From a virus: a stretch of DNA of 64,000 nucleotides. The number at the start of each line of letters is the position of its first letter. Within the stretch, counting starts at the first letter, position 1. Location of the stretch: IMG/VR virus record IMGVR_UViG_3300042397_000475, positions 2,254-66,253 of that record; one strand, given 5' to 3'. The notes under the pieces were generated by a model, which saw only the letters and a list, made by a program, of their open reading frames with translations, made no database searches and was not told the DNA's origin. Shown here piece by piece: positions 1 through 64,000 of the stretch. Both the position numbers and the translations under genes were made by a program.

Positions 1-133
1 CATTGTTATCTGCATATAATACAGCCGATTTAACAGCGTCTTGTTGCAAATTACCATATATGTATAAGCTACCTGAAGCGGTATCTATAGTTAGGCAATT
101 CGACAAAGAATCTAATAATTGGTCTATTCTCAT
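1..133 (-). CDS. Hypothetical protein, 5' part only (runs off the window edge)
   Basis: ATG at 133 on the minus strand, open to position 1 (MRIDQLLDSLSNCLTIDTASGSLY...); same orientation as the structural module. Confidence 0.6.
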   Translation of the reverse strand, partial: MRIDQLLDSLSNCLTIDTASGSLYIYGNLQQDAVKSAVLYADNN

Positions 134-145
134 TTATTTTAAGGT

Positions 146-178
146 AAAAGGGCGAATGCATTTAAGCAATCGCCCCAA
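146..178 (-). terminator. Rho-independent terminator
   Basis: Minus strand GGGCGATTGC-ttaaat-GCATTCGCCC followed by TTTT, just downstream of the 202..633 stop. Confidence 0.6.
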
Positions 179-201
179 TAATTATCCTAAGATTATGTCC
201 A

Positions 202-633
202 TTATTCTTTGATTAAACGGAATACTAAATCATAACGCTCGTCAGACTTAATATCCTTAATGTCTTTCAAAGATAAAGGATTGTACTCAAATTCTTTCTC
301 TTCTAACAATAACTCATTGTATTGCTTCTTGAATTCAGTGAAATCGGGATGCTCTACTTTTTGCTCTTCATCTGCCCACATAGGGATAGAAAACTTACCC
401 TCCTCTTCTTCTTTGCCAAACTTCTTGATTAATTCTTGTCTTAAATCGTCAACAATCTTTTTTTCGGCTGCTAATGCGTCAGACAATTTCTTTAATCGGT
501 ATTTGGTAACAAGGTCTAACTTTTCTCCAAATAATCCCTTAGAGATTACCTCTCCAGTTTCTTGGTTTACTAAGCCATTTAACTCGGCTTCTAAGCCTAC
601 GATTTCGGTAATAGATAATTTAATTTTTTCCAT
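202..633 (-). CDS. Hypothetical phage protein (143 aa, charged; typical of tail-fibre-associated genes)
   Basis: ORF track; has its own TATATTTG promoter; lies downstream of the fibre genes. Confidence 0.7.
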   Translation of the reverse strand: MEKIKLSITEIVGLEAELNGLVNQETGEVISKGLFGEKLDLVTKYRLKKLSDALAAEKKIVDDLRQELIKKFGKEEEEGKFSIPMWADEEQKVEHPDFTEFKKQYNELLLEEKEFEYNPLSLKDIKDIKSDERYDLVFRLIKE

Positions 634-655
634 TTCTATGTTTGGTTATTTTTAA

Positions 656-663
656 CAAATATA
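656..663 (-). promoter_or_regulatory. Bacteroidota sigma-A -7 element (TATATTTG)
   Basis: Matches the TAnnTTTG consensus ~22 nt upstream of the ATG at 633. Confidence 0.65.
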
Positions 664-671
664 ATAAATAA

Positions 672-1103
672 TTAGCAGTCTACGACGTTGTCCTCTCCAA
701 ACAAGTCTACTAGCTTAGCTTTTAAATGAGAGTAGCCAAATGCAAAGATATCAACGCCCTCTGCAGACGATAAATCTGGCACAGTAACTGTAACTATTTC
801 TACTCGGTCAGGGAATGGATTGCCGTCGGTATCTGTTCCTGAAACCTCATAAGTATTAGTGCGTTCTTCTTGTCTAGTAAGCGGAACGTATAAACTGTCT
901 CCAATTTGCTGGTTGCGAGCTAATCCTGCTGTCATACCTGGCATAGCCGTAACTACTTGAGTTGCATCTTCTTGTGATTGGAAGATTTCTACTTGGAAGT
1001 TAGCTGAGCCAAATTTAGATAGTTGGTAGTTTGATATACGCACATAAGCTTCTGATGTGATACCTTTGTCTGTCCCGATTTGGGTAGTGATTTTTAATGC
1101 CAT
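672..1103 (-). CDS. Tail-fibre-associated hypothetical protein
   Basis: 143 aa ORF co-oriented and contiguous with the fibre genes. Confidence 0.7.
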   Translation of the reverse strand: MALKITTQIGTDKGITSEAYVRISNYQLSKFGSANFQVEIFQSQEDATQVVTAMPGMTAGLARNQQIGDSLYVPLTRQEERTNTYEVSGTDTDGNPFPDRVEIVTVTVPDLSSAEGVDIFAFGYSHLKAKLVDLFGEDNVVDC

Positions 1104-1138
1104 TTTAATTTATTGTTTAAAGTTTAAAGTTAATAATA

Positions 1139-1501
1139 TTAGCAGGTAGAACCTTGTGTTTTTGTGCCATTCCCACTAGTTATATTTACTGTACCAGATT
1201 GAGCACATACACTGCCTACTGTCCCTCCTGAACCAGAATAGTTATAAAACGAAAACGTAGTATTAGGAACTCCTGCTTTTGTGGTATATGTGCCTTGTAC
1301 GGTAGTGTATCCATTATAAGCTACAATGCTGTATGTATAAGAAACTGGCGTTGCACTATATCCATAAAATTCGCTTACTGCGTGAGGCTCAGTTTTCCCC
1401 GCACTTACACTCATATCTCTTAATGAAATAGCATTATCCCAAACTAATTCAGTAGCTATTTGATTTAGACTTAAAGGTACCCCAAAATTTGGTAAAGCCA
1501 T
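1139..1501 (-). CDS. Small virion/tail-fibre-associated protein
   Basis: 120 aa; N-terminal LSLNQIATEL...ISLRDMS...PHAVSEFYGYS motif of the kind that follows S74-bearing fibres; S/T/G-rich C-terminus. Confidence 0.65.
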   Translation of the reverse strand: MALPNFGVPLSLNQIATELVWDNAISLRDMSVSAGKTEPHAVSEFYGYSATPVSYTYSIVAYNGYTTVQGTYTTKAGVPNTTFSFYNYSGSGGTVGSVCAQSGTVNITSGNGTKTQGSTC

Positions 1502-1502
1502 C

Positions 1503-4500
1503 TTATTTTGCTAATAATTGTTTAATTAATTCTTTAAGCTCAGCTATTTCTGTGTTTTGGGATTCAACCTGAACTTGCTGCTCTTTAATAGCTTGAATAA
1601 ATAAACCTGCCATATTTCCATAAGCAACTGAGTACATATCTTCTTCTGTGCCCGACACAACTTCTGGATGAACCGCTAAAACCTCTTGTGCAATAACTCC
1701 AGCGCTTCTTTTTGTTTTATCTTTAACATCATTACGAGTAAAAGTAACTCCCCGTAACGATTTTACTTTATCTAAGGCATCAGGGATGACTTCAACGTTT
1801 TCTTTTACTCTTGAATCTGAATAAGCTACAATATCTGTTTTAGCCCAAATAGAAGTTGAGGAGCCATCTCCACCAATAATAGCGTCTATAGAACCGTTAC
1901 TACATACGTATAATCCCCAACCCTGTACCTTTCCAGAACCCCAGAAGTTAGGATGCGAATAACCAATACCGTACATTCCGCCAAGAGACGTATCAGATGG
2001 CATATAATTACTACCGATTGTATAAATAGGATTTGTATTAGCGGAGTTTCCGCCAATATTATTATACGACCCTACTAAATATCCTGTTGAATGAGATGGT
2101 CTTCCGATATAGTTAGGCGTAATTGTTCCAGTGTGCCTTGAATCTCCTCCTGATGTAAAATGGTGACCTGCTCCGTTTGAAGGTGCATTACCAATAAAGG
2201 TCATTGAACCGTAAATCCAGTTAGTCCCCCCAGCTGTTGTAATCCCATTTGGGAAGAAAGCAGAGTTTGCTGTACCCCACGGGTTACCATTACTAACATA
2301 TCCTGATGGAGCGTTAACGCTCACAGCGGTGACGTCGCTAAATCTAATTTGTGGATTAATTGCTTCTGCAACTGTATTGAAAGATGTTACAAATGTTATG
2401 TCCCAGTTATTTGATACCGCACTAACATCACTTCTTACATACCCCCCTACAAAATCTATTACAGATACTTGAGGATAAGACCAAGAAGTTGTTGTTTCGC
2501 CAATCCATACGCAGTCATAACTACCATCATTACCAAACCTTACTGTTTTAGGGTCTGCACTAACTCCTCCCATAAAATAAGCACCCCTATGATAAGAACC
2601 TGCAGAGTAAGAGTAGTTGCCAATTGTATATTCTGAAGTAGCATCATTTGTATAATTATAAATCCTAACCTTCATAGACCACATACAATCATTCGCTCTA
2701 AAAGGTAATCTGATTTTTATTGCAGCAGTAATTCCACCAGCATTATATCCATTTGCAGCACCTTGGGGGGCAAATGTTCTTGATATAGTAGCCTGAGAAG
2801 CTGATGAACGAGAGTTGGTTCCAAATGAACCTCCAACTTCTAAGCTATTTTTTAATTTACCATAGCCGCTGCTACCCCACACTTCAAATAATGAATCCCA
2901 TCCATCAGAATGGACCCTAAATGATTCATTTGCCCCTACGTGCATTGCTAAACTAACTCTTCCAGACCAGCTTCTTCCTGCATCACTTTTTCCTATTCTT
3001 AAATTGCCGCTACCTCCTCCAATATGTATGGCTCCCCAGTTTTCAGAACCTCCGTTATTTACTAAAATGTTAGGTGTTCCGTTTCCACGATGAGGCATTT
3101 GAATGTATAACAAATTGGATGCGCCATCAGGGTCTAAATAGTATCCGCCATTATTAGAATCATAAAATGCTGAAGCATACCAATTGCCTGAATCATCACA
3201 CCAGGCTCCCCAAGAGGAAGATTGATTTAAAAATCCAATTCTATTAGAATTGCAGTGGATTTCCCTCATTCCTTCATCAGAGTCAGTCATATATATGGAG
3301 CTAGAACTGCCTCCATAGTTAACAACCAGGTTGCCGTGCAAATTAGTTTCCCTATTAGAGTTGACTCTTAATCCCCAGTTCCCATCATTTGTTAAAATGC
3401 CAATTTGATTAGAATCGTTAACGTAAAAATAGCCTCTAGTTGTACCCCCACTAGTCATCATCTGCATTGCTGCGGTAGAGCCTCCTGAACGCATACCCAT
3501 ATCACTACTTCCTTGAGGATATATATGCCAACCTGTATTTGACCAGTATATACCGTTATTACTAGTATGGTTTCTAAACCATCCACCTGTGGTATAAACA
3601 TCATTTCCGTATACTGAGCCACTACTTGTTACAGTTGTAAATGTCACATCTTGCCCGTGAAACGCAAATTGTTTCCAAGATGCCCAGGCATCATCGTGAT
3701 TATTAGTTTGCCTATAATATAGACGCGCATTAGTAGTATTATAGTTTGTGCCAATTTGAGACATACTATATCTATTGTACCCACTAAAGGTTATTACGTG
3801 AGACCAAGAGCCATCAGCAGAACCGCCACTTCCCATAAAGTCAACACGCATACCACCTCCGCCCATTTGAGAAGCAAGAGTACTTGGTGCATTGTTTTCT
3901 ATATAGCTACCATATTCATAGTAAGGCTTTAAATATTGTCCTGTAGCATCTTTTCTTACTAAACTTCCAATTCCGACACTTCCAACCGCACCTGCATTAG
4001 ATGCGTAAGAAACTGACTGAGAACCAATATTACCTGCGTGAATAACTATATTTCCGCCAACAACCATAGATGTTGCAGCGTATATTGTACTAGCAGACCA
4101 GATATATCCAGTATAATTAGATATCATCCACTGAGCATATGCTGTTGTTGCGCCTACAAAGTTTGATGTAAGAACTCCGTTTCCACTTGAGTTTGCCGCT
4201 GACATACCTACTAGTTCAGCTCCTACAGAGGTGTATCCACCAAATGTATGCTGACCAGTTGGAGCATTTTTCCAATATAATCCCCAGTTAGCAGCATTCT
4301 CTTGGAATATCCAAGCGTCTACTTCTGATACTGCGTGTTTAAGTAAAACAGAGCCTCCTGGTGCAGTAAAAGTTATGCCTCCAGATAATGTTCCTCCAGT
4401 TAATGGGAGAGCATAAGATGAATAATTGCCTGCGTGAAGAACCGCATTTCCTTTATAAGAGAAATCATTCATTCCAACTCTTAAAGTAACAGTTGTCCAT

Positions 4501-7157
4501 CCATAATCAACAACTTCAAAGAATGAAGCATTAGAGCCTCCTCCTAATTGTACTGTCATTGAGCCAGTGCTTCTGTCAGAAGCTCTACCTATCCAAGCTT
4601 CTCCTGAGTTAGAAGTAGAAACAGGGAATTGCCCCATTCTAATATAGCTAGTGCCAGAAGTAGCCATCCAAAGCGAGCCTACAGCTTGAATATTGCCATC
4701 ATTTCTGATTCTTAGATATTCGGTAAATGTTGTCGAAGTGCTTTTCCCAAATGTGATACCTCCTGTAGTTGCGCCTTGCGCTCCTGAATGTATTCTAAGT
4801 TCGCTACTTTGGACTTGTATCCCGTATCTATCTTCTCCTGAATAATAAAAATCAATCTTATTGCCTGTTAAATTTGAAAAAGCAATAATTCCCGTCATCG
4901 TACCTCCTGCCAACGGCAACTTAGTATTATCCGTCGCCGCAACCCCCGCTACCGTAATAACATTTCCAGAAGAATCAAACGCAAGGTATCCTGCGGCTGT
5001 GCCTGTGTAAGATGTTGCGGAGGTGTATCCTGAAATTTGCAATTGACGGTTGTCTTTTATAAAGAACGCATATAAGCTACTTGTTCTATTATAAACACCC
5101 ATACCATCATTCTGTGCTCCAATAGACCATAGATTACCTGCAGCAGATTGGATGTTCATCCATACGCCCCCACCTGTTCCTTGTAGGAATATTCCTTCGT
5201 TCCCAGTTGTGTAGACGTGGAGAGTTTTAGACGGAGAAGTAGTTCCTATGCCTACATTTCCATCGCCTCTAATTCTCATTTTTTCGGCAGTTATGCCGCT
5301 TCCATCACTTACTAAAAATCTTAAATTATTGTTAGCTGAACTTCCATCCGAGTGCTGATGTTCAATTTTGTGCAATCTTACTGTATCATAGCCAGGCTCA
5401 CTAAGTGTAATAGTCCCGTTTAAGTGTATTTGGCTTTGAGGATTAGTTAAACCAAATCCTGAATTACCAGAAGTTGAAATAAATAAGCCGTTACCAGCTA
5501 CCTCTCCAGATGACATTCCGCCACCAAAGTAAACTCCAGTTCCAACTGGTCTCAATACCGCTATATAGTTTGTATTAGCCGCATTAGGTGCCAAAATTCC
5601 TTTATTGTGAGCTATGAAAATTTGTCCTGTTCCATTAAATTCTCCGCCAGCATTTCCTGATGGGTCATAATTAATCGATACGTTAGTATTACTAACGCCA
5701 GTTCCAATTGCTAATACTTTATATGCTGCGCTATATCCTGTGTAAGATGGAGTTAAGATTACTTGATTATAGCCAATTTGAACAGTGCTTGAGAAAATTG
5801 CACTAGTGCCATATAGCGCTGCTCCTAAAGTTGTTGCTCCGCCAACTACTGTTAATCCGCCTCCACTCCCTCCTAAAGAATTTAGCTTAATTAGCATACC
5901 AGCATAATTGTCAAAATTTAGACCATTACTCTCATATCCTGCTACGCCATTTCCTCTTAAGATTCGACCTATTACAGTTGTTCCTGCTTTAAAATCTGCA
6001 TAATATTGAGCAGTTCCGCTTGCTCCATTCTCATTATTGAATATAGCAGCTGAGCTAGAAGCAGCATTACCTGTTGCTGTAATAACGCTACTAAACGTAG
6101 CGCTCGTACCAGTTATTGCGCCAACAAAATTTGCCGTACCATTAACGTCAAGCTTATAAGAAGTTGCCCCATAAGTTGTATATCCAACACTTAAGCTATT
6201 CCCAAAATATGACGTTCCATCTGTGTGCAATAATACTTTAAGCGCACCTGCTGCATTGTAATAATATGCTAAAGCAGTACCATCCACACCAATGTAGAAT
6301 GGATAGGCAGATAATGAGCCATCTGACTTTTCAATACGGAACTGCCCACCTGTAGGGTTAGAACGCATTGAAACAATATTATTGCCTTCTAATACGCCGC
6401 CATTAAGAGATAATGTTGGCGCATTAACAACTGAAGTAAATGTTTTTATACCTGCAACTGTTTGATTACCAGTTAATTTAACTACAGCAGCATCATCCGC
6501 AGGAGTATATCCTAACGCAGCAGCGATAGTTTTATTCTTCCATAAATCAGTTGCTGATTCATAAAACAATCCTTGATTATTAGCTAAAGAGGAGATAGAT
6601 ACGTCGTGGATTTCATCAAGCTCATATCCATTCTGAATCTTAACCTCAATCTGTCCTTGAGTCGGATGCGAACGAGTCACAACACCAATGTAAACTAAGT
6701 GATTAGGCGCTAATTGCTTAGTCGTTGTGTATGTTCCTGCAGTTGTAGACGAAAGGTATAATTGTGCTCCTTCAGTAAATGCACTTGTATTTATACCAGT
6801 AATATCTCCTATAACAACTACATTTCCATTTGAATTGTTAGCTATATCAGTTTGACATAAGCCAAACGTTTGAGCCGATGTAGAATCTCCTGTTGCAAGT
6901 GCTTTTGATACTGTAGGCTTATTGCCAGTAGCTCCCGAAATATAAATAACAGTACCCTTTGTTAAAGTAGCTCCAGTTGTATTTCTTATTTCGCGAACTA
7001 ATGTACCAGCACTAGCGGTTACACCAGGAGCATTATAATCAGTGCCAGCAACCGCAGCAACTAATTTACCGTCAGCGTCAGTTTTAAGTAAAGATGAGGT
7101 TACAGCCGTTTGAGAGACGTAACCTTTTACATCCGCGTTATTTAAAAACTTAGTCAT
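1503..7157 (-). CDS. Long tail fibre / receptor-binding protein with C-terminal intramolecular chaperone (peptidase S74)
   Basis: 1884 aa, G/S/T/N-rich with GNVGIGTTSP and LPLAGGTMTG fibre repeats; C-terminal SDSRVKENV...GVIAQEV...VAYGNMAGLFIQAIKE plus coiled coil. Confidence 0.9.
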   Translation of the reverse strand: MTKFLNNADVKGYVSQTAVTSSLLKTDADGKLVAAVAGTDYNAPGVTASAGTLVREIRNTTGATLTKGTVIYISGATGNKPTVSKALATGDSTSAQTFGLCQTDIANNSNGNVVVIGDITGINTSAFTEGAQLYLSSTTAGTYTTTKQLAPNHLVYIGVVTRSHPTQGQIEVKIQNGYELDEIHDVSISSLANNQGLFYESATDLWKNKTIAAALGYTPADDAAVVKLTGNQTVAGIKTFTSVVNAPTLSLNGGVLEGNNIVSMRSNPTGGQFRIEKSDGSLSAYPFYIGVDGTALAYYYNAAGALKVLLHTDGTSYFGNSLSVGYTTYGATSYKLDVNGTANFVGAITGTSATFSSVITATGNAASSSAAIFNNENGASGTAQYYADFKAGTTVIGRILRGNGVAGYESNGLNFDNYAGMLIKLNSLGGSGGGLTVVGGATTLGAALYGTSAIFSSTVQIGYNQVILTPSYTGYSAAYKVLAIGTGVSNTNVSINYDPSGNAGGEFNGTGQIFIAHNKGILAPNAANTNYIAVLRPVGTGVYFGGGMSSGEVAGNGLFISTSGNSGFGLTNPQSQIHLNGTITLSEPGYDTVRLHKIEHQHSDGSSANNNLRFLVSDGSGITAEKMRIRGDGNVGIGTTSPSKTLHVYTTGNEGIFLQGTGGGVWMNIQSAAGNLWSIGAQNDGMGVYNRTSSLYAFFIKDNRQLQISGYTSATSYTGTAAGYLAFDSSGNVITVAGVAATDNTKLPLAGGTMTGIIAFSNLTGNKIDFYYSGEDRYGIQVQSSELRIHSGAQGATTGGITFGKSTSTTFTEYLRIRNDGNIQAVGSLWMATSGTSYIRMGQFPVSTSNSGEAWIGRASDRSTGSMTVQLGGGSNASFFEVVDYGWTTVTLRVGMNDFSYKGNAVLHAGNYSSYALPLTGGTLSGGITFTAPGGSVLLKHAVSEVDAWIFQENAANWGLYWKNAPTGQHTFGGYTSVGAELVGMSAANSSGNGVLTSNFVGATTAYAQWMISNYTGYIWSASTIYAATSMVVGGNIVIHAGNIGSQSVSYASNAGAVGSVGIGSLVRKDATGQYLKPYYEYGSYIENNAPSTLASQMGGGGMRVDFMGSGGSADGSWSHVITFSGYNRYSMSQIGTNYNTTNARLYYRQTNNHDDAWASWKQFAFHGQDVTFTTVTSSGSVYGNDVYTTGGWFRNHTSNNGIYWSNTGWHIYPQGSSDMGMRSGGSTAAMQMMTSGGTTRGYFYVNDSNQIGILTNDGNWGLRVNSNRETNLHGNLVVNYGGSSSSIYMTDSDEGMREIHCNSNRIGFLNQSSSWGAWCDDSGNWYASAFYDSNNGGYYLDPDGASNLLYIQMPHRGNGTPNILVNNGGSENWGAIHIGGGSGNLRIGKSDAGRSWSGRVSLAMHVGANESFRVHSDGWDSLFEVWGSSGYGKLKNSLEVGGSFGTNSRSSASQATISRTFAPQGAANGYNAGGITAAIKIRLPFRANDCMWSMKVRIYNYTNDATSEYTIGNYSYSAGSYHRGAYFMGGVSADPKTVRFGNDGSYDCVWIGETTTSWSYPQVSVIDFVGGYVRSDVSAVSNNWDITFVTSFNTVAEAINPQIRFSDVTAVSVNAPSGYVSNGNPWGTANSAFFPNGITTAGGTNWIYGSMTFIGNAPSNGAGHHFTSGGDSRHTGTITPNYIGRPSHSTGYLVGSYNNIGGNSANTNPIYTIGSNYMPSDTSLGGMYGIGYSHPNFWGSGKVQGWGLYVCSNGSIDAIIGGDGSSTSIWAKTDIVAYSDSRVKENVEVIPDALDKVKSLRGVTFTRNDVKDKTKRSAGVIAQEVLAVHPEVVSGTEEDMYSVAYGNMAGLFIQAIKEQQVQVESQNTEIAELKELIKQLLAK

Positions 7158-7160
7158 TTA

Positions 7161-8264
7161 TTATTTTTTTATAACTACTCTGTAAGCGTTAGAAGCTGGA
7201 GCTACTGCAAATGATACAGTAACTACAGAAGTTGAAGTAAGAACCACGTCAGTGATTACCTCCTCGTAAGTTGTGTTGTCGTAAATTGAAACAACAACAT
7301 CTCTTGTACCTAAGTTATGAGTCAATGCAAATGAAGTAGCAGAACCGTCTCCTACGTTAGCAGCATATCCTCCAGTACGGTTATCTAATAAAGTCTTTAA
7401 CTTCAAAGGCGTAACGATTGTTGTATCGTCGGAACCTGTGTTAGTTTGAGTCTGTGTTGCAATCTTTGCAAGACCAAGTGTAGTTTCAGTAGCCTGGTCA
7501 CGGTTAACCTCTAAAGAAAACCAGTTTGCAGCATAAGTTGTAGTTGAAGCGTTATCAACCTTAGCGCCTAATACGTCGCCAACATTAAATGCGATTCCGT
7601 CTACTGTGCCAGCAACGCTAACATACCAGTAGTCGCCTTTCTTAGTTCCTGCAGATGGAGTTGAGCCAACTGGGAAAGAACCAGCAGAAGCATCCCAAGC
7701 TCCCTCTAAATTACCTAAAGAACCTGTATTTGCGTCAACATAAGCTTTGACAGCAGCAGCGCTAGGGATATTTGAGTCAGTCGCTCCAGTAAAAGTAGTA
7801 GATGTTAATATTTCAACTTCAGCAACATTACCTGTTGAACCAGATACGTTACCAAGTAACTTGCCGCTTGCAATGGTTTGAATCTTAGCAAATGTTACTT
7901 GATTAGCGCCAATCTTAATAGTTGTAACTGCGCCATCAGCTAATTTGCCTGTAGTAACCCCAAGGTCTTTAATTTGAACCGTGTCTGTGCTAATTTCAAT
8001 CGTAGCATTGTCTACGTTAACACTAAGGGTTACAACATCGCTTTCAGTAGAAGCGCTTAAACCTGCACCACCTAATACATCTTGGATATCTCCAGACATA
8101 TCTACCCAAGCGGTACCGTTGTAGAAATACATACGCAGGTCTGTTGTATCAAAATACACCTGACCAACTACTGGAGATGATGGAGCTGATGATAGATTCT
8201 GAATCGCGACGTTTAATATCTGATTCTTTGTTAAATCTAAATTGGTTAAAAACTTCTTTGCCAT
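7161..8264 (-). CDS. Tail fibre / structural protein
   Basis: 367 aa; ATETTLGLAKIATQTQTNTGSDDTTIVTPLKL fibre repeat; C-terminal THNLGT module. Confidence 0.8.
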   Translation of the reverse strand: MAKKFLTNLDLTKNQILNVAIQNLSSAPSSPVVGQVYFDTTDLRMYFYNGTAWVDMSGDIQDVLGGAGLSASTESDVVTLSVNVDNATIEISTDTVQIKDLGVTTGKLADGAVTTIKIGANQVTFAKIQTIASGKLLGNVSGSTGNVAEVEILTSTTFTGATDSNIPSAAAVKAYVDANTGSLGNLEGAWDASAGSFPVGSTPSAGTKKGDYWYVSVAGTVDGIAFNVGDVLGAKVDNASTTTYAANWFSLEVNRDQATETTLGLAKIATQTQTNTGSDDTTIVTPLKLKTLLDNRTGGYAANVGDGSATSFALTHNLGTRDVVVSIYDNTTYEEVITDVVLTSTSVVTVSFAVAPASNAYRVVIKK

Positions 8265-8272
8265 TGCTTATG

Positions 8273-9508
8273 TTAATTTAAAAATGCCTTGCCGCTAAAT
8301 GCTGCTGAAAATGTTACTACTACCTGGTTTGTATTTGTATAACGTACCTCTCCGATAACTTCATCATTTGCAGAATCAACTATACTAACGGATGGATACT
8401 TGCCTAAATTATGTGTAATTGTCCATACGGCGGCTGCAACAGTCTGAGTATGAACGTAAGCTGTTTTCGCTGTAAAGGTAAGTTTATTGTCACTTACTAC
8501 AATGCTTAATCCTGCATTTGCGGATTCAAATGTAACTGTTTCTCCCTGCGTTACAGAATCTAAATTTGTACCATCAAATAGCTTAAATGATGTACTATTT
8601 GTTGTAGATAATCTAAATGGCAACATTTGAGTTGCCTTATATGTGTATGGATTAGTAGGAGGTAATAATCCTAATAACTGGTCTAATACTGGTTTGCATC
8701 CGTCTAATGTCCCTGTATCATATCTAGCAATTAAATGAGAATATAATCCAAGCACTAAATCATACTCTTCATTTCTTAAAGCATATTCGCTAGGATTAGT
8801 TGTCTTATATACTTCAATCTGGTCTTTATAGGCATTCATTAAAGCAACTAACTCATCTTGAGTAGGAGCTTCTCTAATGTCATATGTTTCTTGCAATAAG
8901 TCAACATAACTTACCGTTAACCAAGACTTAGTAGAATGCGTATAAGCCACGGAAATATCTGATTTGACCAGATATATACCCTCGTAGTATTTCGAGCTGT
9001 GAGAGGGCATTAAAACGTCTCCTACGCTAGTCTTTGTAATTACTCCTACCTCACTAGTAGATGGGGTCGTAGTGTAAAAGTTTCTAGTTAGAACGCCTGT
9101 AAAACTACCAGATGTTTCGTAAGCTGTATCGTCTAAGAACTTAATATCAGGTAAAACTACATCTGATTCATTATTAATAGCCTTTGTCGGCTTCTCCCAG
9201 TTAAAATCAAATGTTTCTTCTTTGGCAAACTGTGCGTTTGCTGCGTTTACTGCAACAAAATTAATAACATAGGTTCCAGTAAGAATACTGTTGTCAACAT
9301 CTGTAATTAAAGATATATTAGTAGAGCCACCTGGCGCACTAATGTCGGGCGATTGGAAGTCTGTGTGTATTACTTTCGACCCATCAGGAAATGTAACCGA
9401 GAAGTTACCCTTGGCTAAGACAAAGCCCGTGGACGTATCTGTCAAACGCAAAACCCTATTTGAGGTCTTTTCGTTTACAATAAATTGGGCATTAAAATTT
9501 GCAGGCAT
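8273..9508 (-). CDS. Virion structural protein
   Basis: 411 aa; C-terminal WTITHNLGKYPSV module shared with the neighbouring gene; lies in the structural module. Confidence 0.7.
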   Translation of the reverse strand: MPANFNAQFIVNEKTSNRVLRLTDTSTGFVLAKGNFSVTFPDGSKVIHTDFQSPDISAPGGSTNISLITDVDNSILTGTYVINFVAVNAANAQFAKEETFDFNWEKPTKAINNESDVVLPDIKFLDDTAYETSGSFTGVLTRNFYTTTPSTSEVGVITKTSVGDVLMPSHSSKYYEGIYLVKSDISVAYTHSTKSWLTVSYVDLLQETYDIREAPTQDELVALMNAYKDQIEVYKTTNPSEYALRNEEYDLVLGLYSHLIARYDTGTLDGCKPVLDQLLGLLPPTNPYTYKATQMLPFRLSTTNSTSFKLFDGTNLDSVTQGETVTFESANAGLSIVVSDNKLTFTAKTAYVHTQTVAAAVWTITHNLGKYPSVSIVDSANDEVIGEVRYTNTNQVVVTFSAAFSGKAFLN

Positions 9509-9529
9509 ACCAGCTTAGGATAATTTGTT

Positions 9530-9537
9530 CAAATATA
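9530..9537 (-). promoter_or_regulatory. Bacteroidota -7 promoter element (TATATTTG)
   Basis: Consensus match 21 nt upstream of the ATG at 9508, just past a terminator. Confidence 0.65.
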
Positions 9538-9555
9538 CGATATTTTATATTGCTT

Positions 9556-9593
9556 TAAAAAAAGAAAAGCGCCACAATATGCAGCGCTCTCTT
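9556..9593 (-). terminator. Rho-independent terminator
   Basis: Minus strand AGCGCTGCA-tat-TGTGGCGCT followed by TTTCTTTTTTT. Confidence 0.7.
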
Positions 9594-9630
9594 ATTAACC
9601 CAACCAAACAAATCAATCCTGTTGTCGGAT

Positions 9631-10446
9631 TTAGCCTAAACGGCTCTTGATGGCTTCTAACTCATCTGGATTTGTTTCTAATAAATGGTCGGCTAATTCT
9701 TTAAAGTAGTTCTTGTCCTTACCCTTAGTGTAAGTAAAGATTACTTTTCCTGTTTCAACCCATTTAAAGCAAGACGCATTAACGTCATTCTTAATAATGT
9801 TCTTTTTAACAGCATCTTTTAATGCAGTTTCATTAGCTAAAGAAGCTCTATCTACTACATCTAAGAACTCTTCAGGATAGTCTCCTGCGTAGTCTTCTAA
9901 TTCATTACGAAGTTCTTCAGTAGTATCAGCGTCAATACCTAATGCTAAGGCTACTTCGCGCGCTTTCTTATCGTCTAACTCTAACGCTAAGTTAACAGCT
10001 TTTACGATTAATTTACGCAAGTTTCTTTCAGTCTTAGCTTCCTTAACTGCATCAACTCGATAGAATAACGCTTCTCTCTCTGGGTCTCTGTTAGGATTTG
10101 ATTGATTATCGTTACATAACTCAATGAATTGATAAATTCTTTGATGAACTGGATTGTTTCCGTTCAAAAAGAGATATCCTAAATTTTGTGCACTAAACAC
10201 AATACTTGTAAACTCCGCCTCTCCTTCTGAATTTGCTCTATCAATTGCAGCAATTTTAATAAATTCCCCTGTCTCTAAGTCTCTGATTTCGTCAGTAGGT
10301 CTTACAGTTTGAGCTGAAGGGACCAAAATTCTTCCTGGATTATCTGGGTCATTTCTGACATTTAAGAGGCGGTATGTAGCTCTTTCGTTAGGTTTCAATT
10401 TCCTAACCATCTTTTCTGAGAAAAGATTAAACTCGGATGGTTTCAT
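9631..10446 (-). CDS. Conserved hypothetical protein downstream of the major capsid gene
   Basis: 271 aa ORF with its own promoter; position matches the crAss-like capsid block. Confidence 0.7.
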   Translation of the reverse strand: MKPSEFNLFSEKMVRKLKPNERATYRLLNVRNDPDNPGRILVPSAQTVRPTDEIRDLETGEFIKIAAIDRANSEGEAEFTSIVFSAQNLGYLFLNGNNPVHQRIYQFIELCNDNQSNPNRDPEREALFYRVDAVKEAKTERNLRKLIVKAVNLALELDDKKAREVALALGIDADTTEELRNELEDYAGDYPEEFLDVVDRASLANETALKDAVKKNIIKNDVNASCFKWVETGKVIFTYTKGKDKNYFKELADHLLETNPDELEAIKSRLG

Positions 10447-10467
10447 TTTTTATTTTGTTTGGTTATG

Positions 10468-10475
10468 CAAATGTA
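10468..10475 (-). promoter_or_regulatory. Bacteroidota -7 promoter element (TACATTTG)
   Basis: TACATTTGCATAACCAAACAA, identical to the element at 12987-13007. Confidence 0.7.
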
Positions 10476-10487
10476 TCAATTATTCTT

Positions 10488-10524
10488 AAAACAAAAAAGA
10501 GGAGGATTGCTCCCCCTCTCTTTG
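10488..10524 (-). terminator. Rho-independent terminator after the major capsid gene
   Basis: Minus strand GAGGGGGA-gcaa-TCCTCCTC followed by TTTTTTGTTTT. Confidence 0.8.
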
Positions 10525-10539
10525 TTATTACTCTTTAGA

Positions 10540-11871
10540 TTATAGAGAGAATTTAACGAAGTGCTCGTTACCTACTGTTTCTAAACCTTCGATAGAGCTG
10601 TACACGATATCTAAAGTATCAGTGTCAGAAGTTGGAGTTGGCGCTAAACCACCCAACATCTTCTCGCGGAAACGAGAGTTAACACCATCTGGCATCTCTA
10701 AATAACGTAACATCATGCGGTCTACTTGACCACCACCTTGCTCAACCTTAATCTTTCCAGCAGGAACTAAATAAGATTCCTTAGTGAAAGCTGTAGCTCC
10801 ACCTACTGAAGTTACTTGAGGGTGAGACAATGCATTTAAACGCTTCTTGTGGAATGTACGTCCGTAAGCAGAGAATGAGCTAATACCCATTGCAATTGCT
10901 ACGTCTTTCTTTCCTCCAAATGCAGCGTAGTTGATAGCACCGTTAATGAACAATGGCTTGCTTAACATTTGAGTGTCAAAAGCATTGTCGAAATCAGCAC
11001 CAGCCCATAATTGGTATTCTGCTGGACAACGATTAGCATCCATTAAACGACCTAATGCCGCTAAGTCAGATAATTCAAAAGTATTTGATGTAGCTGTAGA
11101 AGCTGAAATACCACCTGCGTTAACAATAGTATCGCGTAAACCACGAGTTGTATTGATAGCGTTACCAGCAGCATCAGTTAAACCTGCAGACTCACGACCG
11201 AATAAGATAGAATAAAGGATATCCATACGGTGCTTCAAATACGCATCGTGCTGTTGCTTTAAGAAGTAGTAAGGCTTTCCTTTAAACTCAACCTCAATCT
11301 TAGAACCGTAAGCGATATCTGTGATAGAAGTTTTAGTTTTGAAAATCTGTAACTTGTTAGAACGCTTAATCAAGTCAGACTTACGCATTTGGTTAGAACC
11401 AGTTCCTTCCGCATATGCGTTAGACATAAATGATAACTTAGAACCAGTTGTAGCAGCAGGGATAACATCTGCAGAGTTAACTGGCTTAACAGTCAATACG
11501 AAGTCAGTAGCAGAAGAAATAGCTGATACATAACCTACAACACCGTTAGCAAACAATACTAATTCACCTACTAATGGCTTAACAGAAGTTGCGCCAACGC
11601 AAGTGATATCTACTGAAGCACCAGCTGAACCCGCAGAAGTACCTGGAGTTTTAACTGTAGCTGTAGCATATAAGAAGTTGTTTTGTACAGTGAAATACTC
11701 AGTTTGAGCAGTAGCCTTAGCCTTACCTGTCCAATCTAAGATATCCAACATAGACGCTTCCTCATCATAGATGTCAAGTACGTCCTTTAAAATTTCACGT
11801 TGCTCTAACGTGTTTGTGAATGATACAGTCGACAAGAATGTTCTGTCGATGTTACCCGCTGCAATAGCCAT
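10540..11871 (-). CDS. Major capsid protein (crAss-like, HK97 fold)
   Basis: 443 aa; SNAYAEGT...RSNKLQIFK...TTRGL motifs; follows portal and scaffold; strong terminator downstream. Confidence 0.85.
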   Translation of the reverse strand: MAIAAGNIDRTFLSTVSFTNTLEQREILKDVLDIYDEEASMLDILDWTGKAKATAQTEYFTVQNNFLYATATVKTPGTSAGSAGASVDITCVGATSVKPLVGELVLFANGVVGYVSAISSATDFVLTVKPVNSADVIPAATTGSKLSFMSNAYAEGTGSNQMRKSDLIKRSNKLQIFKTKTSITDIAYGSKIEVEFKGKPYYFLKQQHDAYLKHRMDILYSILFGRESAGLTDAAGNAINTTRGLRDTIVNAGGISASTATSNTFELSDLAALGRLMDANRCPAEYQLWAGADFDNAFDTQMLSKPLFINGAINYAAFGGKKDVAIAMGISSFSAYGRTFHKKRLNALSHPQVTSVGGATAFTKESYLVPAGKIKVEQGGGQVDRMMLRYLEMPDGVNSRFREKMLGGLAPTPTSDTDTLDIVYSSIEGLETVGNEHFVKFSL

Positions 11872-11897
11872 TTTTTAAATAATTTAATTGTTAAACA

Positions 11898-12977
11898 CTA
11901 TTTTTTAGTAATAGTCATACCTTGTAAGAATGCAATCGGGTCATCTGATGGTCTTTCAATATTGTTAGACTCGATAACCGTCTTGTTAATCGTCGGAGGT
12001 ACAACATTCTTTAGTTCAGACTCCATCGCCTTGCGTCCTAAAGACTTTCCGTGTTTAATTAACTCGCTTATAAATTGAGTTGGATTCTGTGCGAATGCAA
12101 CTGTTTTTGTCCACTTATCCCAATCAACACTTCCGTCTTTTGCAAAGATGGAAAGGAACTTGTTTGAGTCCATTGCATAATCAACTACAACATTTGGGTC
12201 TTGAATCTGGTAGTTAATACCCTCTCCGTTTGCCCCGACTTTAATAATGTTGTCTTTAATCACACTAGAGACTCCTTCACTAATAATCTTTCTGCTCTGT
12301 TCTTGTTGAGCAGCTAGTTCTTCTTGCGAAGGATCATTCGGAACTTGTGGTGTGGAATTAACATTGTTTAGGAATTGCTGTTGCTCTTCCATAAAAGTTT
12401 TTCTCAGCTTTTGTGCATCTCGCCTTAATAAAGCCTCTCCAACTTCTTTGTCTTCCTCATCATAAGCATCCAACCCGTATTTTTCTAGCTCCTTGTCAAA
12501 TAGCTTTTGTCTTGCTTTAGGGCTTAAGTCATAGTTATCTGTATCAAACTTGACTTTTAGCACTTCTAAATCCGACATTTCTGTATAGTCGACTTCGGTT
12601 GCTCTTAAGAAAGGTTGCAGTGTACCATACATCTCGTAGTACTGTACAGCTTTCTCAATAAACGGGTCTTTAAATTGATACTGCGCAACTGGTTTTTCTT
12701 CCGTTTTTGACTCCTCTGTTGTTTCCTGAATCTTATCAGGTTCTTGTACAACAGTTTCTGTCGAATATCCTTCAGAATCATCTACTTGCGTAGTACTTTC
12801 TACTGAATCCTCAACGTTCTGAGGCTCATTATCTTCATTAGAATCATCAGTTCCTTCAACTTCAGTGCTATCATCTGCACTAGTAGTTTCCTCGGAAGTC
12901 TCTGTTGTTTCTTCTGTTGGTGTTTCAATTGGTTCGTTTTTAGACAATAATTCGTCTAGGTTAATTGGCTCTGCCAT
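11898..12977 (-). CDS. Putative capsid scaffolding protein
   Basis: 359 aa; very acidic disordered N-terminus; between portal and major capsid genes. Confidence 0.7.
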   Translation of the reverse strand: MAEPINLDELLSKNEPIETPTEETTETSEETTSADDSTEVEGTDDSNEDNEPQNVEDSVESTTQVDDSEGYSTETVVQEPDKIQETTEESKTEEKPVAQYQFKDPFIEKAVQYYEMYGTLQPFLRATEVDYTEMSDLEVLKVKFDTDNYDLSPKARQKLFDKELEKYGLDAYDEEDKEVGEALLRRDAQKLRKTFMEEQQQFLNNVNSTPQVPNDPSQEELAAQQEQSRKIISEGVSSVIKDNIIKVGANGEGINYQIQDPNVVVDYAMDSNKFLSIFAKDGSVDWDKWTKTVAFAQNPTQFISELIKHGKSLGRKAMESELKNVVPPTINKTVIESNNIERPSDDPIAFLQGMTITKK

Positions 12978-12999
12978 ATTATTCTATTGTTTGGTTATG

Positions 13000-13007
13000 C
13001 AAATGTA
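13000..13007 (-). promoter_or_regulatory. Bacteroidota -7 promoter element (TACATTTG) for scaffold/capsid genes
   Basis: Consensus match; 21-nt identity with the 10455-10475 element. Confidence 0.7.
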
Positions 13008-13017
13008 TAAACTATTA

Positions 13018-15312
13018 TTACTTATTTCCAAGCTCCTTTTCGCTCTTCTTAATCTGGGCAATGTATTCTCGGCTATCTGCTTCAATCTTAGCCGTATTAA
13101 TTTTGCCCTCAAGCTTACCTTGCTCAATCATTGCCTCATTTTGTAATTTCATAGCCAATAATTGTGCATCTAACTGTGCTTGTCTCTCCATTATCTGCAT
13201 TTTTGCTGCAGCTTCTACCTGTAGAGTCTGTTGCTTAGCTTGCTCAGCTGCCATTGCTGACTGCTGTTGGATTTGACCATTCATTTGCTGTTGCTCTAAA
13301 GCACGTTTCTGCTTCTCTTGCTCGTTCTGCTTAATTTTGTATGCAAGCATTACCTCAGCATACTTCATATTCTCAAGATTCTCTAGCATAATAGCATCAG
13401 CTAAAGTAATTTGTCCAGATTGAATAGCAAGATTAACTCTTTGAGCTAATTTTTCCTTTTCAAACTCAGTAGGCTTCTGTGATACTACCAATCCGCACTC
13501 GTGAGCGCTTGTATTAGGGTCTAATTTAAAGAATTGTACAGATGAACTACCTAATGCTCTAATATATCCTTCAATACCACCATTCTCTACAGAATCTTGG
13601 ATGCGTAATGTTAAATCATAACACAACTTCTCTAATAATTCGCGTTCAGCGCGTTTAATAAAGTCTAGAGAGTTGTTAGTTGATTCAGATGCATACTTCG
13701 CCACACCATTTAATGTTCGTGGGTCAGGTGTTGAACCATCTGTAATCTCATTAAATCCTAAAATATCGCGAAGTAATTGGATATTATTAGTAATGATATT
13801 AAAGTATTGAGTTGCCTCGCTACCAATACCGTTATCAAGCTCCTCAATAGGCTTATAGTTACTAGCTGTACCCTCATCAGATAAACGGCGATAAACCAAG
13901 TTACCTGTCTGATTGTACAAGTCAATAATCTGCATAGGAGTTAATGCCTTGCCTCCTCTACCAATTGGCACATTCTCTAATGCACCAATCTCAATCATAA
14001 TACCACGAGGACGTGCGCGTAGCATCACGTTCTGTAGTTTGTACCAAGCTAACTGAATCTGGTCAGCAATAGCTTTCATTTGGCTACCTAATGAATAAGT
14101 AACCATTTGATAGATGTTAGGCGCAACAACGTGATACGAAAGCGTAGTGTTTGATAAATCAGACTTTGCGCGCTTCATATTTGTAGCCAACTTGCAATCA
14201 AAGAAGATATCGCTATCTACAATCCATTTGCCTTGGTAAACAACTTTATAGTCAGTCTTAGAATATTTCTTATCTTTGCGACCTGGTTTTGCTTTAGCAG
14301 CTCTTCCAACAACAACGTTGCCCTTAGAGTTAATTCTTTCTTCTAAAATAAGGCTATTAACAGAGTAGAACTCAATATCTAATACTGAGATACGGAATCC
14401 GTCATAATTTTTAGTTTGATTAAATCCTGTATTCTTAACTAACGTAGGATTACCCATCTTGTTAGTGTATTTCTCAGCAATCTGCTCATACTGCTCTGCA
14501 GTAATTTGGTCTCCAGCTAATTCTTTTAAGTCAGAGATTGTCATCTCCACTACCTCGCCCATATACTGGACGTCCTTGAATGATGGATTAGTCGTATAAG
14601 ACATAACCATATTCGAAGGATTTACGCGGCGAATTTTAATATTACCAGCTGCGTCAAAGTATTCTCTGTATCCTGCAATACCAAAGTCGTGAAGGTCTTC
14701 AATTGCTAACGCGCGCTCCTGCTCAAAGCTATTCATATTTAACACAAGCTCAATTGCTTGCTCCATCTCAATAGCCATTCTATGCTTATATGAATAGTTC
14801 ATATACATATCAAGCTCCTGAAGATTAGCCGCATCAATATCAGCGCCTGGAATTAACTCAGGGTCAAGACCTTGCTTCTCGAATTCTTCTTTAAGGATTA
14901 ATTTAGCAGCGTTATCTGCGTAGAATTTATTCTTGTCGTCTTGTGCAATAGGGTCAATTGCGTCTACAGAAATGTTGAAGTCAGACTTCATTAAAGTAGC
15001 AAGCGCAATACGACGGAACTTAGGGATAATAGGTAAGATGTCCCAGCTTATGTTTGCTGTTGACTGGTCTTCATTAGCAGTGGACGATGGGTTAACCAAC
15101 TTCTTATATCTGCTAATAGACTGTTTACCAAGCATATAAAGCTTGATTTCGTGATAGTTTTCGCGACCATTGTAAAGTTGATTAGGGTAATAGGTTCCAA
15201 AGTCTCGCCAAGCAGCTTTAATGTATTGTGAAATCCAATTCTTGTCTTTTTTCTCGGTCTCGATTAAATGACTTGGAAAGTCCATATTCTTTGGTACATC
15301 TTTTTCCATCAT
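13018..15312 (-). CDS. Portal protein (crAss-like)
   Basis: 764 aa next to the terminase; LPIIPKF, AIDP and ILGFNEITDGSTP motifs; Q-rich coiled-coil C-terminus. Confidence 0.88.
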   Translation of the reverse strand: MMEKDVPKNMDFPSHLIETEKKDKNWISQYIKAAWRDFGTYYPNQLYNGRENYHEIKLYMLGKQSISRYKKLVNPSSTANEDQSTANISWDILPIIPKFRRIALATLMKSDFNISVDAIDPIAQDDKNKFYADNAAKLILKEEFEKQGLDPELIPGADIDAANLQELDMYMNYSYKHRMAIEMEQAIELVLNMNSFEQERALAIEDLHDFGIAGYREYFDAAGNIKIRRVNPSNMVMSYTTNPSFKDVQYMGEVVEMTISDLKELAGDQITAEQYEQIAEKYTNKMGNPTLVKNTGFNQTKNYDGFRISVLDIEFYSVNSLILEERINSKGNVVVGRAAKAKPGRKDKKYSKTDYKVVYQGKWIVDSDIFFDCKLATNMKRAKSDLSNTTLSYHVVAPNIYQMVTYSLGSQMKAIADQIQLAWYKLQNVMLRARPRGIMIEIGALENVPIGRGGKALTPMQIIDLYNQTGNLVYRRLSDEGTASNYKPIEELDNGIGSEATQYFNIITNNIQLLRDILGFNEITDGSTPDPRTLNGVAKYASESTNNSLDFIKRAERELLEKLCYDLTLRIQDSVENGGIEGYIRALGSSSVQFFKLDPNTSAHECGLVVSQKPTEFEKEKLAQRVNLAIQSGQITLADAIMLENLENMKYAEVMLAYKIKQNEQEKQKRALEQQQMNGQIQQQSAMAAEQAKQQTLQVEAAAKMQIMERQAQLDAQLLAMKLQNEAMIEQGKLEGKINTAKIEADSREYIAQIKKSEKELGNK

Positions 15313-15315
15313 AGC

Positions 15316-17325
15316 TTAAAATGGGAATATCTCCCTTATATCGTATATTTTCTGTTTTTGCTCTACTCTTTCACTAAATTTAGACTTGTTAGCCTGTATT
15401 AACGTATAACCAGATGCCATCGCGGCGTCAAACTTGGTTGTCTTGTTAATATCAAAAGTTAACCAGTCTTTTAATAATCGCATAAAGATAACCTTTTCTA
15501 CGTTCTCTGTAATATAACTTTCTGTCACTTCTGCAATCTGCTGGTGCGTCTTAACTGTTGCAGAGATTCCATACTTACTAGCGCCAGGCAGTTTAACCAA
15601 AAACTTATCATAACCCCTGTACTCAAAGTACTTAATCAATCCAACCTTGTTATCCTCGGATAATATTTCGCATCCAAAGAAGTGACAAAGCTTAATCATA
15701 TCCTCGTAGAATATCTCAGCCTTCTCAGGTCTGTTAAGGTATTCAACTAAGAATGTCTCACTAAACTCATCTAGCGCATCATATCTTCTATACACATATG
15801 CAGCACCATCTGACCGCTCCTTACTTGTTGTAATGCTATGGTCAAAGGGGTCAACTGCTATTGCGTACTTCTTGCTTTCCTTAGGTACTTTGCGAGTACC
15901 GTACTCATCTACTTGGTTAAAGTTAGCGTAGTCGTATATGTTAAGTTTCTTATGAACTAAGAACTTCCCATTAGACGTCTCGTTGAAAACAACTCTACTG
16001 TCCCGCTCTGCTTTTTCCCAAACAAATTCTCCACGCAAATATAAATCTTTTTCAGCAATCCACGATATAGATTCCATCTGTCTGTTCAATGCCATCGCAT
16101 CATACAAACAAGTCTCAGCTTCACTAAAGAATGCCTCGCCTATCGTAAAAGGGTTCTTGCGGATAAAAGAAGCCAATGCGCGTGGGTCCATCTCTAAAGC
16201 AGCACGTTCTGCTAAGTAAAATTCTTTTGCCTTCTCTTCGTCAGCTTGACCAAACTTGTCATAGAACAATGTCTTATAAGCAGGCATAAAGTACTGATAT
16301 AGTCCTGAGCGTGTTCTGCCGTTAGCATTCTTTTCGTTCTGATTAGATGCGTCCCATAACATTTTAAAGGATTCTCCACCATCTTCCATTTCCTCAACGG
16401 TGGTGGTGTATAAAGCCTTGCCGATAATGTTCTCCTCCTGCTGGAGACAGAACTGCAAGACCTGATGTCTGTCGTAGACGTCAACGTTCTTAGTCTTACC
16501 TGCCTCATCACCTAGGTAGCGGTGAAGTTTCATACCGTCATAAGCAAACTTATCAGCCGATTTAAAAGTAATAGATGATTCAAGCTCAATCTTTTCAGCA
16601 AAAATGTCGTCAGTTGCACCTCGTTTATTTGTTTTAAAAAATCTAAGTTCTCCTTTAGGGGTCATACCCTTCTCAGTATCGTATATAGGAACAAAGAAGT
16701 CAGGTAAGTACTTGAATGGCATAATAACACCCTTAGCAAATACGTTCTCCTTAGCATCCTCAAATGTCTTCGATTGGATACCCGCGTTCTTATTCTTGCT
16801 TCTAGAGGTTAATTCAAATAGGAATGCACCTGCGCGCATAGTCTTTCCTTGACGACGCTTCGTTACCTCAACCATTCCTAGGCAATTAGGGTCTTGTACA
16901 CAGTACTCTAGGAACATAAAGAAGTCCCTGTCAGTCATCCTAAAAGAAGGATAGCCTACGTCAAGCTTCCAATGCACTAGGTAAAAGTAATGCAGACCTG
17001 TTATGTAAGTAGCGTGACCATTGTTGTAAAACCAGAATCCATTAAGACGCCTGTCCCACTCTTGGTTGCGGTATTCCTGTAGTTCAGGGTTATAATATCC
17101 TGGACTTGTCTTTTGAGCCGCAATCTCTTTCTTACGTTTTGTTTCGTAGTCTTTAGGTGGCTCAGGTCTTTCCCAGTATTGGTAGTCCTTCTTAACAGAC
17201 CGCGCCATTATCTCGCGCTTCTCCCACTGGTTAGTAATAATGTTATAGACATAGCCATTAGGCGGGATACTAACCGTTATACCATTAATCTCATAAGGCT
17301 TACCCTTGGGATGTTTTCTATACAT
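15316..17325 (-). CDS. terL: Terminase large subunit
   Basis: Walker A KRRQGKT, Walker B YLGDEAGK, nuclease motifs IAVDPF and KFDAAMASG. Confidence 0.92.
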   Translation of the reverse strand: MYRKHPKGKPYEINGITVSIPPNGYVYNIITNQWEKREIMARSVKKDYQYWERPEPPKDYETKRKKEIAAQKTSPGYYNPELQEYRNQEWDRRLNGFWFYNNGHATYITGLHYFYLVHWKLDVGYPSFRMTDRDFFMFLEYCVQDPNCLGMVEVTKRRQGKTMRAGAFLFELTSRSKNKNAGIQSKTFEDAKENVFAKGVIMPFKYLPDFFVPIYDTEKGMTPKGELRFFKTNKRGATDDIFAEKIELESSITFKSADKFAYDGMKLHRYLGDEAGKTKNVDVYDRHQVLQFCLQQEENIIGKALYTTTVEEMEDGGESFKMLWDASNQNEKNANGRTRSGLYQYFMPAYKTLFYDKFGQADEEKAKEFYLAERAALEMDPRALASFIRKNPFTIGEAFFSEAETCLYDAMALNRQMESISWIAEKDLYLRGEFVWEKAERDSRVVFNETSNGKFLVHKKLNIYDYANFNQVDEYGTRKVPKESKKYAIAVDPFDHSITTSKERSDGAAYVYRRYDALDEFSETFLVEYLNRPEKAEIFYEDMIKLCHFFGCEILSEDNKVGLIKYFEYRGYDKFLVKLPGASKYGISATVKTHQQIAEVTESYITENVEKVIFMRLLKDWLTFDINKTTKFDAAMASGYTLIQANKSKFSERVEQKQKIYDIREIFPF

Positions 17326-17878
17326 TAGCTATTGATTCAGGTGTAAGATTAAGAATCTCACTCTTCTTCTCTTTAGTGTCACCAAAGAGCTTCTCTTCGT
17401 AAGCATCAATTCTTTTAATAATAGCATCGCACTCCTGCATTAACTTGGTCTTAATCTCAAGAGCTTGCAGTTTATCTTTGTCATTTTTAAAATCCTTAAT
17501 AGGAGTTAATAACTCTTGCTGATACTGCCACAATACCTCCTCGTTAGCAGCCAATACTGACCACACCTTAGACGATTGATGGCGCAGATAGGAGTTTATA
17601 TAGACTAGTATATTATTGTTGCTTAAATCAAAGATACTAGATGTGTCTCCTTTAATGCCTGCCATTTCAGCAGCCTCCTCTTTACGCTCCTGTATGTTGG
17701 ATATCTTTAATCGCAGTGGACTCTTTTGGTCGTATATGAGTGCAACGTAAATAAGGATTGGAATATCCGAACTGGGTGGGTTGCCAAATACCTGTTTGAT
17801 AATTGGATTTTTTGCAAGGTTGCTATCGTTGATAGGTATTGCTAAGTCTGCGAAATCTTCTTTGTTGAATAATGCCAT
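17318..17878 (-). CDS. Hypothetical protein, possible terminase small subunit
   Basis: 186 aa from the likely start MALFNK at 17878; overlaps the terL start. Confidence 0.55.
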   Translation of the reverse strand: MALFNKEDFADLAIPINDSNLAKNPIIKQVFGNPPSSDIPILIYVALIYDQKSPLRLKISNIQERKEEAAEMAGIKGDTSSIFDLSNNNILVYINSYLRHQSSKVWSVLAANEEVLWQYQQELLTPIKDFKNDKDKLQALEIKTKLMQECDAIIKRIDAYEEKLFGDTKEKKSEILNLTPESIANV

Positions 17879-18061
17879 ATCTGTTATGCTCCTACTATAT
17901 GTTACGTGGTATTGAAAATCGGCGGCGGCGCGGCGTCCCAATTCTTTTTCTTTTTTTTATCTTCTAAAGGAAACAAGTTTCCTTTTTGTTTCAATGGTTT
18001 GATAGTCTTTAGGCTCCGCGCAATATTGTTTATTAATACTTATTTATTATATTATATATTA

Positions 18062-18157
18062 TGTGCTGCCACAGCATCATAGGTATGCTGCTACAGCATC
18101 AGAGGGTATGCTGCCACAGCATCATAGGGGTATGCTGCTACAACAGCATAGGGGGTA
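18062..18157. repeat. Iteron-like tandem array (4 copies, ~22-27 bp, core ATGCTGCYACAGCAT) beside an AT-rich tract
   Basis: Direct repeats with internal palindrome ATGCTG/CAGCAT; AT-rich 18022-18062; reverse complement matches the repeats at 27222-27297. Confidence 0.85.
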
Positions 18158-18802
18158 CTAGTATTTTGTAGACAAAATATCGCTTTGGCGCACTGTATAG
18201 TAGTCTTTTCCCTCAATCTTGTTTACAAAGTTTGAGTTCTTGTTTAACAAAACAAGCGAACCTGTGCTAATTCCCAGCTCATCTTCACCAACTAATGGCT
18301 TACCAATATGTACTAACCTAGCAAACTTAGTTGATGGCTTTTTATTGATACCAATTACTAGTCCAGATGCCGATGTTATAGCTTCAATTTTCTGACCACC
18401 AACTTCAACCGTATTAAACTCCTCTTCAACCACCGTCTCACATAAAGTCCAGCTGCCAACAGGTAATATATTACCACTCCTAACGACACAAAATACCCAA
18501 TAATAAGGTACTTTATAATAGTTCCCGTAGATACAGTTCGTTTCATCAGATGTAGTTAAGTAATGAAAGTAAATAATGTCTCCTACCTGCACTTCTTTTT
18601 CTATCTCAACGTTCTCTTCGTTGTAAGCCTTTCCATCAGGAACAGCTATGACACGACCATAGATTCTAGCGTATTGTGTAGGATTAAATTCAGGGTCTAT
18701 ATGGAGCTTTAAATTACCGAACTGGACAGTATCATCCATTGAAGCACCGACTTCAACCACGACCGTATTTGGTGGCGATTTTTTGATATCGTAAGTAAGC
18801 AT
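18158..18802 (-). CDS. GroES-like co-chaperonin (tandem domains)
   Basis: 214 aa; GRVIAVP...EVQVGDIIYF and TSASGLVIG GroES-like motifs; lies upstream of the terminase genes. Confidence 0.7.
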   Translation of the reverse strand: MLTYDIKKSPPNTVVVEVGASMDDTVQFGNLKLHIDPEFNPTQYARIYGRVIAVPDGKAYNEENVEIEKEVQVGDIIYFHYLTTSDETNCIYGNYYKVPYYWVFCVVRSGNILPVGSWTLCETVVEEEFNTVEVGGQKIEAITSASGLVIGINKKPSTKFARLVHIGKPLVGEDELGISTGSLVLLNKNSNFVNKIEGKDYYTVRQSDILSTKY

Positions 18803-19410
18803 TAAAATGTTTGTTTGGTTTGTAAAGGTAAAGATAGATAGATACCCACACATATCCAATTCTTTCCTCTATATGTTTCCACTGCCAGTTTGCTTTAAAC
18901 GCAGTTTTTTATAGCGTGTAGTTGTTTGTTGAAGGTTATATATATTATCGGACGGGTCGCGCACACGAATGGCAAACGGGATTTTCCGATGGGGTGGGTT
19001 CACTTTCCCAAATCCAAATTCCGAAATTATGGTCAATGTATCTATGTGGTACAATAAACAATTTCCTAATGTATCCTTGTGGTACAATGACTGCTGTGCT
19101 ATACTGTTCTACTCTCACGGCTACCACTTCGAGAGAATAAATGCAACAACGTTGCAAGAAGGAACTAATGTATGCAATGTAATGTACCAAAATGATGCAA
19201 TAGGATTAACTGAGGGCGTATTTGTCCAAGGCGAACTATCCGCCACACACCACACCCCTAAAAAAACCCCCCATTTTACTAGCATTCGATTTAAGGGGTC
19301 ATATCTTCGATTTAAGACACTTTACCCCCTCAAATGTCCATTCTATCCACCCTAAGCGAGATAATGCCTTAGACGCAAAATCGGGGTAATTTTGATGTTA
19401 AAAATTCTGC

Positions 19411-19539
19411 TATACGCGTGTACGTGTGTGATGTGCGCCTACGCGTGTGTACTCGCGTGTACGTGCGTGTATGTGCATACCTGCGCGACGTGTGTACGCT
19501 TGCGCGTGTCGTGATGTGCGCGCGATACGCGTGTGTGCG
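19411..19539. repeat. Alternating purine-pyrimidine tract (CG/TG/TA dinucleotides)
   Basis: tatacgcgtgtacgtgtgtg...gcgcgcgatacgcgtgtgtgcg, ~130 bp, non-coding, at the strand switch. Confidence 0.85.
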
Positions 19540-19680
19540 GTTTCAGTATCTTTTAAAGGGGATTCTCTGAGAAAAGTACAAAAAGGGTATATTTTCGTTG
19601 TATTATTCTAAGAAAATGGGGATTTCGTCGACACATTTCGGGATTTCGTCTCATATCTAGGTTATTTTAAGGGGGTGCTA

Positions 19681-19710
19681 TTGTAAATCAAAAAGTTTAG
19701 GCAATCTTTG
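19681..19710 (+). promoter_or_regulatory. Probable early promoter (TTG ... AATCTTTG)
   Basis: Near-consensus Bacteroidota -33/-7 elements directly upstream of the structured RNA. Confidence 0.55.
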
Positions 19711-19717
19711 TAATGTC

Positions 19718-20133
19718 ATCACGGGGAAACGTCCTCAGAGGCAAAATATCCACTTTTTGTGGGGGTAAAGAGAACACCCTAAATTCTCCCTGTCCCGAAA
19801 GAGGGGCATTGCAGGCAAGTATACTGAACGCACGGATTGGCTCAGTAAGTAGAACGCCCCACATAGCACCATTACGCTAGGCACTTGGATGAGCAGTTTA
19901 TCGCTCCAGTGTATAAACCTCCCGACCTGATACATACGATGGTCGACTGCGGTAGTCAGCTAGGTTAAACCCGATGCCCCCGCGATATGTGAGCCTCTAC
20001 TTGCATCCCTAATTGACGGAAGGTTAAAAGTTCTGCGCGGTAGAGGGAAGATTTTATGCAAGGTTCTGTGGACTGAACCTGCCCGTCAGCAAAGGCGGTT
20101 ACAAAAGCGCCACTCATTCAAGGCTTATGAATA
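19718..20133 (+). ncRNA. Large structured non-coding RNA, family unknown
   Basis: GC-richer, no credible ORF; more than 10 complementary helices, including a closing helix 19718-26/19978-86 and crossing helices 19994-20001/20039-46, 20000-06/20056-62, 20014-19/20083-88. Confidence 0.65.
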
Positions 20134-20134
20134 C

Positions 20135-20188
20135 GGCTAGTCAGGGTGCAAATGTCAATGGTGGGCGGTTCGATTCCGCCACTAGTCG
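20135..20188 (+). ncRNA. tRNA-like minihelix (acceptor stem + T arm, no D or anticodon arm)
   Basis: GGCTAGT/ACTAGTC 7-bp acceptor stem; GGCGG-TTCGATT-CCGCC T arm; only a 22-nt linker. Confidence 0.7.
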
Positions 20189-20203
20189 CTAACTTTCAAC
20201 TAT

Positions 20204-20225
20204 CCTTTCGGTGTAGGTAACCGAA
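20204..20225 (+). promoter_or_regulatory. Conserved pre-ATG hairpin motif, copy 1
   Basis: CCTTTCGGTGTAGGTAACCGAA; ATG at 20235. Confidence 0.85.
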
Positions 20226-20234
20226 TCAAATCTT

Positions 20235-20513
20235 ATGAAATTCAATGTATTAGCAGAAGCAATGTTACAAATCAAGGAGTTAGGCTTAGAGGGTACAAAC
20301 TTTGGAATTAAGCAAAGTGTGTACGACGATGGCAAAGGCAAGTATGAGGTTGTGACCGTCGAGGTAAAGTTTGATGTCGACCTAATGAAGAAGTTGACCG
20401 CTATTAGCAATCACGTTAGCTTCAAACCATCGGTAGATGGCAAAGAGCGCTACCTAGGATTCAATACGGTGAGAGGTAGCGAAGGCGATAGACTGGACTT
20501 TAAACTAGTGTAA
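20235..20513 (+). CDS. Early hypothetical protein (92 aa)
   Basis: Preceded by motif copy 1; its TAA stop lies within hammerhead stem I. Confidence 0.8.
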   Translation: MKFNVLAEAMLQIKELGLEGTNFGIKQSVYDDGKGKYEVVTVEVKFDVDLMKKLTAISNHVSFKPSVDGKERYLGFNTVRGSEGDRLDFKLV

Positions 20514-20557
20514 CTGATGAGGCTTGAATAGCCGAAACCCCTACGGGGGTCTTACAC
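20508..20557 (+). ncRNA. Hammerhead ribozyme, type I (copy 1)
   Basis: Stem I GTGTAA/TTACAC; CTGATGA; stem II GGCT-tgaat-AGCC; GAAA; stem III CCCC-tacg-GGGG; GUC cleavage triplet at 20549-51. Confidence 0.93.
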
Positions 20558-20563
20558 ACTTAT

Positions 20564-20584
20564 CCTTGCGGTGTAGGTAACCGC
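20564..20584 (+). promoter_or_regulatory. Conserved pre-ATG hairpin motif, copy 2
   Basis: CCTTGCGGTGTAGGTAACCGC; ATG at 20595. Confidence 0.85.
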
Positions 20585-20594
20585 GTCAAATCAA

Positions 20595-20843
20595 ATGAAT
20601 AATTTATCAGGCAAATTGTTAGCAATCAACGAAATCTCTAATGAAATCTTCGGGGGCGAAATGGCAGACACTTACGTTATCAGCGTATGGGACAAAGAAA
20701 TTACCTTCTCGTGCCATTACAAAAAAGAAATCGCGGCTAAGGCTATCGCAATGGATGGCGCTAAGTGCGAAGTTAATAGCAGTGGCTTTTCCACTATCAC
20801 ATTTAGACATTTTGACTTAGATATCAAAATCACGCTTTCCTAG
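20595..20843 (+). CDS. Early hypothetical protein (82 aa) flanked by two hammerheads
   Basis: Preceded by motif copy 2; TAG stop abuts hammerhead 2. Confidence 0.8.
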   Translation: MNNLSGKLLAINEISNEIFGGEMADTYVISVWDKEITFSCHYKKEIAAKAIAMDGAKCEVNSSGFSTITFRHFDLDIKITLS

Positions 20844-20891
20844 TGTAACTGATGAGTCCTAATGGACGAAACGCCTACGGGCGTCTTACAC
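20843..20891 (+). ncRNA. Hammerhead ribozyme, type I (copy 2)
   Basis: Stem I GTGTAA/TTACAC; CTGATGA; stem II GTCC-taat-GGAC; GAAA; stem III CGCC-tacg-GGCG; GUC triplet at 20883-85. Confidence 0.93.
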
Positions 20892-20897
20892 ACTTAA

Positions 20898-20919
20898 CCT
20901 TTCGGTGTAGGTAACCGAA
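20898..20919 (+). promoter_or_regulatory. Conserved pre-ATG hairpin motif, copy 3
   Basis: CCTTTCGGTGTAGGTAACCGAA; ATG at 20929. Confidence 0.85.
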
Positions 20920-20928
20920 TCAAATGCT

Positions 20929-21222
20929 ATGAATAACTTAATCGAAAAGTCTTACGAAATTGACAACTCTTGGACAATAACAAGAGCGGATGGCACAAGT
21001 TTGCCAATGCATAAAATTGTGAGCGTAAGGATTGCAGATGGTGATACGGTCATCTATTATTCAATACAAAGAACAAATGGCGTAGGCGAAAGTTACATCC
21101 TTATGCAAAGAAAAAATGCCAAACTCCACTACAATGAAAAAACATATTGGAAAAATTACGATGACAACGCAAAGTTTGAGCGCGCCATCAAAAGAATTGA
21201 GCGTATGGTTTCTAGTCTTTAA
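20929..21222 (+). CDS. Early hypothetical protein (97 aa)
   Basis: Preceded by motif copy 3. Confidence 0.75.
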   Translation: MNNLIEKSYEIDNSWTITRADGTSLPMHKIVSVRIADGDTVIYYSIQRTNGVGESYILMQRKNAKLHYNEKTYWKNYDDNAKFERAIKRIERMVSSL

Positions 21223-21235
21223 TCTTTCAACCAAA

Positions 21236-21256
21236 CCTTGCGGTGTAGGTAACCGC
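21236..21256 (+). promoter_or_regulatory. Conserved pre-ATG hairpin motif, copy 4
   Basis: CCTTGCGGTGTAGGTAACCGC; ATG at 21267. Confidence 0.85.
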
Positions 21257-21266
21257 GACACATCTT

Positions 21267-21485
21267 ATGAATACGAACAGAAAAATCAATATCGCTAACA
21301 CCATCACATATTTATGCGGGGCATTGCTTTCCTTATTCGCTCTTACGGGCTTAGTTAAGGCGTGGTACTTTAGTGACCCAACAATCGACACGGGTGCACA
21401 TTGGATTGTATGCGCGTTCGGTATCATCACTATGTTTTTCTCGATGTTTGCAAGCGATGAGCAAAAAAAATCACGCAAGCAATAA
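21267..21485 (+). CDS. Small early membrane protein (2 predicted TM helices)
   Basis: 72 aa with two hydrophobic stretches; preceded by motif copy 4. Confidence 0.7.
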   Translation: MNTNRKINIANTITYLCGALLSLFALTGLVKAWYFSDPTIDTGAHWIVCAFGIITMFFSMFASDEQKKSRKQ

Positions 21486-21526
21486 TCGTTTCAACTATCA
21501 CACATTCACACACACACACAAATCTT

Positions 21527-22447
21527 ATGGCAACTCAAGCAGAATTAATCGACCAAATCAATGACACAATTATCGCGGGCTTACAAGCTAAGGGCTTACA
21601 ATGGTTCAAACCATTTAAGGATAGCTCCACCCTACAATGGAACGCTATAAACTCATCAGGCAAGGCTTACCGAGGTGTTAATCAGTTTATCCTATCAGCT
21701 AAGGCTATCGACAAAGGATGGGTTAATAAATGGTATACCTTTGCTCAAGTAAGCAAGCTAGATGGACGTGTTAACAAGGGCGAAAAGTCTACGGATGTAT
21801 ACCTTTGGAAGGTCAACTTTGCAGTAGAAATCGCGGGCAAAGTTCAATATTTCCCACGCATTGAGGATATCCCATCGCACCTACAAAAGCAAGCTAAGAA
21901 AGCGTTCTACCTACAGACATTTAAGGTGTTTTCTATATCACAAACCAATTTGCCTATAGACACCCCCGCTGAGCCTATCGAGGTTACAGAATTGGAAGCG
22001 GACGCACACGCTGAGTCTATCCTTCAGGCTTGGACTAGCGAGGTTGTAACTATTAAGCATTCAGGCTTAGGTCGCGCTTACTATTCTCCTAGCGGGGACT
22101 ACATCCATATGCCATCTAAGACTACAGACCAATGGAAATCGAACGGGGACTACTACAAAGTATTCTTTCACGAAGCTATCCATAGCACAGGTCATTCGTC
22201 ACGCCTTAATCGCTTAGATAAGACGGCAAACTTTGGCTCTGACGAGTATAGTAAGGAGGAATTAGTAGCTGAACTAGGCGCGCTATATTTAGAGGCTATC
22301 ACGGGCATTAAAACAATCGTCGACGATGTCAAAAACTCGCAGGCTTATATCAACGGATGGATTAGTAAATTAAAATCTGACCCTAAGTTGATTATGAGCG
22401 CCTCTACCAAGGCTCACGAAGCAGTAGAATTAATCCTATCCAAGTAA
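21527..22447 (+). CDS. ardC: ArdC-family ssDNA-binding antirestriction protein with zincin-like metallopeptidase domain
   Basis: W.KPF, YRGVNQFIL, WYTFAQ, V.KGEKS, AYYSP..DYIHMP, FHEAIHSTGH..RL.R, YSKEELVAELGA, SQAYINGW. Confidence 0.9.
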   Translation: MATQAELIDQINDTIIAGLQAKGLQWFKPFKDSSTLQWNAINSSGKAYRGVNQFILSAKAIDKGWVNKWYTFAQVSKLDGRVNKGEKSTDVYLWKVNFAVEIAGKVQYFPRIEDIPSHLQKQAKKAFYLQTFKVFSISQTNLPIDTPAEPIEVTELEADAHAESILQAWTSEVVTIKHSGLGRAYYSPSGDYIHMPSKTTDQWKSNGDYYKVFFHEAIHSTGHSSRLNRLDKTANFGSDEYSKEELVAELGALYLEAITGIKTIVDDVKNSQAYINGWISKLKSDPKLIMSASTKAHEAVELILSK

Positions 22448-22462
22448 TTTCCACTATCAAAA

Positions 22463-22485
22463 CCTTGCGGTGTATAGGTAACCGC
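22463..22485 (+). promoter_or_regulatory. Conserved pre-ATG hairpin motif, copy 5
   Basis: CCTTGCGGTGTATAGGTAACCGC; ATG at 22494. Confidence 0.85.
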
Positions 22486-22493
22486 TCACTATT

Positions 22494-22733
22494 ATGGCAC
22501 GTTCAAAAAAAACAATTAGTGTATCTAATATGATAGATTATGCTAATGCTAATCTAGCAAGAACAGATGTATATGCAACTAAAGAATTTAAAGTAGGTAT
22601 CACAATTATGATAGAAGAAATTTTGCATAGAACAGATAATTATTGGGGCTTTATGTTTCTAGACAATAACGACTCAAAAACGGATAGCCTTGGCTATTAT
22701 TCGAGAAAATACTTTAAGTCACATAAATTGTAA
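22494..22733 (+). CDS. Early hypothetical protein (79 aa)
   Basis: Preceded by motif copy 5. Confidence 0.75.
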   Translation: MARSKKTISVSNMIDYANANLARTDVYATKEFKVGITIMIEEILHRTDNYWGFMFLDNNDSKTDSLGYYSRKYFKSHKL

Positions 22734-22743
22734 AAACTAACAA

Positions 22744-22766
22744 CCTTGCGGTGTATAGGTGACCGC
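22744..22766 (+). promoter_or_regulatory. Conserved pre-ATG hairpin motif, copy 6
   Basis: CCTTGCGGTGTATAGGTGACCGC; ATG at 22776. Confidence 0.85.
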
Positions 22767-22775
22767 ATTAAGACT

Positions 22776-22949
22776 ATGAATAATAGATATGTAATCACAT
22801 TTGGATTTGAAGGAGAAAACGGCTTTCAAGTACAAAAATCCAAACCAATCCCAGCTAATGATGAGCAAGAGGCTTGCCAAATGTTATCTAATCAATTCGA
22901 AAATTACGAAGGTATTTCTATTGACATCCTTTTAGTAACTAAACAATAA
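22776..22949 (+). CDS. Early hypothetical protein (57 aa)
   Basis: Start moved to the ATG at 22776 following motif copy 6. Confidence 0.7.
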   Translation: MNNRYVITFGFEGENGFQVQKSKPIPANDEQEACQMLSNQFENYEGISIDILLVTKQ

Positions 22950-22957
22950 TCATTTAA

Positions 22958-22979
22958 CCTTGCGGTGTAGGTCAACCGC
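22958..22979 (+). promoter_or_regulatory. Conserved pre-ATG hairpin motif, copy 7
   Basis: CCTTGCGGTGTAGGTCAACCGC; ATG at 22990. Confidence 0.85.
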
Positions 22980-22989
22980 ATACACACTT

Positions 22990-23229
22990 ATGAAAGCATA
23001 CCCAAAAAAAGTAGTTGAGCGTCGCATCAACTTAACCTTAGACGAAGTAGAATCTATGGTCGAATTTCTTAAGGCAAATTACCCTAAGGAAAATCAATTA
23101 CCTGAAATAAAAACATCACTTAATAATATACTGATTGCCCTAGACTTTGAAGATGTAGAATCAGATGGATGGGAATTTTATAGCAATGGCAGTCGAGTTA
23201 ACTTAAACCCTAAACCCCTTTCATTATGA
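22990..23229 (+). CDS. Early hypothetical protein (79 aa)
   Basis: Start moved to the ATG at 22990 following motif copy 7. Confidence 0.7.
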   Translation: MKAYPKKVVERRINLTLDEVESMVEFLKANYPKENQLPEIKTSLNNILIALDFEDVESDGWEFYSNGSRVNLNPKPLSL

Positions 23230-23639
23230 AAATTCAAGAATTATTAGACTTGCGCACAGACGCATTCCAAAAGTATTTATTTGCTCCCGTTGTAATGAAT
23301 AAGGTCTACTCAAACGAAGATGAAATCGTTCAATTCACAGACACGGCTTTCATAGATAAACATACGGGCGATGTAGTTTACCTTGTTGAGTTTGGCATTG
23401 ACCGCTCCCATCCTCTGTATGGCGTTGTAGACCCTAGATATGGCTTTGTGGTTAGCGGATTTGAGCCTGATAGCGATGGAGGCTTCGAGTTTTCTTATCT
23501 ATATGAAATAGAAAATAATACTATTGCAGATTACGAAACGGCAGAAGACTTTTTAAAAAGTTACGAATTAGTCTTAGGCGTTACCCACGAAGTTGTAAAA
23601 ATCATTAATCGATATGTCGAAAGAAAAAACAGATATTAA
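23226..23639 (+). CDS. Hypothetical protein (137 aa, acidic)
   Basis: ATGA overlap with the upstream gene. Confidence 0.7.
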   Translation: MKIQELLDLRTDAFQKYLFAPVVMNKVYSNEDEIVQFTDTAFIDKHTGDVVYLVEFGIDRSHPLYGVVDPRYGFVVSGFEPDSDGGFEFSYLYEIENNTIADYETAEDFLKSYELVLGVTHEVVKIINRYVERKNRY

Positions 23640-23640
23640 T

Positions 23641-23868
23641 ATGGCAACAGTCAGAGAAATCCTAGAAACCAACAACGACTTGCGTTCACGTTATATCAAC
23701 GCAATCACAAACTTTTGCAAGGAGCGGATGCACTCTAAGTCAGGTGACAAAGAAGCGCCCGCTATCAGACAAATTATGGACATCTTCTTTTGGATGGGCG
23801 AAATATCTGAGAAGCAAATGGACTGGGTGGTGAAGTACGCTACCAAGAATCAAATCACTTTAAATTAA
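23641..23868 (+). CDS. Hypothetical protein
   Basis: Tightly packed ORF in the early operon. Confidence 0.65.
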   Translation: MATVREILETNNDLRSRYINAITNFCKERMHSKSGDKEAPAIRQIMDIFFWMGEISEKQMDWVVKYATKNQITLN

Positions 23869-23873
23869 TAGCA

Positions 23874-24071
23874 ATGAATGTCACTATCAACATTTTAGAA
23901 CTAGCAAGCGAACTTGCTGATAAAGAATTACGAGAGAAATGGGATTTCCGTGATGGACAAGCAGATGTCGATGACGGACACGGCGGTATAATGTATTCAG
24001 AAACCGCACAAGATATCTTTGATAGATTATACGACGAATATTATACAACCATAGACCAAATAAAGCAATGA
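23874..24071 (+). CDS. Hypothetical protein (65 aa, acidic)
   Basis: Tightly packed ORF. Confidence 0.65.
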   Translation: MNVTINILELASELADKELREKWDFRDGQADVDDGHGGIMYSETAQDIFDRLYDEYYTTIDQIKQ

Positions 24072-24274
24072 AAGCAAATTATGATTACCCTTTCTTTCTT
24101 TTTAGTAACCTAATTAGAGAGATGTATTTCACACAAGTAGAGGATATGGATTATGACCTTATGTTTGATGAGACAATCAAATTATACGAAGATTTTTTAG
24201 CATCAGAATTTAACACACAAAAGCAGAGTTATTACGAAACGATGCAACAATACATAGTTAACTTAATCGACTAA
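24068..24274 (+). CDS. Hypothetical protein (68 aa, acidic)
   Basis: ATGA overlap. Confidence 0.65.
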   Translation: MKANYDYPFFLFSNLIREMYFTQVEDMDYDLMFDETIKLYEDFLASEFNTQKQSYYETMQQYIVNLID

Positions 24275-24278
24275 ACAA

Positions 24279-24479
24279 ATGAAAACAATTGAAATCAAAT
24301 GGAGTACAGAAGATGTGCTAATGCAAGCAGAAAATTTGGATATCAAATTAACTGAAGACCAAGCAGACGAAATTTTAGAAAGTTTGGGTGATAATCACGA
24401 TGCAACAATCGGAATAAATTGGGATGTTATCTCATTTTATATCGAAGATTATTCAAGAAGAGAAAACATATTTAAATAA
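24279..24479 (+). CDS. Hypothetical phage protein (66 aa, acidic)
   Basis: Packed ORF; W..EDV...LT..QA.EIL...HDA.IGINWDVI. Confidence 0.7.
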   Translation: MKTIEIKWSTEDVLMQAENLDIKLTEDQADEILESLGDNHDATIGINWDVISFYIEDYSRRENIFK

Positions 24480-24483
24480 CCTT

Positions 24484-24696
24484 ATGAGACAGTCAGATAA
24501 ACTTAAGCAGTACCTAGCAGATTATATGGCAGAAATAGATGCCATTAACTTTCCCGAAAAAACTTATGAAGAACATTTCATTAAAAATATGAAACTAAGG
24601 GATTTTGATTTACTCGCATATTGGCTACACTATAACGGTGTATTTGATGGCGGAGAAGATATGCTATCTAAACTAAAAATATTAATAACTGAATAA
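24484..24696 (+). CDS. Hypothetical protein
   Basis: ATG at 24484 directly after the upstream stop. Confidence 0.6.
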   Translation: MRQSDKLKQYLADYMAEIDAINFPEKTYEEHFIKNMKLRDFDLLAYWLHYNGVFDGGEDMLSKLKILITE

Positions 24697-24703
24697 CAAC
24701 CTT

Positions 24704-24871
24704 ATGACAAAGCACGAAGCAACCAAAGCCCTAGCAGACAAATTGCTAGAAGAATTACGCACGAAATTAGCGGACAGAATGTATACGTCTGATGGCGGAA
24801 CTAATGGAGAGTTCTACGAAGAGTTTACCTTAATAGATGACATTCAAGCGCTTGTAAGCGCACTAGACTAA
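24704..24871 (+). CDS. Hypothetical protein (55 aa, not in ORF track)
   Basis: MTKHEATKALADKLLEELR...VSALD*; fills the gap in the operon. Confidence 0.6.
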   Translation: MTKHEATKALADKLLEELRTKLADRMYTSDGGTNGEFYEEFTLIDDIQALVSALD

Positions 24872-24930
24872 ACACAAATGAATCACGAAGACTTAGCCCA
24901 CCTAATGTGGCTACTAAACAACAACAAGTA

Positions 24931-25158
24931 ATGAGCAATCAGAGAGAAAAAATTATCAACGCGATACAAGATTGTCGTGTTGAAGACATCTCGGTAAGAG
25001 AGATGGAGCATTTTGCAAAATTGTATACGGATGAATTAGTCGACGTGTTGATTAATGAACTATACGAAAAGCACAAAGCGCTAGAAGATAACATATCAGC
25101 GTGTAACGTAGAGACTAAGAGACTGCTAGACATCATAGAAAATGGCAACAACCTTTAA
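24931..25158 (+). CDS. Hypothetical protein
   Basis: Packed ORF. Confidence 0.6.
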   Translation: MSNQREKIINAIQDCRVEDISVREMEHFAKLYTDELVDVLINELYEKHKALEDNISACNVETKRLLDIIENGNNL

Positions 25159-25414
25159 TGTAATCATAAACCCGTTCTTACAAAGAATGTGTGTGTATGC
25201 CCGCGTCAACAAGGTTGACTGCGAGGCAATTATTCCCTACGGAAGTTTAGATGAATGGAATGCATTCGAGTTCAATGGCGTGGTATTTGACATCCACTTG
25301 CTATACGATGAAGACATCGAAGTTAGCATCTATGAAGTAAAGGATGGTATCACGGCTGAGTATCAGAATCCATCTCCAGTTAAACTTACAATCAGAACTA
25401 AAGATGAATTCTAA
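25142..25414 (+). CDS. Hypothetical protein (90 aa)
   Basis: Overlapping packed ORF. Confidence 0.65.
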   Translation: MATTFNVIINPFLQRMCVYARVNKVDCEAIIPYGSLDEWNAFEFNGVVFDIHLLYDEDIEVSIYEVKDGITAEYQNPSPVKLTIRTKDEF

Positions 25415-25513
25415 AAACTCCTACGTCGACCTAATAGAGGTCGTTATAATTATCATATCAATATGTGTCGCATATTATTTAATCGTATTATAAATATTTT
25501 AAAACCAAACAAA

Positions 25514-25828
25514 ATGAAAAATCAAGAAAAAATTGAGTTCGATTACGCGTTGTATCAGATTGGATTATATGACGCATACATTAACTATCATTCAGAGCAA
25601 CCATTTGAAATTATCTCTATCAGAAATGGGTATGCTATTGGATGGAGAGGTGACATCGCCACTAACGTAAGCGTTACCGACATCTATCTATCCAAACGCC
25701 CGCGCAAAGTATGGGTACACATCATCGAATCGCCCGAAGGTTTACTAACGTCACGCGTTACTGACTATCAAGATGTATCTACCTACAAGGGAAACACAAT
25801 CGTTAAACAAATCGAGGTAGAGATATGA
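25514..25828 (+). CDS. Hypothetical protein
   Basis: ATG at 25514 follows an AACCAAACAAA leader. Confidence 0.65.
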   Translation: MKNQEKIEFDYALYQIGLYDAYINYHSEQPFEIISIRNGYAIGWRGDIATNVSVTDIYLSKRPRKVWVHIIESPEGLLTSRVTDYQDVSTYKGNTIVKQIEVEI

Positions 25829-26058
25829 GAAAGTTATCAAATGAATTAGTAGTAATCCTTATTGGATTTTTCTGCTTGGTAGGTGTAGCATTAACGCTAT
25901 ACCTATCACGCGATTCAGGTAAGTATACCATCAAAACAGAGTTTAGTACCTATTGCGCAGACAACTTTAGAGTCTACGGCAAGGGCATTACATTCACCAC
26001 CTCCGATGGTCGGAAGGTTATTACACAAGGTAATTTTGAAATCTATATAAATAAATAA
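25825..26058 (+). CDS. Small membrane-anchored protein
   Basis: 77 aa with an N-terminal hydrophobic helix. Confidence 0.65.
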   Translation: MRKLSNELVVILIGFFCLVGVALTLYLSRDSGKYTIKTEFSTYCADNFRVYGKGITFTTSDGRKVITQGNFEIYINK

Positions 26059-26061
26059 ATT

Positions 26062-26304
26062 ATGACACCATACGAAAAGGCTAAAGACTTGGTACGTAGA
26101 TACTATCAGATAGTACCAAACTTTGACACGGCAAAGGACTGCGCAGGATTAGCGGTCTATGAATTAATTGAGGATAGAATCAGCAAGGGTCTAGATGCTG
26201 AAGACTTACAACAACTACGCATAGAGATTTATGCGCTAGGTAGCCCGCATATTAACACAGAGGCTAGAGTAGATAGATTTAATGAAGAACTTAACAACAA
26301 CTAA
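26062..26304 (+). CDS. Hypothetical protein
   Basis: 80 aa; MTP.EKAK.L...AK.CA..AV.E pattern recurrent in Bacteroidota phages. Confidence 0.65.
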   Translation: MTPYEKAKDLVRRYYQIVPNFDTAKDCAGLAVYELIEDRISKGLDAEDLQQLRIEIYALGSPHINTEARVDRFNEELNNN

Positions 26305-26316
26305 ACAACAGAAAAA

Positions 26317-26592
26317 ATGAGAAAAGTAGTAGCAACATATTTAACAAAAGAATCAGGTACTAAAAAAGAAATCTATGAGGTATACAATCCTAATGTAGAC
26401 ACAAGCAAGTTAATCCAAGGGTCAAAGTATTTGGTAGAGTATCGTCTATTAAACAAGGTAGTCTCAGATTTTGGTGTATTCCTTGAGGGAACTCCAGACT
26501 TTAGGACACTAATCTTTACGCACCCACGTGAAATGTTTAGGACTATTGGTATTCCGACAATGAATATAAATAATCTAACATTGGTTGACTAA
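26317..26592 (+). CDS. Hypothetical protein (91 aa)
   Basis: Packed ORF. Confidence 0.65.
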   Translation: MRKVVATYLTKESGTKKEIYEVYNPNVDTSKLIQGSKYLVEYRLLNKVVSDFGVFLEGTPDFRTLIFTHPREMFRTIGIPTMNINNLTLVD

Positions 26593-26615
26593 TTAAAACT
26601 AATGTTGTACATTTG
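26585..26615 (+). promoter_or_regulatory. Promoter of the replication operon (TTG ... TACATTTG)
   Basis: Bacteroidota -33/-7 consensus. Confidence 0.7.
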
Positions 26616-26625
26616 AATCGTACAA

Positions 26626-26720
26626 TCGGATGAGGTGAAGTTGCGGTCAACTCATTCGGTATTCAAGGCAACTTGAACCGCCCCCTTACCTGCGCAACAA
26701 GGTTTGGGGGTTTATTTTTT
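26626..26720 (+). promoter_or_regulatory. Structured leader / attenuator with intrinsic terminator
   Basis: Hairpins 26626-59 and 26662-77 (GCAA tetraloop); terminator 26681-26710 plus TTTATTTTTT; loops GTTGCG and CGCAAC are complementary. Confidence 0.65.
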
Positions 26721-26725
26721 GCGCT

Positions 26726-26962
26726 ATGGAAGAAGAAGTTATTTACGAAAATCCATTTGTAGGCGATGAGCTAGAAATTATGTGTCACAGAGCGATACTT
26801 AATATGCGCAAGGTTCGCCTAGAGAAAGATATAAGAGACTACTCTCAGTTGTTTAGGTACGCAACACCTGAGATGGAGGCATTCGAGAAATTAGTAAATA
26901 TTGTCGAGGGTCTAGTTAAAGACCTAAGCGAAGTAAACGAGAAGTTAACACAAGCAATATGA
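26726..26962 (+). CDS. Hypothetical coiled-coil protein (78 aa)
   Basis: First gene after the leader; overlaps the initiator start. Confidence 0.65.
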   Translation: MEEEVIYENPFVGDELEIMCHRAILNMRKVRLEKDIRDYSQLFRYATPEMEAFEKLVNIVEGLVKDLSEVNEKLTQAI

Positions 26963-27606
26963 ATTTTATCACAATCCCATATGATTTATTGGCGCGTACA
27001 GACTTGACCGCATCAGAAAAGAATCTGATGGGATTAATTCATAGTTTGTCAGCTAAGGAAGGGTATTGTTTTGCTAGTAATCAGTATTTAGCTGATGCAT
27101 TAGGAATGAAGTTATCAGGCGTAAGGAACTGCTTAACAGAACTTTATTCAAAGGGTTTAATCACTAGAGTTATCAAGAGAAAAGACAATAATGAAATTGA
27201 ATCTAGAGAGATAAAATTGGTTACCCCTCTGATGCTAGAACAACATACCCCTATGATGCCACAGCAACATACCTCTGATGCCACAGCATCACATAATAAA
27301 GAAACTAATATAAAAGAAAATAATAACTCTATTGAACGCTTCGAAGAGTTTTGGAATATCTACAATAAACGCGTAGGTAAAGAGAAGACAAAGACTAAAT
27401 GGTCTAAGTTAAAACAGAAGGAAGTAGATGCAATATTCTTAGCACTACCAAGCTATGTAGCTAGTAGAGAAGTTAAGTTTAGAAAAGACCCTGAAAGATA
27501 CCTGACTCATAGAGTTTGGGAGGATGAGATGCCAAGCGATTCGCCTGCTTCAATTCCACTATCAGCAAATAAGATAACTGAAATCATAATCCCAACTGAC
27601 TTTTAA
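26959..27606 (+). CDS. Replication initiator (N-terminal HTH, lambda-O/DnaD-like)
   Basis: GYCFASNQYLA..LG HTH; internal iterons; C-terminal FEEFWNIY..RVGK...KDPERYL..RVWEDE; directly upstream of dnaB. Confidence 0.85.
   Translation: MNFITIPYDLLARTDLTASEKNLMGLIHSLSAKEGYCFASNQYLADALGMKLSGVRNCLTELYSKGLITRVIKRKDNNEIESREIKLVTPLMLEQHTPMMPQQHTSDATASHNKETNIKENNNSIERFEEFWNIYNKRVGKEKTKTKWSKLKQKEVDAIFLALPSYVASREVKFRKDPERYLTHRVWEDEMPSDSPASIPLSANKITEIIIPTDF
27222..27335 (+). repeat. Replication origin: 3 iterons (TACCCCTMTGATGC-N5-CAACA) plus AT-rich tract inside the initiator gene
   Basis: 24-bp period repeats at 27222, 27246 and 27270, then A-rich 27293-27335; lambda-ori-like layout. Confidence 0.8.
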
Positions 27607-27608
27607 TA

Positions 27609-29030
27609 ATGAATCAAATCCACGACAAAATGCTAGAGGCTGATGTTATAGCCTACCTACTAGACAAACCACACCTTGTTAAGGATGCGGTTAAGATTAT
27701 AGGCGAAAAAGCGTTTACTGAGCCTCTGTTTATCCACTCATTTAACGCGATGGTTAAGTTTTATTTAGATAATAAGGCTTACACACGTTTTGATATTTTT
27801 AAGCGCTTAGGAGGCACGGAATACGTTAGTACAAAGGAAGCTCAATCTATCCTAACGTTAATGCCATTGGGCACTATCGAGTTGTTATCCGCGTGTCAAG
27901 ACTTGAAGTCTATTGAAAAGAAGCGTTCCTATCAGCAGTTAACTAATGAAATAACTTTTGCCCTTAACTCTGGCGAAGATGTATCAACGATACAAACTAT
28001 CATAGAGCAGGGTATTACAGGTATAGAAGACAACAACATTAATAGCGAAGTGTTTTCCCTTGGCGACGTTTACGACAACGTAATGGACAAGCTAAAGGCT
28101 AACGCAGGCAATGTAAAGTTTTCGGGAATAGATACAGGCTCAAGGAAGTTAAACTATGCGCTAGGTGGATGGCAGGAAGGAATGATTGTAGTAGCGGCTA
28201 GACCCTCTATGGGAAAAACTATCGTTGGGTTAGATTTCGCCAAAGCCTCCGCTAAGTCAGGTAAGCGCGTATTGTTTCTATCACTAGAGATGCCAAAGGA
28301 ATCGCTTCTGTATCGTTACATTTCATCTGAAGCACCTGAGTATAAGTATTCAGACATCAAGGCTAATCGTATCACACAAGAGGATGTAGCTAAGATTAGA
28401 GTGTCTAATGCTAGGGAACTTAAACGCTTGCCGATATTCTTTTACGACTCAGATAATCGGGACATCAATTACCTATCGATGGTTTTGACAACGGAGTGTC
28501 GCAAGAATAAGATAGACATTGTAGTTATTGACTATATGCAATTGATTAGAGACAATCAGATGCGTGGGCAGGATGACTTTTCTCAGGTGTCATCTGTATC
28601 CAACAAGATACAAAAGTTGACTAGGAAGTTAAACATTCCAATTATTTGCCTTAGCCAGTTATCGCGTGGTGCTGAGGGTAGAAGTGATAAGCGTCCGCAG
28701 TTATCTGATATCAGGAGTTCAGGTAACATTGAACAGGATGCGTCAGTTGTTATAGGTTTATACAGACCATACTACTACGCTCAGGCAGAGGCGAGAGCTA
28801 ACAACCAACCTGTTCCTCCTAATGATTACACCCTAGAGTTTATCTTACTTAAGAACAGGGATGGTATGACAGGTGGTGTGGTCAGGTACTGCGATGTAAC
28901 AACGAATAGAATTGCTGATGAGGAGGAGGAATTGTTTAGGTTCACGGCTATAGAGCCTGCCTACAAGAACTCTGTATTATCTAAGATGGAAGTTGATTTT
29001 GATAACGATGTAAAAATAGAACCTTTTTAA
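27609..29030 (+). CDS. dnaB: Replicative DNA helicase DnaB
   Basis: AARPSMGKT Walker A, FLSLEM, VIDYMQL, LSQLSR, RPQLSDIRSSGNIEQDA, KNRDG. Confidence 0.95.
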   Translation: MNQIHDKMLEADVIAYLLDKPHLVKDAVKIIGEKAFTEPLFIHSFNAMVKFYLDNKAYTRFDIFKRLGGTEYVSTKEAQSILTLMPLGTIELLSACQDLKSIEKKRSYQQLTNEITFALNSGEDVSTIQTIIEQGITGIEDNNINSEVFSLGDVYDNVMDKLKANAGNVKFSGIDTGSRKLNYALGGWQEGMIVVAARPSMGKTIVGLDFAKASAKSGKRVLFLSLEMPKESLLYRYISSEAPEYKYSDIKANRITQEDVAKIRVSNARELKRLPIFFYDSDNRDINYLSMVLTTECRKNKIDIVVIDYMQLIRDNQMRGQDDFSQVSSVSNKIQKLTRKLNIPIICLSQLSRGAEGRSDKRPQLSDIRSSGNIEQDASVVIGLYRPYYYAQAEARANNQPVPPNDYTLEFILLKNRDGMTGGVVRYCDVTTNRIADEEEELFRFTAIEPAYKNSVLSKMEVDFDNDVKIEPF

Positions 29031-29031
29031 T

Positions 29032-29532
29032 ATGGAAGAGATTTGGAAAAATATCGAAGGATATAATGGAGATTATCAGATTAGTAATCTTGGCAAAATT
29101 ATTAGTTATAAGAAAAAGCATCCAAGAGTATTAATTTATAAGGAAAAACACGGATACCATCAAATTCAGTTAACAAACGATTGTGGCATTAAATATGAAA
29201 GGGTTCATAGATTAGTAGCACATCATTTTATTAAACCTATTATAGATGGTTTAGTCGTTAATCATATTGATATGAATAGGCAAAATAATGTTGTAAGTAA
29301 TCTTGAGATAATTTCACACAGAGAAAATGTAATTCACGGATGGAGAAGTCGTAATAAAAGCAGTATCTACACTGGAGTTAGTAAAGTTAATCGGGGAAAA
29401 AATCCTTGGTCAGCAAGAATCCAATTCAATAAGAAATATATTCATTTAGGTTATTTTAAAACTGAGTTAGAAGCATACCAAGCGCGCGTTAACTACGAAA
29501 AAGAAAACGGCATACAAAATAAATATCTATGA
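29032..29532 (+). CDS. NUMOD4-HNH homing endonuclease with C-terminal AP2-like domain
   Basis: EIWKNIEGY.G.YQISNLG; VHRLVA.HF; VNHID.NRQNN.VSNLE; SIYTGVS...W.ARI...IHLGYF. Confidence 0.88.
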   Translation: MEEIWKNIEGYNGDYQISNLGKIISYKKKHPRVLIYKEKHGYHQIQLTNDCGIKYERVHRLVAHHFIKPIIDGLVVNHIDMNRQNNVVSNLEIISHRENVIHGWRSRNKSSIYTGVSKVNRGKNPWSARIQFNKKYIHLGYFKTELEAYQARVNYEKENGIQNKYL

Positions 29533-30305
29533 ACATATACCAAGAACTAAAGAAATTTTCTCACATCAAGTACTATGATGAACCTCATAAGTATTTTATA
29601 GGAGAACAAGAGTTAGTATCAGGCACGGGATTTCTTAAGCTATTTAAACCTGAGTTTAACGCTAAGGTAATGGCTCAGAAGTCAGCTAAGAAGCTAGGTA
29701 TTCCTGTAGAGGATGTCTTAGCAGATTGGGACTTTAAACGAGATTTCGCGGGTATGAAGGGTACGCTAGTCCACAACTTTGCGGAGAACTATTGGTTCAA
29801 TAAGATATTCCCATACAACTCTCAGGTCGTTATAGATAAGTTCGGCGAAGACCATATCAAAGAGCGTTACGATGTATGCGTTCAAATGTTTCTAGATTTC
29901 TATCGTGACTCCTCCCCTGCCCTAACGCCTATCACAATGGAGTTAGTTATTGGGGATGCAGAACTTGGGGTAGGGGGTATGGTGGATTGTTTGTTCTACA
30001 ATGAGAAACTTAAGGAGTATCAGATATGGGACTACAAGACCAACAAGCAGATACGAATGAAGTCGGACTATCGCAAGCGTTTCAAAGCACCTATCTCTTT
30101 TATAGAGGAATGTGAGTACGAGTTGTATTCGCTTCAGCTAAACCTGTACAAGTATATCATTGAGAAGAACACCAACATTAAGATTGGCAGGTTGTACTTG
30201 GTGTGGTTGTTCGAGGAGAATGAATCGTATCAGGTAATTGAATGTAAGGATTACCAATCAACAATAGAGTTAATGTTTAATAATTATAAACCAACCAAAC
30301 AATAA
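29529..30305 (+). CDS. PD-(D/E)XK exonuclease
   Basis: GTLVHNFAE, GGMVDCL, IWDYKTNK, YSLQLNLY. Confidence 0.85.
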   Translation: MNIYQELKKFSHIKYYDEPHKYFIGEQELVSGTGFLKLFKPEFNAKVMAQKSAKKLGIPVEDVLADWDFKRDFAGMKGTLVHNFAENYWFNKIFPYNSQVVIDKFGEDHIKERYDVCVQMFLDFYRDSSPALTPITMELVIGDAELGVGGMVDCLFYNEKLKEYQIWDYKTNKQIRMKSDYRKRFKAPISFIEECEYELYSLQLNLYKYIIEKNTNIKIGRLYLVWLFEENESYQVIECKDYQSTIELMFNNYKPTKQ

Positions 30306-30306
30306 T

Positions 30307-30768
30307 ATGGAAGAAATATTTTTATTTGAATCAGATATGATTCTATACGAATCAGAATTTATAAACTTTTACCAAGCTAAAGAATTAAAAGAGCTTGGAA
30401 TGAAGGTTGAAACAATAGCTGGATTTGAGCCTGAGAGCCAACATCTTGACTTATGTTATGAATATGCTTATAAGAACAATATAAACACAAGCAACTATAT
30501 TGATGCCCCTTTAATACAACAAGTATTTGAGTGGTTTAGGCGCAAGCATTTTTTAAATGCAATAATATTTAATGACGATGGAGATATTGAAGAAGCAAGA
30601 ATTAGGTTTAATTATGAAATAAGACCTATAAGGTACTCTTTTGATGACCCTGAAGAAGAATGCATTGTTGGCAATTATGAAAAATATAGAACTTATAATG
30701 AAGCAAGAGAAGCTTGTTTAAAAAAATTAATTAAAATATTAAAAAATAAAAATCTATCCAAACAATGA
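30307..30768 (+). CDS. Hypothetical protein
   Basis: 153 aa; AKELKELG...APLIQQVFEWFR...TYNEA. Confidence 0.7.
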   Translation: MEEIFLFESDMILYESEFINFYQAKELKELGMKVETIAGFEPESQHLDLCYEYAYKNNINTSNYIDAPLIQQVFEWFRRKHFLNAIIFNDDGDIEEARIRFNYEIRPIRYSFDDPEEECIVGNYEKYRTYNEAREACLKKLIKILKNKNLSKQ

Positions 30769-31052
30769 AAGACGTACTAGAAGACAAATTAGAAGACATC
30801 CTTGAGGAAGTAAAGGTTTCCCTAAGAGGTGCGTATCATCGTGGCTATGTCCACGGCGAACAAGGACAAGTCCTGATTAATCAGAAGCTATCTAATCCCA
30901 AGTTAATCCTTGGCGATTTCATCAAGTTTATCAAGAACTATAAGATGACAATGGTTGACGGAGACATCAAGTTTTCCAACAACAACTATGTTTATATGGA
31001 CGAGAATATTATAAACCTATTCTTACTCAAATACGACTATGACGCGGAGTAA
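30765..31052 (+). CDS. Hypothetical protein
   Basis: ATGA overlap. Confidence 0.65.
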   Translation: MKDVLEDKLEDILEEVKVSLRGAYHRGYVHGEQGQVLINQKLSNPKLILGDFIKFIKNYKMTMVDGDIKFSNNNYVYMDENIINLFLLKYDYDAE

Positions 31053-31302
31053 ATTAATGCTTATCAATAAGACTAAAAGGTATATTAGTTCGTTAGGATA
31101 TCTTTATTATATGGTTCCTAACGCAGGAAGCCTGATGCTTTTAAAGGAAGGTGGGGATAATAACCACTATCTAATGATTATCTTTACAGGACGCAATAGA
31201 ACGTGGGAGTATGAAAGACGCCACTTTAGTATTGGAACTCTGTATCCTGAGAAGTTTGAAGATGTCGAAAAGGGAATCTCTAAATATCTGAACAATGCCT
31301 GA
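31039..31302 (+). CDS. Hypothetical protein
   Basis: Packed ORF. Confidence 0.6.
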   Translation: MTRSKLMLINKTKRYISSLGYLYYMVPNAGSLMLLKEGGDNNHYLMIIFTGRNRTWEYERRHFSIGTLYPEKFEDVEKGISKYLNNA

Positions 31303-31492
31303 TATAGCTAAATGTTGGGGCAAGGATTGTCCACACAAAAAGAAATGCTATCGGTTCACTTCTAAAGCAAGTGAGTATCAATCTTACTTTCTAACACCGC
31401 CCATTGACAAAGATGGTAAGTGCGATTATTACTGGGGAGAAAAGTCAGAGTCTATTTGGAAACAATTAAAAGATATTATAAAAATAAAATAA
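31295..31492 (+). CDS. Small Cys-rich hypothetical protein
   Basis: MPDIAKC.G..CP.K..CYRF...QSYF...C.YYW. Confidence 0.7.
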   Translation: MPDIAKCWGKDCPHKKKCYRFTSKASEYQSYFLTPPIDKDGKCDYYWGEKSESIWKQLKDIIKIK

Positions 31493-32131
31493 ATGCCATA
31501 CTTAAATCATAACATCCCCACACTAACTTGTTTCATCCGCAACGAGTTCTTATTTAACCACACTAAAGGTCACGGAGAATACACGCTATGCGATGTACAC
31601 TCAGTAGCATCTATAGAGAAAAGAATTCCTTTGTTTGAAGCATTCTTAGAGAACGGTGTTAACTGGACACGTCGACCTATCCACGCATTCTGTTGGAGAA
31701 AAGATGCTGAAGAGCTACCACTTACAGAGTATATGTATTGGGACTGCTTTAGCTCATACGTGGATGTTCAGGTTAGGGCAAGGATGTCGGGGCTTAGGGC
31801 AGATTTAATCTCAATAACAGGCGTTAAAAGACAAGGTACTTACTTGTTCACGCTAGATTGGGCATTTGAGAACAAGGGTATGCTAGATACTAACTTCTCT
31901 GAGACTCCTGAGCACAAGTGTGGTCACGTATTTAAGATGGACAATGGCAACTATTTTATCTATCCTAACAACAGAATCATTTGGATGGATAACGCTTGGA
32001 CTTACAATCGTATTGACAAGAACCCAGGCTATCAGATTGATATGTCTGTTTACTCAATTGAGAACAAGACAAGCTATGAAACAGATTATAGTTATGTAAC
32101 TGAATTTAAAGAAGATAACAATGAAGGATAA
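31493..32131 (+). CDS. Conserved hypothetical phage protein (212 aa)
   Basis: YLNHNIP...WDCFS...YLFTLDW...EHKCGH...GNYFIYPNNR. Confidence 0.75.
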   Translation: MPYLNHNIPTLTCFIRNEFLFNHTKGHGEYTLCDVHSVASIEKRIPLFEAFLENGVNWTRRPIHAFCWRKDAEELPLTEYMYWDCFSSYVDVQVRARMSGLRADLISITGVKRQGTYLFTLDWAFENKGMLDTNFSETPEHKCGHVFKMDNGNYFIYPNNRIIWMDNAWTYNRIDKNPGYQIDMSVYSIENKTSYETDYSYVTEFKEDNNEG

Positions 32132-32345
32132 ACAAACAGCAGTAGAATGGTTAATTGAAGAATTAGGAGAATATTTTCCGCACGATATTGGAGGTATTCA
32201 TTTAATGGTTGAACAAGCCAAACAAATGGAGAAAGAGCAGATAGTGGAAGCTTGGTATAAAAGAGGCAACACAATAGTTCCAAGATATTATTTAAAAGAA
32301 AATATAAACGGAGAGCAATATTACAACGAAACATATGGCAAATAA
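32121..32345 (+). CDS. Hypothetical protein
   Basis: KQTAVEWL...QAKQMEKEQI...EQYYNETY pattern. Confidence 0.7.
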   Translation: MKDKQTAVEWLIEELGEYFPHDIGGIHLMVEQAKQMEKEQIVEAWYKRGNTIVPRYYLKENINGEQYYNETYGK

Positions 32346-32532
32346 AACAGCAATGCAACAAATGTTGGAATGGACAAGGAAAACATTCCCAATGGACTTG
32401 GATACCCCAAGGATGATTGAAGATAAGATTGAATCCTTACTAAAGGTAGAAGAGGAAGAGCACAGGAAAATTGCAAGCAAGGCAAGGGAAGATGGCTGGA
32501 AAGAGGGCAAGTATGGAGTTTCACGGTGGTAA
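32335..32532 (+). CDS. Hypothetical protein
   Basis: Packed ORF. Confidence 0.6.
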   Translation: MANKTAMQQMLEWTRKTFPMDLDTPRMIEDKIESLLKVEEEEHRKIASKAREDGWKEGKYGVSRW

Positions 32533-32540
32533 CTAATAAT

Positions 32541-32729
32541 ATGCAAAATAAATCAATCTTTTTGTACCCATATGTATTCTGGAGGAACGCATATGAAGAC
32601 CTATGGTACGCTATCCCTCGCGAACATTATAGCGATTTTTGGAACGGCAACAAAGACGTAGCTATGAAGGCGCGTTATATGGAAGACTTAGTTAAACAAT
32701 TAACCTACGACGAAGATGAAGAAGATTAA
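32541..32729 (+). CDS. Hypothetical protein
   Basis: Packed ORF; ATG at 32541. Confidence 0.6.
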   Translation: MQNKSIFLYPYVFWRNAYEDLWYAIPREHYSDFWNGNKDVAMKARYMEDLVKQLTYDEDEED

Positions 32730-32958
32730 ATTAATGCACTACAAGTCAGCTGATGGAAACGAGGTTTGCATAGTTGACTACAACGACCTTAAAGTAAACT
32801 ATTATGACAAAGCAGGAAACTACCGCTACCGATTATTGGGGGCAGTCAACGACCGAATTGAAGCTAACCTGTCCTATAACGGATGGACTAAAACGAACGC
32901 CGCCACTATCAACAAATTCAGAGATGCAGTTCAAGAGATACAACTTCAGGAGAGTTAA
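32716..32958 (+). CDS. Hypothetical protein
   Basis: Packed ORF. Confidence 0.6.
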   Translation: MKKIKLMHYKSADGNEVCIVDYNDLKVNYYDKAGNYRYRLLGAVNDRIEANLSYNGWTKTNAATINKFRDAVQEIQLQES

Positions 32959-33090
32959 AGGCTACTACATTAAACTTGGGGGAATTATATACCGCGCAGA
33001 AAAATATCAGGATGTTCCTAGAGAATTGCGCTACAATATTGTCCCCCATATTAGATTATTTGAATGGTATTTTTATAAGGTAGATGTGAG

Positions 33091-33330
33091 ATGGCAGACA
33101 ATGCAAAGAATGAAAACTATGAAAAAGCAATCCAGTGGGCTACGGAGTATATTGCGAAGAATACTGAACCTAGGGAAGTAAGGTACAAGCAGGGAGTGAT
33201 TTGCCATAGCGACATTGATATGTTGACGACCAATCTTAATAGGCTGGTTCACGCCAAAGGACGAGCGCAACAGGCATCTTATAGGCAGATAAGAGAATTT
33301 AAGATTTATTTGTCTCAAAATTTGACTTAA
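33091..33330 (+). CDS. Hypothetical protein
   Basis: 79 aa ORF before the RNA cluster. Confidence 0.6.
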   Translation: MADNAKNENYEKAIQWATEYIAKNTEPREVRYKQGVICHSDIDMLTTNLNRLVHAKGRAQQASYRQIREFKIYLSQNLT

Positions 33331-33352
33331 CAAAAACGTTTACCTATCTTTG
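33321..33352 (+). promoter_or_regulatory. Consensus Bacteroidota promoter (TTTG-N20-TATCTTTG) driving the RNA cluster
   Basis: Perfect -33/-7 match. Confidence 0.8.
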
Positions 33353-33463
33353 GGTCAGGGTTAAAAGCAGTTAGTCACCATATTACCGAATAGCACGAAG
33401 TCTCGGTGTGAGTAGGGAGGGAGCAAAACATAGTTATCTGAGTTGGTGTGAGGATAACTATAT

Positions 33464-33577
33464 AGTCAGGTGGCGGAATGGGTTGTATTAGGGGTTTCCC
33501 AGCCGATGGTATACGCTATAAATGTAATAAGTCTATAAAGCATTTATATTTTACAGGTTCGAATCCTGTCCTGACTA
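33464..33577 (+). ncRNA. tRNA-like RNA A (D-loop insertion, non-canonical anticodon arm)
   Basis: AGTCAGG/CCTGACT acceptor stem; TGGCGGAA...GGTATACGC D arm with insert; ACAGG-TTCGAAT-CCTGT T arm. Confidence 0.75.
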
Positions 33578-33702
33578 CAAAATCATTCCAATTGGTACAC
33601 GAGAGATAAAACGGTCGAGTTCAAATCTTCTTTGGGGTCTTACGAACTGAAAATGGCATTCTAGGAAGTTCAAGGATGATAACCTTGGTGATTTTAAAAA
33701 CT

Positions 33703-33789
33703 AGTCAGGTGGCAGAAATTATGGTAATGTTATAAATGTAATAAGTCTATAAAGCATTTAATGTACAGGTTCGAATCCTGTCCTGACTA
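33703..33789 (+). ncRNA. tRNA-like RNA B (non-canonical anticodon arm)
   Basis: Same acceptor stem and T arm as A; shares the identical 30-nt TATAAATGTAATAAGTCTATAAAGCATTTA arm. Confidence 0.75.
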
Positions 33790-33961
33790 CTAGGAGCCCT
33801 TTAGGCTACATTAACAGACCGACATTTTGGACTGAGATGATTAATGATAGAAGCATATTAATGGGGCTAAATTTAATTATATTGATATGTTTTGAGAGCA
33901 ATGCCTATTAACACGTAGTTGCATCATTAATAAAAATTGACTGCTGGAAAGACAGCAATTT

Positions 33962-34054
33962 AGTCAGGTAGCTTAAAGGTCATAAGGAAATTGACCCTTG
34001 AGGATTAGAGCACTCGAAAGAGATGAGGTGTGGGTTCGATTCCCACTCTGACTA
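33962..34054 (+). ncRNA. tRNA-like RNA C (anticodon arm replaced by CTC-GAAA-GAG)
   Basis: AGTCAGG/TCTGACT acceptor stem; D arm with GGTCA/TGACC hairpin insert; GTGGG-TTCGATT-CCCAC T arm. Confidence 0.72.
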
Positions 34055-34067
34055 CTAGATTTAAGAT

Positions 34068-34319
34068 ATGATAAAAAAAATAATACTAGACCGTATGAAT
34101 AATATGCGGGCTAAACTCAAAGAAGCAAACCACGAGAAGTTAACCAAGTACGTTAGCGAAGAGCGTTGCGACGAATATAAAACTCGAATCGATGAGTTAC
34201 AGTGGCTACTAAAGAAAGTAAGCCTAGCTGAAAAGAATAAATCAATTCCTGCAGACCAAGAAGAAATGACAAGAAACATTGTCGAAGAAGTAATTGGAAG
34301 GCTTTCAACTAAGATGTAA
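34068..34319 (+). CDS. Hypothetical protein
   Basis: 83 aa ORF after the RNA cluster. Confidence 0.6.
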   Translation: MIKKIILDRMNNMRAKLKEANHEKLTKYVSEERCDEYKTRIDELQWLLKKVSLAEKNKSIPADQEEMTRNIVEEVIGRLSTKM

Positions 34320-34320
34320 T

Positions 34321-34566
34321 ATGCTAGATAAAATATTAGAATACTTTAACGAAGAGACTACTTTTATTAAGGCTGACGGATTTGATGACGCTATTATTGG
34401 TCTAGAACAACAACAAATGAAGCTAGTTTACTCTGTACCTATGTGCATTGAGGTGTTAGTAAAAGATGGGATGTCCGTTGATGACGCTATCGATTATTTT
34501 GAGTTCAACGTAAGAGGTGGGCTAGGAGCTGAATCCCCTTTATTTGTTGATACAGACTGGGACTAA
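34321..34566 (+). CDS. Conserved hypothetical phage protein
   Basis: ADGFDDAIIG...VYS...DGMS.DDAIDYFEFNV.GG. Confidence 0.75.
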   Translation: MLDKILEYFNEETTFIKADGFDDAIIGLEQQQMKLVYSVPMCIEVLVKDGMSVDDAIDYFEFNVRGGLGAESPLFVDTDWD

Positions 34567-35027
34567 TGCCTAAAATAGATTTCCACCGAACAGACTGCAG
34601 AGAGTGCCACAATCCGCACGACTTAAGACTTGTTAGGAGATGTTTAGACAGAACATTCCGTTGTGAGAAATGCGGGTATCCACACCTAGTTGAGATGACA
34701 ACTAATGGATTCTTTCATCTACATAAACGAAATGAACGAAACAAGATTTACCTGCGCAAGAAGGAGATGTGGGACAACGAGGCATACTTGAATGAATTGA
34801 TTCGAAAGAAGATTAAACGTTTTTCAGGTAAGTACAATAAAGACCTGCTAAATAAGTTCTACAAAGAAGGTAAGTGGCTATGGGTATTAAAAGCCCGCAA
34901 GATGTTTATCGAGGAGGCACATATGCTAGGGATATCCGCTTGGAATATCTTTAAATTTTTTAGAAACAACGGCGGTATAATTGACCTACGAACTATACAA
35001 TCATACATAAACCAAACAACAACGTGA
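34566..35027 (+). CDS. Zinc-ribbon protein, possible regulator
   Basis: CRECH...CEKCG; basic C-terminal part. Confidence 0.6.
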   Translation: MPKIDFHRTDCRECHNPHDLRLVRRCLDRTFRCEKCGYPHLVEMTTNGFFHLHKRNERNKIYLRKKEMWDNEAYLNELIRKKIKRFSGKYNKDLLNKFYKEGKWLWVLKARKMFIEEAHMLGISAWNIFKFFRNNGGIIDLRTIQSYINQTTT

Positions 35028-35386
35028 AAAAAAGAAGAGCACTCGATGACCAAGAGATAAGAGATATGGTCGCTTATTACGCTAAGTGTCAATCACTTAG
35101 AGATTTTATTGATGAGAAGGTTGTTCCTGCAAATTTTCATTATCAGAAGGTGAAGCAGTTTACAAACTTGTTAGTTAAAGAATTGGAGAGTCAAGTTGAT
35201 TATCTAATAAAACAAAATCCAGATAGCGATATTGAAGCTATAGTTGAACAATTTGTAGATTGTTCTCAGCAAGTTGACTACCTATATGATGTATCCTTGA
35301 GGATGGAATTATTAGAAGAGGATAAGAAAATAGAGTGTGCAACTAGAGTATCAGAAATTTTTAAAGAATATGGACTTGAAAAATAG
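35024..35386 (+). CDS. Hypothetical protein
   Basis: GTG start overlapping the upstream stop. Confidence 0.65.
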   Translation: MKKRRALDDQEIRDMVAYYAKCQSLRDFIDEKVVPANFHYQKVKQFTNLLVKELESQVDYLIKQNPDSDIEAIVEQFVDCSQQVDYLYDVSLRMELLEEDKKIECATRVSEIFKEYGLEK

Positions 35387-35714
35387 TGAAGTTAAACAGA
35401 CGACTACCTTTACAGATAGTGTAGTGTTTGAAATTATCAAAGAGTTTGGAGAAAGGGCTGAGAAAGGCTATAATAAGTATGGCACAGATATGGATAGAAA
35501 AGACCTATCAGTAGCCGAATGGGCGCAACACCTTAGAGAAGAATTAATGGATGGATTAGTCTATCTTACAAGATTAAAGAAAGATATTATTAAGTTAGAA
35601 GAAGAGTTAGAAGCACACCGCAGTGACACTAAGTCCGAATCTGAAGTCAAATTTTATGATGGCGCGGAATTTGTTACATACAAATACGTTACCCAACCAA
35701 GCAAAAAGCCATAG
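35370..35714 (+). CDS. MazG-like all-alpha nucleotide pyrophosphohydrolase-like protein
   Basis: RAEKGYNKYGTDMDRKDLS..EWAQHLREELMDGLVYL. Confidence 0.55.
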   Translation: MDLKNSEVKQTTTFTDSVVFEIIKEFGERAEKGYNKYGTDMDRKDLSVAEWAQHLREELMDGLVYLTRLKKDIIKLEEELEAHRSDTKSESEVKFYDGAEFVTYKYVTQPSKKP

Positions 35715-35746
35715 TTGTTGATTTGATTTCATAAGTGTGTGTGCGA

Positions 35747-35779
35747 AAGGTAGCCTGTTATACGGGCTATCTTTTTTTT
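35747..35779 (+). terminator. Rho-independent terminator
   Basis: GGTAGCCTG-ttata-CGGGCTATC followed by T8. Confidence 0.8.
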
Positions 35780-35790
35780 ATTGTAAACTA

Positions 35791-35822
35791 TTTGTTTTAT
35801 AAAAATCAATCCCGTATATTTG
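35791..35822 (+). promoter_or_regulatory. Consensus Bacteroidota promoter (TTTG-N20-TATATTTG)
   Basis: Perfect -33/-7 match right after a terminator. Confidence 0.8.
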
Positions 35823-35842
35823 TCAAAGAAATCAATCAAACA

Positions 35843-36022
35843 ATGAGAAAAATTCGCTACAGCGACGTAGTCAGCAAGGCTGAGGTACTCGCAAATGACC
35901 CCAACAGTTACACCAGAAGAGGTGCACTTAAGTCCAGAATTGAGAGAAGAATTAATCGCCTGACAAACAGAGCAGTCTTCCTTACCCAGTTCGAACAACC
36001 AGAAGAAATTATTAACTATTAA
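35843..36022 (+). CDS. Small basic hypothetical protein (59 aa)
   Basis: ATG at 35843 downstream of the promoter. Confidence 0.6.
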   Translation: MRKIRYSDVVSKAEVLANDPNSYTRRGALKSRIERRINRLTNRAVFLTQFEQPEEIINY

Positions 36023-36038
36023 ACCAAACAAATAAAAT

Positions 36039-36755
36039 ATGGCACGTTCAGATGCTTACGCTACAACAGCGCAATCCCCAGTTAAGAAGTATTTATCTTG
36101 GTCTTCTAATGACAAGTGTTTTACTTATTGGGACAAAGAGGCAAAGGAAAACAAGAAACTTCCTTTACCTGTAAAGTTTATTCACTATGATGAGATGGCT
36201 ACCATCAAAGGGTGGCACGACAATTCAGGTTCAGGTATCTACTCTAATGAAGTGAAGTCTACAAAGACTGAACCATTCACGGTTCGTTCGTTTAAGGGAG
36301 GCGAAATTGCTTCAGGTTTATACCAAGACATCAAAGGCAAAGTTAACGCGTCAGGAGGCGACTATTACGTTAGCTTGTACGCGGAATTAGGTGGAGAGGT
36401 AGTTAACTTCTCATTCAAAGGCGCGGCTTTAATGACGTGGTCTAATTTCTCCAAGGAGAATCGCAAGCAGTTCCTAGGCAACTACATCAATGTACTTTCA
36501 GCATCTGATGAGAAGAAAGGTTCAGTTAAGTATAGCGTACCTGTGTTCACTGTTGGAAACAATATTGATGCTTCAGTAAGCGATGCTTCAGATAAGAACT
36601 ACGATAACTTAGTTGACTACTTTAAAGCGCGCAAAGCTAACTCAGCTTCGTCTGCTGAAGAAGTTCAGAGCCACACCGCTGAGGCTATATTTGCGCCTAA
36701 GGAGGATTTCCCTACAACTGCATTCGAAGATGCGTCAAGCGAACTACCTTTCTAA
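36039..36755 (+). CDS. Putative single-stranded DNA-binding protein
   Basis: 238 aa, aromatic-rich, acidic tail ending ELPF typical of SSBs; replication/recombination context. Confidence 0.6.
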   Translation: MARSDAYATTAQSPVKKYLSWSSNDKCFTYWDKEAKENKKLPLPVKFIHYDEMATIKGWHDNSGSGIYSNEVKSTKTEPFTVRSFKGGEIASGLYQDIKGKVNASGGDYYVSLYAELGGEVVNFSFKGAALMTWSNFSKENRKQFLGNYINVLSASDEKKGSVKYSVPVFTVGNNIDASVSDASDKNYDNLVDYFKARKANSASSAEEVQSHTAEAIFAPKEDFPTTAFEDASSELPF

Positions 36756-36756
36756 G

Positions 36757-37227
36757 ATGAACGAATTAGCAACACTAAAGAAAAGTACGATTGTCTCCGC
36801 TGATAAAAGAGAAATGACAAACATTGTGAGCCAGTATCTTGAGGATATGGCTTACAATGGCGGAGAACCTCTAAAGGATTTAGCATTGTGTAGAAAATAT
36901 ATATTTTTGCTAGAGGAATTAGAGAAGGGTCTTAAGGACTTTGCGATTACTGAACTAGAGTCATACGAAAGAAACGAAACTGACGTACTAGGAACAACTG
37001 TTAAGGCTGTTGACGCTGGAGTTAAGTATGACTTCTCTGCAACTCAGGCTTGGGCAAAACAAAAGGTTCTTGTTGACACTGAGTCAAAGAAACTTAAGGA
37101 AATAGAAGCGTTCGTTAAGACACTTAAGTCTAAGACTACAGTTGTAGACGAAGAAACAGGAGAAGCAGTAGAATACTTTCCTCCAGCTAAAACAAGTTCA
37201 ACATCAATTAGAGTAACTTTATCGTAA
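36757..37227 (+). CDS. Hypothetical protein (156 aa)
   Basis: ATG at 36757; KYDFS...VVDEETGE...PP.K. Confidence 0.7.
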   Translation: MNELATLKKSTIVSADKREMTNIVSQYLEDMAYNGGEPLKDLALCRKYIFLLEELEKGLKDFAITELESYERNETDVLGTTVKAVDAGVKYDFSATQAWAKQKVLVDTESKKLKEIEAFVKTLKSKTTVVDEETGEAVEYFPPAKTSSTSIRVTLS

Positions 37228-37335
37228 TGGAAAAAACATTTAATCAGGTATGGGACAATATAGGAGAACAACTCTATAACCTACACCGACAAAAGATAGA
37301 CTCAGCTAAGGCTAAGTTCGCCAAAGAGAAAGAAA

Positions 37336-37566
37336 ATGATAAATATAATAAAAGAGATTAGAACTGAATTAGGAATGACTCAGGCAGTATTTGCTAAAGA
37401 AGCGGGATTCAATACCGTTCAGCAAATATCAGGACTTGAAAATAACCAACGAGGCATAGGATTTAATCTCCTAGGTAAGATGGTCAGAAACTTGTCCGCT
37501 AATGGTCATCCAATCGCTCTCGATGTCAACTTAACCGTTGGGGAAAAGACACTAAGAATCCACTAA
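37336..37566 (+). CDS. XRE-family helix-turn-helix protein
   Basis: IKEIRTELGMTQAVFAKEAG...QQISGLENNQR. Confidence 0.85.
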   Translation: MINIIKEIRTELGMTQAVFAKEAGFNTVQQISGLENNQRGIGFNLLGKMVRNLSANGHPIALDVNLTVGEKTLRIH

Positions 37567-37967
37567 TGGTAATAGACGAAGAGATTGCAACAATCAATAT
37601 TGAATGGGAAGGGGTTGACCTGTCTCTTAACAAATGGTACGCGAATAGACACTGGTCTTTCCGTAACAAAGAGAAAGAGTTTTGGGCTAACCTCTTCCTA
37701 AAGTTGCTTCCTAAGCGCTTAAAAAAGATAGACAAGTATATTATCACAATGTACTTCAATAGTCGCTTAGACGCCAGTAATACCGTCCCTATGATTAAGA
37801 TTCTAGAGGATACTATGAAGAAGGCTCACTACATTGTAGATGACTCCAAAAAATTCTGCAAAGGTATCCAAATTTATCCTGATGAAAGCCTAGGTAAGAA
37901 GCATTACAAGTTAACAGTCCACATCCTATCCTATGCAACTAAAGAAACTAAAGCTTATCGCGCCTGA
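37566..37967 (+). CDS. RusA-like Holliday junction resolvase
   Basis: LSLNKWY...RLDASN...KILEDTM...IVDDS. Confidence 0.7.
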   Translation: MVIDEEIATINIEWEGVDLSLNKWYANRHWSFRNKEKEFWANLFLKLLPKRLKKIDKYIITMYFNSRLDASNTVPMIKILEDTMKKAHYIVDDSKKFCKGIQIYPDESLGKKHYKLTVHILSYATKETKAYRA

Positions 37968-38457
37968 TACTTATCAGGAGAAGCTATCGGATATATTTTC
38001 AAAAGAAGTCTTCTATACTAATCTTGATAAATATAAACAGCGAAATCAATCAGATGTAAAGAAAGTAATATCTGATATCTATATAGGTAAGATGGCAGAA
38101 TTTGCTGTATGGAATTACCTTCAACGCGATGGCAAAGACGCTACCTTCCCTGATATTATGATATATCTTAGTAACAAAAAATCATATGATGCTGACATTA
38201 CAGCAGGAGATGTTAAGATTCACGTCAAGTCTTGTGTTGCAATGGGAGTTTATCCTATTAGCTGGGTGTTCCAGCCCAATGACCCTGTTACAATTAACCC
38301 CTCCAATAAAGACTTCCTAGCGCTTGTTTCTATTGAGGACGATAATTCCTTTAACGCGTACTTTGTTAAGGCAGCAGATGTGCTGCAAATATACGAGAAG
38401 CCTAAGAAGGAAGGATTAGATAAAAAAGTTATTTACGAATCAACCTTATTACAATGA
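37933..38457 (+). CDS. PD-(D/E)XK-like nuclease / hypothetical protein
   Basis: GKMAEFAV...YDADI...IHVKS. Confidence 0.55.
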   Translation: MQLKKLKLIAPDTYQEKLSDIFSKEVFYTNLDKYKQRNQSDVKKVISDIYIGKMAEFAVWNYLQRDGKDATFPDIMIYLSNKKSYDADITAGDVKIHVKSCVAMGVYPISWVFQPNDPVTINPSNKDFLALVSIEDDNSFNAYFVKAADVLQIYEKPKKEGLDKKVIYESTLLQ

Positions 38458-38597
38458 CAGCAGTATTAATTATTATCTTATGCTTATCTATCCTAGGAGT
38501 TATTGTCTATAACTGGGTAGAAAACATAGAGTATATGCAAAAGAATCATCCTGATTACAAGGGTGAAGATTTATTTGATGAGGAAGTAAAGAAGTAA
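38454..38597 (+). CDS. Small membrane protein (47 aa, not in ORF track)
   Basis: MTAVLIIILCLSILGVIVYNW...HPDYKGEDLF*. Confidence 0.6.
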   Translation: MTAVLIIILCLSILGVIVYNWVENIEYMQKNHPDYKGEDLFDEEVKK

Positions 38598-38864
38598 TTA
38601 CTTGCCTCCGCGCGCGCGTTTATCTCCTGATGAATCTGACTTAGAGCCTCTATTAACGGAGGCTTTTTTCATTACAATACCTTTGGATGTATGAGATGCA
38701 TCCTTGCCGTCTCCGTTGCCGTATGTACCACGTTCGCGGTTAACCTTAACTAATTCCGCTCTCTTAGCGCGTTGTTCAGGCTTACGGTTAAACTCTTTAT
38801 TATAGGCGTCTTTCTTAGCCTTAGATTCTGGATTAGCAGCGTAATATTTAGCGCTCTTTTTCAT
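38598..38864 (-). CDS. Small basic protein with degenerate HNH-like motif
   Basis: K/R-rich; GDGKDASH...SVNRG. Confidence 0.6.
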   Translation of the reverse strand: MKKSAKYYAANPESKAKKDAYNKEFNRKPEQRAKRAELVKVNRERGTYGNGDGKDASHTSKGIVMKKASVNRGSKSDSSGDKRARGGK

Positions 38865-39321
38865 CACTCTCAACTTTATGTTTTGAAGCCACTAAGTTAC
38901 ACATTTTTATGAAGTAATCCTGAGAGTAGATGTATTTCATATAGTTGACGTCCTTGTGAACTATCTGTATATTATCGCGCACATATCCTTCTGCATTATC
39001 TATTCTGTCCAAAGATGCAGTATCTTTAAATGCAATTGGGACACCAGTCAAAGCGCAGGCTTTATCTTGCGCGATGTAGATGTCCCAAATTTCTTCTATG
39101 GAAACTGTAAAATCGTAATTTCTTGCTTTAGCTCTTCTTACCTTTTCATTATACCACGAAGCAGGTATACCCTGATATCCTTTAATTGCTCTGCCTTGAT
39201 TAGAGCAAGTTCTGCAGGGTAAATTTTTCTTTACAGACCTGTTTCTTTCAGCAATGTCCTTATACCCAAGTTCTTTTTGGCATATAGGACAGTTGCGTTT
39301 ATGTGGCTTTTCGTTTAACAA
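38848..39321 (-). CDS. HNH-type endonuclease with zinc fingers
   Basis: CPIC...CRTC; CALTG...ASLDRIDNAEGYVRDNIQIVHKDVNYMK. Confidence 0.8.
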   Translation of the reverse strand: MLNEKPHKRNCPICQKELGYKDIAERNRSVKKNLPCRTCSNQGRAIKGYQGIPASWYNEKVRRAKARNYDFTVSIEEIWDIYIAQDKACALTGVPIAFKDTASLDRIDNAEGYVRDNIQIVHKDVNYMKYIYSQDYFIKMCNLVASKHKVESDEKER

Positions 39322-39323
39322 GC

Positions 39324-40145
39324 CTATTTTTTAACAGGTTTGCTATTCTTAGCTTTCTGTGCTTCAGCTGACCTCCTAGCCCACTCATCTTGTTTAGCTT
39401 GTATAGCCGCTCTTTGTTCTGGTGTCATAGAAAATTCATCTACGCCAGCCATATTCCAGCCTGAACCTTTAGCTACCTGTGTCAAATACTGCACTTCTTC
39501 AGGCAAATCCCCAGTCCTTATATATTCGTGAGTTTTATTTGGATTAACGGGATTTCTATACACCCAATTGCCTTTTTCATTTTTTAAAGCTCGGCTCCTT
39601 ATTGTTTTGTCAGGTACAGCTCCGCTTGGATTTAATGATGTTCCGTAGTCAACCATACCTACGTCAGGATGACTTCTGTCAATTGAGCCATCAGGAAGTC
39701 TCATCCCCTCTAATATTTTTGCGCCACCTACTGCTGTTTTATACTCCGTCCAAATAGGTCCTGGAGTGTTTATTAAATGCTTACTTTTTGGAGAAACATA
39801 TTTAATTTCTTCTGTTGGCTGTTCTGCAAAATACCCAGTGTTATTCTCCATTTGATTCAACCAATCCAATACTGCTTGCGGAGTCTTAGTTGGTTTGCCA
39901 TCTGTAGCAGAGTTTAGATACAGAGCTTTATTTTGTTTATTAGTTTGCGCAACAGCTGGCTGCTTAACAACCTTATTCCCTTTACCTGACTGAGGTGCCT
40001 GTAAGTATTGAGCCTGCTGTGGGACAGACGCCTGACCTTGCGATTGAGGCGACATAGCCATCATTGAAGTCTGCGATGTAGCCGCTGGCTGAACTGGGTC
40101 AGGAGATATGCGATTTAATAATAAATCTGATAGATTAGATAACAT
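39324..40145 (-). CDS. Hypothetical protein (273 aa, Q/P-rich N-terminus)
   Basis: Likely start MLSNL at 40145, after the upstream stop. Confidence 0.65.
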   Translation of the reverse strand: MLSNLSDLLLNRISPDPVQPAATSQTSMMAMSPQSQGQASVPQQAQYLQAPQSGKGNKVVKQPAVAQTNKQNKALYLNSATDGKPTKTPQAVLDWLNQMENNTGYFAEQPTEEIKYVSPKSKHLINTPGPIWTEYKTAVGGAKILEGMRLPDGSIDRSHPDVGMVDYGTSLNPSGAVPDKTIRSRALKNEKGNWVYRNPVNPNKTHEYIRTGDLPEEVQYLTQVAKGSGWNMAGVDEFSMTPEQRAAIQAKQDEWARRSAEAQKAKNSKPVKK

Positions 40146-40146
40146 A

Positions 40147-40458
40147 TTATGAACCTTTAACCCATTTCTTAGATGGGGATGCTGTTTTACTTGGAGACCA
40201 TTTAACTTTATTTGCCCAATAGGCGGCACTCATTTTGCCTTTAGCAATGTTCTTTGCGTGACGAGATTTAAACGCCTCACGTTGACCTGCAGTCTGGTTA
40301 GTTCTAACACCTGCCTGACCAAAGCGTATAAGTTTAACGCGGTCTCCTTCCTTTGCAAGTACAATGTGAGACTTCCCGCCTTGAGTACTTCTTTTAGGCT
40401 TGTTTACACCTTGTAGACCGTATCTCTGTAACTTATTTTTAATAGCTTCGTTAATCAT
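40147..40458 (-). CDS. Small basic conserved phage protein
   Basis: NKPKR...KSHIVLAK.G..VKLIRFGQ.G...FKSRHAKNIAKGKMSAAYWANKVKW. Confidence 0.75.
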   Translation of the reverse strand: MINEAIKNKLQRYGLQGVNKPKRSTQGGKSHIVLAKEGDRVKLIRFGQAGVRTNQTAGQREAFKSRHAKNIAKGKMSAAYWANKVKWSPSKTASPSKKWVKGS

Positions 40459-40601
40459 TTCTTCTTAGCAGTTTTAGCGGCTTGCTTGAATTGTTTAGCT
40501 GTAGGAGCACCTTTAGCTCCTGGAGTTCTCATTTTTTCACCAGAACCAGCTTCAATTCGTTTCCGCTTAGCGTGAATATTAGCGTATAACCCATTCTTCA
40601 T
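40455..40601 (-). CDS. Small basic peptide (48 aa, not in ORF track)
   Basis: MKNGLYANIHAKRKRIEAGSGEKMRTPGAKGAPTAKQFKQAAKTAKKK*; ATGA-coupled to the next gene. Confidence 0.75.
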   Translation of the reverse strand: MKNGLYANIHAKRKRIEAGSGEKMRTPGAKGAPTAKQFKQAAKTAKKK

Positions 40602-40602
40602 A

Positions 40603-40746
40603 TTACTTCTTTTTTGACGCAAGATACTTAAAATAATTTACTTGTTTCTCACGTTTTTCTATACCTGCTTTAGTCTTAGCAGTTCCTAAGTTACGACCAG
40701 TTGTTTTGGAGACTAACTTGTAGCCTCCTTTTATTTTCTTTATCAT
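40603..40746 (-). CDS. Small basic peptide (47 aa, not in ORF track)
   Basis: MIKKIKGGYKLVSKTTGRNLGTAKTKAGIEKREKQVNYFKYLASKKK*; ATGA-coupled to the 2467 aa gene. Confidence 0.7.
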   Translation of the reverse strand: MIKKIKGGYKLVSKTTGRNLGTAKTKAGIEKREKQVNYFKYLASKKK

Positions 40747-43700
40747 TTTTTGATAGATTTTTGTTCGTTATTATAAGCTTCAAGATAATATGGTATAACT
40801 GCTTTATCCCACATCTTTAAGACAATTAAATCTTTTAGTAATTTAACTGCCTCAGGAGATTTATTAGGAGCTAATAAGTCCTGATTAAGTTGATAAATCA
40901 TCTTACCTTGGCTCACTGGACTCTTTTCAAACATAATTTGAGCATACTCATTTTCAAACTGAGGATAATTAATTGTATTCTTTGTCTTTAAGAATGTGTA
41001 GTATTTAGCTGCGCCGCTTAAGAATTCTTCTCCATTGTTATTGACAATAGTTCCTACTGCGTCAAAGTTTTTACCTGCTTTAACAGCTTCTGAAATCTGT
41101 GTTTTCACAATCTGATATCTTCTGTTTTCGGCTTTTTGAATAACATCAAATGTTTCTTTAAGACCATTCTTATATACAATTTTAGGGTCTGATACATCTA
41201 CAGCTCTATTTTTTATAGCGCCTAAGAATGCCATTGGTATATCAGTTAAGTTACCTGTCTCATATTTAGAGCGTTGTTCAGGCTTAAGATTACCAATGCT
41301 AAATGTATTAATAGATTTATCCATTAAAGAATACGCCATTTGGACAAGAGGGTTAGATACAGGTAATATGTCCTCTAAAGCCTTCTGACCTCTGATTGGA
41401 GAAATTCCACCTGTCTTATATTCTGTTCCTCTTATGTTAGTTGTAGTAGCTGTAGCAGCACCTAAAACTTTCATAAACTCAGTAACCTTTTTATTATCAG
41501 CACCTTCTTCCCAATCCTCTACTTTTGGACCGTTGTAAATAGGTCTATTTCTCCAAGTATCAATGTTATTTGAATACTCTTTAATTGCTTTGTATGCAGG
41601 AGGGAAGAATGAAGATGTAGATGGCAGCAAAACAGATAATGATTTCTGCAACCTATCTGCTTTCCAAGCTTCTAATTCCTTTTCTTTTCCATCAATGCTT
41701 CTATAGTAGATACCCTCAGCTTGATTTTGGAATATATTCAAAAACCCTTTTACTGTATTTGGTACAGCTATTTTTGTATAAGCGCGCGTCCCATCTTCAT
41801 TCTTAAATGGATGGAAAATAACAATGTTCTTAAGTAAATCATTCTGAACATCATCATTGTCGTAATCGTCTCCTGCTACCATTAAATTATATATCGTAAT
41901 AGCAGCTAAAGCGCCACCTACAGCGCCAATTTTTTTAGTAAATTCTTTAGGGTTATTAATAATATACTCAGCAGTTATTTTGTTTGCTTGAGTTAATACG
42001 TTCAAGTAAGGAATAAATCCATCTAACCATTTGGTAGCCAAGCCGCCTCTATGGTAATCCATTGCAGCACGAGCTTTAAAAGCTGCTTTTGCTTTAATTT
42101 TTTCTAAATCTACACCTTCTGCATCTCTTCCGTTTTTCTTATTGTATTCCTCAAGCATTGTATCGCGCATAGTTTTATACGCGTTAAGCTTAGATGCCAA
42201 CTCGGAAATATTACCAAGTAAACCTAGAGCTTCGCCCACTTTACCTGCTATATTAGCTTCCATAGTTTGAGTCAACATCAAACCACCAGCCTGACCATAT
42301 TCTAAAATAAGGTTATTTATATCAGTATTATCACCCAACTTAAATTCAGCCTTAAGAAGTTCCTCGGCTAAATTTAATGTACCTGTAACAGCTTGTTGGT
42401 ATTGACCTGCAACACCGCCTGCATAAATATCATTTAAGTGGACTTGAGATATAATATCAACAGGAATATTACTGATAGGGAACGCCATATTCATACCAGT
42501 TGCAATAGCTCTAACAATTGCCGCACCTGTTGAATTGCTAATGATTTTATAGTAAATGTTACTTTTGTCAAATAACTGTTCATCATAAAATTCTTTAGCT
42601 AAATTATCTCTCATTTGGAAAGCATAACTCTTGCCATCTACCTTATAATACATATTTCTGAATGCATTATTCTTCCCTGCATTATCAGCTGCTAATATCT
42701 TAGGAGAACCATCAGGATTCATCTTAATTGTTCCGTCAGAATATCTATCGTAATTAGCTTCCTTAATCCAATCGTAATTAGCAGTTACCATTTCGTCGTG
42801 TAAAACCTTAGTAGCTTTATTTGTAGCAACCTTAACTTCAGCAGCAATCATCGCGGCGTGTAATAGCTTTTCGGTATCTAATTCTAATAATTCTTCTGAG
42901 CCACCAGTGATATTGTTTATATCTTTTTTAGTAACTAACGAGCCTCTAGAATTGAATGAATTCAAAGTTATTCCTGATAATTCATTGTTCTGAATACCAT
43001 ACATAAACATCATAAACTGCCTAGGACTATAGTTATAGTCTTTATACATATTATATGTTGCTTCGTCAATAATTCCGTTGTCAAATTTATATTTTAAAAT
43101 ATCGCTAAATGCTTTAAAGTATTTATCGCTGCGAGAATATAATGCATCGTAAGCTTCCTTACCTAATAATCTTTCCATATCAGCAAGCGTTTTCTTTGCT
43201 GAAACTTCATTAGTTGGAACATCTTTTTTAGTTGCATAATCTGTATGTGATGTATGTAACACAGTTGGCTTGTCTCTTAAATCTTTCTGCAAATCAGCAA
43301 TCTGCTTTTTAATAGACTTAATGTCATTAGCACTTGTTGCAGTTTTAAGAATACCTTTAAGAAAATCAATTCTATCAGTTAATTGTTTGCGCAGATTAGC
43401 TCTATTATTATCAATCGCAATAACTCTTCTAAGGAATATAATATCATCTAATAGTTTTCTATTGCTTTTGCTAACTCCTTCATATATCTCCTTATATCTT
43501 TCTGCAAACTTTAAAGTTCCAAAATTAGAAGCTCCTGCTTTGTTGTACATAGCATATAAAGCGTACTCAAAATCTGCTTGCTCAAAAGCTTTCTTAACAT
43601 TAATATTTCTTTCAAAAAGAGCTTTTACTATACCATTCCAAACAGTCGTTAAATTAGCCTTTCTTAATGCCTCTAATTCATCACGCTTGTTTTGCATAAT

Positions 43701-46700
43701 AGAAGGCAATGTAACTTGCTGACGTAACGTATCTTTTTGGCGTTGCTTAAATTCAGCTTGCTTTAAATCGTCACGTTTAGATTCATCCAAGTTAAAGCCC
43801 ATACTTCTAGCAACACTTGCTGCGACGTTAGCCTTATTGAACTTAACCAATCCCTTAGGCATCAATACGTCTTTTTTAAATGCAATCTTTTTTTCAGCAA
43901 GCAAGTCTGTATACTTTCTTTCTTCTAAAGGCTTATTTCTTGATTTTGGTTTATAGTCATTATCGTTTGGATATAACTCTCTAACCATATCGTCTCTTTC
44001 TGATTCAGCCATATCAATAGCCGATTCAGCTGTAGCGTATTCAGAAAAGTTTTCATTTACATCATATAAGCCATCAAGAACAAAGTGATTAGTTCCGCCT
44101 AACTTTCCATTAAATAATGGATGCTCAATTCCTTTATTTTGCAACTCTGATATTTCACTATTACGCTGTTCCTCAGATTTAATATCTACTTCAAATCCTC
44201 CAACAACAAAGTTTCCAATATTGTTGCTAATCAAATCTTCTGTTAAAAAAGAACTGTCGCCATACTCATTTAAAAAACCAGTCTTACTGTATCCTACGTT
44301 TTTTAATGCAAGTTTAACAGGGTCTGTTTTAGCGTTTGTTCTTATATCAAGCGAATCAATCATAAAGCCATTTAATATGGCTGTTCTTGAGTTAAATGTA
44401 GTATCCTTTATAAACTCTTGAGTAAACTGATTGATATCAATATTAGAATCGATACTGTCAATTAATGCAAATAATGCTTTTTCTGTGTTTCTTTTTCCTG
44501 TCTTAGAATCTTCTCTTGCTAACTCATCTGCAACAGCTTTGTTATTTAAAACATAGTCTTTCATTGCTTGCTTAATAGAATCAAGTTGCTCAGGAGTTGC
44601 AGTTGCAACTTCCTTTAATCCACGAGCAAAATACTTAACACCATAAGAATTACCAATCGTTGTAAATGGAGGCTGAATCATAATTAATACAGCAGCCTTA
44701 CCTTCACCGTGAATATTATATGCGCGAGACATTGTGCTCTTAACAGCTCCTTCATTTACAGATGCAAACCCAATTCCATCTTCTATATTCTTTTTAATAG
44801 TAGAGAATCCAAATCCTCCTAAAATAGGTTCACCAAGAGAGTCTACACCGTATCCTGTAGCATCACTTGTAATAATAATTACGCGACCATCATATTCTGC
44901 AATTACATCTTTTAAGCTCTTAGATGGCAAATTAATGCTTTCAAATACAGCCCCTTCAGGGAACTCATATTTGCCAATCTTTTGGCTTTTAAGGATTGGT
45001 TTGGACGCCTTGAATGAATCAGGCTCAACCTCCACAGATAGTCCCTCAGAATAAGGGTCTTGCGCTTCTAAATCTTCTGTAGTTGCTGGAGCTTCTTGGC
45101 GAGAAGTAACATAGTCTAAATTTGCAACTCCGCCCTCTCTTAATGATTTAGATAATCCTTCAAAGAAATTAGCAACCTCTTCTACAGATGCTTCTTCTGT
45201 AAATAAACTATTAGCATAATCACTTAATACTTTGCTATCAAGTCTATCCGCAATAGAAGCAACAAAGTCTCTAATAGCAATAGCTATTTTTTGCATTAAT
45301 GGTCTATCAAGTTGGATATCCTTTGTAGTCATTAACCCTGCTAATTCCGCTAAGAACTCCTCGTTTTGAACATCCTGTGATTCATTAGAATAAGACTCAA
45401 GGAACTTATTTAAAGTCTCAATATTGTTGTCTGAAAGAACCTTAATAATCTTTTCTTTCATTGCCTGGAACTCAGCTGGATTATCCTTAGCCATTTTAAC
45501 AACAGCTTCGTGGAATATTTCGTGAGCTGCAGTTGAGTCACTCATACGAGATACATCAATGTGAATAACGCCAGCGTGATGTAATCCTGTTGAAGTCTTA
45601 GCCGCCTTGTTAGCTTTAGTCTTAGAATATCCACGAGATATTAATCCATTTGCCATATCAGATGCATTATCATATAATATGATTTGCGCATCTGGGTTGA
45701 TAGATTGAAGTGCTTGATAGCTATTCGCTAAACGTTGTTTTGCTCCAGGAGTTAACTTCCCTAAGATTTTGTTCTGAGCCTGCATTATGTTTGAGTCAAC
45801 TGAATATTGTCTATTCGCTGACTCCATTGCTTGCTGCTTAGCTTCTTTATTTGACAAGAATGAAATAAGCTCGCCGTTAGTAACTTTTAATTTATTACCT
45901 GTCTTAGTATCATTTAATACAGCAGATACAAAGTTTCCACTATCATCTTTTTCTGTTGACTCAATAGTCACATCTCCGACAGCTACAGTATTATCCTCAA
46001 TAGCTTGCTCTTCAGAAACACTTCTGTATCTTCTTTTAGGGCTAAGCTTTACCTCTCCATTAGCTGAAACAGATGCAACCATCTTGGACTTTTTACCCTC
46101 TGGATTTGTTACCTCAATAACCTCTCCTTCAAAGCGTTGGTTCTGTAGTCTTTTTGCTCGCTCAGCTCTCTTCTTTGATTCAGATTTAAATGCATCTGCA
46201 TTCTCAACAGGGCTAACTAATTGACCATTTTTAGTCGCAAATTTATACCCCTCAATCTTATTAAGTTGCTGGTCAATCTTGTTTAAAACAATGTCTTTCT
46301 CAGTATTACTTAATTCTTCATTTTGCTCTACCTGAGTCTGTAAACTATATAAAGTATTAGCAGCTTGATTTAAAGACGTGCTTTCAACCTCTAGTTGGTT
46401 ATCAATCTTATTAATAACTTCTTGGTGAGCAGTTTCGTACTCTTGAAACAAGTTATTACTATTAATAAACTCTTCAGCATTAGCTTTTGCAAGCTTACCC
46501 ATTGCCTCTTGACCTTGCTGAGTTCTCGATAAAATGTTAGAGTAATTTTGTTCAAAAATGTTGTCTAATATATCTTTATGATATTTTATCTGGTTATCTA
46601 AATCTTCTTGAATGTCAATATCTTTTACGTTTTGTTTTTTCTCTTCAAGAGATTGGATAACATTAGCTCTGTCTAAAGCGTCTGCCCTTTGTGCTTTATC

Positions 46701-48146
46701 CTCAATGCTAGAGAATAATCCATAGTTTTCATATGCTTTGTCTATACTGTATTTCTTAATTGATTTAATTTTTTCTCTTGCTATTTCTCTTACATCTTCA
46801 AACTGTGTATCATCATTGGCAATTTCTTTGTATCTAGCAATACTTCTTTTTTCTGTTTCTGTAAGCTTTACTTGGCTTGCTTTTGCTAATGCTCCACTCA
46901 TTCCAAATCCCGATAAATTGCCTATTACAAAGCCGTCCACAACATCGTGCATTAATTTATTCCATTGCTCAGGAGATGCTTTACCATCAAGAATTCTATC
47001 TACACCAAAGCTTCCAATAGCAGCAACAACTTCTTCAACACCTTCTTCTAATCCACCCTTAAAGGCAGTCTGTATTCCTCCATCTAAAAAGCTTCTTACA
47101 ATTTTCTGTTTTGCAGCATCTTTTCCTTCATCTGCAACTAATTTTTTGATGCTACTTTTTACAGCGTCATCTGTCAAGCCAATCGCTTTTCTGCCCAATG
47201 ACCTAAGAGCGTTTAAGTCTCCTTGGAACATCATTTCTGACATACCTTCTACAAGACCGTATCCAATAGCTCTATAAGTATCTTCAACATCTACATCTCC
47301 ATCTTGTTGGTAAGCTCTTGTAACTTCTGCGCCACCTGCAGATATAGCAGCTCCTGTAAACACACCTGTTGAGCCTCCTGTTGCCGCCAAAAGCATTGAT
47401 TGAGGCATACTTCTAGCAACGTTTAAGCCTGCTATCTTAAAAGCATCACCTACATTACCTTCTGTTGCTAAGGTTAATATACTTTTATTCTGATTTTCGG
47501 GTGCAATTCCCCATTGTTTTTGAGATACGTCAAATAACACATCTCCAGCCCTTTGCATTTCGGAAGCTAACTCATATATAGGAGCAGCAATACTCTCTTT
47601 AGAAGTAGGTCGATTTTGAGCTTTTTGCTCTAAATTTATTATAGCTGCGCCTGACTCAATAACACCTTTGCCTTTAGTCGCTTGCTCTGCTAATTTACTT
47701 TGCTCTTCTATATTTTTAAAGAAACTACCTGGAGAGTAGCTACTTTTACCAGTATAGAAATCTTTAATTTCTTTAGCTGAACTAACAACATTTTCAGTCA
47801 CATTACCGATGAAGCCCAACAAACTGGCTGCCATATTAGGAATAGAAGTTTTTAATGCAGTAGATATTGCTCTAAAACCCCCACTTGACTCTTCGTCATC
47901 GTCTGATTTATATAAACCTGAATAAGCTTTTTTAGTTAAATCAACGCCCATCCCTGAATGGAAACCAACTTTAAATCCGCCATCCGTAGAACTTGCCTCC
48001 CCAGATGATGCCGTATCTTCTTTTTTTTTTATTGGTTTAGCAAAAGAGGCAAATGGGTCACTACCTACAGAAGCTGCAGGAGTTGCAATAGGTTTTGCAA
48101 AAGATGCAAATGGGTCATTGCCTGGATTGTTTGCGTTATTTAACAT
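40743..48146 (-). CDS. Giant internal virion / DNA ejection protein with zincin-like HExxH and LPD38-like C-terminal region
   Basis: 2467 aa; N-terminal DPFASFAKPI x2; AAHEIFHEAV; C-terminal DYHRGG...IPYLNV..Q and N.DTWRNRPI; podovirus ejection-gene position. Confidence 0.7.
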   Translation of the reverse strand: MLNNANNPGNDPFASFAKPIATPAASVGSDPFASFAKPIKKKEDTASSGEASSTDGGFKVGFHSGMGVDLTKKAYSGLYKSDDDEESSGGFRAISTALKTSIPNMAASLLGFIGNVTENVVSSAKEIKDFYTGKSSYSPGSFFKNIEEQSKLAEQATKGKGVIESGAAIINLEQKAQNRPTSKESIAAPIYELASEMQRAGDVLFDVSQKQWGIAPENQNKSILTLATEGNVGDAFKIAGLNVARSMPQSMLLAATGGSTGVFTGAAISAGGAEVTRAYQQDGDVDVEDTYRAIGYGLVEGMSEMMFQGDLNALRSLGRKAIGLTDDAVKSSIKKLVADEGKDAAKQKIVRSFLDGGIQTAFKGGLEEGVEEVVAAIGSFGVDRILDGKASPEQWNKLMHDVVDGFVIGNLSGFGMSGALAKASQVKLTETEKRSIARYKEIANDDTQFEDVREIAREKIKSIKKYSIDKAYENYGLFSSIEDKAQRADALDRANVIQSLEEKKQNVKDIDIQEDLDNQIKYHKDILDNIFEQNYSNILSRTQQGQEAMGKLAKANAEEFINSNNLFQEYETAHQEVINKIDNQLEVESTSLNQAANTLYSLQTQVEQNEELSNTEKDIVLNKIDQQLNKIEGYKFATKNGQLVSPVENADAFKSESKKRAERAKRLQNQRFEGEVIEVTNPEGKKSKMVASVSANGEVKLSPKRRYRSVSEEQAIEDNTVAVGDVTIESTEKDDSGNFVSAVLNDTKTGNKLKVTNGELISFLSNKEAKQQAMESANRQYSVDSNIMQAQNKILGKLTPGAKQRLANSYQALQSINPDAQIILYDNASDMANGLISRGYSKTKANKAAKTSTGLHHAGVIHIDVSRMSDSTAAHEIFHEAVVKMAKDNPAEFQAMKEKIIKVLSDNNIETLNKFLESYSNESQDVQNEEFLAELAGLMTTKDIQLDRPLMQKIAIAIRDFVASIADRLDSKVLSDYANSLFTEEASVEEVANFFEGLSKSLREGGVANLDYVTSRQEAPATTEDLEAQDPYSEGLSVEVEPDSFKASKPILKSQKIGKYEFPEGAVFESINLPSKSLKDVIAEYDGRVIIITSDATGYGVDSLGEPILGGFGFSTIKKNIEDGIGFASVNEGAVKSTMSRAYNIHGEGKAAVLIMIQPPFTTIGNSYGVKYFARGLKEVATATPEQLDSIKQAMKDYVLNNKAVADELAREDSKTGKRNTEKALFALIDSIDSNIDINQFTQEFIKDTTFNSRTAILNGFMIDSLDIRTNAKTDPVKLALKNVGYSKTGFLNEYGDSSFLTEDLISNNIGNFVVGGFEVDIKSEEQRNSEISELQNKGIEHPLFNGKLGGTNHFVLDGLYDVNENFSEYATAESAIDMAESERDDMVRELYPNDNDYKPKSRNKPLEERKYTDLLAEKKIAFKKDVLMPKGLVKFNKANVAASVARSMGFNLDESKRDDLKQAEFKQRQKDTLRQQVTLPSIMQNKRDELEALRKANLTTVWNGIVKALFERNINVKKAFEQADFEYALYAMYNKAGASNFGTLKFAERYKEIYEGVSKSNRKLLDDIIFLRRVIAIDNNRANLRKQLTDRIDFLKGILKTATSANDIKSIKKQIADLQKDLRDKPTVLHTSHTDYATKKDVPTNEVSAKKTLADMERLLGKEAYDALYSRSDKYFKAFSDILKYKFDNGIIDEATYNMYKDYNYSPRQFMMFMYGIQNNELSGITLNSFNSRGSLVTKKDINNITGGSEELLELDTEKLLHAAMIAAEVKVATNKATKVLHDEMVTANYDWIKEANYDRYSDGTIKMNPDGSPKILAADNAGKNNAFRNMYYKVDGKSYAFQMRDNLAKEFYDEQLFDKSNIYYKIISNSTGAAIVRAIATGMNMAFPISNIPVDIISQVHLNDIYAGGVAGQYQQAVTGTLNLAEELLKAEFKLGDNTDINNLILEYGQAGGLMLTQTMEANIAGKVGEALGLLGNISELASKLNAYKTMRDTMLEEYNKKNGRDAEGVDLEKIKAKAAFKARAAMDYHRGGLATKWLDGFIPYLNVLTQANKITAEYIINNPKEFTKKIGAVGGALAAITIYNLMVAGDDYDNDDVQNDLLKNIVIFHPFKNEDGTRAYTKIAVPNTVKGFLNIFQNQAEGIYYRSIDGKEKELEAWKADRLQKSLSVLLPSTSSFFPPAYKAIKEYSNNIDTWRNRPIYNGPKVEDWEEGADNKKVTEFMKVLGAATATTTNIRGTEYKTGGISPIRGQKALEDILPVSNPLVQMAYSLMDKSINTFSIGNLKPEQRSKYETGNLTDIPMAFLGAIKNRAVDVSDPKIVYKNGLKETFDVIQKAENRRYQIVKTQISEAVKAGKNFDAVGTIVNNNGEEFLSGAAKYYTFLKTKNTINYPQFENEYAQIMFEKSPVSQGKMIYQLNQDLLAPNKSPEAVKLLKDLIVLKMWDKAVIPYYLEAYNNEQKSIKK

Positions 48147-48170
48147 ATTTATTGTTTATAATCGGATTTA

Positions 48171-49703
48171 TTAATAACCTTCTACTGAGTAACCTAAGTT
48201 TACTGCGGCTTTAGCTGCTTCAACTTCATTTGGGAATTGCTTCCCAGGTCCGTATGAATTTTCTAAGTCTTTTTTACTAAGAAATTTACCTACACCTGGG
48301 AGTGCTGTATTAGCTACAGGCATTGAAGGCAAGCTAGGGAATTTCTTTAATAGACCAAGAGACTTTGCATTTGTTTTCCCGCCCAATGCAGTTACTAAGT
48401 TATAATAGGTTTTACTTCTAGCCAAATCTTTTGGCAATACAACCTCTTTTCTTATTCCAGTAGACATACCATTTTTAATCAAATCATCTACTGATTCACC
48501 CCCTTTAGGTACATAGTAAGCTAAACGCGGGCTACCTTTTTCGTCATAAAAAAGTTCTGACGCTAATACTCTTTGGGTATTACCTTTTATTTCTAAATCA
48601 ATCTTAGGCGGTTTTTCAAAACCTAAAATAGGCTTTCCTTTTTGGTCATAATAATACCCGTCAGAACCTGGATTTTGAAGCAAATCTCTTTGCGCATTAT
48701 AATACGCAGTTTGCGCGCGCGCGGCTGCTGTAGAAGCTCCTTTTTGAGCCAACTCAGCTTTTACCATTTGTGGTGCAAACTGTGCTTGTACTTTTTCTTG
48801 CGTAGCTTTTGCTTCTTCAGCTTCTAATTGTGCTTTACGAACAGTTTCTTTAGCAGAAACACCTACTTTAACTTGGTTATTTAAGTAGAATTCAGTAATC
48901 TGTTCGTCACTTAAACCAGCTGCAGGAAACCCACTCTGTTCTTTTAATAAAGGGATTAAAGTTGGGTCTTTAGCTTTTAGTTCAGCTGTTATTTGAGCTA
49001 AATAAGGAACTTCTCTTGTAGTTCCATCAGGATTAGTAATAGTAATAGTCTTAGGCATACTAACTCGACCATCTTCTCCGACTACCCAGTTTTTAGGAAT
49101 TTCTGCTTCAATGTCTGTAATGCCTCCTTTAGTATTTGTTATCTGTTTTTTTATTGGGCTATATGGCGCAATAGTTTTAAAGATATTAACAAACTTCTTT
49201 GAGCCATCTAGATTATTAGTATATGTCTTAGAAAAAGCTGCTTGTAAGTCTCTTGGATTTTTAATAAGATTTTCATTGCTCATTAAAGAACCAAGCTCAG
49301 CATAATATTTCTGAAAGCTTAACAAATCTTCTTTCGAACCAATACCTAGTTGCAATGCTTTTTCGTATTCTTTAGCTGCTAAATCATAGCCTGTCTTAAG
49401 GTCTTTTATATCAGAAACGGCTCTTCTAATTTCTCCAATTTTATTATAATCCAGTTTCCCATTTTGCATTATAGAAGAACTAGCATTACCTAAAAGGCTA
49501 TTTGCTTTAGAGGTAATACTTTGTTGCCCATAAATATTTATATCCTTTTTTAGGGCTTCAATATTAGCAAAAGTATTTTCTGCAAGCGTATAATCGCGCT
49601 GCTGTTGCTGAATTAATTGCGTAAAAATATTGCCAAGACCTGATTGCGCTTGCTGAAAATCTTGTCTAATACTTTCTGCTGGGTTATAAATATATCCTGC
49701 CAT
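48171..49703 (-). CDS. Putative internal virion / ejection protein (510 aa)
   Basis: Helical; lies between the pilot-like gene and the giant gene. Confidence 0.6.
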   Translation of the reverse strand: MAGYIYNPAESIRQDFQQAQSGLGNIFTQLIQQQQRDYTLAENTFANIEALKKDINIYGQQSITSKANSLLGNASSSIMQNGKLDYNKIGEIRRAVSDIKDLKTGYDLAAKEYEKALQLGIGSKEDLLSFQKYYAELGSLMSNENLIKNPRDLQAAFSKTYTNNLDGSKKFVNIFKTIAPYSPIKKQITNTKGGITDIEAEIPKNWVVGEDGRVSMPKTITITNPDGTTREVPYLAQITAELKAKDPTLIPLLKEQSGFPAAGLSDEQITEFYLNNQVKVGVSAKETVRKAQLEAEEAKATQEKVQAQFAPQMVKAELAQKGASTAAARAQTAYYNAQRDLLQNPGSDGYYYDQKGKPILGFEKPPKIDLEIKGNTQRVLASELFYDEKGSPRLAYYVPKGGESVDDLIKNGMSTGIRKEVVLPKDLARSKTYYNLVTALGGKTNAKSLGLLKKFPSLPSMPVANTALPGVGKFLSKKDLENSYGPGKQFPNEVEAAKAAVNLGYSVEGY

Positions 49704-49705
49704 AA

Positions 49706-50761
49706 TTAATTACGAGTTGAGAACCATTGTTTATTTATAGGGTCCCAAGAATATTGAGAATCAAAAGTTTGTTGCGCATCCATTACAGGAGTTCCTACTT
49801 TAAATCCGCCAGGAGCCATTGCTGCGAATGAAAAATCTTGCCCCGTCGACCCCATTAAAGGGTTTCCTAATAAAGAAGTTGAATCAGACTTAACTCCTGA
49901 TGAGCCAAATATACCTAGTCCAGTTGGGTTAAATTGACCGCTAGAAAAGAATGAGCCTAATTTGTTCATAGTTTTTTGATTAGCCTGATTGCCTCCTCCA
50001 TATATTTTAGTAAGCATATCCATATTATCTTTTTGGTTTTGCATTTGCAACATCCCCATACCTAATCCTGAAGCAATACCTCCAATTCCTGAATAAATAG
50101 CACTTCTAGCTTCTTGAATTGCTGCAGCTTTAGCTTGTTCTTGGTCAAACAATTGTTGATTAAGATTCATCTCGCCTTCTAACTTATTCTGAGTAACACC
50201 CATAATATTAGCTTGTCTATTAGCTAAAGAAGAAAACTCTAAGCCTCTTTCTCTCATTGCAGCTGCAGCAGTTTGACCTAGAGCAGCTAATTGATTTTGC
50301 TGAGCTTGATTCTGTAATGCAAATTGCTGCTCTGCTGAACGTGCACTAATAGCGTTTTGAGCTTGATTTTCTCCTTGTTGAGATAATAAAGCAGCTGTCA
50401 TAATATCTGTGCCACTACCAGCTCCTCTTGTTGCTGCAGCTAATGCGTTAGCAGATGTTTGTGCTGCTTGGTCTCTAGCAATTTGTTCTCCAGCTCCACG
50501 CGATTGACCTGATGCCATACGCTTAGCTAAGTCAGCTTGCTGCTCTACTTTAGTAAAACGAGAAATATCTCCTTGATATGTAGGTGTTGATTTTGCTTGA
50601 GACAATAGGTCTGCGTAACCTGTATCGAATGCGCTTCTTTGTTGTCCTGCAAAAACACGTTGATTAGCTAATTGTCTTTTGGCTTCGTTTTTCTTGCCAA
50701 CAGCTCCAATTACATTCATTGCGCCTCCTGCTGCTCCTAAAAGTAATGATGGTAATGCCAT
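49706..50761 (-). CDS. Putative DNA pilot / ejection protein (351 aa)
   Basis: A/Q/G-rich with N-terminal LLLGAAGGAMNVIGAVG and internal GIGGIASGLG segments. Confidence 0.65.
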   Translation of the reverse strand: MALPSLLLGAAGGAMNVIGAVGKKNEAKRQLANQRVFAGQQRSAFDTGYADLLSQAKSTPTYQGDISRFTKVEQQADLAKRMASGQSRGAGEQIARDQAAQTSANALAAATRGAGSGTDIMTAALLSQQGENQAQNAISARSAEQQFALQNQAQQNQLAALGQTAAAAMRERGLEFSSLANRQANIMGVTQNKLEGEMNLNQQLFDQEQAKAAAIQEARSAIYSGIGGIASGLGMGMLQMQNQKDNMDMLTKIYGGGNQANQKTMNKLGSFFSSGQFNPTGLGIFGSSGVKSDSTSLLGNPLMGSTGQDFSFAAMAPGGFKVGTPVMDAQQTFDSQYSWDPINKQWFSTRN

Positions 50762-50773
50762 TTTGTATTATTG

Positions 50774-53700
50774 TTATGAGTGTCCTGATATTGGTTGTAC
50801 TTCTATATCTAAGGAGTTCAATCTCATATTCTGAGTTTTATCCTTTAAAGATACGACAAAATTATTTAGATAGCCAATTATGTAGTTACCTGATATTAAT
50901 CCACCAGTTGATGAGCTGTCTCTTAATATGTGCGCATACAATCTATTGTCCTCTGCTATAAAGTTAGTTTCGTTTATTGCGCTTGTTTGTCCATTCTCAT
51001 TTGTTATAGCAATTGACAATAAAGATTCTTTAACTCCGTTAGCTTTAGAGTAGTCCATAACGTTCATATTGTGCGATACAGACACGTTCAAAGGCATAAT
51101 AGGCAATCTACTGTTCAGCGTAAAAGTAATCGCAGAATCAACGGCGGAAACCCCTAAGAAGGCGTTATATCCTGACTGTAATGACTTATAAACTACACCG
51201 CTCTTAAATAATACCATCTTATCTCCGTAGCTTTCTGCGTAATCTGGTTTAAATGTATACTTAGATATCCAACGCTTCAACGTATCTGAGTATCCTAAAG
51301 AGGTTGCCTCCTCTCCAATAGACACAAAGCACATATTATAGAATGGGTCAAAAGCAAATTTGGCAGCACCTGATTTAGTCAAGAACTCTGAGCGCATATA
51401 TACATCGCTTACTAGCTCAATGCCTTTTTCGTTGTACTTAATTATTTTCTTATTGTAGTTGTCCCACCACCAGATATTTCCCTTGTAGTTGAACGCCGAC
51501 TGCTTTTCTTGTAAGCCGTAGTTATATCCAAGGTTACGAATTGTACCTATTACATTAGAAGAGATAGATAAGATGCCTTGATTATTACCTTGCGTTAATT
51601 CTTGTTCTCCTAATAGGATATAAGCAGATTCATTCTGACATAAAGCAAGTAACATTGTGCCATTGCCTTGTAATCTTGAAGCTCTGTGTAATGCTACAAT
51701 CTCACCGTTCTCAACTGGCACATCTGCGCTATCTAAAGCAAAGAATGAGCTAAGGTTATTAATCTTAGTTCCTGCTACATAATTACCTCCATAACGAATA
51801 GTGTTTTTTCGCGAAGTTGTATTTAAGTTTTTGGAAACTAATACTAATGGCTTTCCAGCTGAAGTATTCCAGTGTTGTTTTGAAGTAGCAGTAGAAGACG
51901 CGCGGAAAACAAGCTTTTCTTTTGTACCCGATATAATTGAGTTTGAATCGTAAGTAGTGATAGTCTTTGGCTTAGTTCTATCTCCATTTAAACTAAACAG
52001 AATACCCCTTGTTTCACCAGTTGTCTTAGCAATAGTTACTGAGCCATTTGAGAAATCTGTTCCACCTCCAACTAATGTAAGCGTTAAATCTGTATAGAAC
52101 TTGTCATTTGCTGCAATGTCATTATCTGAAGACAATAACACTTCTTTAGTTACATTAATATTGTAAGTACCTGATGAAGTTGTTCCGCTACCTGTATGAT
52201 AATATGTATAGTCGGCGCTTGTTAAGAAGTTTTGAATAGGACCAAATACGACTGGGGCACCATATGTATTTGTATTGTTATCATAAGGAACTCTGTATAT
52301 CTGTCCCTTTAGGCTCCAAGTAATATATGGTGTATTTGTAGATGCAAACGGTCTTGTTACAGACATACTTGCTGTAAGTGTTGCGGTTAAAGTTATCTTA
52401 TTAACATCATCTTGGTCTCCTATATCATAGAATCCTGACACCGCCATATAATTACCTGCAGACACTGTAGCATTTGAGTCATCTAAGAATCTAGCTGTAT
52501 CACCATTAGGATTAGCTTCAAAAGAAGTTAATACTAATTTTGTTGTAGATGGCGAAGGTGTTGGAGACGATGAGGTAGCAAACTTTGTCATTGACTGATA
52601 AACAAATCCATTTGCTGACGCTACTACATCTTCAGTTACCTGCTTTGGTAAATCCTTAACTGTATTATATAAGAATGGAGAAGTTGAATATACAGGCAAA
52701 TCAACTTTAGAAAATACCATATCTCCTAATAACTTGTTTGTGTTCAAAGTTCCGTCTCCTGATATATCTTTATTAGTAGATGCGACCCAATTTTCCCCAG
52801 TAGATGTAATATCAATTAAGCTACCATACTCATAAAAGAGTAATGACTCATCTTCTGGAACTTGCTTAGGCGTATAAATCTCAAAATATAGACTCTTTGC
52901 TACTGGTATAGCAGGATTTGACATAACATCCTTATCGTACTTGCAATACAAGAAATTGTCGTTCTGACTTTCTATTCTAAGGTCAAGTAATCCAATAGGA
53001 GTGTTAATAGAAATCCTGTCGCCATCAGAGAAGTTGTATATATTATTAGCTCTGAACATACCCATTAAGTCAACAACAAGAGAACTAACGTTCTTTAATT
53101 GGTCAACTGTAATAGACTGAGATATCGTGGTTATTTCTGTAACAGCTTTTGTAGTCGATAAAGTTGTTAAAGACTTTAACTCAAAGAAGATATTACTTGC
53201 ATATCCTTCATAGATATATGACTTAGAGATATTCTTAGTATATACTAATTGTGCATACTTTGCCCAAGAAGGCTTAGCCCAAGTAGAACCTAAAGCAACT
53301 CTGATTGTTGGCAATATAGGATAAGCGAACTTTCCTGTATTAAACTTAACATACTTCTCCACACCGCGCGTCTTCATAGCTTCATCATAGTAAGCTAATC
53401 CAATACCATAAGTTGAGTTATTAGCAAATGGCTTATAATAAGCGGTTGAAGTAGACTCTTTGCTACTAAGAGCCGCCTCTGCAAATAGATTACTAGAAGA
53501 CAAATAGCTTCCATATGTGCCACCTGATGTAGATGGCTCATATCCGTTACCAGCAAGTTTAGTAATAGTAAAGTCTAGGTTAGCAGAAGTTATATCATAG
53601 TCATCTACAATATTAGCTAAGAATACACGATTCTTGGCAATCTCAATATGTTTAGCGCTAACTGGAACAGCGTCAAATGGCTTAGATGTCGTTACTGAAT

Positions 53701-54523
53701 CTAAGCTCTCATATATTTGTCCTGTCCAAATAAAGTCTCTACTTGGTGGAGTAGCTAAGGCGTCTCCTATTTTCCAAGTATCAATTCTACGCCAGATACC
53801 TGCATTACCAATTCTTGTATATACTTCTAAGTATTCTGCATTTGCAGGCGCTCCTGAAAAAGAATAATTAAACCCGTATTCAGTTATACCAACCTCAGCC
53901 TTATACATCTGAGAATAAGAACTCATTGCTGAGTATTCTCCTGACTTGTATTGATATCTAGCACAAAACTGGAAGTCATTAGTTTCCAAGAACTCTAATC
54001 CAGCTTCTGCTGTGCCAACTACTTTATTAATAGAGAATGTGTTATTAGGTGTTCTTTTAACTAACTTCAAGTCCCCAATTGCAGGATTTACAGCAGTCGA
54101 CCATCCATCTAAACAAAACAATAAAGGTGTTCCTGTACCGTGATAATTCCAGATAATACAGTTGTCTAGAACTTTAATGTCAGGAGCAAAATCAGTGCTT
54201 ACGCTATGAGTATAGCTAAGAATTAAAACTTTAGAATCTAATGTCGTAGGTATTCTATAAATATACGCTGTAGCGACATTTACCGTTAAAACATAAATCT
54301 GACCATCCGCCGACTGGTGCGTATCTTTAATTGTATGGGAAGAAAAATTTATATTAGGGTTATCAGCTAATATAGACTCAAGCATCTTAATTGCTCCAGC
54401 ACCACCCGTTTTACCTGAATCAAAGATTATATTAGTTGCATCTGAATAATCGCCCTCTGGCAATAAATTCAAGTCTACATCTTTATTTAATCCGCCTGTA
54501 GCTTTTAAAGATACTTTAGCCAT
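50774..54523 (-). CDS. Tail stabilisation / muzzle protein (P22 gp10-like, crAss-like)
   Basis: 1249 aa; GGLNKDVD..LLPEGDY.DA.NI N-terminus; NRVFLAN; AFDPFYN; next to the ring proteins. Confidence 0.75.
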   Translation of the reverse strand: MAKVSLKATGGLNKDVDLNLLPEGDYSDATNIIFDSGKTGGAGAIKMLESILADNPNINFSSHTIKDTHQSADGQIYVLTVNVATAYIYRIPTTLDSKVLILSYTHSVSTDFAPDIKVLDNCIIWNYHGTGTPLLFCLDGWSTAVNPAIGDLKLVKRTPNNTFSINKVVGTAEAGLEFLETNDFQFCARYQYKSGEYSAMSSYSQMYKAEVGITEYGFNYSFSGAPANAEYLEVYTRIGNAGIWRRIDTWKIGDALATPPSRDFIWTGQIYESLDSVTTSKPFDAVPVSAKHIEIAKNRVFLANIVDDYDITSANLDFTITKLAGNGYEPSTSGGTYGSYLSSSNLFAEAALSSKESTSTAYYKPFANNSTYGIGLAYYDEAMKTRGVEKYVKFNTGKFAYPILPTIRVALGSTWAKPSWAKYAQLVYTKNISKSYIYEGYASNIFFELKSLTTLSTTKAVTEITTISQSITVDQLKNVSSLVVDLMGMFRANNIYNFSDGDRISINTPIGLLDLRIESQNDNFLYCKYDKDVMSNPAIPVAKSLYFEIYTPKQVPEDESLLFYEYGSLIDITSTGENWVASTNKDISGDGTLNTNKLLGDMVFSKVDLPVYSTSPFLYNTVKDLPKQVTEDVVASANGFVYQSMTKFATSSSPTPSPSTTKLVLTSFEANPNGDTARFLDDSNATVSAGNYMAVSGFYDIGDQDDVNKITLTATLTASMSVTRPFASTNTPYITWSLKGQIYRVPYDNNTNTYGAPVVFGPIQNFLTSADYTYYHTGSGTTSSGTYNINVTKEVLLSSDNDIAANDKFYTDLTLTLVGGGTDFSNGSVTIAKTTGETRGILFSLNGDRTKPKTITTYDSNSIISGTKEKLVFRASSTATSKQHWNTSAGKPLVLVSKNLNTTSRKNTIRYGGNYVAGTKINNLSSFFALDSADVPVENGEIVALHRASRLQGNGTMLLALCQNESAYILLGEQELTQGNNQGILSISSNVIGTIRNLGYNYGLQEKQSAFNYKGNIWWWDNYNKKIIKYNEKGIELVSDVYMRSEFLTKSGAAKFAFDPFYNMCFVSIGEEATSLGYSDTLKRWISKYTFKPDYAESYGDKMVLFKSGVVYKSLQSGYNAFLGVSAVDSAITFTLNSRLPIMPLNVSVSHNMNVMDYSKANGVKESLLSIAITNENGQTSAINETNFIAEDNRLYAHILRDSSSTGGLISGNYIIGYLNNFVVSLKDKTQNMRLNSLDIEVQPISGHS

Positions 54524-54531
54524 TATGTTAA

Positions 54532-55290
54532 TTAGTTTTTAAGTGCACCGTGGATACCGTTTCTGATTAAGCTAATCATTTCCGCGAAGTCCATTGAATT
54601 CATTCTTGCTCTAAATACGCGTTTAGCGTTTTGATAATCCTGTTGTGCTAGTTGATACTTACCAATAGTAGAACCTTCTGCCTTAGCTGCCATCATAGTA
54701 ATATACTTACTAATAACATCTGTTGCATATGGAGTCACTACGTTAGCTGTAGAACGAGATACTGCTGAAGTTATATAAGTTAACGTAACCTCAATTAAAT
54801 CCATCGTATTGCTAAATACTAGCTCCGAATTAATGGTGTCAATATCGTAAGTCATTAAAGGATTTCTTTGACGACCATAGAAGCGACCAATTAACTCACC
54901 TCTGGAGTTCATAGTTGCACCACCGCTAATTAAGTTGTAGTTAAATTCAGCATCATAGTTAACTGACTGCTCAGCTGGATAAGGTATTTTATTACCTTGA
55001 GTATCTCTGTTATACAGCTTGTTAAGGTTACGTACTCTTTCTAATGGTAAAAGATGCTCGCCGTGCTTTCCAGATACGTCCACAACATCAATAAAGTCAG
55101 CAGGGAGAATAGCCCTGCGATAATCAGTAACACTAAGAACAACAGTCTTAATATTACCCATATCAAAGTCAAGAGATAGTTCATCTAAGCATCGAAGTCC
55201 GTGATGTAAATATCGAGTATAATAGTGTAACGGCAAACCGTTATCTAACAAAGTATCTCTTACGATAACGTCTAAACTCTTTGTCTTCAT
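54532..55290 (-). CDS. Tail ring / tubular protein
   Basis: 252 aa; LPADFIDVV motif; crAss-like synteny. Confidence 0.65.
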   Translation of the reverse strand: MKTKSLDVIVRDTLLDNGLPLHYYTRYLHHGLRCLDELSLDFDMGNIKTVVLSVTDYRRAILPADFIDVVDVSGKHGEHLLPLERVRNLNKLYNRDTQGNKIPYPAEQSVNYDAEFNYNLISGGATMNSRGELIGRFYGRQRNPLMTYDIDTINSELVFSNTMDLIEVTLTYITSAVSRSTANVVTPYATDVISKYITMMAAKAEGSTIGKYQLAQQDYQNAKRVFRARMNSMDFAEMISLIRNGIHGALKN

Positions 55291-55292
55291 TC

Positions 55293-55925
55293 TTATTGTT
55301 GTTTACTAGCTACTTCCGCCTGAGATACACGACCATTGCTAATTGTTTCTAAAACGTCTGCAATGATTGTAGACTCAACTTCTGGTGAAATTGGTAACAA
55401 ATCATTGTCTCCAAATTGACTTAAATCCATTGTTAATAAGTTAACAACAACTGAAGTTACTGTACCGTTAGCAGTAAGTGTAATGTTCTTTGTAAAGTAC
55501 ACTCTTTTGCCTTGTACATAATACCCAATCTTGCCTTCCAGGTAGCTTAAGTTTGCCCCCTGAAATACCAATACATCTTGTGCAGGGATTGGTATATAAG
55601 GATTCATCGCTCCAGTTGCTGCTGCAATAGACCAAATACCCATATCCATAGGCAATGTTAATGGAATAACAGGAAGTGTAATATAAGCGCGATTGTTTCC
55701 TGAGTCAGCAGTAACAGCAGCTGTGTATTCAATTAAGTTACACTTAGGTACATCAATCATACCCGCCTTAAATGACTCAGCTACCTGTAGCTTAAGTACT
55801 TTATTAAGGCTTTGACCAACAAGTAAAATAATCTCTCTTGTGTCAATTATATCAGACGGGTTCTCTTTATCTATAAATCTAGCATAAAGGCGCTGTATCT
55901 GTTCAGCTAAAATTTTCTTAGTCAT
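55293..55925 (-). CDS. Tail ring / structural protein
   Basis: 210 aa; synteny with ring genes. Confidence 0.6.
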   Translation of the reverse strand: MTKKILAEQIQRLYARFIDKENPSDIIDTREIILLVGQSLNKVLKLQVAESFKAGMIDVPKCNLIEYTAAVTADSGNNRAYITLPVIPLTLPMDMGIWSIAAATGAMNPYIPIPAQDVLVFQGANLSYLEGKIGYYVQGKRVYFTKNITLTANGTVTSVVVNLLTMDLSQFGDNDLLPISPEVESTIIADVLETISNGRVSQAEVASKQQ

Positions 55926-55931
55926 AACTTA

Positions 55932-56624
55932 TTACCTTTCGTCTAATCTCTGATTGTTATCTCTCATTGCTTCAACAGAAGCAACATCTCCGTCTTTTAA
56001 TGATATACCTAAGTACATTAGTGCGCGAGTCACAATGTCAGAAAAGTATCTTTCGTCAATATCAATATCTACGCTACCTGTTGGATTATAAGTAAAATTA
56101 CCCCCGCTTGTAGTAAAAGCATAAACCCCCTTCTTAGGGCGTCTCATATATATTAATATGTACTCATATGTTGTTCCTGATGGAGGCACAGGTGCAAACT
56201 CTATCTTAGGTACGTTTACTGAACTTTCTTCAGCAACATATACCGTAGCAATTGGGTCGCTTAAACTTGGAGGTATAATTGCACTATTTTTTACTTCTAA
56301 AAACGTATCCCAGTTATATAATCTCCCTTCTACAGTATTTGCCCCGTCTTTAATATAAATAGTTAAGCCCTGAACATAATCATCTTGACCAATACTTTGA
56401 ATTGATGTAGAGCTACCTACAGTAAATGTCTTCTTCTTAACCAATAAATGGTCATAATCAAACTTCCCTGTTGATTGATATTTAACTAATGCAGCGTTTG
56501 TCCAATCGGACGCACTGCGATTAAGAGCCATATCTATATCTGCTGGACTAACAAACCCTCCTTTATTTTTCTTTATAATGGAGCGAATGAAGTCGTGCGC
56601 ATCCTTAATTGCTATATTAGCCAT
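55932..56624 (-). CDS. Tail ring / head-tail adaptor (P22 gp4-like)
   Basis: 230 aa; KNKGGFVSPADI, Y.RRP, ALMYLGIS. Confidence 0.7.
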   Translation of the reverse strand: MANIAIKDAHDFIRSIIKKNKGGFVSPADIDMALNRSASDWTNAALVKYQSTGKFDYDHLLVKKKTFTVGSSTSIQSIGQDDYVQGLTIYIKDGANTVEGRLYNWDTFLEVKNSAIIPPSLSDPIATVYVAEESSVNVPKIEFAPVPPSGTTYEYILIYMRRPKKGVYAFTTSGGNFTYNPTGSVDIDIDERYFSDIVTRALMYLGISLKDGDVASVEAMRDNNQRLDER

Positions 56625-56646
56625 TATACATAATGTTATATTTATC

Positions 56647-56654
56647 CAAAGTTA
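56647..56654 (-). promoter_or_regulatory. Bacteroidota -7 promoter element (TAACTTTG)
   Basis: Consensus match 22 nt upstream of the ATG at 56624. Confidence 0.6.
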
Positions 56655-56669
56655 TGAAATTTTATCTAT

Positions 56670-56707
56670 AAAAGACAATGCCCTGGCTCATAGAACCAAG
56701 GCATTAG
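56670..56707 (-). terminator. Rho-independent terminator
   Basis: Minus strand AATGCCCTTGGT-tctatg-AGCCAGGGCATT followed by GTCTTTT. Confidence 0.65.
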
Positions 56708-56733
56708 ATAAACAACCTATATGAAAAATTATT

Positions 56734-56937
56734 CTACTTTCTTAATCTTTTAACAATTTCGTTTAAAGCGTCTAATACATTAGTTTCTAGCTCTAATTTA
56801 GACTCAACAGGAATCTGTTCAATACCATCTAATATGTCTAAAAGCGACTTAATTTTAGCATCTTGGATTCCTAAGAACTTAATGTGCTCCATATCATCAA
56901 TACCGATGGCATCTGATGGAATCATAAATTGAATCAT
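56734..56937 (-). CDS. Hypothetical protein (67 aa)
   Basis: AACCAAACAA leader; followed by a terminator. Confidence 0.55.
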   Translation of the reverse strand: MIQFMIPSDAIGIDDMEHIKFLGIQDAKIKSLLDILDGIEQIPVESKLELETNVLDALNEIVKRLRK

Positions 56938-56965
56938 ATCCTATTGTTTGGTTGAGTAAAGATAC

Positions 56966-58246
56966 CTATAAATTTATCTTTGTCCCAATCATACCCAAAT
57001 AACTTTGTGGAATAATTGGGTTAGTATTGAATCCTGTCTTTAACGCAAAGTTAAACTTAAACCGTTTAGTAAGCGCTATATCAAAGGATGCGCCTGTAAG
57101 TACTCCAATGTCATCTGATGTGATAAACTTTTGTTGTGCCGTCAAGAATCCTGTTGAGCTACCTGATAGATAAATATCAGGAGAAATGGTTAGTCTCTTA
57201 CTAATCTTAACTGGTATAGTGTAGAATAGCATTACGTTATTACTGATGTTTAGCCCCACATCTGCGCCTGCAACACTAAGCGTATAGTTGGCTCCTGAGA
57301 CACCGTATTTCCCTAAAGGTTGGATATGTGCAGCAGTAACAAATCCAAGCGTTGTGCCCCCTAAATAGACGCCTGTCACACCAAAATTAGAGATAGATTG
57401 CATCTTGCCTTCTGAAAAGTTCATTAAGGTGTATCTGCCCGATAAAGCAAACTGGTCAAACGTAGACCATATCATAGAAGATATGCCCCACGAAGAGTTT
57501 CCCATTAGTGAACTTTGGCTAAGTCCTACGCTTGCGATAATAGAAACGATATCACTTGTTGGAGCGACCGTAAAGTCCGAGCTATATATAATCGGATTCG
57601 CCACAGCGTTCGATTTCTTGGACTCGCTTTTCTTTTCTGATTTGGATTCTTTCTTGCTTTCACTTTTTGATTCGGATTTAGATTCAGACTTCTCTTCGCT
57701 TTTAGACTCTGACTTTGTTTCTGACTTAGACTCTGTTTTAGGAGAACTGCTCTCGCCTTGAGATGAACTACTTGAACTGCTTGATGAAGGTGTACTACTA
57801 GGTGCTGGTGTTGAAGCTGCCGCACTACTTGCTGCAGAAGATGCTGCTCCTGATGCCGCTGAGGAGGCAGCTGATGTTGCCGCAGATGTTGCTGCTGAAG
57901 TAGCCGCCGCTGTCGCAGTTGCTGTTGCTGTGGCTGTTGCTTGCGCTACTGCCTGCTGAACTGCATTTGCTACTGTTTGTTGTACAGCAACTGTAGCTTG
58001 CGGGCAAGGAAAGTTTATAGTCAGGTCATTAATCCAAGCTTGTAGTGCGCCTGAAGTAATATCGTTTGCCGTTATTACTCTGTATTGACCTCTGTAGACA
58101 ACTGTGGTTTTCCCGTTAGCGATTGGCACAACTACAGTTGTTATTTTCCCGCTACAAGGGTCAACAAATACTTGTGTTAGTACTTGAGAAAACGCCTGTA
58201 TTTGTACTGTGAGTATAAGTACGAGCGCAATTACAAACCATTTCAC
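56966..58246 (-). CDS. Exported protein with low-complexity linker and C-terminal outer-membrane beta-barrel-like domain
   Basis: Signal peptide; A/T/S tract then SESK repeats; alternating amphipathic strands to the C-terminus. Confidence 0.65.
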   Translation of the reverse strand: MKWFVIALVLILTVQIQAFSQVLTQVFVDPCSGKITTVVVPIANGKTTVVYRGQYRVITANDITSGALQAWINDLTINFPCPQATVAVQQTVANAVQQAVAQATATATATATAAATSAATSAATSAASSAASGAASSAASSAAASTPAPSSTPSSSSSSSSSQGESSSPKTESKSETKSESKSEEKSESKSESKSESKKESKSEKKSESKKSNAVANPIIYSSDFTVAPTSDIVSIIASVGLSQSSLMGNSSWGISSMIWSTFDQFALSGRYTLMNFSEGKMQSISNFGVTGVYLGGTTLGFVTAAHIQPLGKYGVSGANYTLSVAGADVGLNISNNVMLFYTIPVKISKRLTISPDIYLSGSSTGFLTAQQKFITSDDIGVLTGASFDIALTKRFKFNFALKTGFNTNPIIPQSYLGMIGTKINL

Positions 58247-58947
58247 TTGAATATCTTCTTCTTAATCATCCGAACGATAATCTTAGCCGCAGCATTCTCT
58301 AGCGCTTTCTTGGTTGTTGTACCGATAGTAGACTGATTGAACTTAACCTCTGCGAAGTTGCCGTCATTCATTAATGTAGCCTCGCGCGTAGTTTTAGCTT
58401 CTCCTAATCCTGAACCTGTAAAGAACTCTCCAGTCTCTGCATTGACGAATTTTACCTGCAAACCTAATCGCGTGACTACAGTTTGTTTTGTGTCGCCCTT
58501 AATTGAAATGGATTCATCTTCACTAATTGAGAAGTCGTAGCATTCGATGTAAACAAAGTATTGAGCAAGCTTAATCTTGCCTCTACCGTCTAGTTTGTTT
58601 TCTGAGATTCCAGCTTGTGAGGCTTGGAACTGCTTTACCATCCTGTTCTTAATTTCCGCTTTATCTTCAGTAAACGTAAAACGGTTAGTTTCCTCTAGGA
58701 ACTCGATAACAATGTTGGTAACTCCAAGCCCCACACGCTTGTCTTTAAGCTCAGGATAAGCCGCATAGACCTCTTCATTGATGCCTAAAGATAATAGCTG
58801 AATAGGGATTTTTGGACCTTCGTAGTCCATTAACGAATCGATATTAATCTTCTTCTCAAACGAGGCTGTATAAGCTTCTGTCTTAACAGAGGCTACCTGT
58901 GCCGTTGCTGCAAATGAACATAACAATAAGACTAATATTTTCTTCAT
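58243..58947 (-). CDS. CsgG/HfaB-like (TolB-N fold) exported protein
   Basis: Signal peptide; GLGVTNIVIEFLEETNRF; GKIKLAQYFVY; LQVKFVNAETGEFFTGSGLGEA; STIGTTTKKALE. Confidence 0.7.
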   Translation of the reverse strand: MKKILVLLLCSFAATAQVASVKTEAYTASFEKKINIDSLMDYEGPKIPIQLLSLGINEEVYAAYPELKDKRVGLGVTNIVIEFLEETNRFTFTEDKAEIKNRMVKQFQASQAGISENKLDGRGKIKLAQYFVYIECYDFSISEDESISIKGDTKQTVVTRLGLQVKFVNAETGEFFTGSGLGEAKTTREATLMNDGNFAEVKFNQSTIGTTTKKALENAAAKIIVRMIKKKIFK

Positions 58948-58969
58948 AACGTTAAGTATCTTTTACAAA

Positions 58970-59230
58970 AATTTACATATTTGTAAATTATAGTTTATAT
59001 TACTAATGCAAACCATATCGGTTTGGATTTTTATTATTTTCCTCCCCATATTGGTTTGGATTTTTAACAACTTCCGAATTCGGCATCATTTTGTTACAGA
59101 TTTTGGCAAATAGGTAACACTAATTCGGAATTGTGCACAATGGAATGTTCAAATTATGCCCAATAATGTATAATATATCCATCATTAATACCTAAAAGCG
59201 GGGTTAATGTATAATATAACCAACATTAAT
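58970..59230. repeat. Cluster of paired direct repeats and palindromes
   Basis: IR 58970-89; 21-bp DR 59013/59046; IR 59072-80/59122-30; IR 59092-97/59114-19; palindrome 59130-41; 26-bp DR 59164/59205. Confidence 0.8.
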
Positions 59231-59538
59231 TACCACTTCGGCTCTTCTTGCAAAGCTTCTTTCTCTGTTTTCTTCTTAGGTGCCGCTGGTTTCTCTACAA
59301 CCCGCTCAACAACTCTTGTGCCGCCTGCTGATGCCGCTTGCTTCTGCTGTTGCGTGTTATTAGTTGTAATGTTAATTACGGGAGCAGGAGCTGTTACAGC
59401 AGCCGCTGGTTGTGCAGCCTCTTCTTCTCCTGTTAATTGTTTTGTTACAAATCCACCTACACCTAGTGCGATAGTACTTGCTAATCCGATAAGGATGCTC
59501 TTCAACGAGCCACCTTCATTTCCTGTATTCTCTTCCAT
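59230..59538 (-). CDS. Single-pass membrane protein (102 aa)
   Basis: Hydrophobic ILIGLASTIALGVGGFV; P/A/Q-rich tail. Confidence 0.7.
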   Translation of the reverse strand: MEENTGNEGGSLKSILIGLASTIALGVGGFVTKQLTGEEEAAQPAAAVTAPAPVINITTNNTQQQKQAASAGGTRVVERVVEKPAAPKKKTEKEALQEEPKW

Positions 59539-60107
59539 TATTTTAATTTTATTAATTTACAATTTTCAAAATGCCATCTTTTCATAGTATTATCCCCTCC
59601 TGCTTTCTCGCAATGTGGGCATATTATTATATTTGCTTTTTTACCTAATCTAGCTTTTTGGATATTTAATCTGTGTGTTTCACTTTTAGGTTTACGCATA
59701 TTCTTTTTAGCATCCTCTGTCTTTTTTATTCTAAATTTCTCAAGTGTTGATTCAGATAATACTTTTCCAGATTGAGCTAAACTCATTCTTTTTCGAGTCT
59801 CATCAGAAAAAACTACTCCAACGGCACCTTCGCCTCCATCAGTTAAATTAACCAAAGTGCCTAGTTTTCTATCTCTTCTTCCGTATAGCTTAATAAATTC
59901 AATTTCTTTTTCCTTAGCTACATCTAAATCTATGTCGTCAAAAAGGATATCAATCCTATATTCAGTTTTACTAGTTATATTTTTCCAATACAGACTTCTT
60001 CTTCCTGTATCTTTAGCTCTTTTGTATTTGCCACTATTGTCGCCTCCTATTCCTATATAAAATACTTTATTTGTATCTAGCCTTATATGTCGATAAACAT
60101 ATGCCAT
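59538..60107 (-). CDS. GIY-YIG-like homing endonuclease with NUMOD3 repeats
   Basis: AYVYRH...FYIGIG; E.EFIKLYGR; LVNLTDGGEG; SDETRKRMS; CPHC. Confidence 0.8.
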   Translation of the reverse strand: MAYVYRHIRLDTNKVFYIGIGGDNSGKYKRAKDTGRRSLYWKNITSKTEYRIDILFDDIDLDVAKEKEIEFIKLYGRRDRKLGTLVNLTDGGEGAVGVVFSDETRKRMSLAQSGKVLSESTLEKFRIKKTEDAKKNMRKPKSETHRLNIQKARLGKKANIIICPHCEKAGGDNTMKRWHFENCKLIKLK

Positions 60108-60108
60108 T

Positions 60109-60462
60109 TTAATTAATTATTAAAGGTTTTTTAATTGTTACACCCGATACATCTGTTAATGTAAGGTCATATAACCCACGGGATACTGTATCCAACTGGA
60201 TACTCTTTATTGTAGCTACAGACGTTGCTGTAAAACCAACTGTTTTAAAAGGTTCGGTTTTCCCGAACTTGTATAGCTGAATAGAGTATCTAGCACCTAC
60301 TACTGTATTTGCTACAATGGTTGCTGTCTGTCCATCCACTACTAAGCTAGAAATATCTGTCTTAGCAGGAGCAGAACCAAGGTTTACTTCCTTTTCTAAC
60401 ACTTCAATGTCGTGGCAAGCCGCCAGCATCACTATCAACAACAAAGCTACAATCTTCTTCAT
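60109..60462 (-). CDS. Lipoprotein (117 aa)
   Basis: MKKIVALLLIVMLAAC lipobox; Ig-like C-terminus GLYDLTLTD..G..IKKPLII. Confidence 0.75.
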   Translation of the reverse strand: MKKIVALLLIVMLAACHDIEVLEKEVNLGSAPAKTDISSLVVDGQTATIVANTVVGARYSIQLYKFGKTEPFKTVGFTATSVATIKSIQLDTVSRGLYDLTLTDVSGVTIKKPLIIN

Positions 60463-60467
60463 TTAAC

Positions 60468-62243
60468 TTAAAAGTTATTTATTCCTGTCAATTTTATAAC
60501 GTCTAGGTTTAAATTAATCCCTAGTTGGTAACCTGTTTTAGATGCGGCATCCATATTGGGAGACACGCGAATAACAGTATTGATGTCCGCACCATTGCCT
60601 ATTGTCTCAAACTTCAATACAAATGGAGTAAACTCGCCTGTCACAGGATTCTTTATTTCCTTGTCTATAGCTCCAATTCTTACCTTACCTTCTTTGTTCT
60701 GTACAAATGTATACCAAGTGTTAGGAAGCTCGTTTAACAACGATACAAATTTAACTTTTGTTGGGTCATAAACGAACTCAAATTGTAGTGCCGCGACATT
60801 ACTTGCCTTAGTATTTACTTTAACAGGTATATCAAAGCTATTAGTTGTCACAGTTTTTCCTAAAATTGTGACATCGATAGCAGGGATTAACTGAGGAGTA
60901 TTGATTAATAAGTGGGCTGTCTGAGTCATAGATAGGTTTTTCTTTAGACTAGGGACTGCGTTAGTAGCGATAGCATTATTAATTATAACCTGAGAGCTAT
61001 GGCTTCTGTTGATGTCTCCTGGGATAAGGAATCTAAGCTTTAATGGAAGATTCTTTCCAATTTCTGCTGTCTTAAAGCGTACATAATTATTAGGTGCATC
61101 CTTCCAATTTGCCGCAGTTAATCTATTAAACGTAGAGTCTGTGAACGTAGGCACACTCATATACATATCTGTTCCTGATGCGTAATTAGCAGGTAGCGTA
61201 ACTAAGTTCTCTACTCCTGTTACCTGTGCATATAGTCGTACCAAGTCTCCTCCGTCAAACTTCTTATTGAAGTTTACATCTGCCGCGTAGTATCCTGCAC
61301 CTGTGACGATGTTTTGATTCTTAAACGTTCCATCTAGGTTCTGTGTAACAAATTCTGCTTGAGCTGTTGTGTAATCAGATACAGATACTGCCGCGTCGGA
61401 TAGCTCCTTTATGGAGTCCATATTAAATAATGTCCGAACGTGGTAAACTGTGTTAGGCTTAAACTGAGTTTGGTCAACAGGAATCGTTCCGTCGGATAAC
61501 GCATCTACTAAGTAAGTTGTATTAGCAACGCTGTCAGTAAAGGCAATGCGATGAAGCGACTGCACGTCTACATTTGCGTTGTAATCAATTGTAGGGTTAA
61601 TATACCTAGTAGCTACTGGGTCTAGCATAATAACGCTTGTAAGAGGCGTTGTCATTAAGGTTGAACCAGATGTACCATTTTGATTAAATGCTGCAGCAAA
61701 GTTCATTACAATGGGATTCCAAGCGTATCCTGGGGAGTCCGTCTTTAGCTTAAATTTAAGAACTAATAACCTATCCTTGCCTAATCCGCCTGATGCAATA
61801 GACCAGTTAAGATATACACGGAGAATTGATTTTGGTCCACCTTGAGTGTAGTTATATTGAGAGTTATTGTAGTTAGTGTTGCCGTTATCTGTAGTGTTCT
61901 GTGTTGTCTTGTTGTAGCTATAGCCTGGATAATTCTGGAAGTCCATCGTTATCTGAGAGCCATAAGGAATAATACCGCCATTGCCTCCAGTTCCCGTGTG
62001 ATTAACAGAGATTAATTGAAAAGCTGTGTTTTGGTACTCAAAGTCAAAGTATAGTGCACGAGTGGATGTGTTATTGTTACCATCCGCCATAACGGTTACA
62101 AGGAACTCATCTCCCTTGTTAATTACATTGCCATCAACGTTGGTGTTAGTGTTTGCATTTTGCAAACTTAACTTAACTGTCTGAGCGTAAGAATGTCCAG
62201 TTAATGCGATAATAAACTGGACAATTAATAAGAGTTTTTTCAT
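60468..62243 (-). CDS. Exported cohesin/dockerin-like domain protein (591 aa)
   Basis: Signal peptide; N- and C-terminal cohesin-like segments (ALYFDFEYQNTAFQL; VAALQFEFVYDPTKVKF); dockerin-like AADVNFNKKFDGGDL and PGDINRS. Confidence 0.65.
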   Translation of the reverse strand: MKKLLLIVQFIIALTGHSYAQTVKLSLQNANTNTNVDGNVINKGDEFLVTVMADGNNNTSTRALYFDFEYQNTAFQLISVNHTGTGGNGGIIPYGSQITMDFQNYPGYSYNKTTQNTTDNGNTNYNNSQYNYTQGGPKSILRVYLNWSIASGGLGKDRLLVLKFKLKTDSPGYAWNPIVMNFAAAFNQNGTSGSTLMTTPLTSVIMLDPVATRYINPTIDYNANVDVQSLHRIAFTDSVANTTYLVDALSDGTIPVDQTQFKPNTVYHVRTLFNMDSIKELSDAAVSVSDYTTAQAEFVTQNLDGTFKNQNIVTGAGYYAADVNFNKKFDGGDLVRLYAQVTGVENLVTLPANYASGTDMYMSVPTFTDSTFNRLTAANWKDAPNNYVRFKTAEIGKNLPLKLRFLIPGDINRSHSSQVIINNAIATNAVPSLKKNLSMTQTAHLLINTPQLIPAIDVTILGKTVTTNSFDIPVKVNTKASNVAALQFEFVYDPTKVKFVSLLNELPNTWYTFVQNKEGKVRIGAIDKEIKNPVTGEFTPFVLKFETIGNGADINTVIRVSPNMDAASKTGYQLGINLNLDVIKLTGINNF

Positions 62244-62701
62244 TATAAGAGCTTAGTGATTAAGGTGTTACAAGATTTCTTTAATGCAGAGCTTAGATTG
62301 GTTTGGTTAAACTTGCCGCCCTCGTCAATTAGTAATGCAGACATTGAAACTTCAGCTGCTTGCTCTTCAACGATAACGGTCTTCTTAACCTTCCCATCCT
62401 GTATTAATTTGCCTCTCATTCTAATTACTACAGCTTCCTTGTTATTGTGGAATACTGATAGGTTAGACTGAGTTTTTAATACGTCTAAATAAAGAATCTC
62501 TACCTTAATCTGAGTTGGTGCGTCATCGGAGACATCGTGTCCTGCTTCTTGCAAGAACTCCTCTAACATATTCTTCACACCAAACTCTAAGTTCCTATTG
62601 CCAGCAAGAGCGCCAATCTGTACATTATTCTGTACAGATGCTACAGTTATTTCTTGTGGACTCATTGTCCAAAATAACAATATGCTGAGCAGTAGTCTCA
62701 T
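62243..62701 (-). CDS. Exported protein (152 aa)
   Basis: N-terminal hydrophobic signal; first gene of the exported-protein operon. Confidence 0.65.
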   Translation of the reverse strand: MRLLLSILLFWTMSPQEITVASVQNNVQIGALAGNRNLEFGVKNMLEEFLQEAGHDVSDDAPTQIKVEILYLDVLKTQSNLSVFHNNKEAVVIRMRGKLIQDGKVKKTVIVEEQAAEVSMSALLIDEGGKFNQTNLSSALKKSCNTLITKLL

Positions 62702-62703
62702 AA

Positions 62704-62829
62704 TTACCCTTGCCCCCTAGATTTCTTAGAAGGACTTTCTTTTGGACCATTTGTCTTCTTGTGCTTGCCGTTACGACGTACACCAAATACAACCTTTTTG
62801 TTCTCCGATGATGGTTTTTGCTTTGCCAT
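62704..62829 (-). CDS. Small basic peptide (41 aa, not in ORF track)
   Basis: MAKQKPSSENKKVVFGVRRNGKHKKTNGPKESPSKKSRGQG*. Confidence 0.6.
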   Translation of the reverse strand: MAKQKPSSENKKVVFGVRRNGKHKKTNGPKESPSKKSRGQG

Positions 62830-63698
62830 TATGCTAATAAATGATAGAACTCTTTAAAATGTTTCTGACGGTCTGCTAAACCAATAGTTCCACCGTTTAC
62901 GCGTTTAGTTACAGCAGTTACAACATCAGTGCTTGCACCTCTGTCACAAATAGACCATAAGTTGTTTTTCTTAAAGAAGAACGCTGCGGAGGCTAAAGGA
63001 TATTTAGTCGCTACCAAATCAGGGTTAGCTATAATGTCTTCAGGGACTGTAGCATCAAATGCTTCATAATTGTTCTTACCCGTGAGTTGGATATAGCCTC
63101 TTCCACGGTGCTTCCACCCGTCTCCTGATGCTTCGCTACCATTACCCATACGGTTAGCATAAACCTTGTTAGCAATCTTCTCAGGCTTGCGTTCGTATTG
63201 CATAGCAATTGTTACGCTAGGGAAGTATTTACGGAAGATTCCGCATAATCCTTTAGCCGAGTAATTAAGGTTTTCTTGTACAGCTCTAAAGCCACCTGAT
63301 TCGTGTCCGCATTGCGCTAAGAAATGAGCTAACCGTAATGGGGTTGTAATGCCAAAACGTGCTGCTGTATCAGGAATTTGGTCGATAACAGTTTGAGGAA
63401 CGTGTCCTTTAAGTGCATCTAGCTTAAATACATTAATAGTTGCGCTTGGAGCTGGTGGGGCAAATGATGCAGAAGTATTTATTACTACTGAATTATAAGA
63501 TGGAGGCGTTGCTACTGTAGAAAACATCTTTGACCACGTTGCATCTCCTACAATACCGTCAGGCGTTAAGCCGTGTGCTGATTGCCACCCTTTAACTGCT
63601 GCCTCTGTCTTAGGACCAAACTTACCAATAGGGTCTACGCCAAGCTTAATTTGAAGCTTAGTGACATCTTCTCCTTGTGAACCTACTCTTAGTAACAT
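62829..63698 (-). CDS. Endolysin: peptidoglycan-binding domain plus glycoside hydrolase family 19
   Basis: LRVGSQGEDV..LQ..LG...GKFGPKTEAAVK..Q...GL.PDGIVG; HFLAQCGHESGGF, ENLNYS, RGRGYIQLTGKNNY, VNGG. Confidence 0.92.
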   Translation of the reverse strand: MLLRVGSQGEDVTKLQIKLGVDPIGKFGPKTEAAVKGWQSAHGLTPDGIVGDATWSKMFSTVATPPSYNSVVINTSASFAPPAPSATINVFKLDALKGHVPQTVIDQIPDTAARFGITTPLRLAHFLAQCGHESGGFRAVQENLNYSAKGLCGIFRKYFPSVTIAMQYERKPEKIANKVYANRMGNGSEASGDGWKHRGRGYIQLTGKNNYEAFDATVPEDIIANPDLVATKYPLASAAFFFKKNNLWSICDRGASTDVVTAVTKRVNGGTIGLADRQKHFKEFYHLLA

Positions 63699-63699
63699 A

Positions 63700-63876
63700 T
63701 TATTTCTTTTTCTTAGCGTAGTGCTTCTTTTTCTTTTGTGTCGGTACTGCAACTTCTGCAATAGCTTCTGCTACAGCATCCTTAATTTCTACTACAGCGT
63801 CTTGAGTCTTCTCAACGGCTACTGCTACTTCTTTCTTCGCAGTAAACCACGCTTTAATACATCTGATTAAATACAT
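63700..63876 (-). CDS. Hypothetical protein (58 aa, not in ORF track)
   Basis: MYLIRCIKAWFTAKKEVAVAVEKTQ...KKKK*; fills the gap before the endolysin. Confidence 0.55.
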   Translation of the reverse strand: MYLIRCIKAWFTAKKEVAVAVEKTQDAVVEIKDAVAEAIAEVAVPTQKKKKHYAKKKK

Positions 63877-63877
63877 C

Positions 63878-64000
63878 TTATTTTATTTTATAGTAATAAC
63901 CAACACCGTAAAGCAATGTCCCATCGACATTAACTGATGCTTTCACATTATACAGCTGGTCTTTTTTGGTTTTATACATAATCCCTAATTCAGCACCTCT
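63878..64000 (-). CDS. 3' end of a lysis-region gene (possibly spanin-like)
   Basis: Open frame from the window edge ending ...YGVGYYYKIK*. Confidence 0.45.
   Translation of the reverse strand, partial: RGAELGIMYKTKKDQLYNVKASVNVDGTLLYGVGYYYKIK

Follow-up and report, generated by a model that had tools for sequence, protein, structure and literature searches.

An apparently undescribed small RNA hairpin precedes the start codons of seven small early genes in this phage, and the same motif is common to very different phages and prophages of Bacteroidota and restricted to that one host phylum. Its structure, strand specificity, spacing, phylogenetic spread and one-phylum restriction are direct observations, and they go beyond an earlier sequence-only reading: the motif is no peculiarity of one phage's early region. 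Our tentative explanation, which may well prove wrong, is that it is a sense-strand RNA leader element recognised by the host, most likely by the ribosome, that would drive Shine-Dalgarno-independent initiation.

Within the window, by which we mean the whole 64,000-nt stretch of DNA analysed, a regular expression (CCTTKCGGTGT-N(0,2)-AGGT-N(0,2)-ACCG) recovered exactly the seven copies that the earlier reading had placed 8–10 nt before an ATG, all on the + strand:

20204..20224, + strand, motif copy 1: CCUU, stem UCGGU/ACCGA, loop GUAGGUA (40.8 bits in the covariance model); ATG at 20235 of a 92-aa ORF; tRNA-like minihelix about 15 nt upstream
20564..20584, + strand, motif copy 2: stem GCGGU/ACCGC; ATG at 20595; starts 12 nt past the predicted cleavage site of hammerhead 1
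20898..20918, + strand, motif copy 3: stem UCGGU/ACCGA; ATG at 20929; starts 12 nt past the predicted cleavage site of hammerhead 2
21236..21256, + strand, motif copy 4: ATG at 21267; upstream ORF stop 13 nt before the copy start
22463..22485, + strand, motif copy 5: 9-nt loop GUAUAGGUA; ATG at 22494; preceded by an anti-restriction-like gene
22744..22766, + strand, motif copy 6: loop GUAUAGGUG; ATG at 22776 (40.4 bits in the covariance model)
22958..22979, + strand, motif copy 7: 8-nt loop GUAGGUCA; ATG at 22990

No match to this pattern arose in 100 dinucleotide shuffles. Scanning the full 66,253-nt genome returned the same seven copies only, with none on the − strand, and a relaxed pattern added one match at 50571, which is unpaired and due to chance; the motif's absence beyond 2.8 kb, as first noted, holds for paired matches in the 66-kb genome. 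Re-measured from stem end to ATG, the spacings of copies 1–7 in order are 10, 10, 10, 10, 8, 9 and 10 nt, unchanged from the original values; copy 3 has an earlier, out-of-context ATG at 5 nt that opens two codons, its ORF start lying at 10 nt. Each copy comprises ACCUU, a 5-bp stem, a G..AGG..A loop and a return stem, and the minimum-free-energy fold is this same hairpin in all seven (−7.0 to −10.9 kcal/mol), with the start codon unpaired in five and its A alone paired in the other two; the z-scores of single copies are modest (−0.2 to −2.0). The seven downstream ORFs (57–97 aa) share no mutual similarity by BLASTP (best E-value 1.5), in agreement with their description as unrelated.

Inside the window, stem covariation amounts to one change, in which the outer G-C pair becomes U-A; the covariation originally claimed becomes strong only once relatives are added. 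The covariance model suggested at that time was built and run, and collected 79 sense-strand copies from this phage and its relatives (71 distinct), every one on the coding strand and none inside a gene. Paired cells reach 98.9% in these copies vs 86.9 ± 0.9 in shuffles (0/500 as high), compensatory changes on both sides occur at four of the five stem pairs, and slid controls were 18–56% paired. Such an alignment is itself fitted to the structure, which is offset by a pattern-based test in which the 5' half and loop were fixed and the 3' half left free: among 122 distinct viral instances, all five pairs formed in 104, four in 14 and three or fewer in 4, against 2.9% for shuffled 3' halves. Internal pairs in these viral instances include ten G-U and no A-C, and the outer pair five G-U and two A-C; covariation, together with G-U wobbles in the absence of internal A-C mismatches, fits folding of the sense strand.

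The consensus that emerges is ACCUY, a 5-bp stem of free sequence and a conserved loop of 7–10 nt, made up of a G, then usually UAU or U, then AGG, one or two unconstrained bases and an A. While the stem varies, ACCUY, the G and AGG of the loop, and the closing U-A plus A stay invariant. CCU is present in 79/79 copies and AGG in 77/79 (53/53 and 53/54 in unconstrained scans), and as both triplets are invariant there is no covariation to count for a CCU:AGG pseudoknot. Two discrete types, CCUU-NCGGU and CCUC-NCGAU, follow a fixed operon order in four loci (L076, L077, L085 and L086), which L078 shares except for its first copy, and copies with their spacers form near-identical subfamilies inside a genome. 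The motif matched no family described in Rfam, a check that the sequence-only reading had called for, and our literature search found no description of it.

The link to start codons extends to the relatives. In 77 of the 79 copies the stem ends 7–13 nt before an ATG, and 76 are followed by an ORF of ≥40 aa; together with the pairing and the coding-strand placement, this bears out a structured, strand-specific element tied to start codons. Among full hairpins in unrelated phages, 62/104 have an ATG-opened ORF at 5–14 nt, as do 42/57 in bacterial contigs. Of the remaining ~40% in unrelated phages, four have one at 0–4 nt, 14 at 15–30 nt and ten at 31–79 nt, and 14 of the 104 have none within 80 nt; some hairpins that lack a nearby ATG-ORF may be artefacts of short flanks or of non-ATG starts. 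In Riemerella phage GDF21 the ATG lies 21 nt from the copy, and the 55 nt read past the copy in Flavobacterium phage hattifnatt9-1 hold no ATG, and instead a box resembling TAnnTTTG, the consensus of the Bacteroidota −7 promoter element. On the upstream side, the preceding stop codon lies 1–10 nt (mode 8) from CCU in 38/79 copies, distances that would suit tight packing between ribosome footprints.

A pattern restricted to the 5' half placed the motif in at least 123 viral contigs of ~4 kb to 327 kb, the named carriers among them including crAss-like phages, Microviridae, Flavobacterium phages and Riemerella phages. In the 6-kb MK496766 (Microviridae) it follows the capsid stop (2253) and precedes the next CDS (2303); Microviridae with five or six annotated genes are thus among the carriers. 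Crass-like carriers include MT774375 and OQ198718 (on Bacteroides cellulosilyticus), and the 327-kb contig holds nine clustered matches. The 25-nt consensus is kept, with compensatory stem changes, from Microviridae to Crassvirales. Among titled bacterial contigs, full pairing occurred in 34/50 Bacteroidota instances vs 0/24 from other phyla, and the instances inspected lay in prophage-like DNA. As carriers share no common polymerase, replication system or virion type, and belong to Bacteroidota only, the partner of the motif is probably a host component.

Bacteroidota largely do without Shine-Dalgarno pairing; in this phage, Shine-Dalgarno motifs precede 5/79 genes, and late-gene leaders are A-rich. 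From these sequence patterns we infer that the motif acts as RNA, that its partner is the small ribosomal subunit and that its effect is positive; among the functions offered by the sequence-only reading, a translation enhancer or operator would still fit best. The folded hairpin, possibly locked by the 3-bp CCU:AGG pseudoknot, would dock at the platform side of the 30S subunit, where the Shine-Dalgarno duplex sits in other bacteria, and docking would set in the P site the AUG that lies 8–10 nt further downstream. The benefit to phage genes would be initiation that is efficient and independent of context in hosts without Shine-Dalgarno pairing. In the present genome the copies would stand between cistrons of one early transcript, each about 8 nt past the preceding stop codon or immediately behind a processing site of hammerhead or tRNA-like type, so that each small gene would be initiated independently. 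If true, this would be a route to translation of phage messages where the host disregards the usual ribosome-binding signal. Such an element would resemble Shine-Dalgarno sequences and leader enhancers in its place just 5' of the AUG, in its presumed recruiting and placing of the 30S subunit and, formally, in its loop AGG(U); it differs in that this AGG sits in a loop 17–20 nt from the AUG, that its hosts lack Shine-Dalgarno use, and that it is a structure with a covarying stem rather than a linear sequence. The 16S rRNAs of two Bacteroidota contained no exact 6–9-mer complementary to the loop, and the 16S 3' end of a Chryseobacterium that carries the motif lacks CCUCC, which makes simple pairing of AGG with an anti-Shine-Dalgarno unlikely. 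It is worth noting that a stable hairpin so near the AUG could equally hinder initiation, and that a protein partner could equally account for the conserved bases.

Upstream of the first three copies lie further structured elements:

20134..20189, + strand, tRNA-like minihelix: 8-bp acceptor-like stem on a 5-bp T-arm with UUCGAUU loop, from the fold
20508..20557, + strand, hammerhead ribozyme 1: type I topology, core CUGAUGAG...CGAAAC...GUC; predicted cleavage after C20551
20843..20891, + strand, hammerhead ribozyme 2: type I; RF00163 at 34.4 bits vs a gathering score of 34; predicted cleavage after C20885

Hammerhead 1 scores below the Rfam gathering scores (RAGATH-1-hammerhead, 23.1 bits, E 1.7) and has a three-way junction fold (z −3.4), with core and fold as in hammerhead 2. 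The minihelix, which neither ARAGORN nor Rfam called as a tRNA, closes a ~800-nt non-coding leader and is a possible RNase P/Z processing signal. A hammerhead lies upstream of 2/7 copies here and 7/79 in the family, with its cleavage site 11–18 nt before the copy; a similar T-arm precedes 6/79, and the other 66/79 have neither ribozyme nor tRNA-like element upstream.

These elements bear on the earlier proposal that the hairpin protects the 5' ends of ribozyme-cut mRNAs. In its broader form, the polycistronic early transcript would be cut by hammerheads, or RNase P/Z would act on the tRNA-like element, or the downstream structure would guide a host endonuclease (RNase Y, for instance), and the hairpin would mark and protect the 5' ends of the resulting monocistronic mRNAs and insulate the start region from upstream sequence. 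The two hammerheads are real, the T-arms add to them, and RNase Y scored above the family cut-off in 5/5 motif-bearing Bacteroidota genomes. The arrangement at copies 2 and 3 (hammerhead, 12 nt, hairpin, start region) also parallels RiboJ, a synthetic insulator in which a hammerhead and a hairpin stand ahead of the ribosome-binding site; the motif, however, is natural, lacks a ribozyme in 72/79 copies, and has a conserved loop and flank that are absent from the synthetic hairpin. We consider such a boundary function unlikely, given the many copies with no processing element upstream. Moreover, once a hammerhead had cut at its predicted site, 12 unpaired nt would precede CCU, more than the few that a protective hairpin at the 5' terminus can tolerate in E. 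coli; RNase J, a bacterial 5'-exonuclease, was above the cut-off in 0/5 of the same genomes; and protection alone explains neither the invariant loop and flank nor the tight spacing to the ATG. Another candidate is an operator to which an RNA-binding protein, encoded by the host or by many phages, would bind so as to time accessory-gene translation or hold it down, in the manner of phage coat-protein or RegA-type operators. It would account for invariant bases on a variable stem, which is typical of protein-recognised hairpins, and two motif types in fixed operon order would suit two regulators or timing classes. We nonetheless hold it improbable: no candidate protein was identified, nor any regulator common to 6-kb Microviridae and very different phages, so that the protein would have to be the host's, and it is hard to explain why phages would keep a site for host repression.

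A DNA-level site is quite improbable, be it a promoter of hairpin or T7-like type read by an unrecognised polymerase, a site for priming or one for cassette-exchange recombination. The loop end TATAGG does resemble the start-site region of T7-type promoters. N4 hairpin promoters are likewise small, combine conserved bases with a covarying stem of 5 bp and recur where the early region begins, but they have 3-nt loops, whereas those of the motif are 7–10 nt, and they act in the template DNA strand, to which ten internal G-T and no A-C, favouring the sense strand, run contrary. They also require a virion polymerase; a search of this phage's ORFs found no polymerase gene, and Microviridae with so few genes carry the motif too. 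The 2467-aa virion protein lacks DFDxD, and its resemblance to a polyvalent injected protein (scores ≤0.91) serves as a lead only; PF00940 matched 0/5 other motif-bearing viral records, but the control was silent too, so that this counts for little. Stem covariation would also be expected of an extruded DNA hairpin, such as those at phage N4 early promoters (PMC4496689). The recombination handle of the sequence-only reading is weaker: the boundaries of homology blocks shared with L064 do coincide with the motif or the ATG (20588, 22496, 22737 and 22995), and with six further loci at 22484–22501, but any shared 30-nt repeat yields such ends, which are read as a consequence rather than a function, and no integrase or recombinase was found beside the array. 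As for a selfish small repeat, a palindrome spread by mobility or gene conversion that tolerates or brings a start-codon context and is useless to the phage, the near-identical subfamilies of copies and spacers are in its favour, but we give it very little credence, as the consensus and its compensatory changes are kept across Microviridae and Crassvirales, the copies have strictly one orientation and avoid gene interiors, and target-site duplications, terminal repeats and an associated transposase are lacking.

Several further known systems resemble the motif in part. The PeSL cassettes of T4-type phages, reportedly described by Arbiol et al. in 2010 as promoter-early and stem-loop repeats flanking small early genes, similarly place a short repeated stem-loop unit before many small unrelated early genes, with mosaic junctions between relatives at the repeat. 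They differ in containing a host-type promoter, whereas no TAnnTTTG box lies in or adjoining the motif copies, and in being limited to T4-like phages, whereas the motif spans phage realms (ssDNA Microviridae to Crassvirales) and keeps a fixed distance of 7–13 nt from the ATG. The preQ1-I riboswitches, which are compact H-type pseudoknots, are alike in size (~25 nt) and in having a 5-bp stem and a loop that could pair with a flanking triplet near the start; in the motif the flank lies on the 5' side of the hairpin, the putative second helix has 3 bp only, and nothing suggests a ligand pocket. Intercistronic placement that gives independently translatable units is also a feature of the plastid intercistronic expression element, which differs in working through a bound protein that blocks exonucleases (PMC2230500).

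Two features may delimit the early unit as a whole:

19387..19394, + strand, TAnnTTTG box: the sole + strand match in 18800–20300
26680..26721, + strand, GC-rich hairpin followed by a U-run: kept in relatives

The box is a candidate early promoter of the whole unit, and the hairpin with its U-run is likely the terminator.

The element repeated ahead of the early genes of this phage is 25 nt long, conserved in both sequence and structure and set at a fixed distance from the AUG: an ACCUY flank leads into a small RNA hairpin with a 5-bp stem and a loop carrying a conserved G, an AGG and an A. A regular expression allowing two loop indels matches it at exactly the seven positions picked out by the sequence-only reading, all of them on the + strand, and gives no match in 100 shuffled sequences. 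These copies and the elements around them are listed here.

Features of the early region of the window phage
20204, 20564, 20898, 21236, 22463, 22744 and 22958, + strand: the seven copies of the motif
19387, + strand: TAnnTTTG box, the only one on that strand in 18800-20300, inside the divergent region
20134-20189: tRNA-like acceptor/T-arm minihelix, at the end of a structured stretch
20508-20557: type I hammerhead with the same core and fold as the next, scoring under gathering scores
20843-20891: type I hammerhead (RF00163), 34.4 bits against a gathering score of 34
26680-26721: GC-rich hairpin and U-run, conserved in at least ten relatives

Within the window the flank is ACCUU or UCCUU, the 5-bp stem is GCGGU/ACCGC or UCGGU/ACCGA, and the loop, of 7-9 nt, reads GUAGGUA, GUAUAGGUA, GUAUAGGUG or GUAGGUCA. 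The spacing first proposed was borne out by measurement, all seven stems ending 8-10 nt ahead of an ATG that leads an ORF of 57-97 aa, and the supposed unrelatedness of these ORFs was upheld by BLASTP, which finds no mutual similarity among the seven. The further remark that the motif was not seen outside 2.8 kb holds for the whole 66,253-nt genome (the window being bases 2254-66253), neither strand of which contains another copy; beyond this genome, the motif is present in relatives, other phages and prophage-like DNA. The motif hairpin is the minimum-free-energy fold of all seven window copies, with the ATG free of pairing in five and its A alone paired in the other two; the fold z-scores of single copies are unremarkable, and the case for the structure rests on comparative data.

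A terminase search yielded 33 relatives' loci at 73-99% identity, together with a distant group at 33-38%. The covariance model that the sequence-only reading had called for, built from 30 motif copies and with matches counted at E up to 1, makes 79 matches in the window and in 15 of the 33 closer relatives' loci, every one on the early-gene strand, and none in 12 loci of distant terminase relatives (35-38% identity). Diverged forms, found by regular expression only, occur at the relatives' loci L075, L088-L090 and L096; the remaining closer relatives' loci show no motif, and their coverage of the early region may vary. In the model alignment, which is fitted to the structure, 98.9% of stem cells are paired over 71 distinct sequences, against 86.9% when shuffled, with none of 500 shuffles as high; four of the five stem pairs have changed on both sides, and slid controls are 18-56% paired. 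Scanning the relatives by regular expression adds the stems UCCGU/ACGGA, CCUGU/ACAGG, UUGGU/ACCAA, CUGGU/ACCAG and GUGGU/ACCAC.

Spacing is kept in this larger set, the stem ending 7-13 nt ahead of an ATG in 77 of the 79 copies; 76 have an ORF of 40 aa or more downstream. The stop of the upstream ORF falls 1-10 nt (mode 8) before CCU in 38 copies, a hammerhead is found upstream of seven and a T-arm upstream of six. Two motif types, CCUU-NCGGU and CCUC-NCGAU, are laid out in blocks in the early regions of five relatives (L076, L077, L078, L085 and L086), where spacer subfamilies track motif type; the CCUU-NCGGU block lies upstream in L076, L077, L085 and L086, and in L078 likewise except for the first copy. 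Outside the stem, CCU is found in 79/79 copies and AGG in 77/79, ACCUC precedes 53 of 53 distinct instances where the flank was left unconstrained, and AGG is present in 53 of 54 where the loop triplet was, the single GGG variant being compatible with a U-G pair. The neighbours of the two triplets, one base 5' of CCU and one 3' of AGG, show no covariation. These conserved bases may form a CCU:AGG tertiary pair, or may contact a ribosomal protein.

The window phage is tailed, encoding a terminase, portal, tail fibre, endolysin, DnaB-type helicase and replication initiator, and PHROGs, Pfam and PDB sequence searches find no DNA or RNA polymerase among its ORFs. A Shine-Dalgarno-like motif precedes just 5 of its 79 genes; the leaders of late genes are rich in A, and TAnnTTTG boxes, the Bacteroidota -7 promoter consensus, stand ahead of several of these genes. 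The motif array forms the opening of a rightward unit, after a 1.4-kb non-coding divergent region. Just downstream of the box at 19387, a GC-rich alternating purine-pyrimidine tract of GCGTGTGTAC-like units (19400-19545) interrupts this otherwise AT-rich region, and its only Rfam matches are noise. About 450 nt of GC-rich non-coding sequence (19700-20190), which may be a processed leader RNA, ends in the tRNA-like minihelix; neither ARAGORN nor Rfam calls the latter a tRNA, and relatives keep a similar T-arm directly ahead of the first motif copy. Between the first three genes lie the two hammerheads, each with a CUGAUGA...GAAA...UH core, a three-way junction and an open stem I. Self-cleavage is predicted for both, with 12 nt separating the predicted cut from the CCU of the copy that follows. 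Ahead of motif copies without a hammerhead there is a G-free box (TTTCAACTAT, TTCAACCAAA or TTCCACTATC; 20190-20203, 21222-21235 and 22447-22462), recurrent in relatives, which may be a cleavage site. One gene within the array, encoding a 306-aa anti-restriction-like protein (phrog_7245, 21485-22447), has no motif hairpin; its leader keeps an upstream TTTCAACTAT box followed by a CA-repeat run to the ATG. The early unit seems to end at the hairpin and U-run at 26680-26721, which separates the small early genes from the replication genes and is likely a terminator or attenuator.

A wider pattern, in which CCUY, the 5' stem DCGRU and the loop start GUAUAGG were fixed and the 3' stem was left free, matches at least 123 stretches of viral contigs, the contigs ranging from about 4 kb to 327 kb. 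Among the viral matches listed, 122 are distinct, with five of five pairs formed in 104, four in 14 and three or fewer in 4; the value for shuffled 3' halves is 2.9%. The four internal pairs of the viral matches listed include 10 G-U and 0 A-C, as expected of a fold of the sense strand and not of the other strand. Of the 104 full hairpins listed, 62 are followed by an ATG-led ORF starting at 5-14 nt; for the other 42 it lies farther off or is absent within 80 nt. The same pattern was run against prokaryotes at one genome per species and tallied on the 80 loci with titles among the matches listed: 34 of 50 Bacteroidota instances are fully paired (in 25 of these 34 an ATG lies 5-14 nt downstream), against 0 of 24 from other phyla, host labels here being record titles, many of them of metagenome bins. 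Five motif-bearing prokaryote genomes hold just 1-4 model matches each, and the eight bacterial regions examined are runs of small same-strand ORFs, several with phage-typical genes (YopX, ASCH, DUF551, Tad2-like anti-defence, HNH with small terminase).

Carriers include a porcine microvirus and a capybara microvirus, in the latter of which the motif occupies the gap from the capsid stop to the following CDS. In Crassvirales cr50_1 and Kolpuevirus 'frurule' (host Bacteroides cellulosilyticus), a rightward CDS has its ATG 8-10 nt past the motif, which is present too in Riemerella phage GDF21 and in Flavobacterium phages hattifnatt9-1 and V175. The 327-kb contig has nine clustered matches on one strand, with stems including UCCAU/AUGGA and UCAAU/AUUGA. 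The element is common to the main phage groups of gut and aquatic Bacteroidota, including crAss-like phages growing on laboratory strains of Bacteroides. In V175 (5004-5100), an unannotated 16-codon ORF begins 9 nt past the motif, and the next annotated CDS follows 87 nt later.

Selection maintains the motif as a hairpin with a single reading orientation; it is mostly associated with start codons, and its range is limited to a single phylum's phages and prophages, those of the Bacteroidota. As the phages that bear it share no polymerase, its partner should be a host component, and its position just before the ATG points to the ribosome; its Microviridae carriers have half a dozen genes. Bacteroidota keep but hide their anti-Shine-Dalgarno sequence, start-site choice there is only partly understood, and to our knowledge it is not known how their phages compete for ribosomes. 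The function that we infer, leaning towards it without counting it as probable, is to take the place of the Shine-Dalgarno duplex, by means of structure, in hosts that make no use of such a duplex. More tentatively, the motif could be a portable signal that recruits ribosomes by its structure, comparable to a minimal IRES but bacterial; phages of Bacteroidota would have evolved it in place of Shine-Dalgarno pairing. Once folded, and with the CCU:AGG tertiary pair formed, it would attach to some conserved part of the 30S platform in Bacteroidota and position the AUG that lies 8-10 nt further on. Exchange would have carried it into phages as unlike as Microviridae, crassviruses and 300-kb jumbo phages, the proposed advantage being immediate translation of whatever gene it precedes, whichever Bacteroidota host is infected.

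We reject a mechanism in which AGG simply pairs with the tail of the 16S rRNA, since the AGG-ATG spacing of 17-20 nt is wrong for the anti-Shine-Dalgarno, a Chryseobacterium that bears the motif lacks CCUCC at the end of its 16S rRNA, and two 16S genes contain no exact complement of the loop. The 16S 3' end of that Chryseobacterium (G007, L410) reads ...GGAACATCTCATTT, without the CCUCC anti-Shine-Dalgarno core, and a Bacteroides-type genome (G006) keeps ...CACCTCCTTT. Conservation, spread and fixed AUG distance make the motif a concrete, easily mutated handle on start-site choice in Bacteroidota. If true, the ribosomal reading would give those who engineer Bacteroides and Flavobacterium a compact expression part usable across the host range, and would supply a marker predicting Bacteroidota infection by an uncultured phage; were the motif a processing or operator site instead, it would still be a new and very widespread phage RNA family. 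The sequencing runs matched to 18800-27000 comprise 24 listed of DNA and none of RNA.

Other readings draw on parts of the same evidence. The ribozyme and tRNA-like neighbours, and the RNase Y present in 5/5 hosts, would fit a 5' boundary or stabiliser of mRNA; we think this unlikely, given that most copies have no such neighbour, that predicted cleavage leaves a 12-nt tail, and that RNase J is above cut-off in 0/5 host genomes, which also speaks against an xrRNA-like block to a 5' exonuclease. Less likely again is a protein operator, which would require a host protein whose binding benefits phages, even if it explains both the invariant bases and the two motif types. We give still less credence to a site acting at the level of DNA: sense-strand wobbles, loop size, the failure to find a polymerase or recombinase and the presence of the motif in Microviridae all tell against it, in spite of the TATAGG in the loop and of homology blocks, between the window phage and its relatives, that end at the motif or ATG. 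We read such mosaic junctions as what the sharing of a 30-nt repeat brings about, as with T4-type PeSL repeats. A purely selfish repeat is highly improbable, as conservation across phage realms does not fit it.

No family of Rfam 15, the comparison that the sequence-only reading had advised, fits the motif. At gathering thresholds the whole window returns Hammerhead_1 and two tRNAs only; at E up to 5 no match in 18500-24000 covers any motif copy; and at E up to 10 the three copies in 22440-23000 give one match, a 15-nt partial COG2908 RNA at copy 7 (11.6 bits against a gathering score of 58.7, E 8.8). In the full-text literature searched, mostly from outside the subscription journals, no description of the motif was found. 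The early transcripts of phage phi14:2 are reported to lack a common upstream motif (10.1101/2020.03.07.982082), and P_BfP1E6 is described as a standard promoter.

An intrinsic terminator is rejected by a terminator scan (0/7 copies) and by the mixed C/A/U spacers of the window; U-rich spacers follow some copies in AT-rich phages, where a 5-bp stem with a 7-10-nt loop would be weak as a terminator. The hairpin promoter of N4 has a 3-nt loop, folds on the template strand and is accompanied by a virion RNA polymerase gene; here loops are of 7-10 nt, internal pairs on the sense strand show 10 G-T against 0 A-C, the ORFs searched (Pfam, PHROGs, PDB) yield no polymerase, and Microviridae carry the motif. 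A T7-type promoter would leave the covarying stem unexplained, dyad symmetry being no requirement there, and the window ORFs have no PF00940 or PHROG polymerase match; PF00940 also matched 0/5 other motif-bearing viral records, a weak negative given the silence of the control in that search. A Shine-Dalgarno site is a purine-rich stretch that matches the 3' end of 16S rRNA and sits 5-9 nt ahead of the AUG; the AGG of the motif ends 17-20 nt before the ATG. T4 PeSL cassettes join a host early promoter to a stem-loop, and no TAnnTTTG box adjoins the copies, the sole + strand one in 18800-20300 being at 19387. Integron attC sites are imperfect palindromes of 55-140 nt with extrahelical bases and an integrase nearby; the motif spans about 22-25 nt and its array has neither an integrase nor a recombinase next to it, though block ends do coincide with the motif. 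Likeness to the last hairpin of a non-Bacteroidota 16S rRNA was discarded, that region differing in two Bacteroidota 16S genes.

A crAss-type virion polymerase promoter was likewise set aside, the 2467-aa protein encoded at 40743-48146 (- strand) having no DFDxD, a motif of crAss-type polymerases, and no Pfam, PHROG or PDB sequence match. This ORF is in part 25% identical to virion proteins of Cellulophaga phage phi46:3, and its Atlas look-alikes are polyvalent-protein clusters (LPD39, LPD38, MuF_C; scores up to 0.91); as a lead only, this virion protein most resembles polyvalent injected proteins. The tRNA callers disagree over 33464-34055, where Rfam places tRNAs at 33464-33577 (114 nt) and 33962-34054, and ARAGORN a tRNA-Tyr with anticodon ATA at 33703-33790 and a tRNA of undetermined type at 33962-34055; these tRNAs are long or odd, and perhaps intron-bearing.

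Follow-up and report, generated by a model that had tools for sequence, protein, structure and literature searches.

Type I hammerhead ribozyme motifs between small-gene cassettes in the early region of a lake phage

Results

The window analysed here, a stretch of 64,000 nt, corresponds to bases 2254–66253 of a source record of 66,253 bases that is rated a complete virus. The genome is of lytic type, podovirus-like and from lake water, and DNA of the phage was present in lake and estuary metagenomes. The structural genes, including those for the portal, the large terminase and a tail fibre, lie on the minus strand; the terminase showed a distant relationship (approximately 31% identity) to those of Flavobacterium and Cellulophaga phages. 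The 2467-aa ORF, considered in connection with a possible role of the pre-ATG hairpins described below as promoters of a virion RNA polymerase, gave no match in searches of PHROG, Pfam and PDB sequences. A rightward block of small ORFs begins near position 20200 on the plus strand and includes an ArdC-like anti-restriction gene (21527–22447, plus strand; phrog_7245 at 4e-55, Pfam ArdcN and MPTase-PolyVal), which is the conserved anchor of the early region.

Shine-Dalgarno sequences were absent from the leaders ahead of the ATGs, a feature that fits a Bacteroidota host, our provisional assignment. Between positions 18800 and 23300, no terminator-like site was found on the plus strand, and sigma-70-like sites were not above chance (10 versus 12.2 expected, none of them at the linkers between genes), with Bacteroidota-type promoters lying outside the scope of this sigma-70-like scan. 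Together, these two results fit one long transcript.

A tRNA-like minihelix, consisting of an acceptor stem and a T-arm, was located at approximately 20142–20190 (plus strand), at the 3' end of the upstream non-coding region and before the first gene cassette. RNAalifold analysis with five relatives revealed 16 pairs, four of them with compensatory changes. Comparison of the upstream non-coding region (19560–20240) with Rfam returned sub-threshold noise only, with no family for the minihelix. This element could be an additional RNA-processing point just ahead of the first cassette.

The first cassette opens with a pre-ATG hairpin (copy 1, 20207–20225, plus strand, containing the exact 15-nt motif at 20209–20223), which has no hammerhead ahead of it, followed by a 92-aa ORF (20235–20513, plus strand). 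The stop codon of this ORF (TAA, 20511–20513) lies inside stem I of the first hammerhead, HH_A (20508–20557, plus strand), for which cleavage is predicted after C20551. A homologue of the 92-aa ORF with 74% identity is present in locus L003, where it is also followed by a hammerhead. Hairpin copy 2 (20567–20585, plus strand) then lies between HH_A and an 82-aa ORF (20595–20843, plus strand), which is bracketed by HH_A and the second hammerhead, HH_B (20843–20891, plus strand; predicted cleavage after C20885). The stop codon of the 82-aa ORF (TAG, 20841–20843) has G20843 in common with stem I of HH_B; both stop codons are positioned as the initial annotation had described them. HH_B is followed by hairpin copy 3 (20901–20919, plus strand) and a 97-aa ORF (20929–21222, plus strand), which has no hammerhead 3' of it in the window, and a fourth hairpin copy was recognized as a motif match at 21239–21257 on the same strand.

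Four small ORFs, including those of 92 and 82 aa, were compared with PHROGs and Pfam, and no family was matched. The 82-aa ORF had relatives in 12 further clusters, every one 82 aa long and 62–88% identical, with no name or Pfam family; as judged by this sequence conservation, it is a real conserved gene. The metagenome scan placed its relatives in three loci (L046, L047, and L048), and searches of viral contigs with either the single protein or an alignment found none.

The 15-nt hairpin core occurs in four exact copies in the window and in seven matches when up to three mismatches are allowed, compared with 0.5 expected, and degenerate copies are located near 22470, 22747, and 22963. The hairpin copies differ by a U-A to G-C exchange and by a U-G wobble in the stem, which suggests a structure formed by the RNA. 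In the folds, the hairpin stem starts 15–16 nt 3' of each predicted cut, slightly farther than the approximately 12 nt originally annotated, and ends 9 nt ahead of the ATG. The hairpin also precedes ORFs without a hammerhead, and the two elements are therefore separable. A role of the hairpin as a Shine-Dalgarno element was rejected, as its conserved AGGU lies 16 nt ahead of the ATG, too distant by the usual Shine-Dalgarno spacing.

Cleavage at both predicted sites would release an RNA of 334 nt (20552–20885, plus strand) containing the leader, the hairpin, the 82-aa ORF, and most of HH_B; the length calculated from the coordinates agrees with that given for this product in the initial annotation. 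Hammerhead cleavage leaves 5'-OH and 2',3'-cyclic phosphate ends.

Type I hammerheads are defined by the core elements CUGANGA and GAA, an A15.1-U16.1 pair, and a cleavage triplet NUH, and both HH_A and HH_B contain CUGAUGA, GAAA, and GUC in register with this core. HH_A consists of stem I (GUGUAA/UUACAC), CUGAUGA, stem II (GGCU-UGAAU-AGCC), GAAA, stem III (ACCCC-UACG-GGGGU), and the triplet GUC. In HH_B, stem I, the core, and the triplet are those of HH_A, combined with stem II GUCC-UAAU-GGAC and stem III ACGCC-UACG-GGCGU. Thus, stems II and III are unlike in sequence between the two hammerheads, yet they are fully paired in each. The canonical three-way junction was both the minimum free energy (MFE) and the centroid fold of HH_A and HH_B, with z scores of -2.8 and -3.3, respectively; in these folds, stem I is open and stems II and III are closed by loops.

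With the Rfam covariance model RF00163 (Hammerhead_1), HH_B scored 34.4 bits (E = 8e-5) and so exceeded the gathering score of 34 by only 0.4 bits. HH_A remained under every Rfam gathering score, with 19.5 bits to HH9 and 23.1 bits to RAGATH-1-hammerhead, and showed no match to RF00163 at E values up to 5 in a 21-kb scan. Model R1 was constructed from HH_A, HH_B, and a 55-nt BLAST match in Agrobacterium phage OLIVR1, and it detected hammerheads in loci gathered via the ArdC protein. Covariance model R2 was constructed from eight hammerheads of other phages with ArdC proteins 36–42% identical to that of the window; its alignment was steered by R1 and contains no window sequence. When the whole 64 kb was searched with filters off, R2 recognized exactly these two hammerheads, with 53.0 bits for HH_A (E = 4e-15) and 49.0 bits for HH_B (E = 1e-13). 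With the next best match at E = 1.5, chance occurrence of the motifs was rejected. Two cultured phages also contain candidates: Agrobacterium phage OLIVR1 at 3960–4009 and, as a weaker case, Flavobacterium phage elemoF_6-3D at 16045–16102 on the minus strand, where stem II is weak.

Covariation was evaluated with 18 R2 matches across 45 sources. In this alignment, which was fitted to the model and somewhat favours the structure for that reason, standard pairs occupied 97.7% of the pair cells, compared with 29–43% when the pairing partners were slid by one to three columns. Changes on both sides were observed in 12 of the 15 pairs, and the observed covariation score was attained in 0 of 500 shuffles. 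On this comparative sequence evidence, HH_A and HH_B are genuine type I hammerhead motifs under selection. The initial annotation had described two complete type I hammerheads with intact cores and GUC triplets, which the sequence, the folds, and R2 confirmed; its reading of an identical stem I combined with different but paired stems II and III was correct, and the selection it proposed is supported by the covariation.

Stem I comprises 6 bp and is open, with no internal loop. To cleave fast at low Mg2+, natural hammerheads usually depend on a tertiary contact of stem I with loop II (PMC13725137), and a partner for loop II was sought by eye in the flanks of the collected hammerheads; no conserved contact of loop II with stem I was found there.

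Hammerhead numbers differed between the loci of close relatives. Among the nine loci with ArdC at least 85% identical, the stretches covered contained one hammerhead each in three loci and none in six, with L004 covered over only 158 nt upstream; presence in only three of these nine loci indicates that the elements are dispensable. Overall, close relatives carried between zero and three hammerheads around the same genes. L046, in which the 82-aa homologue is 99% identical, contains hammerheads at 1540, 1915, and 2249, and L047, with a 77% identical homologue, contains hammerheads at 998, 1368, and 1700; the 82-aa gene is flanked by two hammerheads in both. No hammerhead was found in the L048 locus, where the homologue is 57% identical.

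The cassettes themselves were also rearranged. L046 has an extra cassette of 101 aa, and in L047 a homologue of the 97-aa ORF precedes the 82-aa gene and has a hammerhead 3' of it, whereas in the window this ORF lies after the 82-aa gene and has none. The repeated unit of hairpin, ORF, and ribozyme proposed in the initial annotation exists and recurs in L046 and L047, and among relatives the units vary in content, order and number while the linkers remain nearly identical. Across 11 loci, most of the small ORFs that separate ArdC from the upstream non-coding region were not shared.

A comparison with metagenome contigs of four other runs, performed on DNA at 85% likeness and on contigs only, revealed that stretches had been replaced or deleted, with the break points falling at the linkers. 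In contigs from other lakes, position 20237 is connected to 20533 through 307 nt of other sequence, and 20892 is connected to 21236 with loss of the 97-aa cassette. In many contigs, the likeness is confined to the hammerhead segments and the flanks are unrelated; the depth at these segments peaked at 127.7, compared with approximately 6.

All 11 hammerheads of the window's clade (two in the window, one each in L003, L006, and L009, and three each in L046 and L047) share the same stem I, and all 11, together with that of L059, show the layout of ribozyme, hairpin, and ATG. Fifteen viral loci were recovered when this stem I variant was used as a search pattern, and R2 found 33 hammerheads in them; eight of the 15 loci, some of which are near-duplicates, contain at least two. 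L057 contains 10 hammerheads on one strand within approximately 7.3 kb, eight of them at E values of 2e-8 or better. Same-strand hammerheads near ArdC were also found in unrelated phages: L039 has four, flanking ArdC and a 121-aa ORF, and L036 has two, flanking a 67-aa ORF. The stems I of neighbouring hammerheads in L039 match at only four to five of six positions when compared by eye.

Geometry was evaluated for 47 non-duplicate hammerheads, leaving aside L057:8613 and L057:6313 (E = 5e-4 and 8e-4) and the duplicate contexts L060:8255, L064:7034, and L055:6136. The stop codon of an upstream ATG-initiated ORF of at least 30 aa fell at 0 to +5 nt into stem I in 30 of the 47, and a downstream ATG-initiated ORF started within 80 nt in 41. 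In two cases, the upstream ORF extends across the core and terminates within stem II. The commonest gap between hammerhead and ATG was 18–22 nt, or 35–40 nt where the hairpin is present. The cleavage triplet was GUC in 44 and GUA in three, although its intactness in all 47 is partly circular because the matches came from a hammerhead model. The collected hammerheads were always on the coding strand and always intergenic. Three sets of matches were not counted as hammerheads: L007:6230–6276 (E = 0.63, inside an ORF), L033:5435–5500 (E = 0.05), and those in L024 (17–21 bits, A/T-rich).

Discussion

We interpret HH_A and HH_B as functional ribozymes in intergenic spacers that cut an early polycistronic RNA into single-gene messages, a reading to which we assign a probability of about 0.7. 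The motifs, the selection acting on them, the conserved geometry, and the cassette shuffling are observed features, from which we infer cleavage in vivo and an effect on expression. The hammerheads would sit in the spacers of an early rightward polycistronic transcript, and each would fold once transcribed and cut after its GUC. The upstream cistron would then end in hammerhead stems II and III with a 2',3'-cyclic phosphate, and the downstream cistron would begin with a 5'-OH and a fixed short leader, followed by the conserved hairpin and its own ATG. Together with the tRNA-like minihelix, the hammerheads would punctuate the operon into single-gene messages, and both message stability and the context of translation start may become independent of the neighbouring gene. 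Insulation by hammerhead and hairpin would suit this region because its cassettes are constantly swapped. In E. coli, 5'-OH ends escape the 5'-monophosphate-dependent decay initiated by RNase E, and we assume that this escape also holds in the present phage.

The variation in cassette content and order among near relatives, against nearly identical linkers, could also be read as a DNA-level role, in which the blocks of hammerhead and hairpin, each of approximately 90 bp, provide recombination homology for cassette swaps and RNA cleavage is secondary. The additional 101-aa cassette of L046, the displaced 97-aa homologue of L047, the mostly unshared ORFs upstream of ArdC in the 11 loci, the contig break points at linkers, and the hammerhead segments with unrelated flanks and raised depth all agree with such swapping, and the PeSL elements of T4-type phages offer a precedent (PMC2839356). 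However, homology alone does not explain a strictly conserved core and compensatory changes in three stems among phages whose ArdC proteins are 36–42% identical, or the constant placement of the hammerheads relative to the stop codon and the ATG. A promoter and a terminator, the defining parts of PeSLs, were not detected. We consider it unlikely that this is the main role of the linkers; it is nevertheless compatible with RNA cutting, and recombination at the linkers does not exclude the processing reading that we prefer.

The initial annotation had further suggested a circular mRNA. In this reading, host RtcB or a reversal of the hammerhead reaction would join the ends of the 334-nt piece, giving a translatable circle that exonucleases cannot attack. 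The chemistry of hammerhead ends suits RtcB, which was detected in 10 of the 14 control genomes, one of them a Bacteroides, and the stem I shared by all 11 clade hammerheads means that the 5' end of any released piece could pair with the 5' strand of the hammerhead at its 3' end and rebuild a nicked hammerhead. Several observations oppose this proposal. Close relatives carry zero or one hammerhead, and the function therefore cannot rest on pairs; moreover, the stems I of the L039 neighbours do not match. In the MFE fold of the 334-nt RNA, the 5' end is free and the HH_B core is paired with other parts of the molecule, a weak thermodynamic hint in the same direction. No RtcB or RNA ligase gene was found in the phage, a result that we counted against the circle, and a search of titles and abstracts returned no report of circular mRNA from hammerhead pairs in a DNA phage. 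Circular or spliced products of phage hammerhead clusters were sought in Perreault 2011, and none were detected (PMC3088659). A circular message is, in our estimation, highly improbable. Similarly, a scheme of plug-and-play cassettes that combines both ideas, in which each linker would supply DNA homology as well as RNA insulation and the released pieces would be sealed by the reverse reaction or by host RtcB into circular, translatable, exonuclease-resistant early mRNA, is a very long shot.

Finally, the patchy distribution (zero to three copies in close relatives), the sharing of one stem I variant by phages that differ widely in their leaders and genes, and the description of the role of bacterial and phage hammerheads as undefined in a 2019 review (PMC6765202) might suggest selfish elements or relics that spread among lake phages and do nothing for their carriers, but this is hardly credible for elements that are always intergenic and on the coding strand, in conserved register with stop and start codons, and with a cleavage triplet intact in every copy counted.

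What phage hammerheads are for has been a question since 2011, and the same review continued to regard their role as undefined (PMC6765202). The present group of lake phages offers a clean comparative setting for this question, as zero to three hammerheads occur around the same genes while the register stays fixed. The cultured carriers OLIVR1 and elemoF_6-3D, the latter a weaker candidate, make the hypothesis of insulation and message stability directly testable.

Retrozymes and viroid-like RNAs contain repeats of one identical hammerhead and replicate via RNA circles. A unit with two hammerheads, like that described here, could in principle be excised and circularized; the phage unit differs in being a protein-coding cassette in a DNA genome.

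Type I hammerheads were reported in a 2026 paper in the intergenic UTRs of RNA viruses, just before ORFs, and were active without a loop-loop contact (PMC13725137). The phage hammerheads resemble these in being of type I, with a long helix III, in a short intergenic UTR and with a cut a few nt before the next ORF. The typical loop-loop contact is absent from the RNA-virus hammerheads (PMC13725137), and inspection by eye revealed no conserved one in the phage elements. The RNA viruses have eukaryotic hosts, and a role in cap-independent translation was proposed for their hammerheads, whereas the present genome is that of a DNA phage of bacteria (PMC13725137).

RiboJ, a synthetic insulator, joins the sTRSV hammerhead to a 23-nt hairpin (PMC8794103), and its order of ribozyme, hairpin, and translation start is the one found in the phage linkers. 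As in RiboJ, the cleavage predicted here would strip the upstream RNA and leave a constant 5' leader. RiboJ is engineered, of type III, and placed behind a promoter, while the phage elements are natural, of type I, and located between cistrons (PMC8794103). By analogy, the phage linkers may exert a RiboJ-like insulating effect.

The PeSL cassettes of T4-type phages consist of a promoter and a terminator stem-loop, according to Arbiol et al. 2010 (PMC2839356). In both systems, small ORFs of a hyperplastic early region are set between short, conserved intergenic elements, and these elements are the points at which genes are reshuffled among close relatives. Unlike PeSLs as described there, the present linkers carry a ribozyme, and no promoter or terminator was detected in them (PMC2839356).

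The closest counterpart is the set of hammerhead clusters described in Perreault 2011 (PMC3088659). According to that study, multiple hammerheads often flank single genes or short gene blocks of varying identity in prophages, and their proposed role is the processing of long phage transcripts into single-gene mRNAs; circular or spliced products were deemed possible, with neither detected. Tandem arrangements cleaved in vitro, and a triple arrangement of Agrobacterium tumefaciens that flanks ardA cleaved in vivo after cloning (PMC3088659). The initial annotation had put forward the present locus as its best candidate for an undescribed system, a claim that does not stand: multiple hammerheads flanking single prophage genes have been known since that study, which also raised the idea of a circular product. 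The window, L046, L047, L036, and L039 show at least two coding-strand hammerheads bracketing single genes or short blocks, and, like the clusters of Perreault 2011, these are close-set, lie in gene orientation, and bracket single genes of varying identity. An anti-restriction gene is nearby in both cases, ardA in the earlier work and an ArdC-like gene here. In comparison with the prophages of that study (PMC3088659), the present genome is that of a lytic-type, podovirus-like lake phage, in which each hammerhead is followed by a conserved hairpin and the stop codon of the preceding gene falls in stem I.

Hairpins and non-coding sequence around the cassettes

Seven of the first eight early ORFs in the window are preceded by a conserved pre-ATG hairpin, the ArdC-like gene (21527-22447) being the exception. 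Copies of this hairpin lie at 20207-20225, 20567-20585, 20901-20919, and 21239-21257, with others near 22470, 22747, and 22963. Every copy carries AGGU in its loop, while the stem varies by U-A/G-C exchange and U-G wobble pairing. A role for the hairpin as a Shine-Dalgarno element was ruled out because its distance to the ATG is too great.

A conserved non-coding region (19560-20200) lies 5' of the first cassette, the leading unit of hairpin, ORF, and hammerhead, and ends at its 3' side in a tRNA-like minihelix (approximately 20142-20190) consisting of an acceptor stem and a T-arm with the loop GGTTCGATTCC. Its whole length is kept in L003, a locus collected through the ArdC protein, and in L046 and L047, two metagenome loci encoding homologues of the 82-aa ORF; the loci L006 and L013 keep just its first ~95 nt and last ~92 nt. 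No Rfam family matched the region. Directly 5' of it, the G+C-rich tract 19400-19545 consists of short GT/GC-type alternating repeats (gtgtacgtgtgtg..., cgcgtgtg...), for which Rfam returned noise-level matches only.

In L046 (1915-1963) and L047 (998-1047), the ORF upstream of the hammerhead continues past stem I, crosses the catalytic core and ends with a TAG codon located in stem II. Because the stop lies in stem II and not in stem I, the catalytic core at both loci encodes the last residues of the upstream protein.

Other features of the window

Odd tRNA-like genes were found at 33464-33577, 33703-33790, and 33962-34055. Rfam gave two tRNA matches sharing an acceptor stem, with long insertions of 30 and 19 nt and of 27 and 11 nt, whereas ARAGORN placed a tRNA-Tyr (anticodon ATA) at 33703-33790 and, at 33962-34055, a tRNA whose type was left undetermined. 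The minus strand carries a 2467-aa ORF (40743-48146) with no match in PHROG, Pfam, or PDB sequences; since the phage is distantly related to podoviruses of Cellulophaga and Flavobacterium, we take a virion-packaged RNA polymerase to be one possibility.

Hammerheads in other phages

A covariance model containing no window sequence gave 10 hammerhead matches, all on the minus strand, within ~7.3 kb (2233-9483) of L057, a 39.8-kb viral contig. Eight of these had E-values of 2e-8 or better, and downstream of each of the 10 come an AAAGGA resembling a Shine-Dalgarno sequence and then an ATG. Judged from its sequence, this locus is an operon punctuated by predicted hammerheads, much more densely than the window.

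In Flavobacterium phage elemoF_6-3D, a hammerhead candidate scoring 31.8 bits (E = 7e-8) lies on the minus strand at 16045-16102 of the record (L050 1246-1303), flanked by two small minus-strand genes and with the following ATG 22 nt downstream; its stem II pairs poorly. It is overlapped on the plus strand by gp66, a 35-aa ORF that is probably a mis-annotation.

Agrobacterium phage OLIVR1, a cultured N4-like phage (Schitoviridae), carries an unannotated type I hammerhead in its early region (record 3960-4009; L002 3502-3551), which shows 86% identity over 55 nt to HH_B, the second hammerhead of the window (20843-20891), and differs from it in stem I by a compensatory change.
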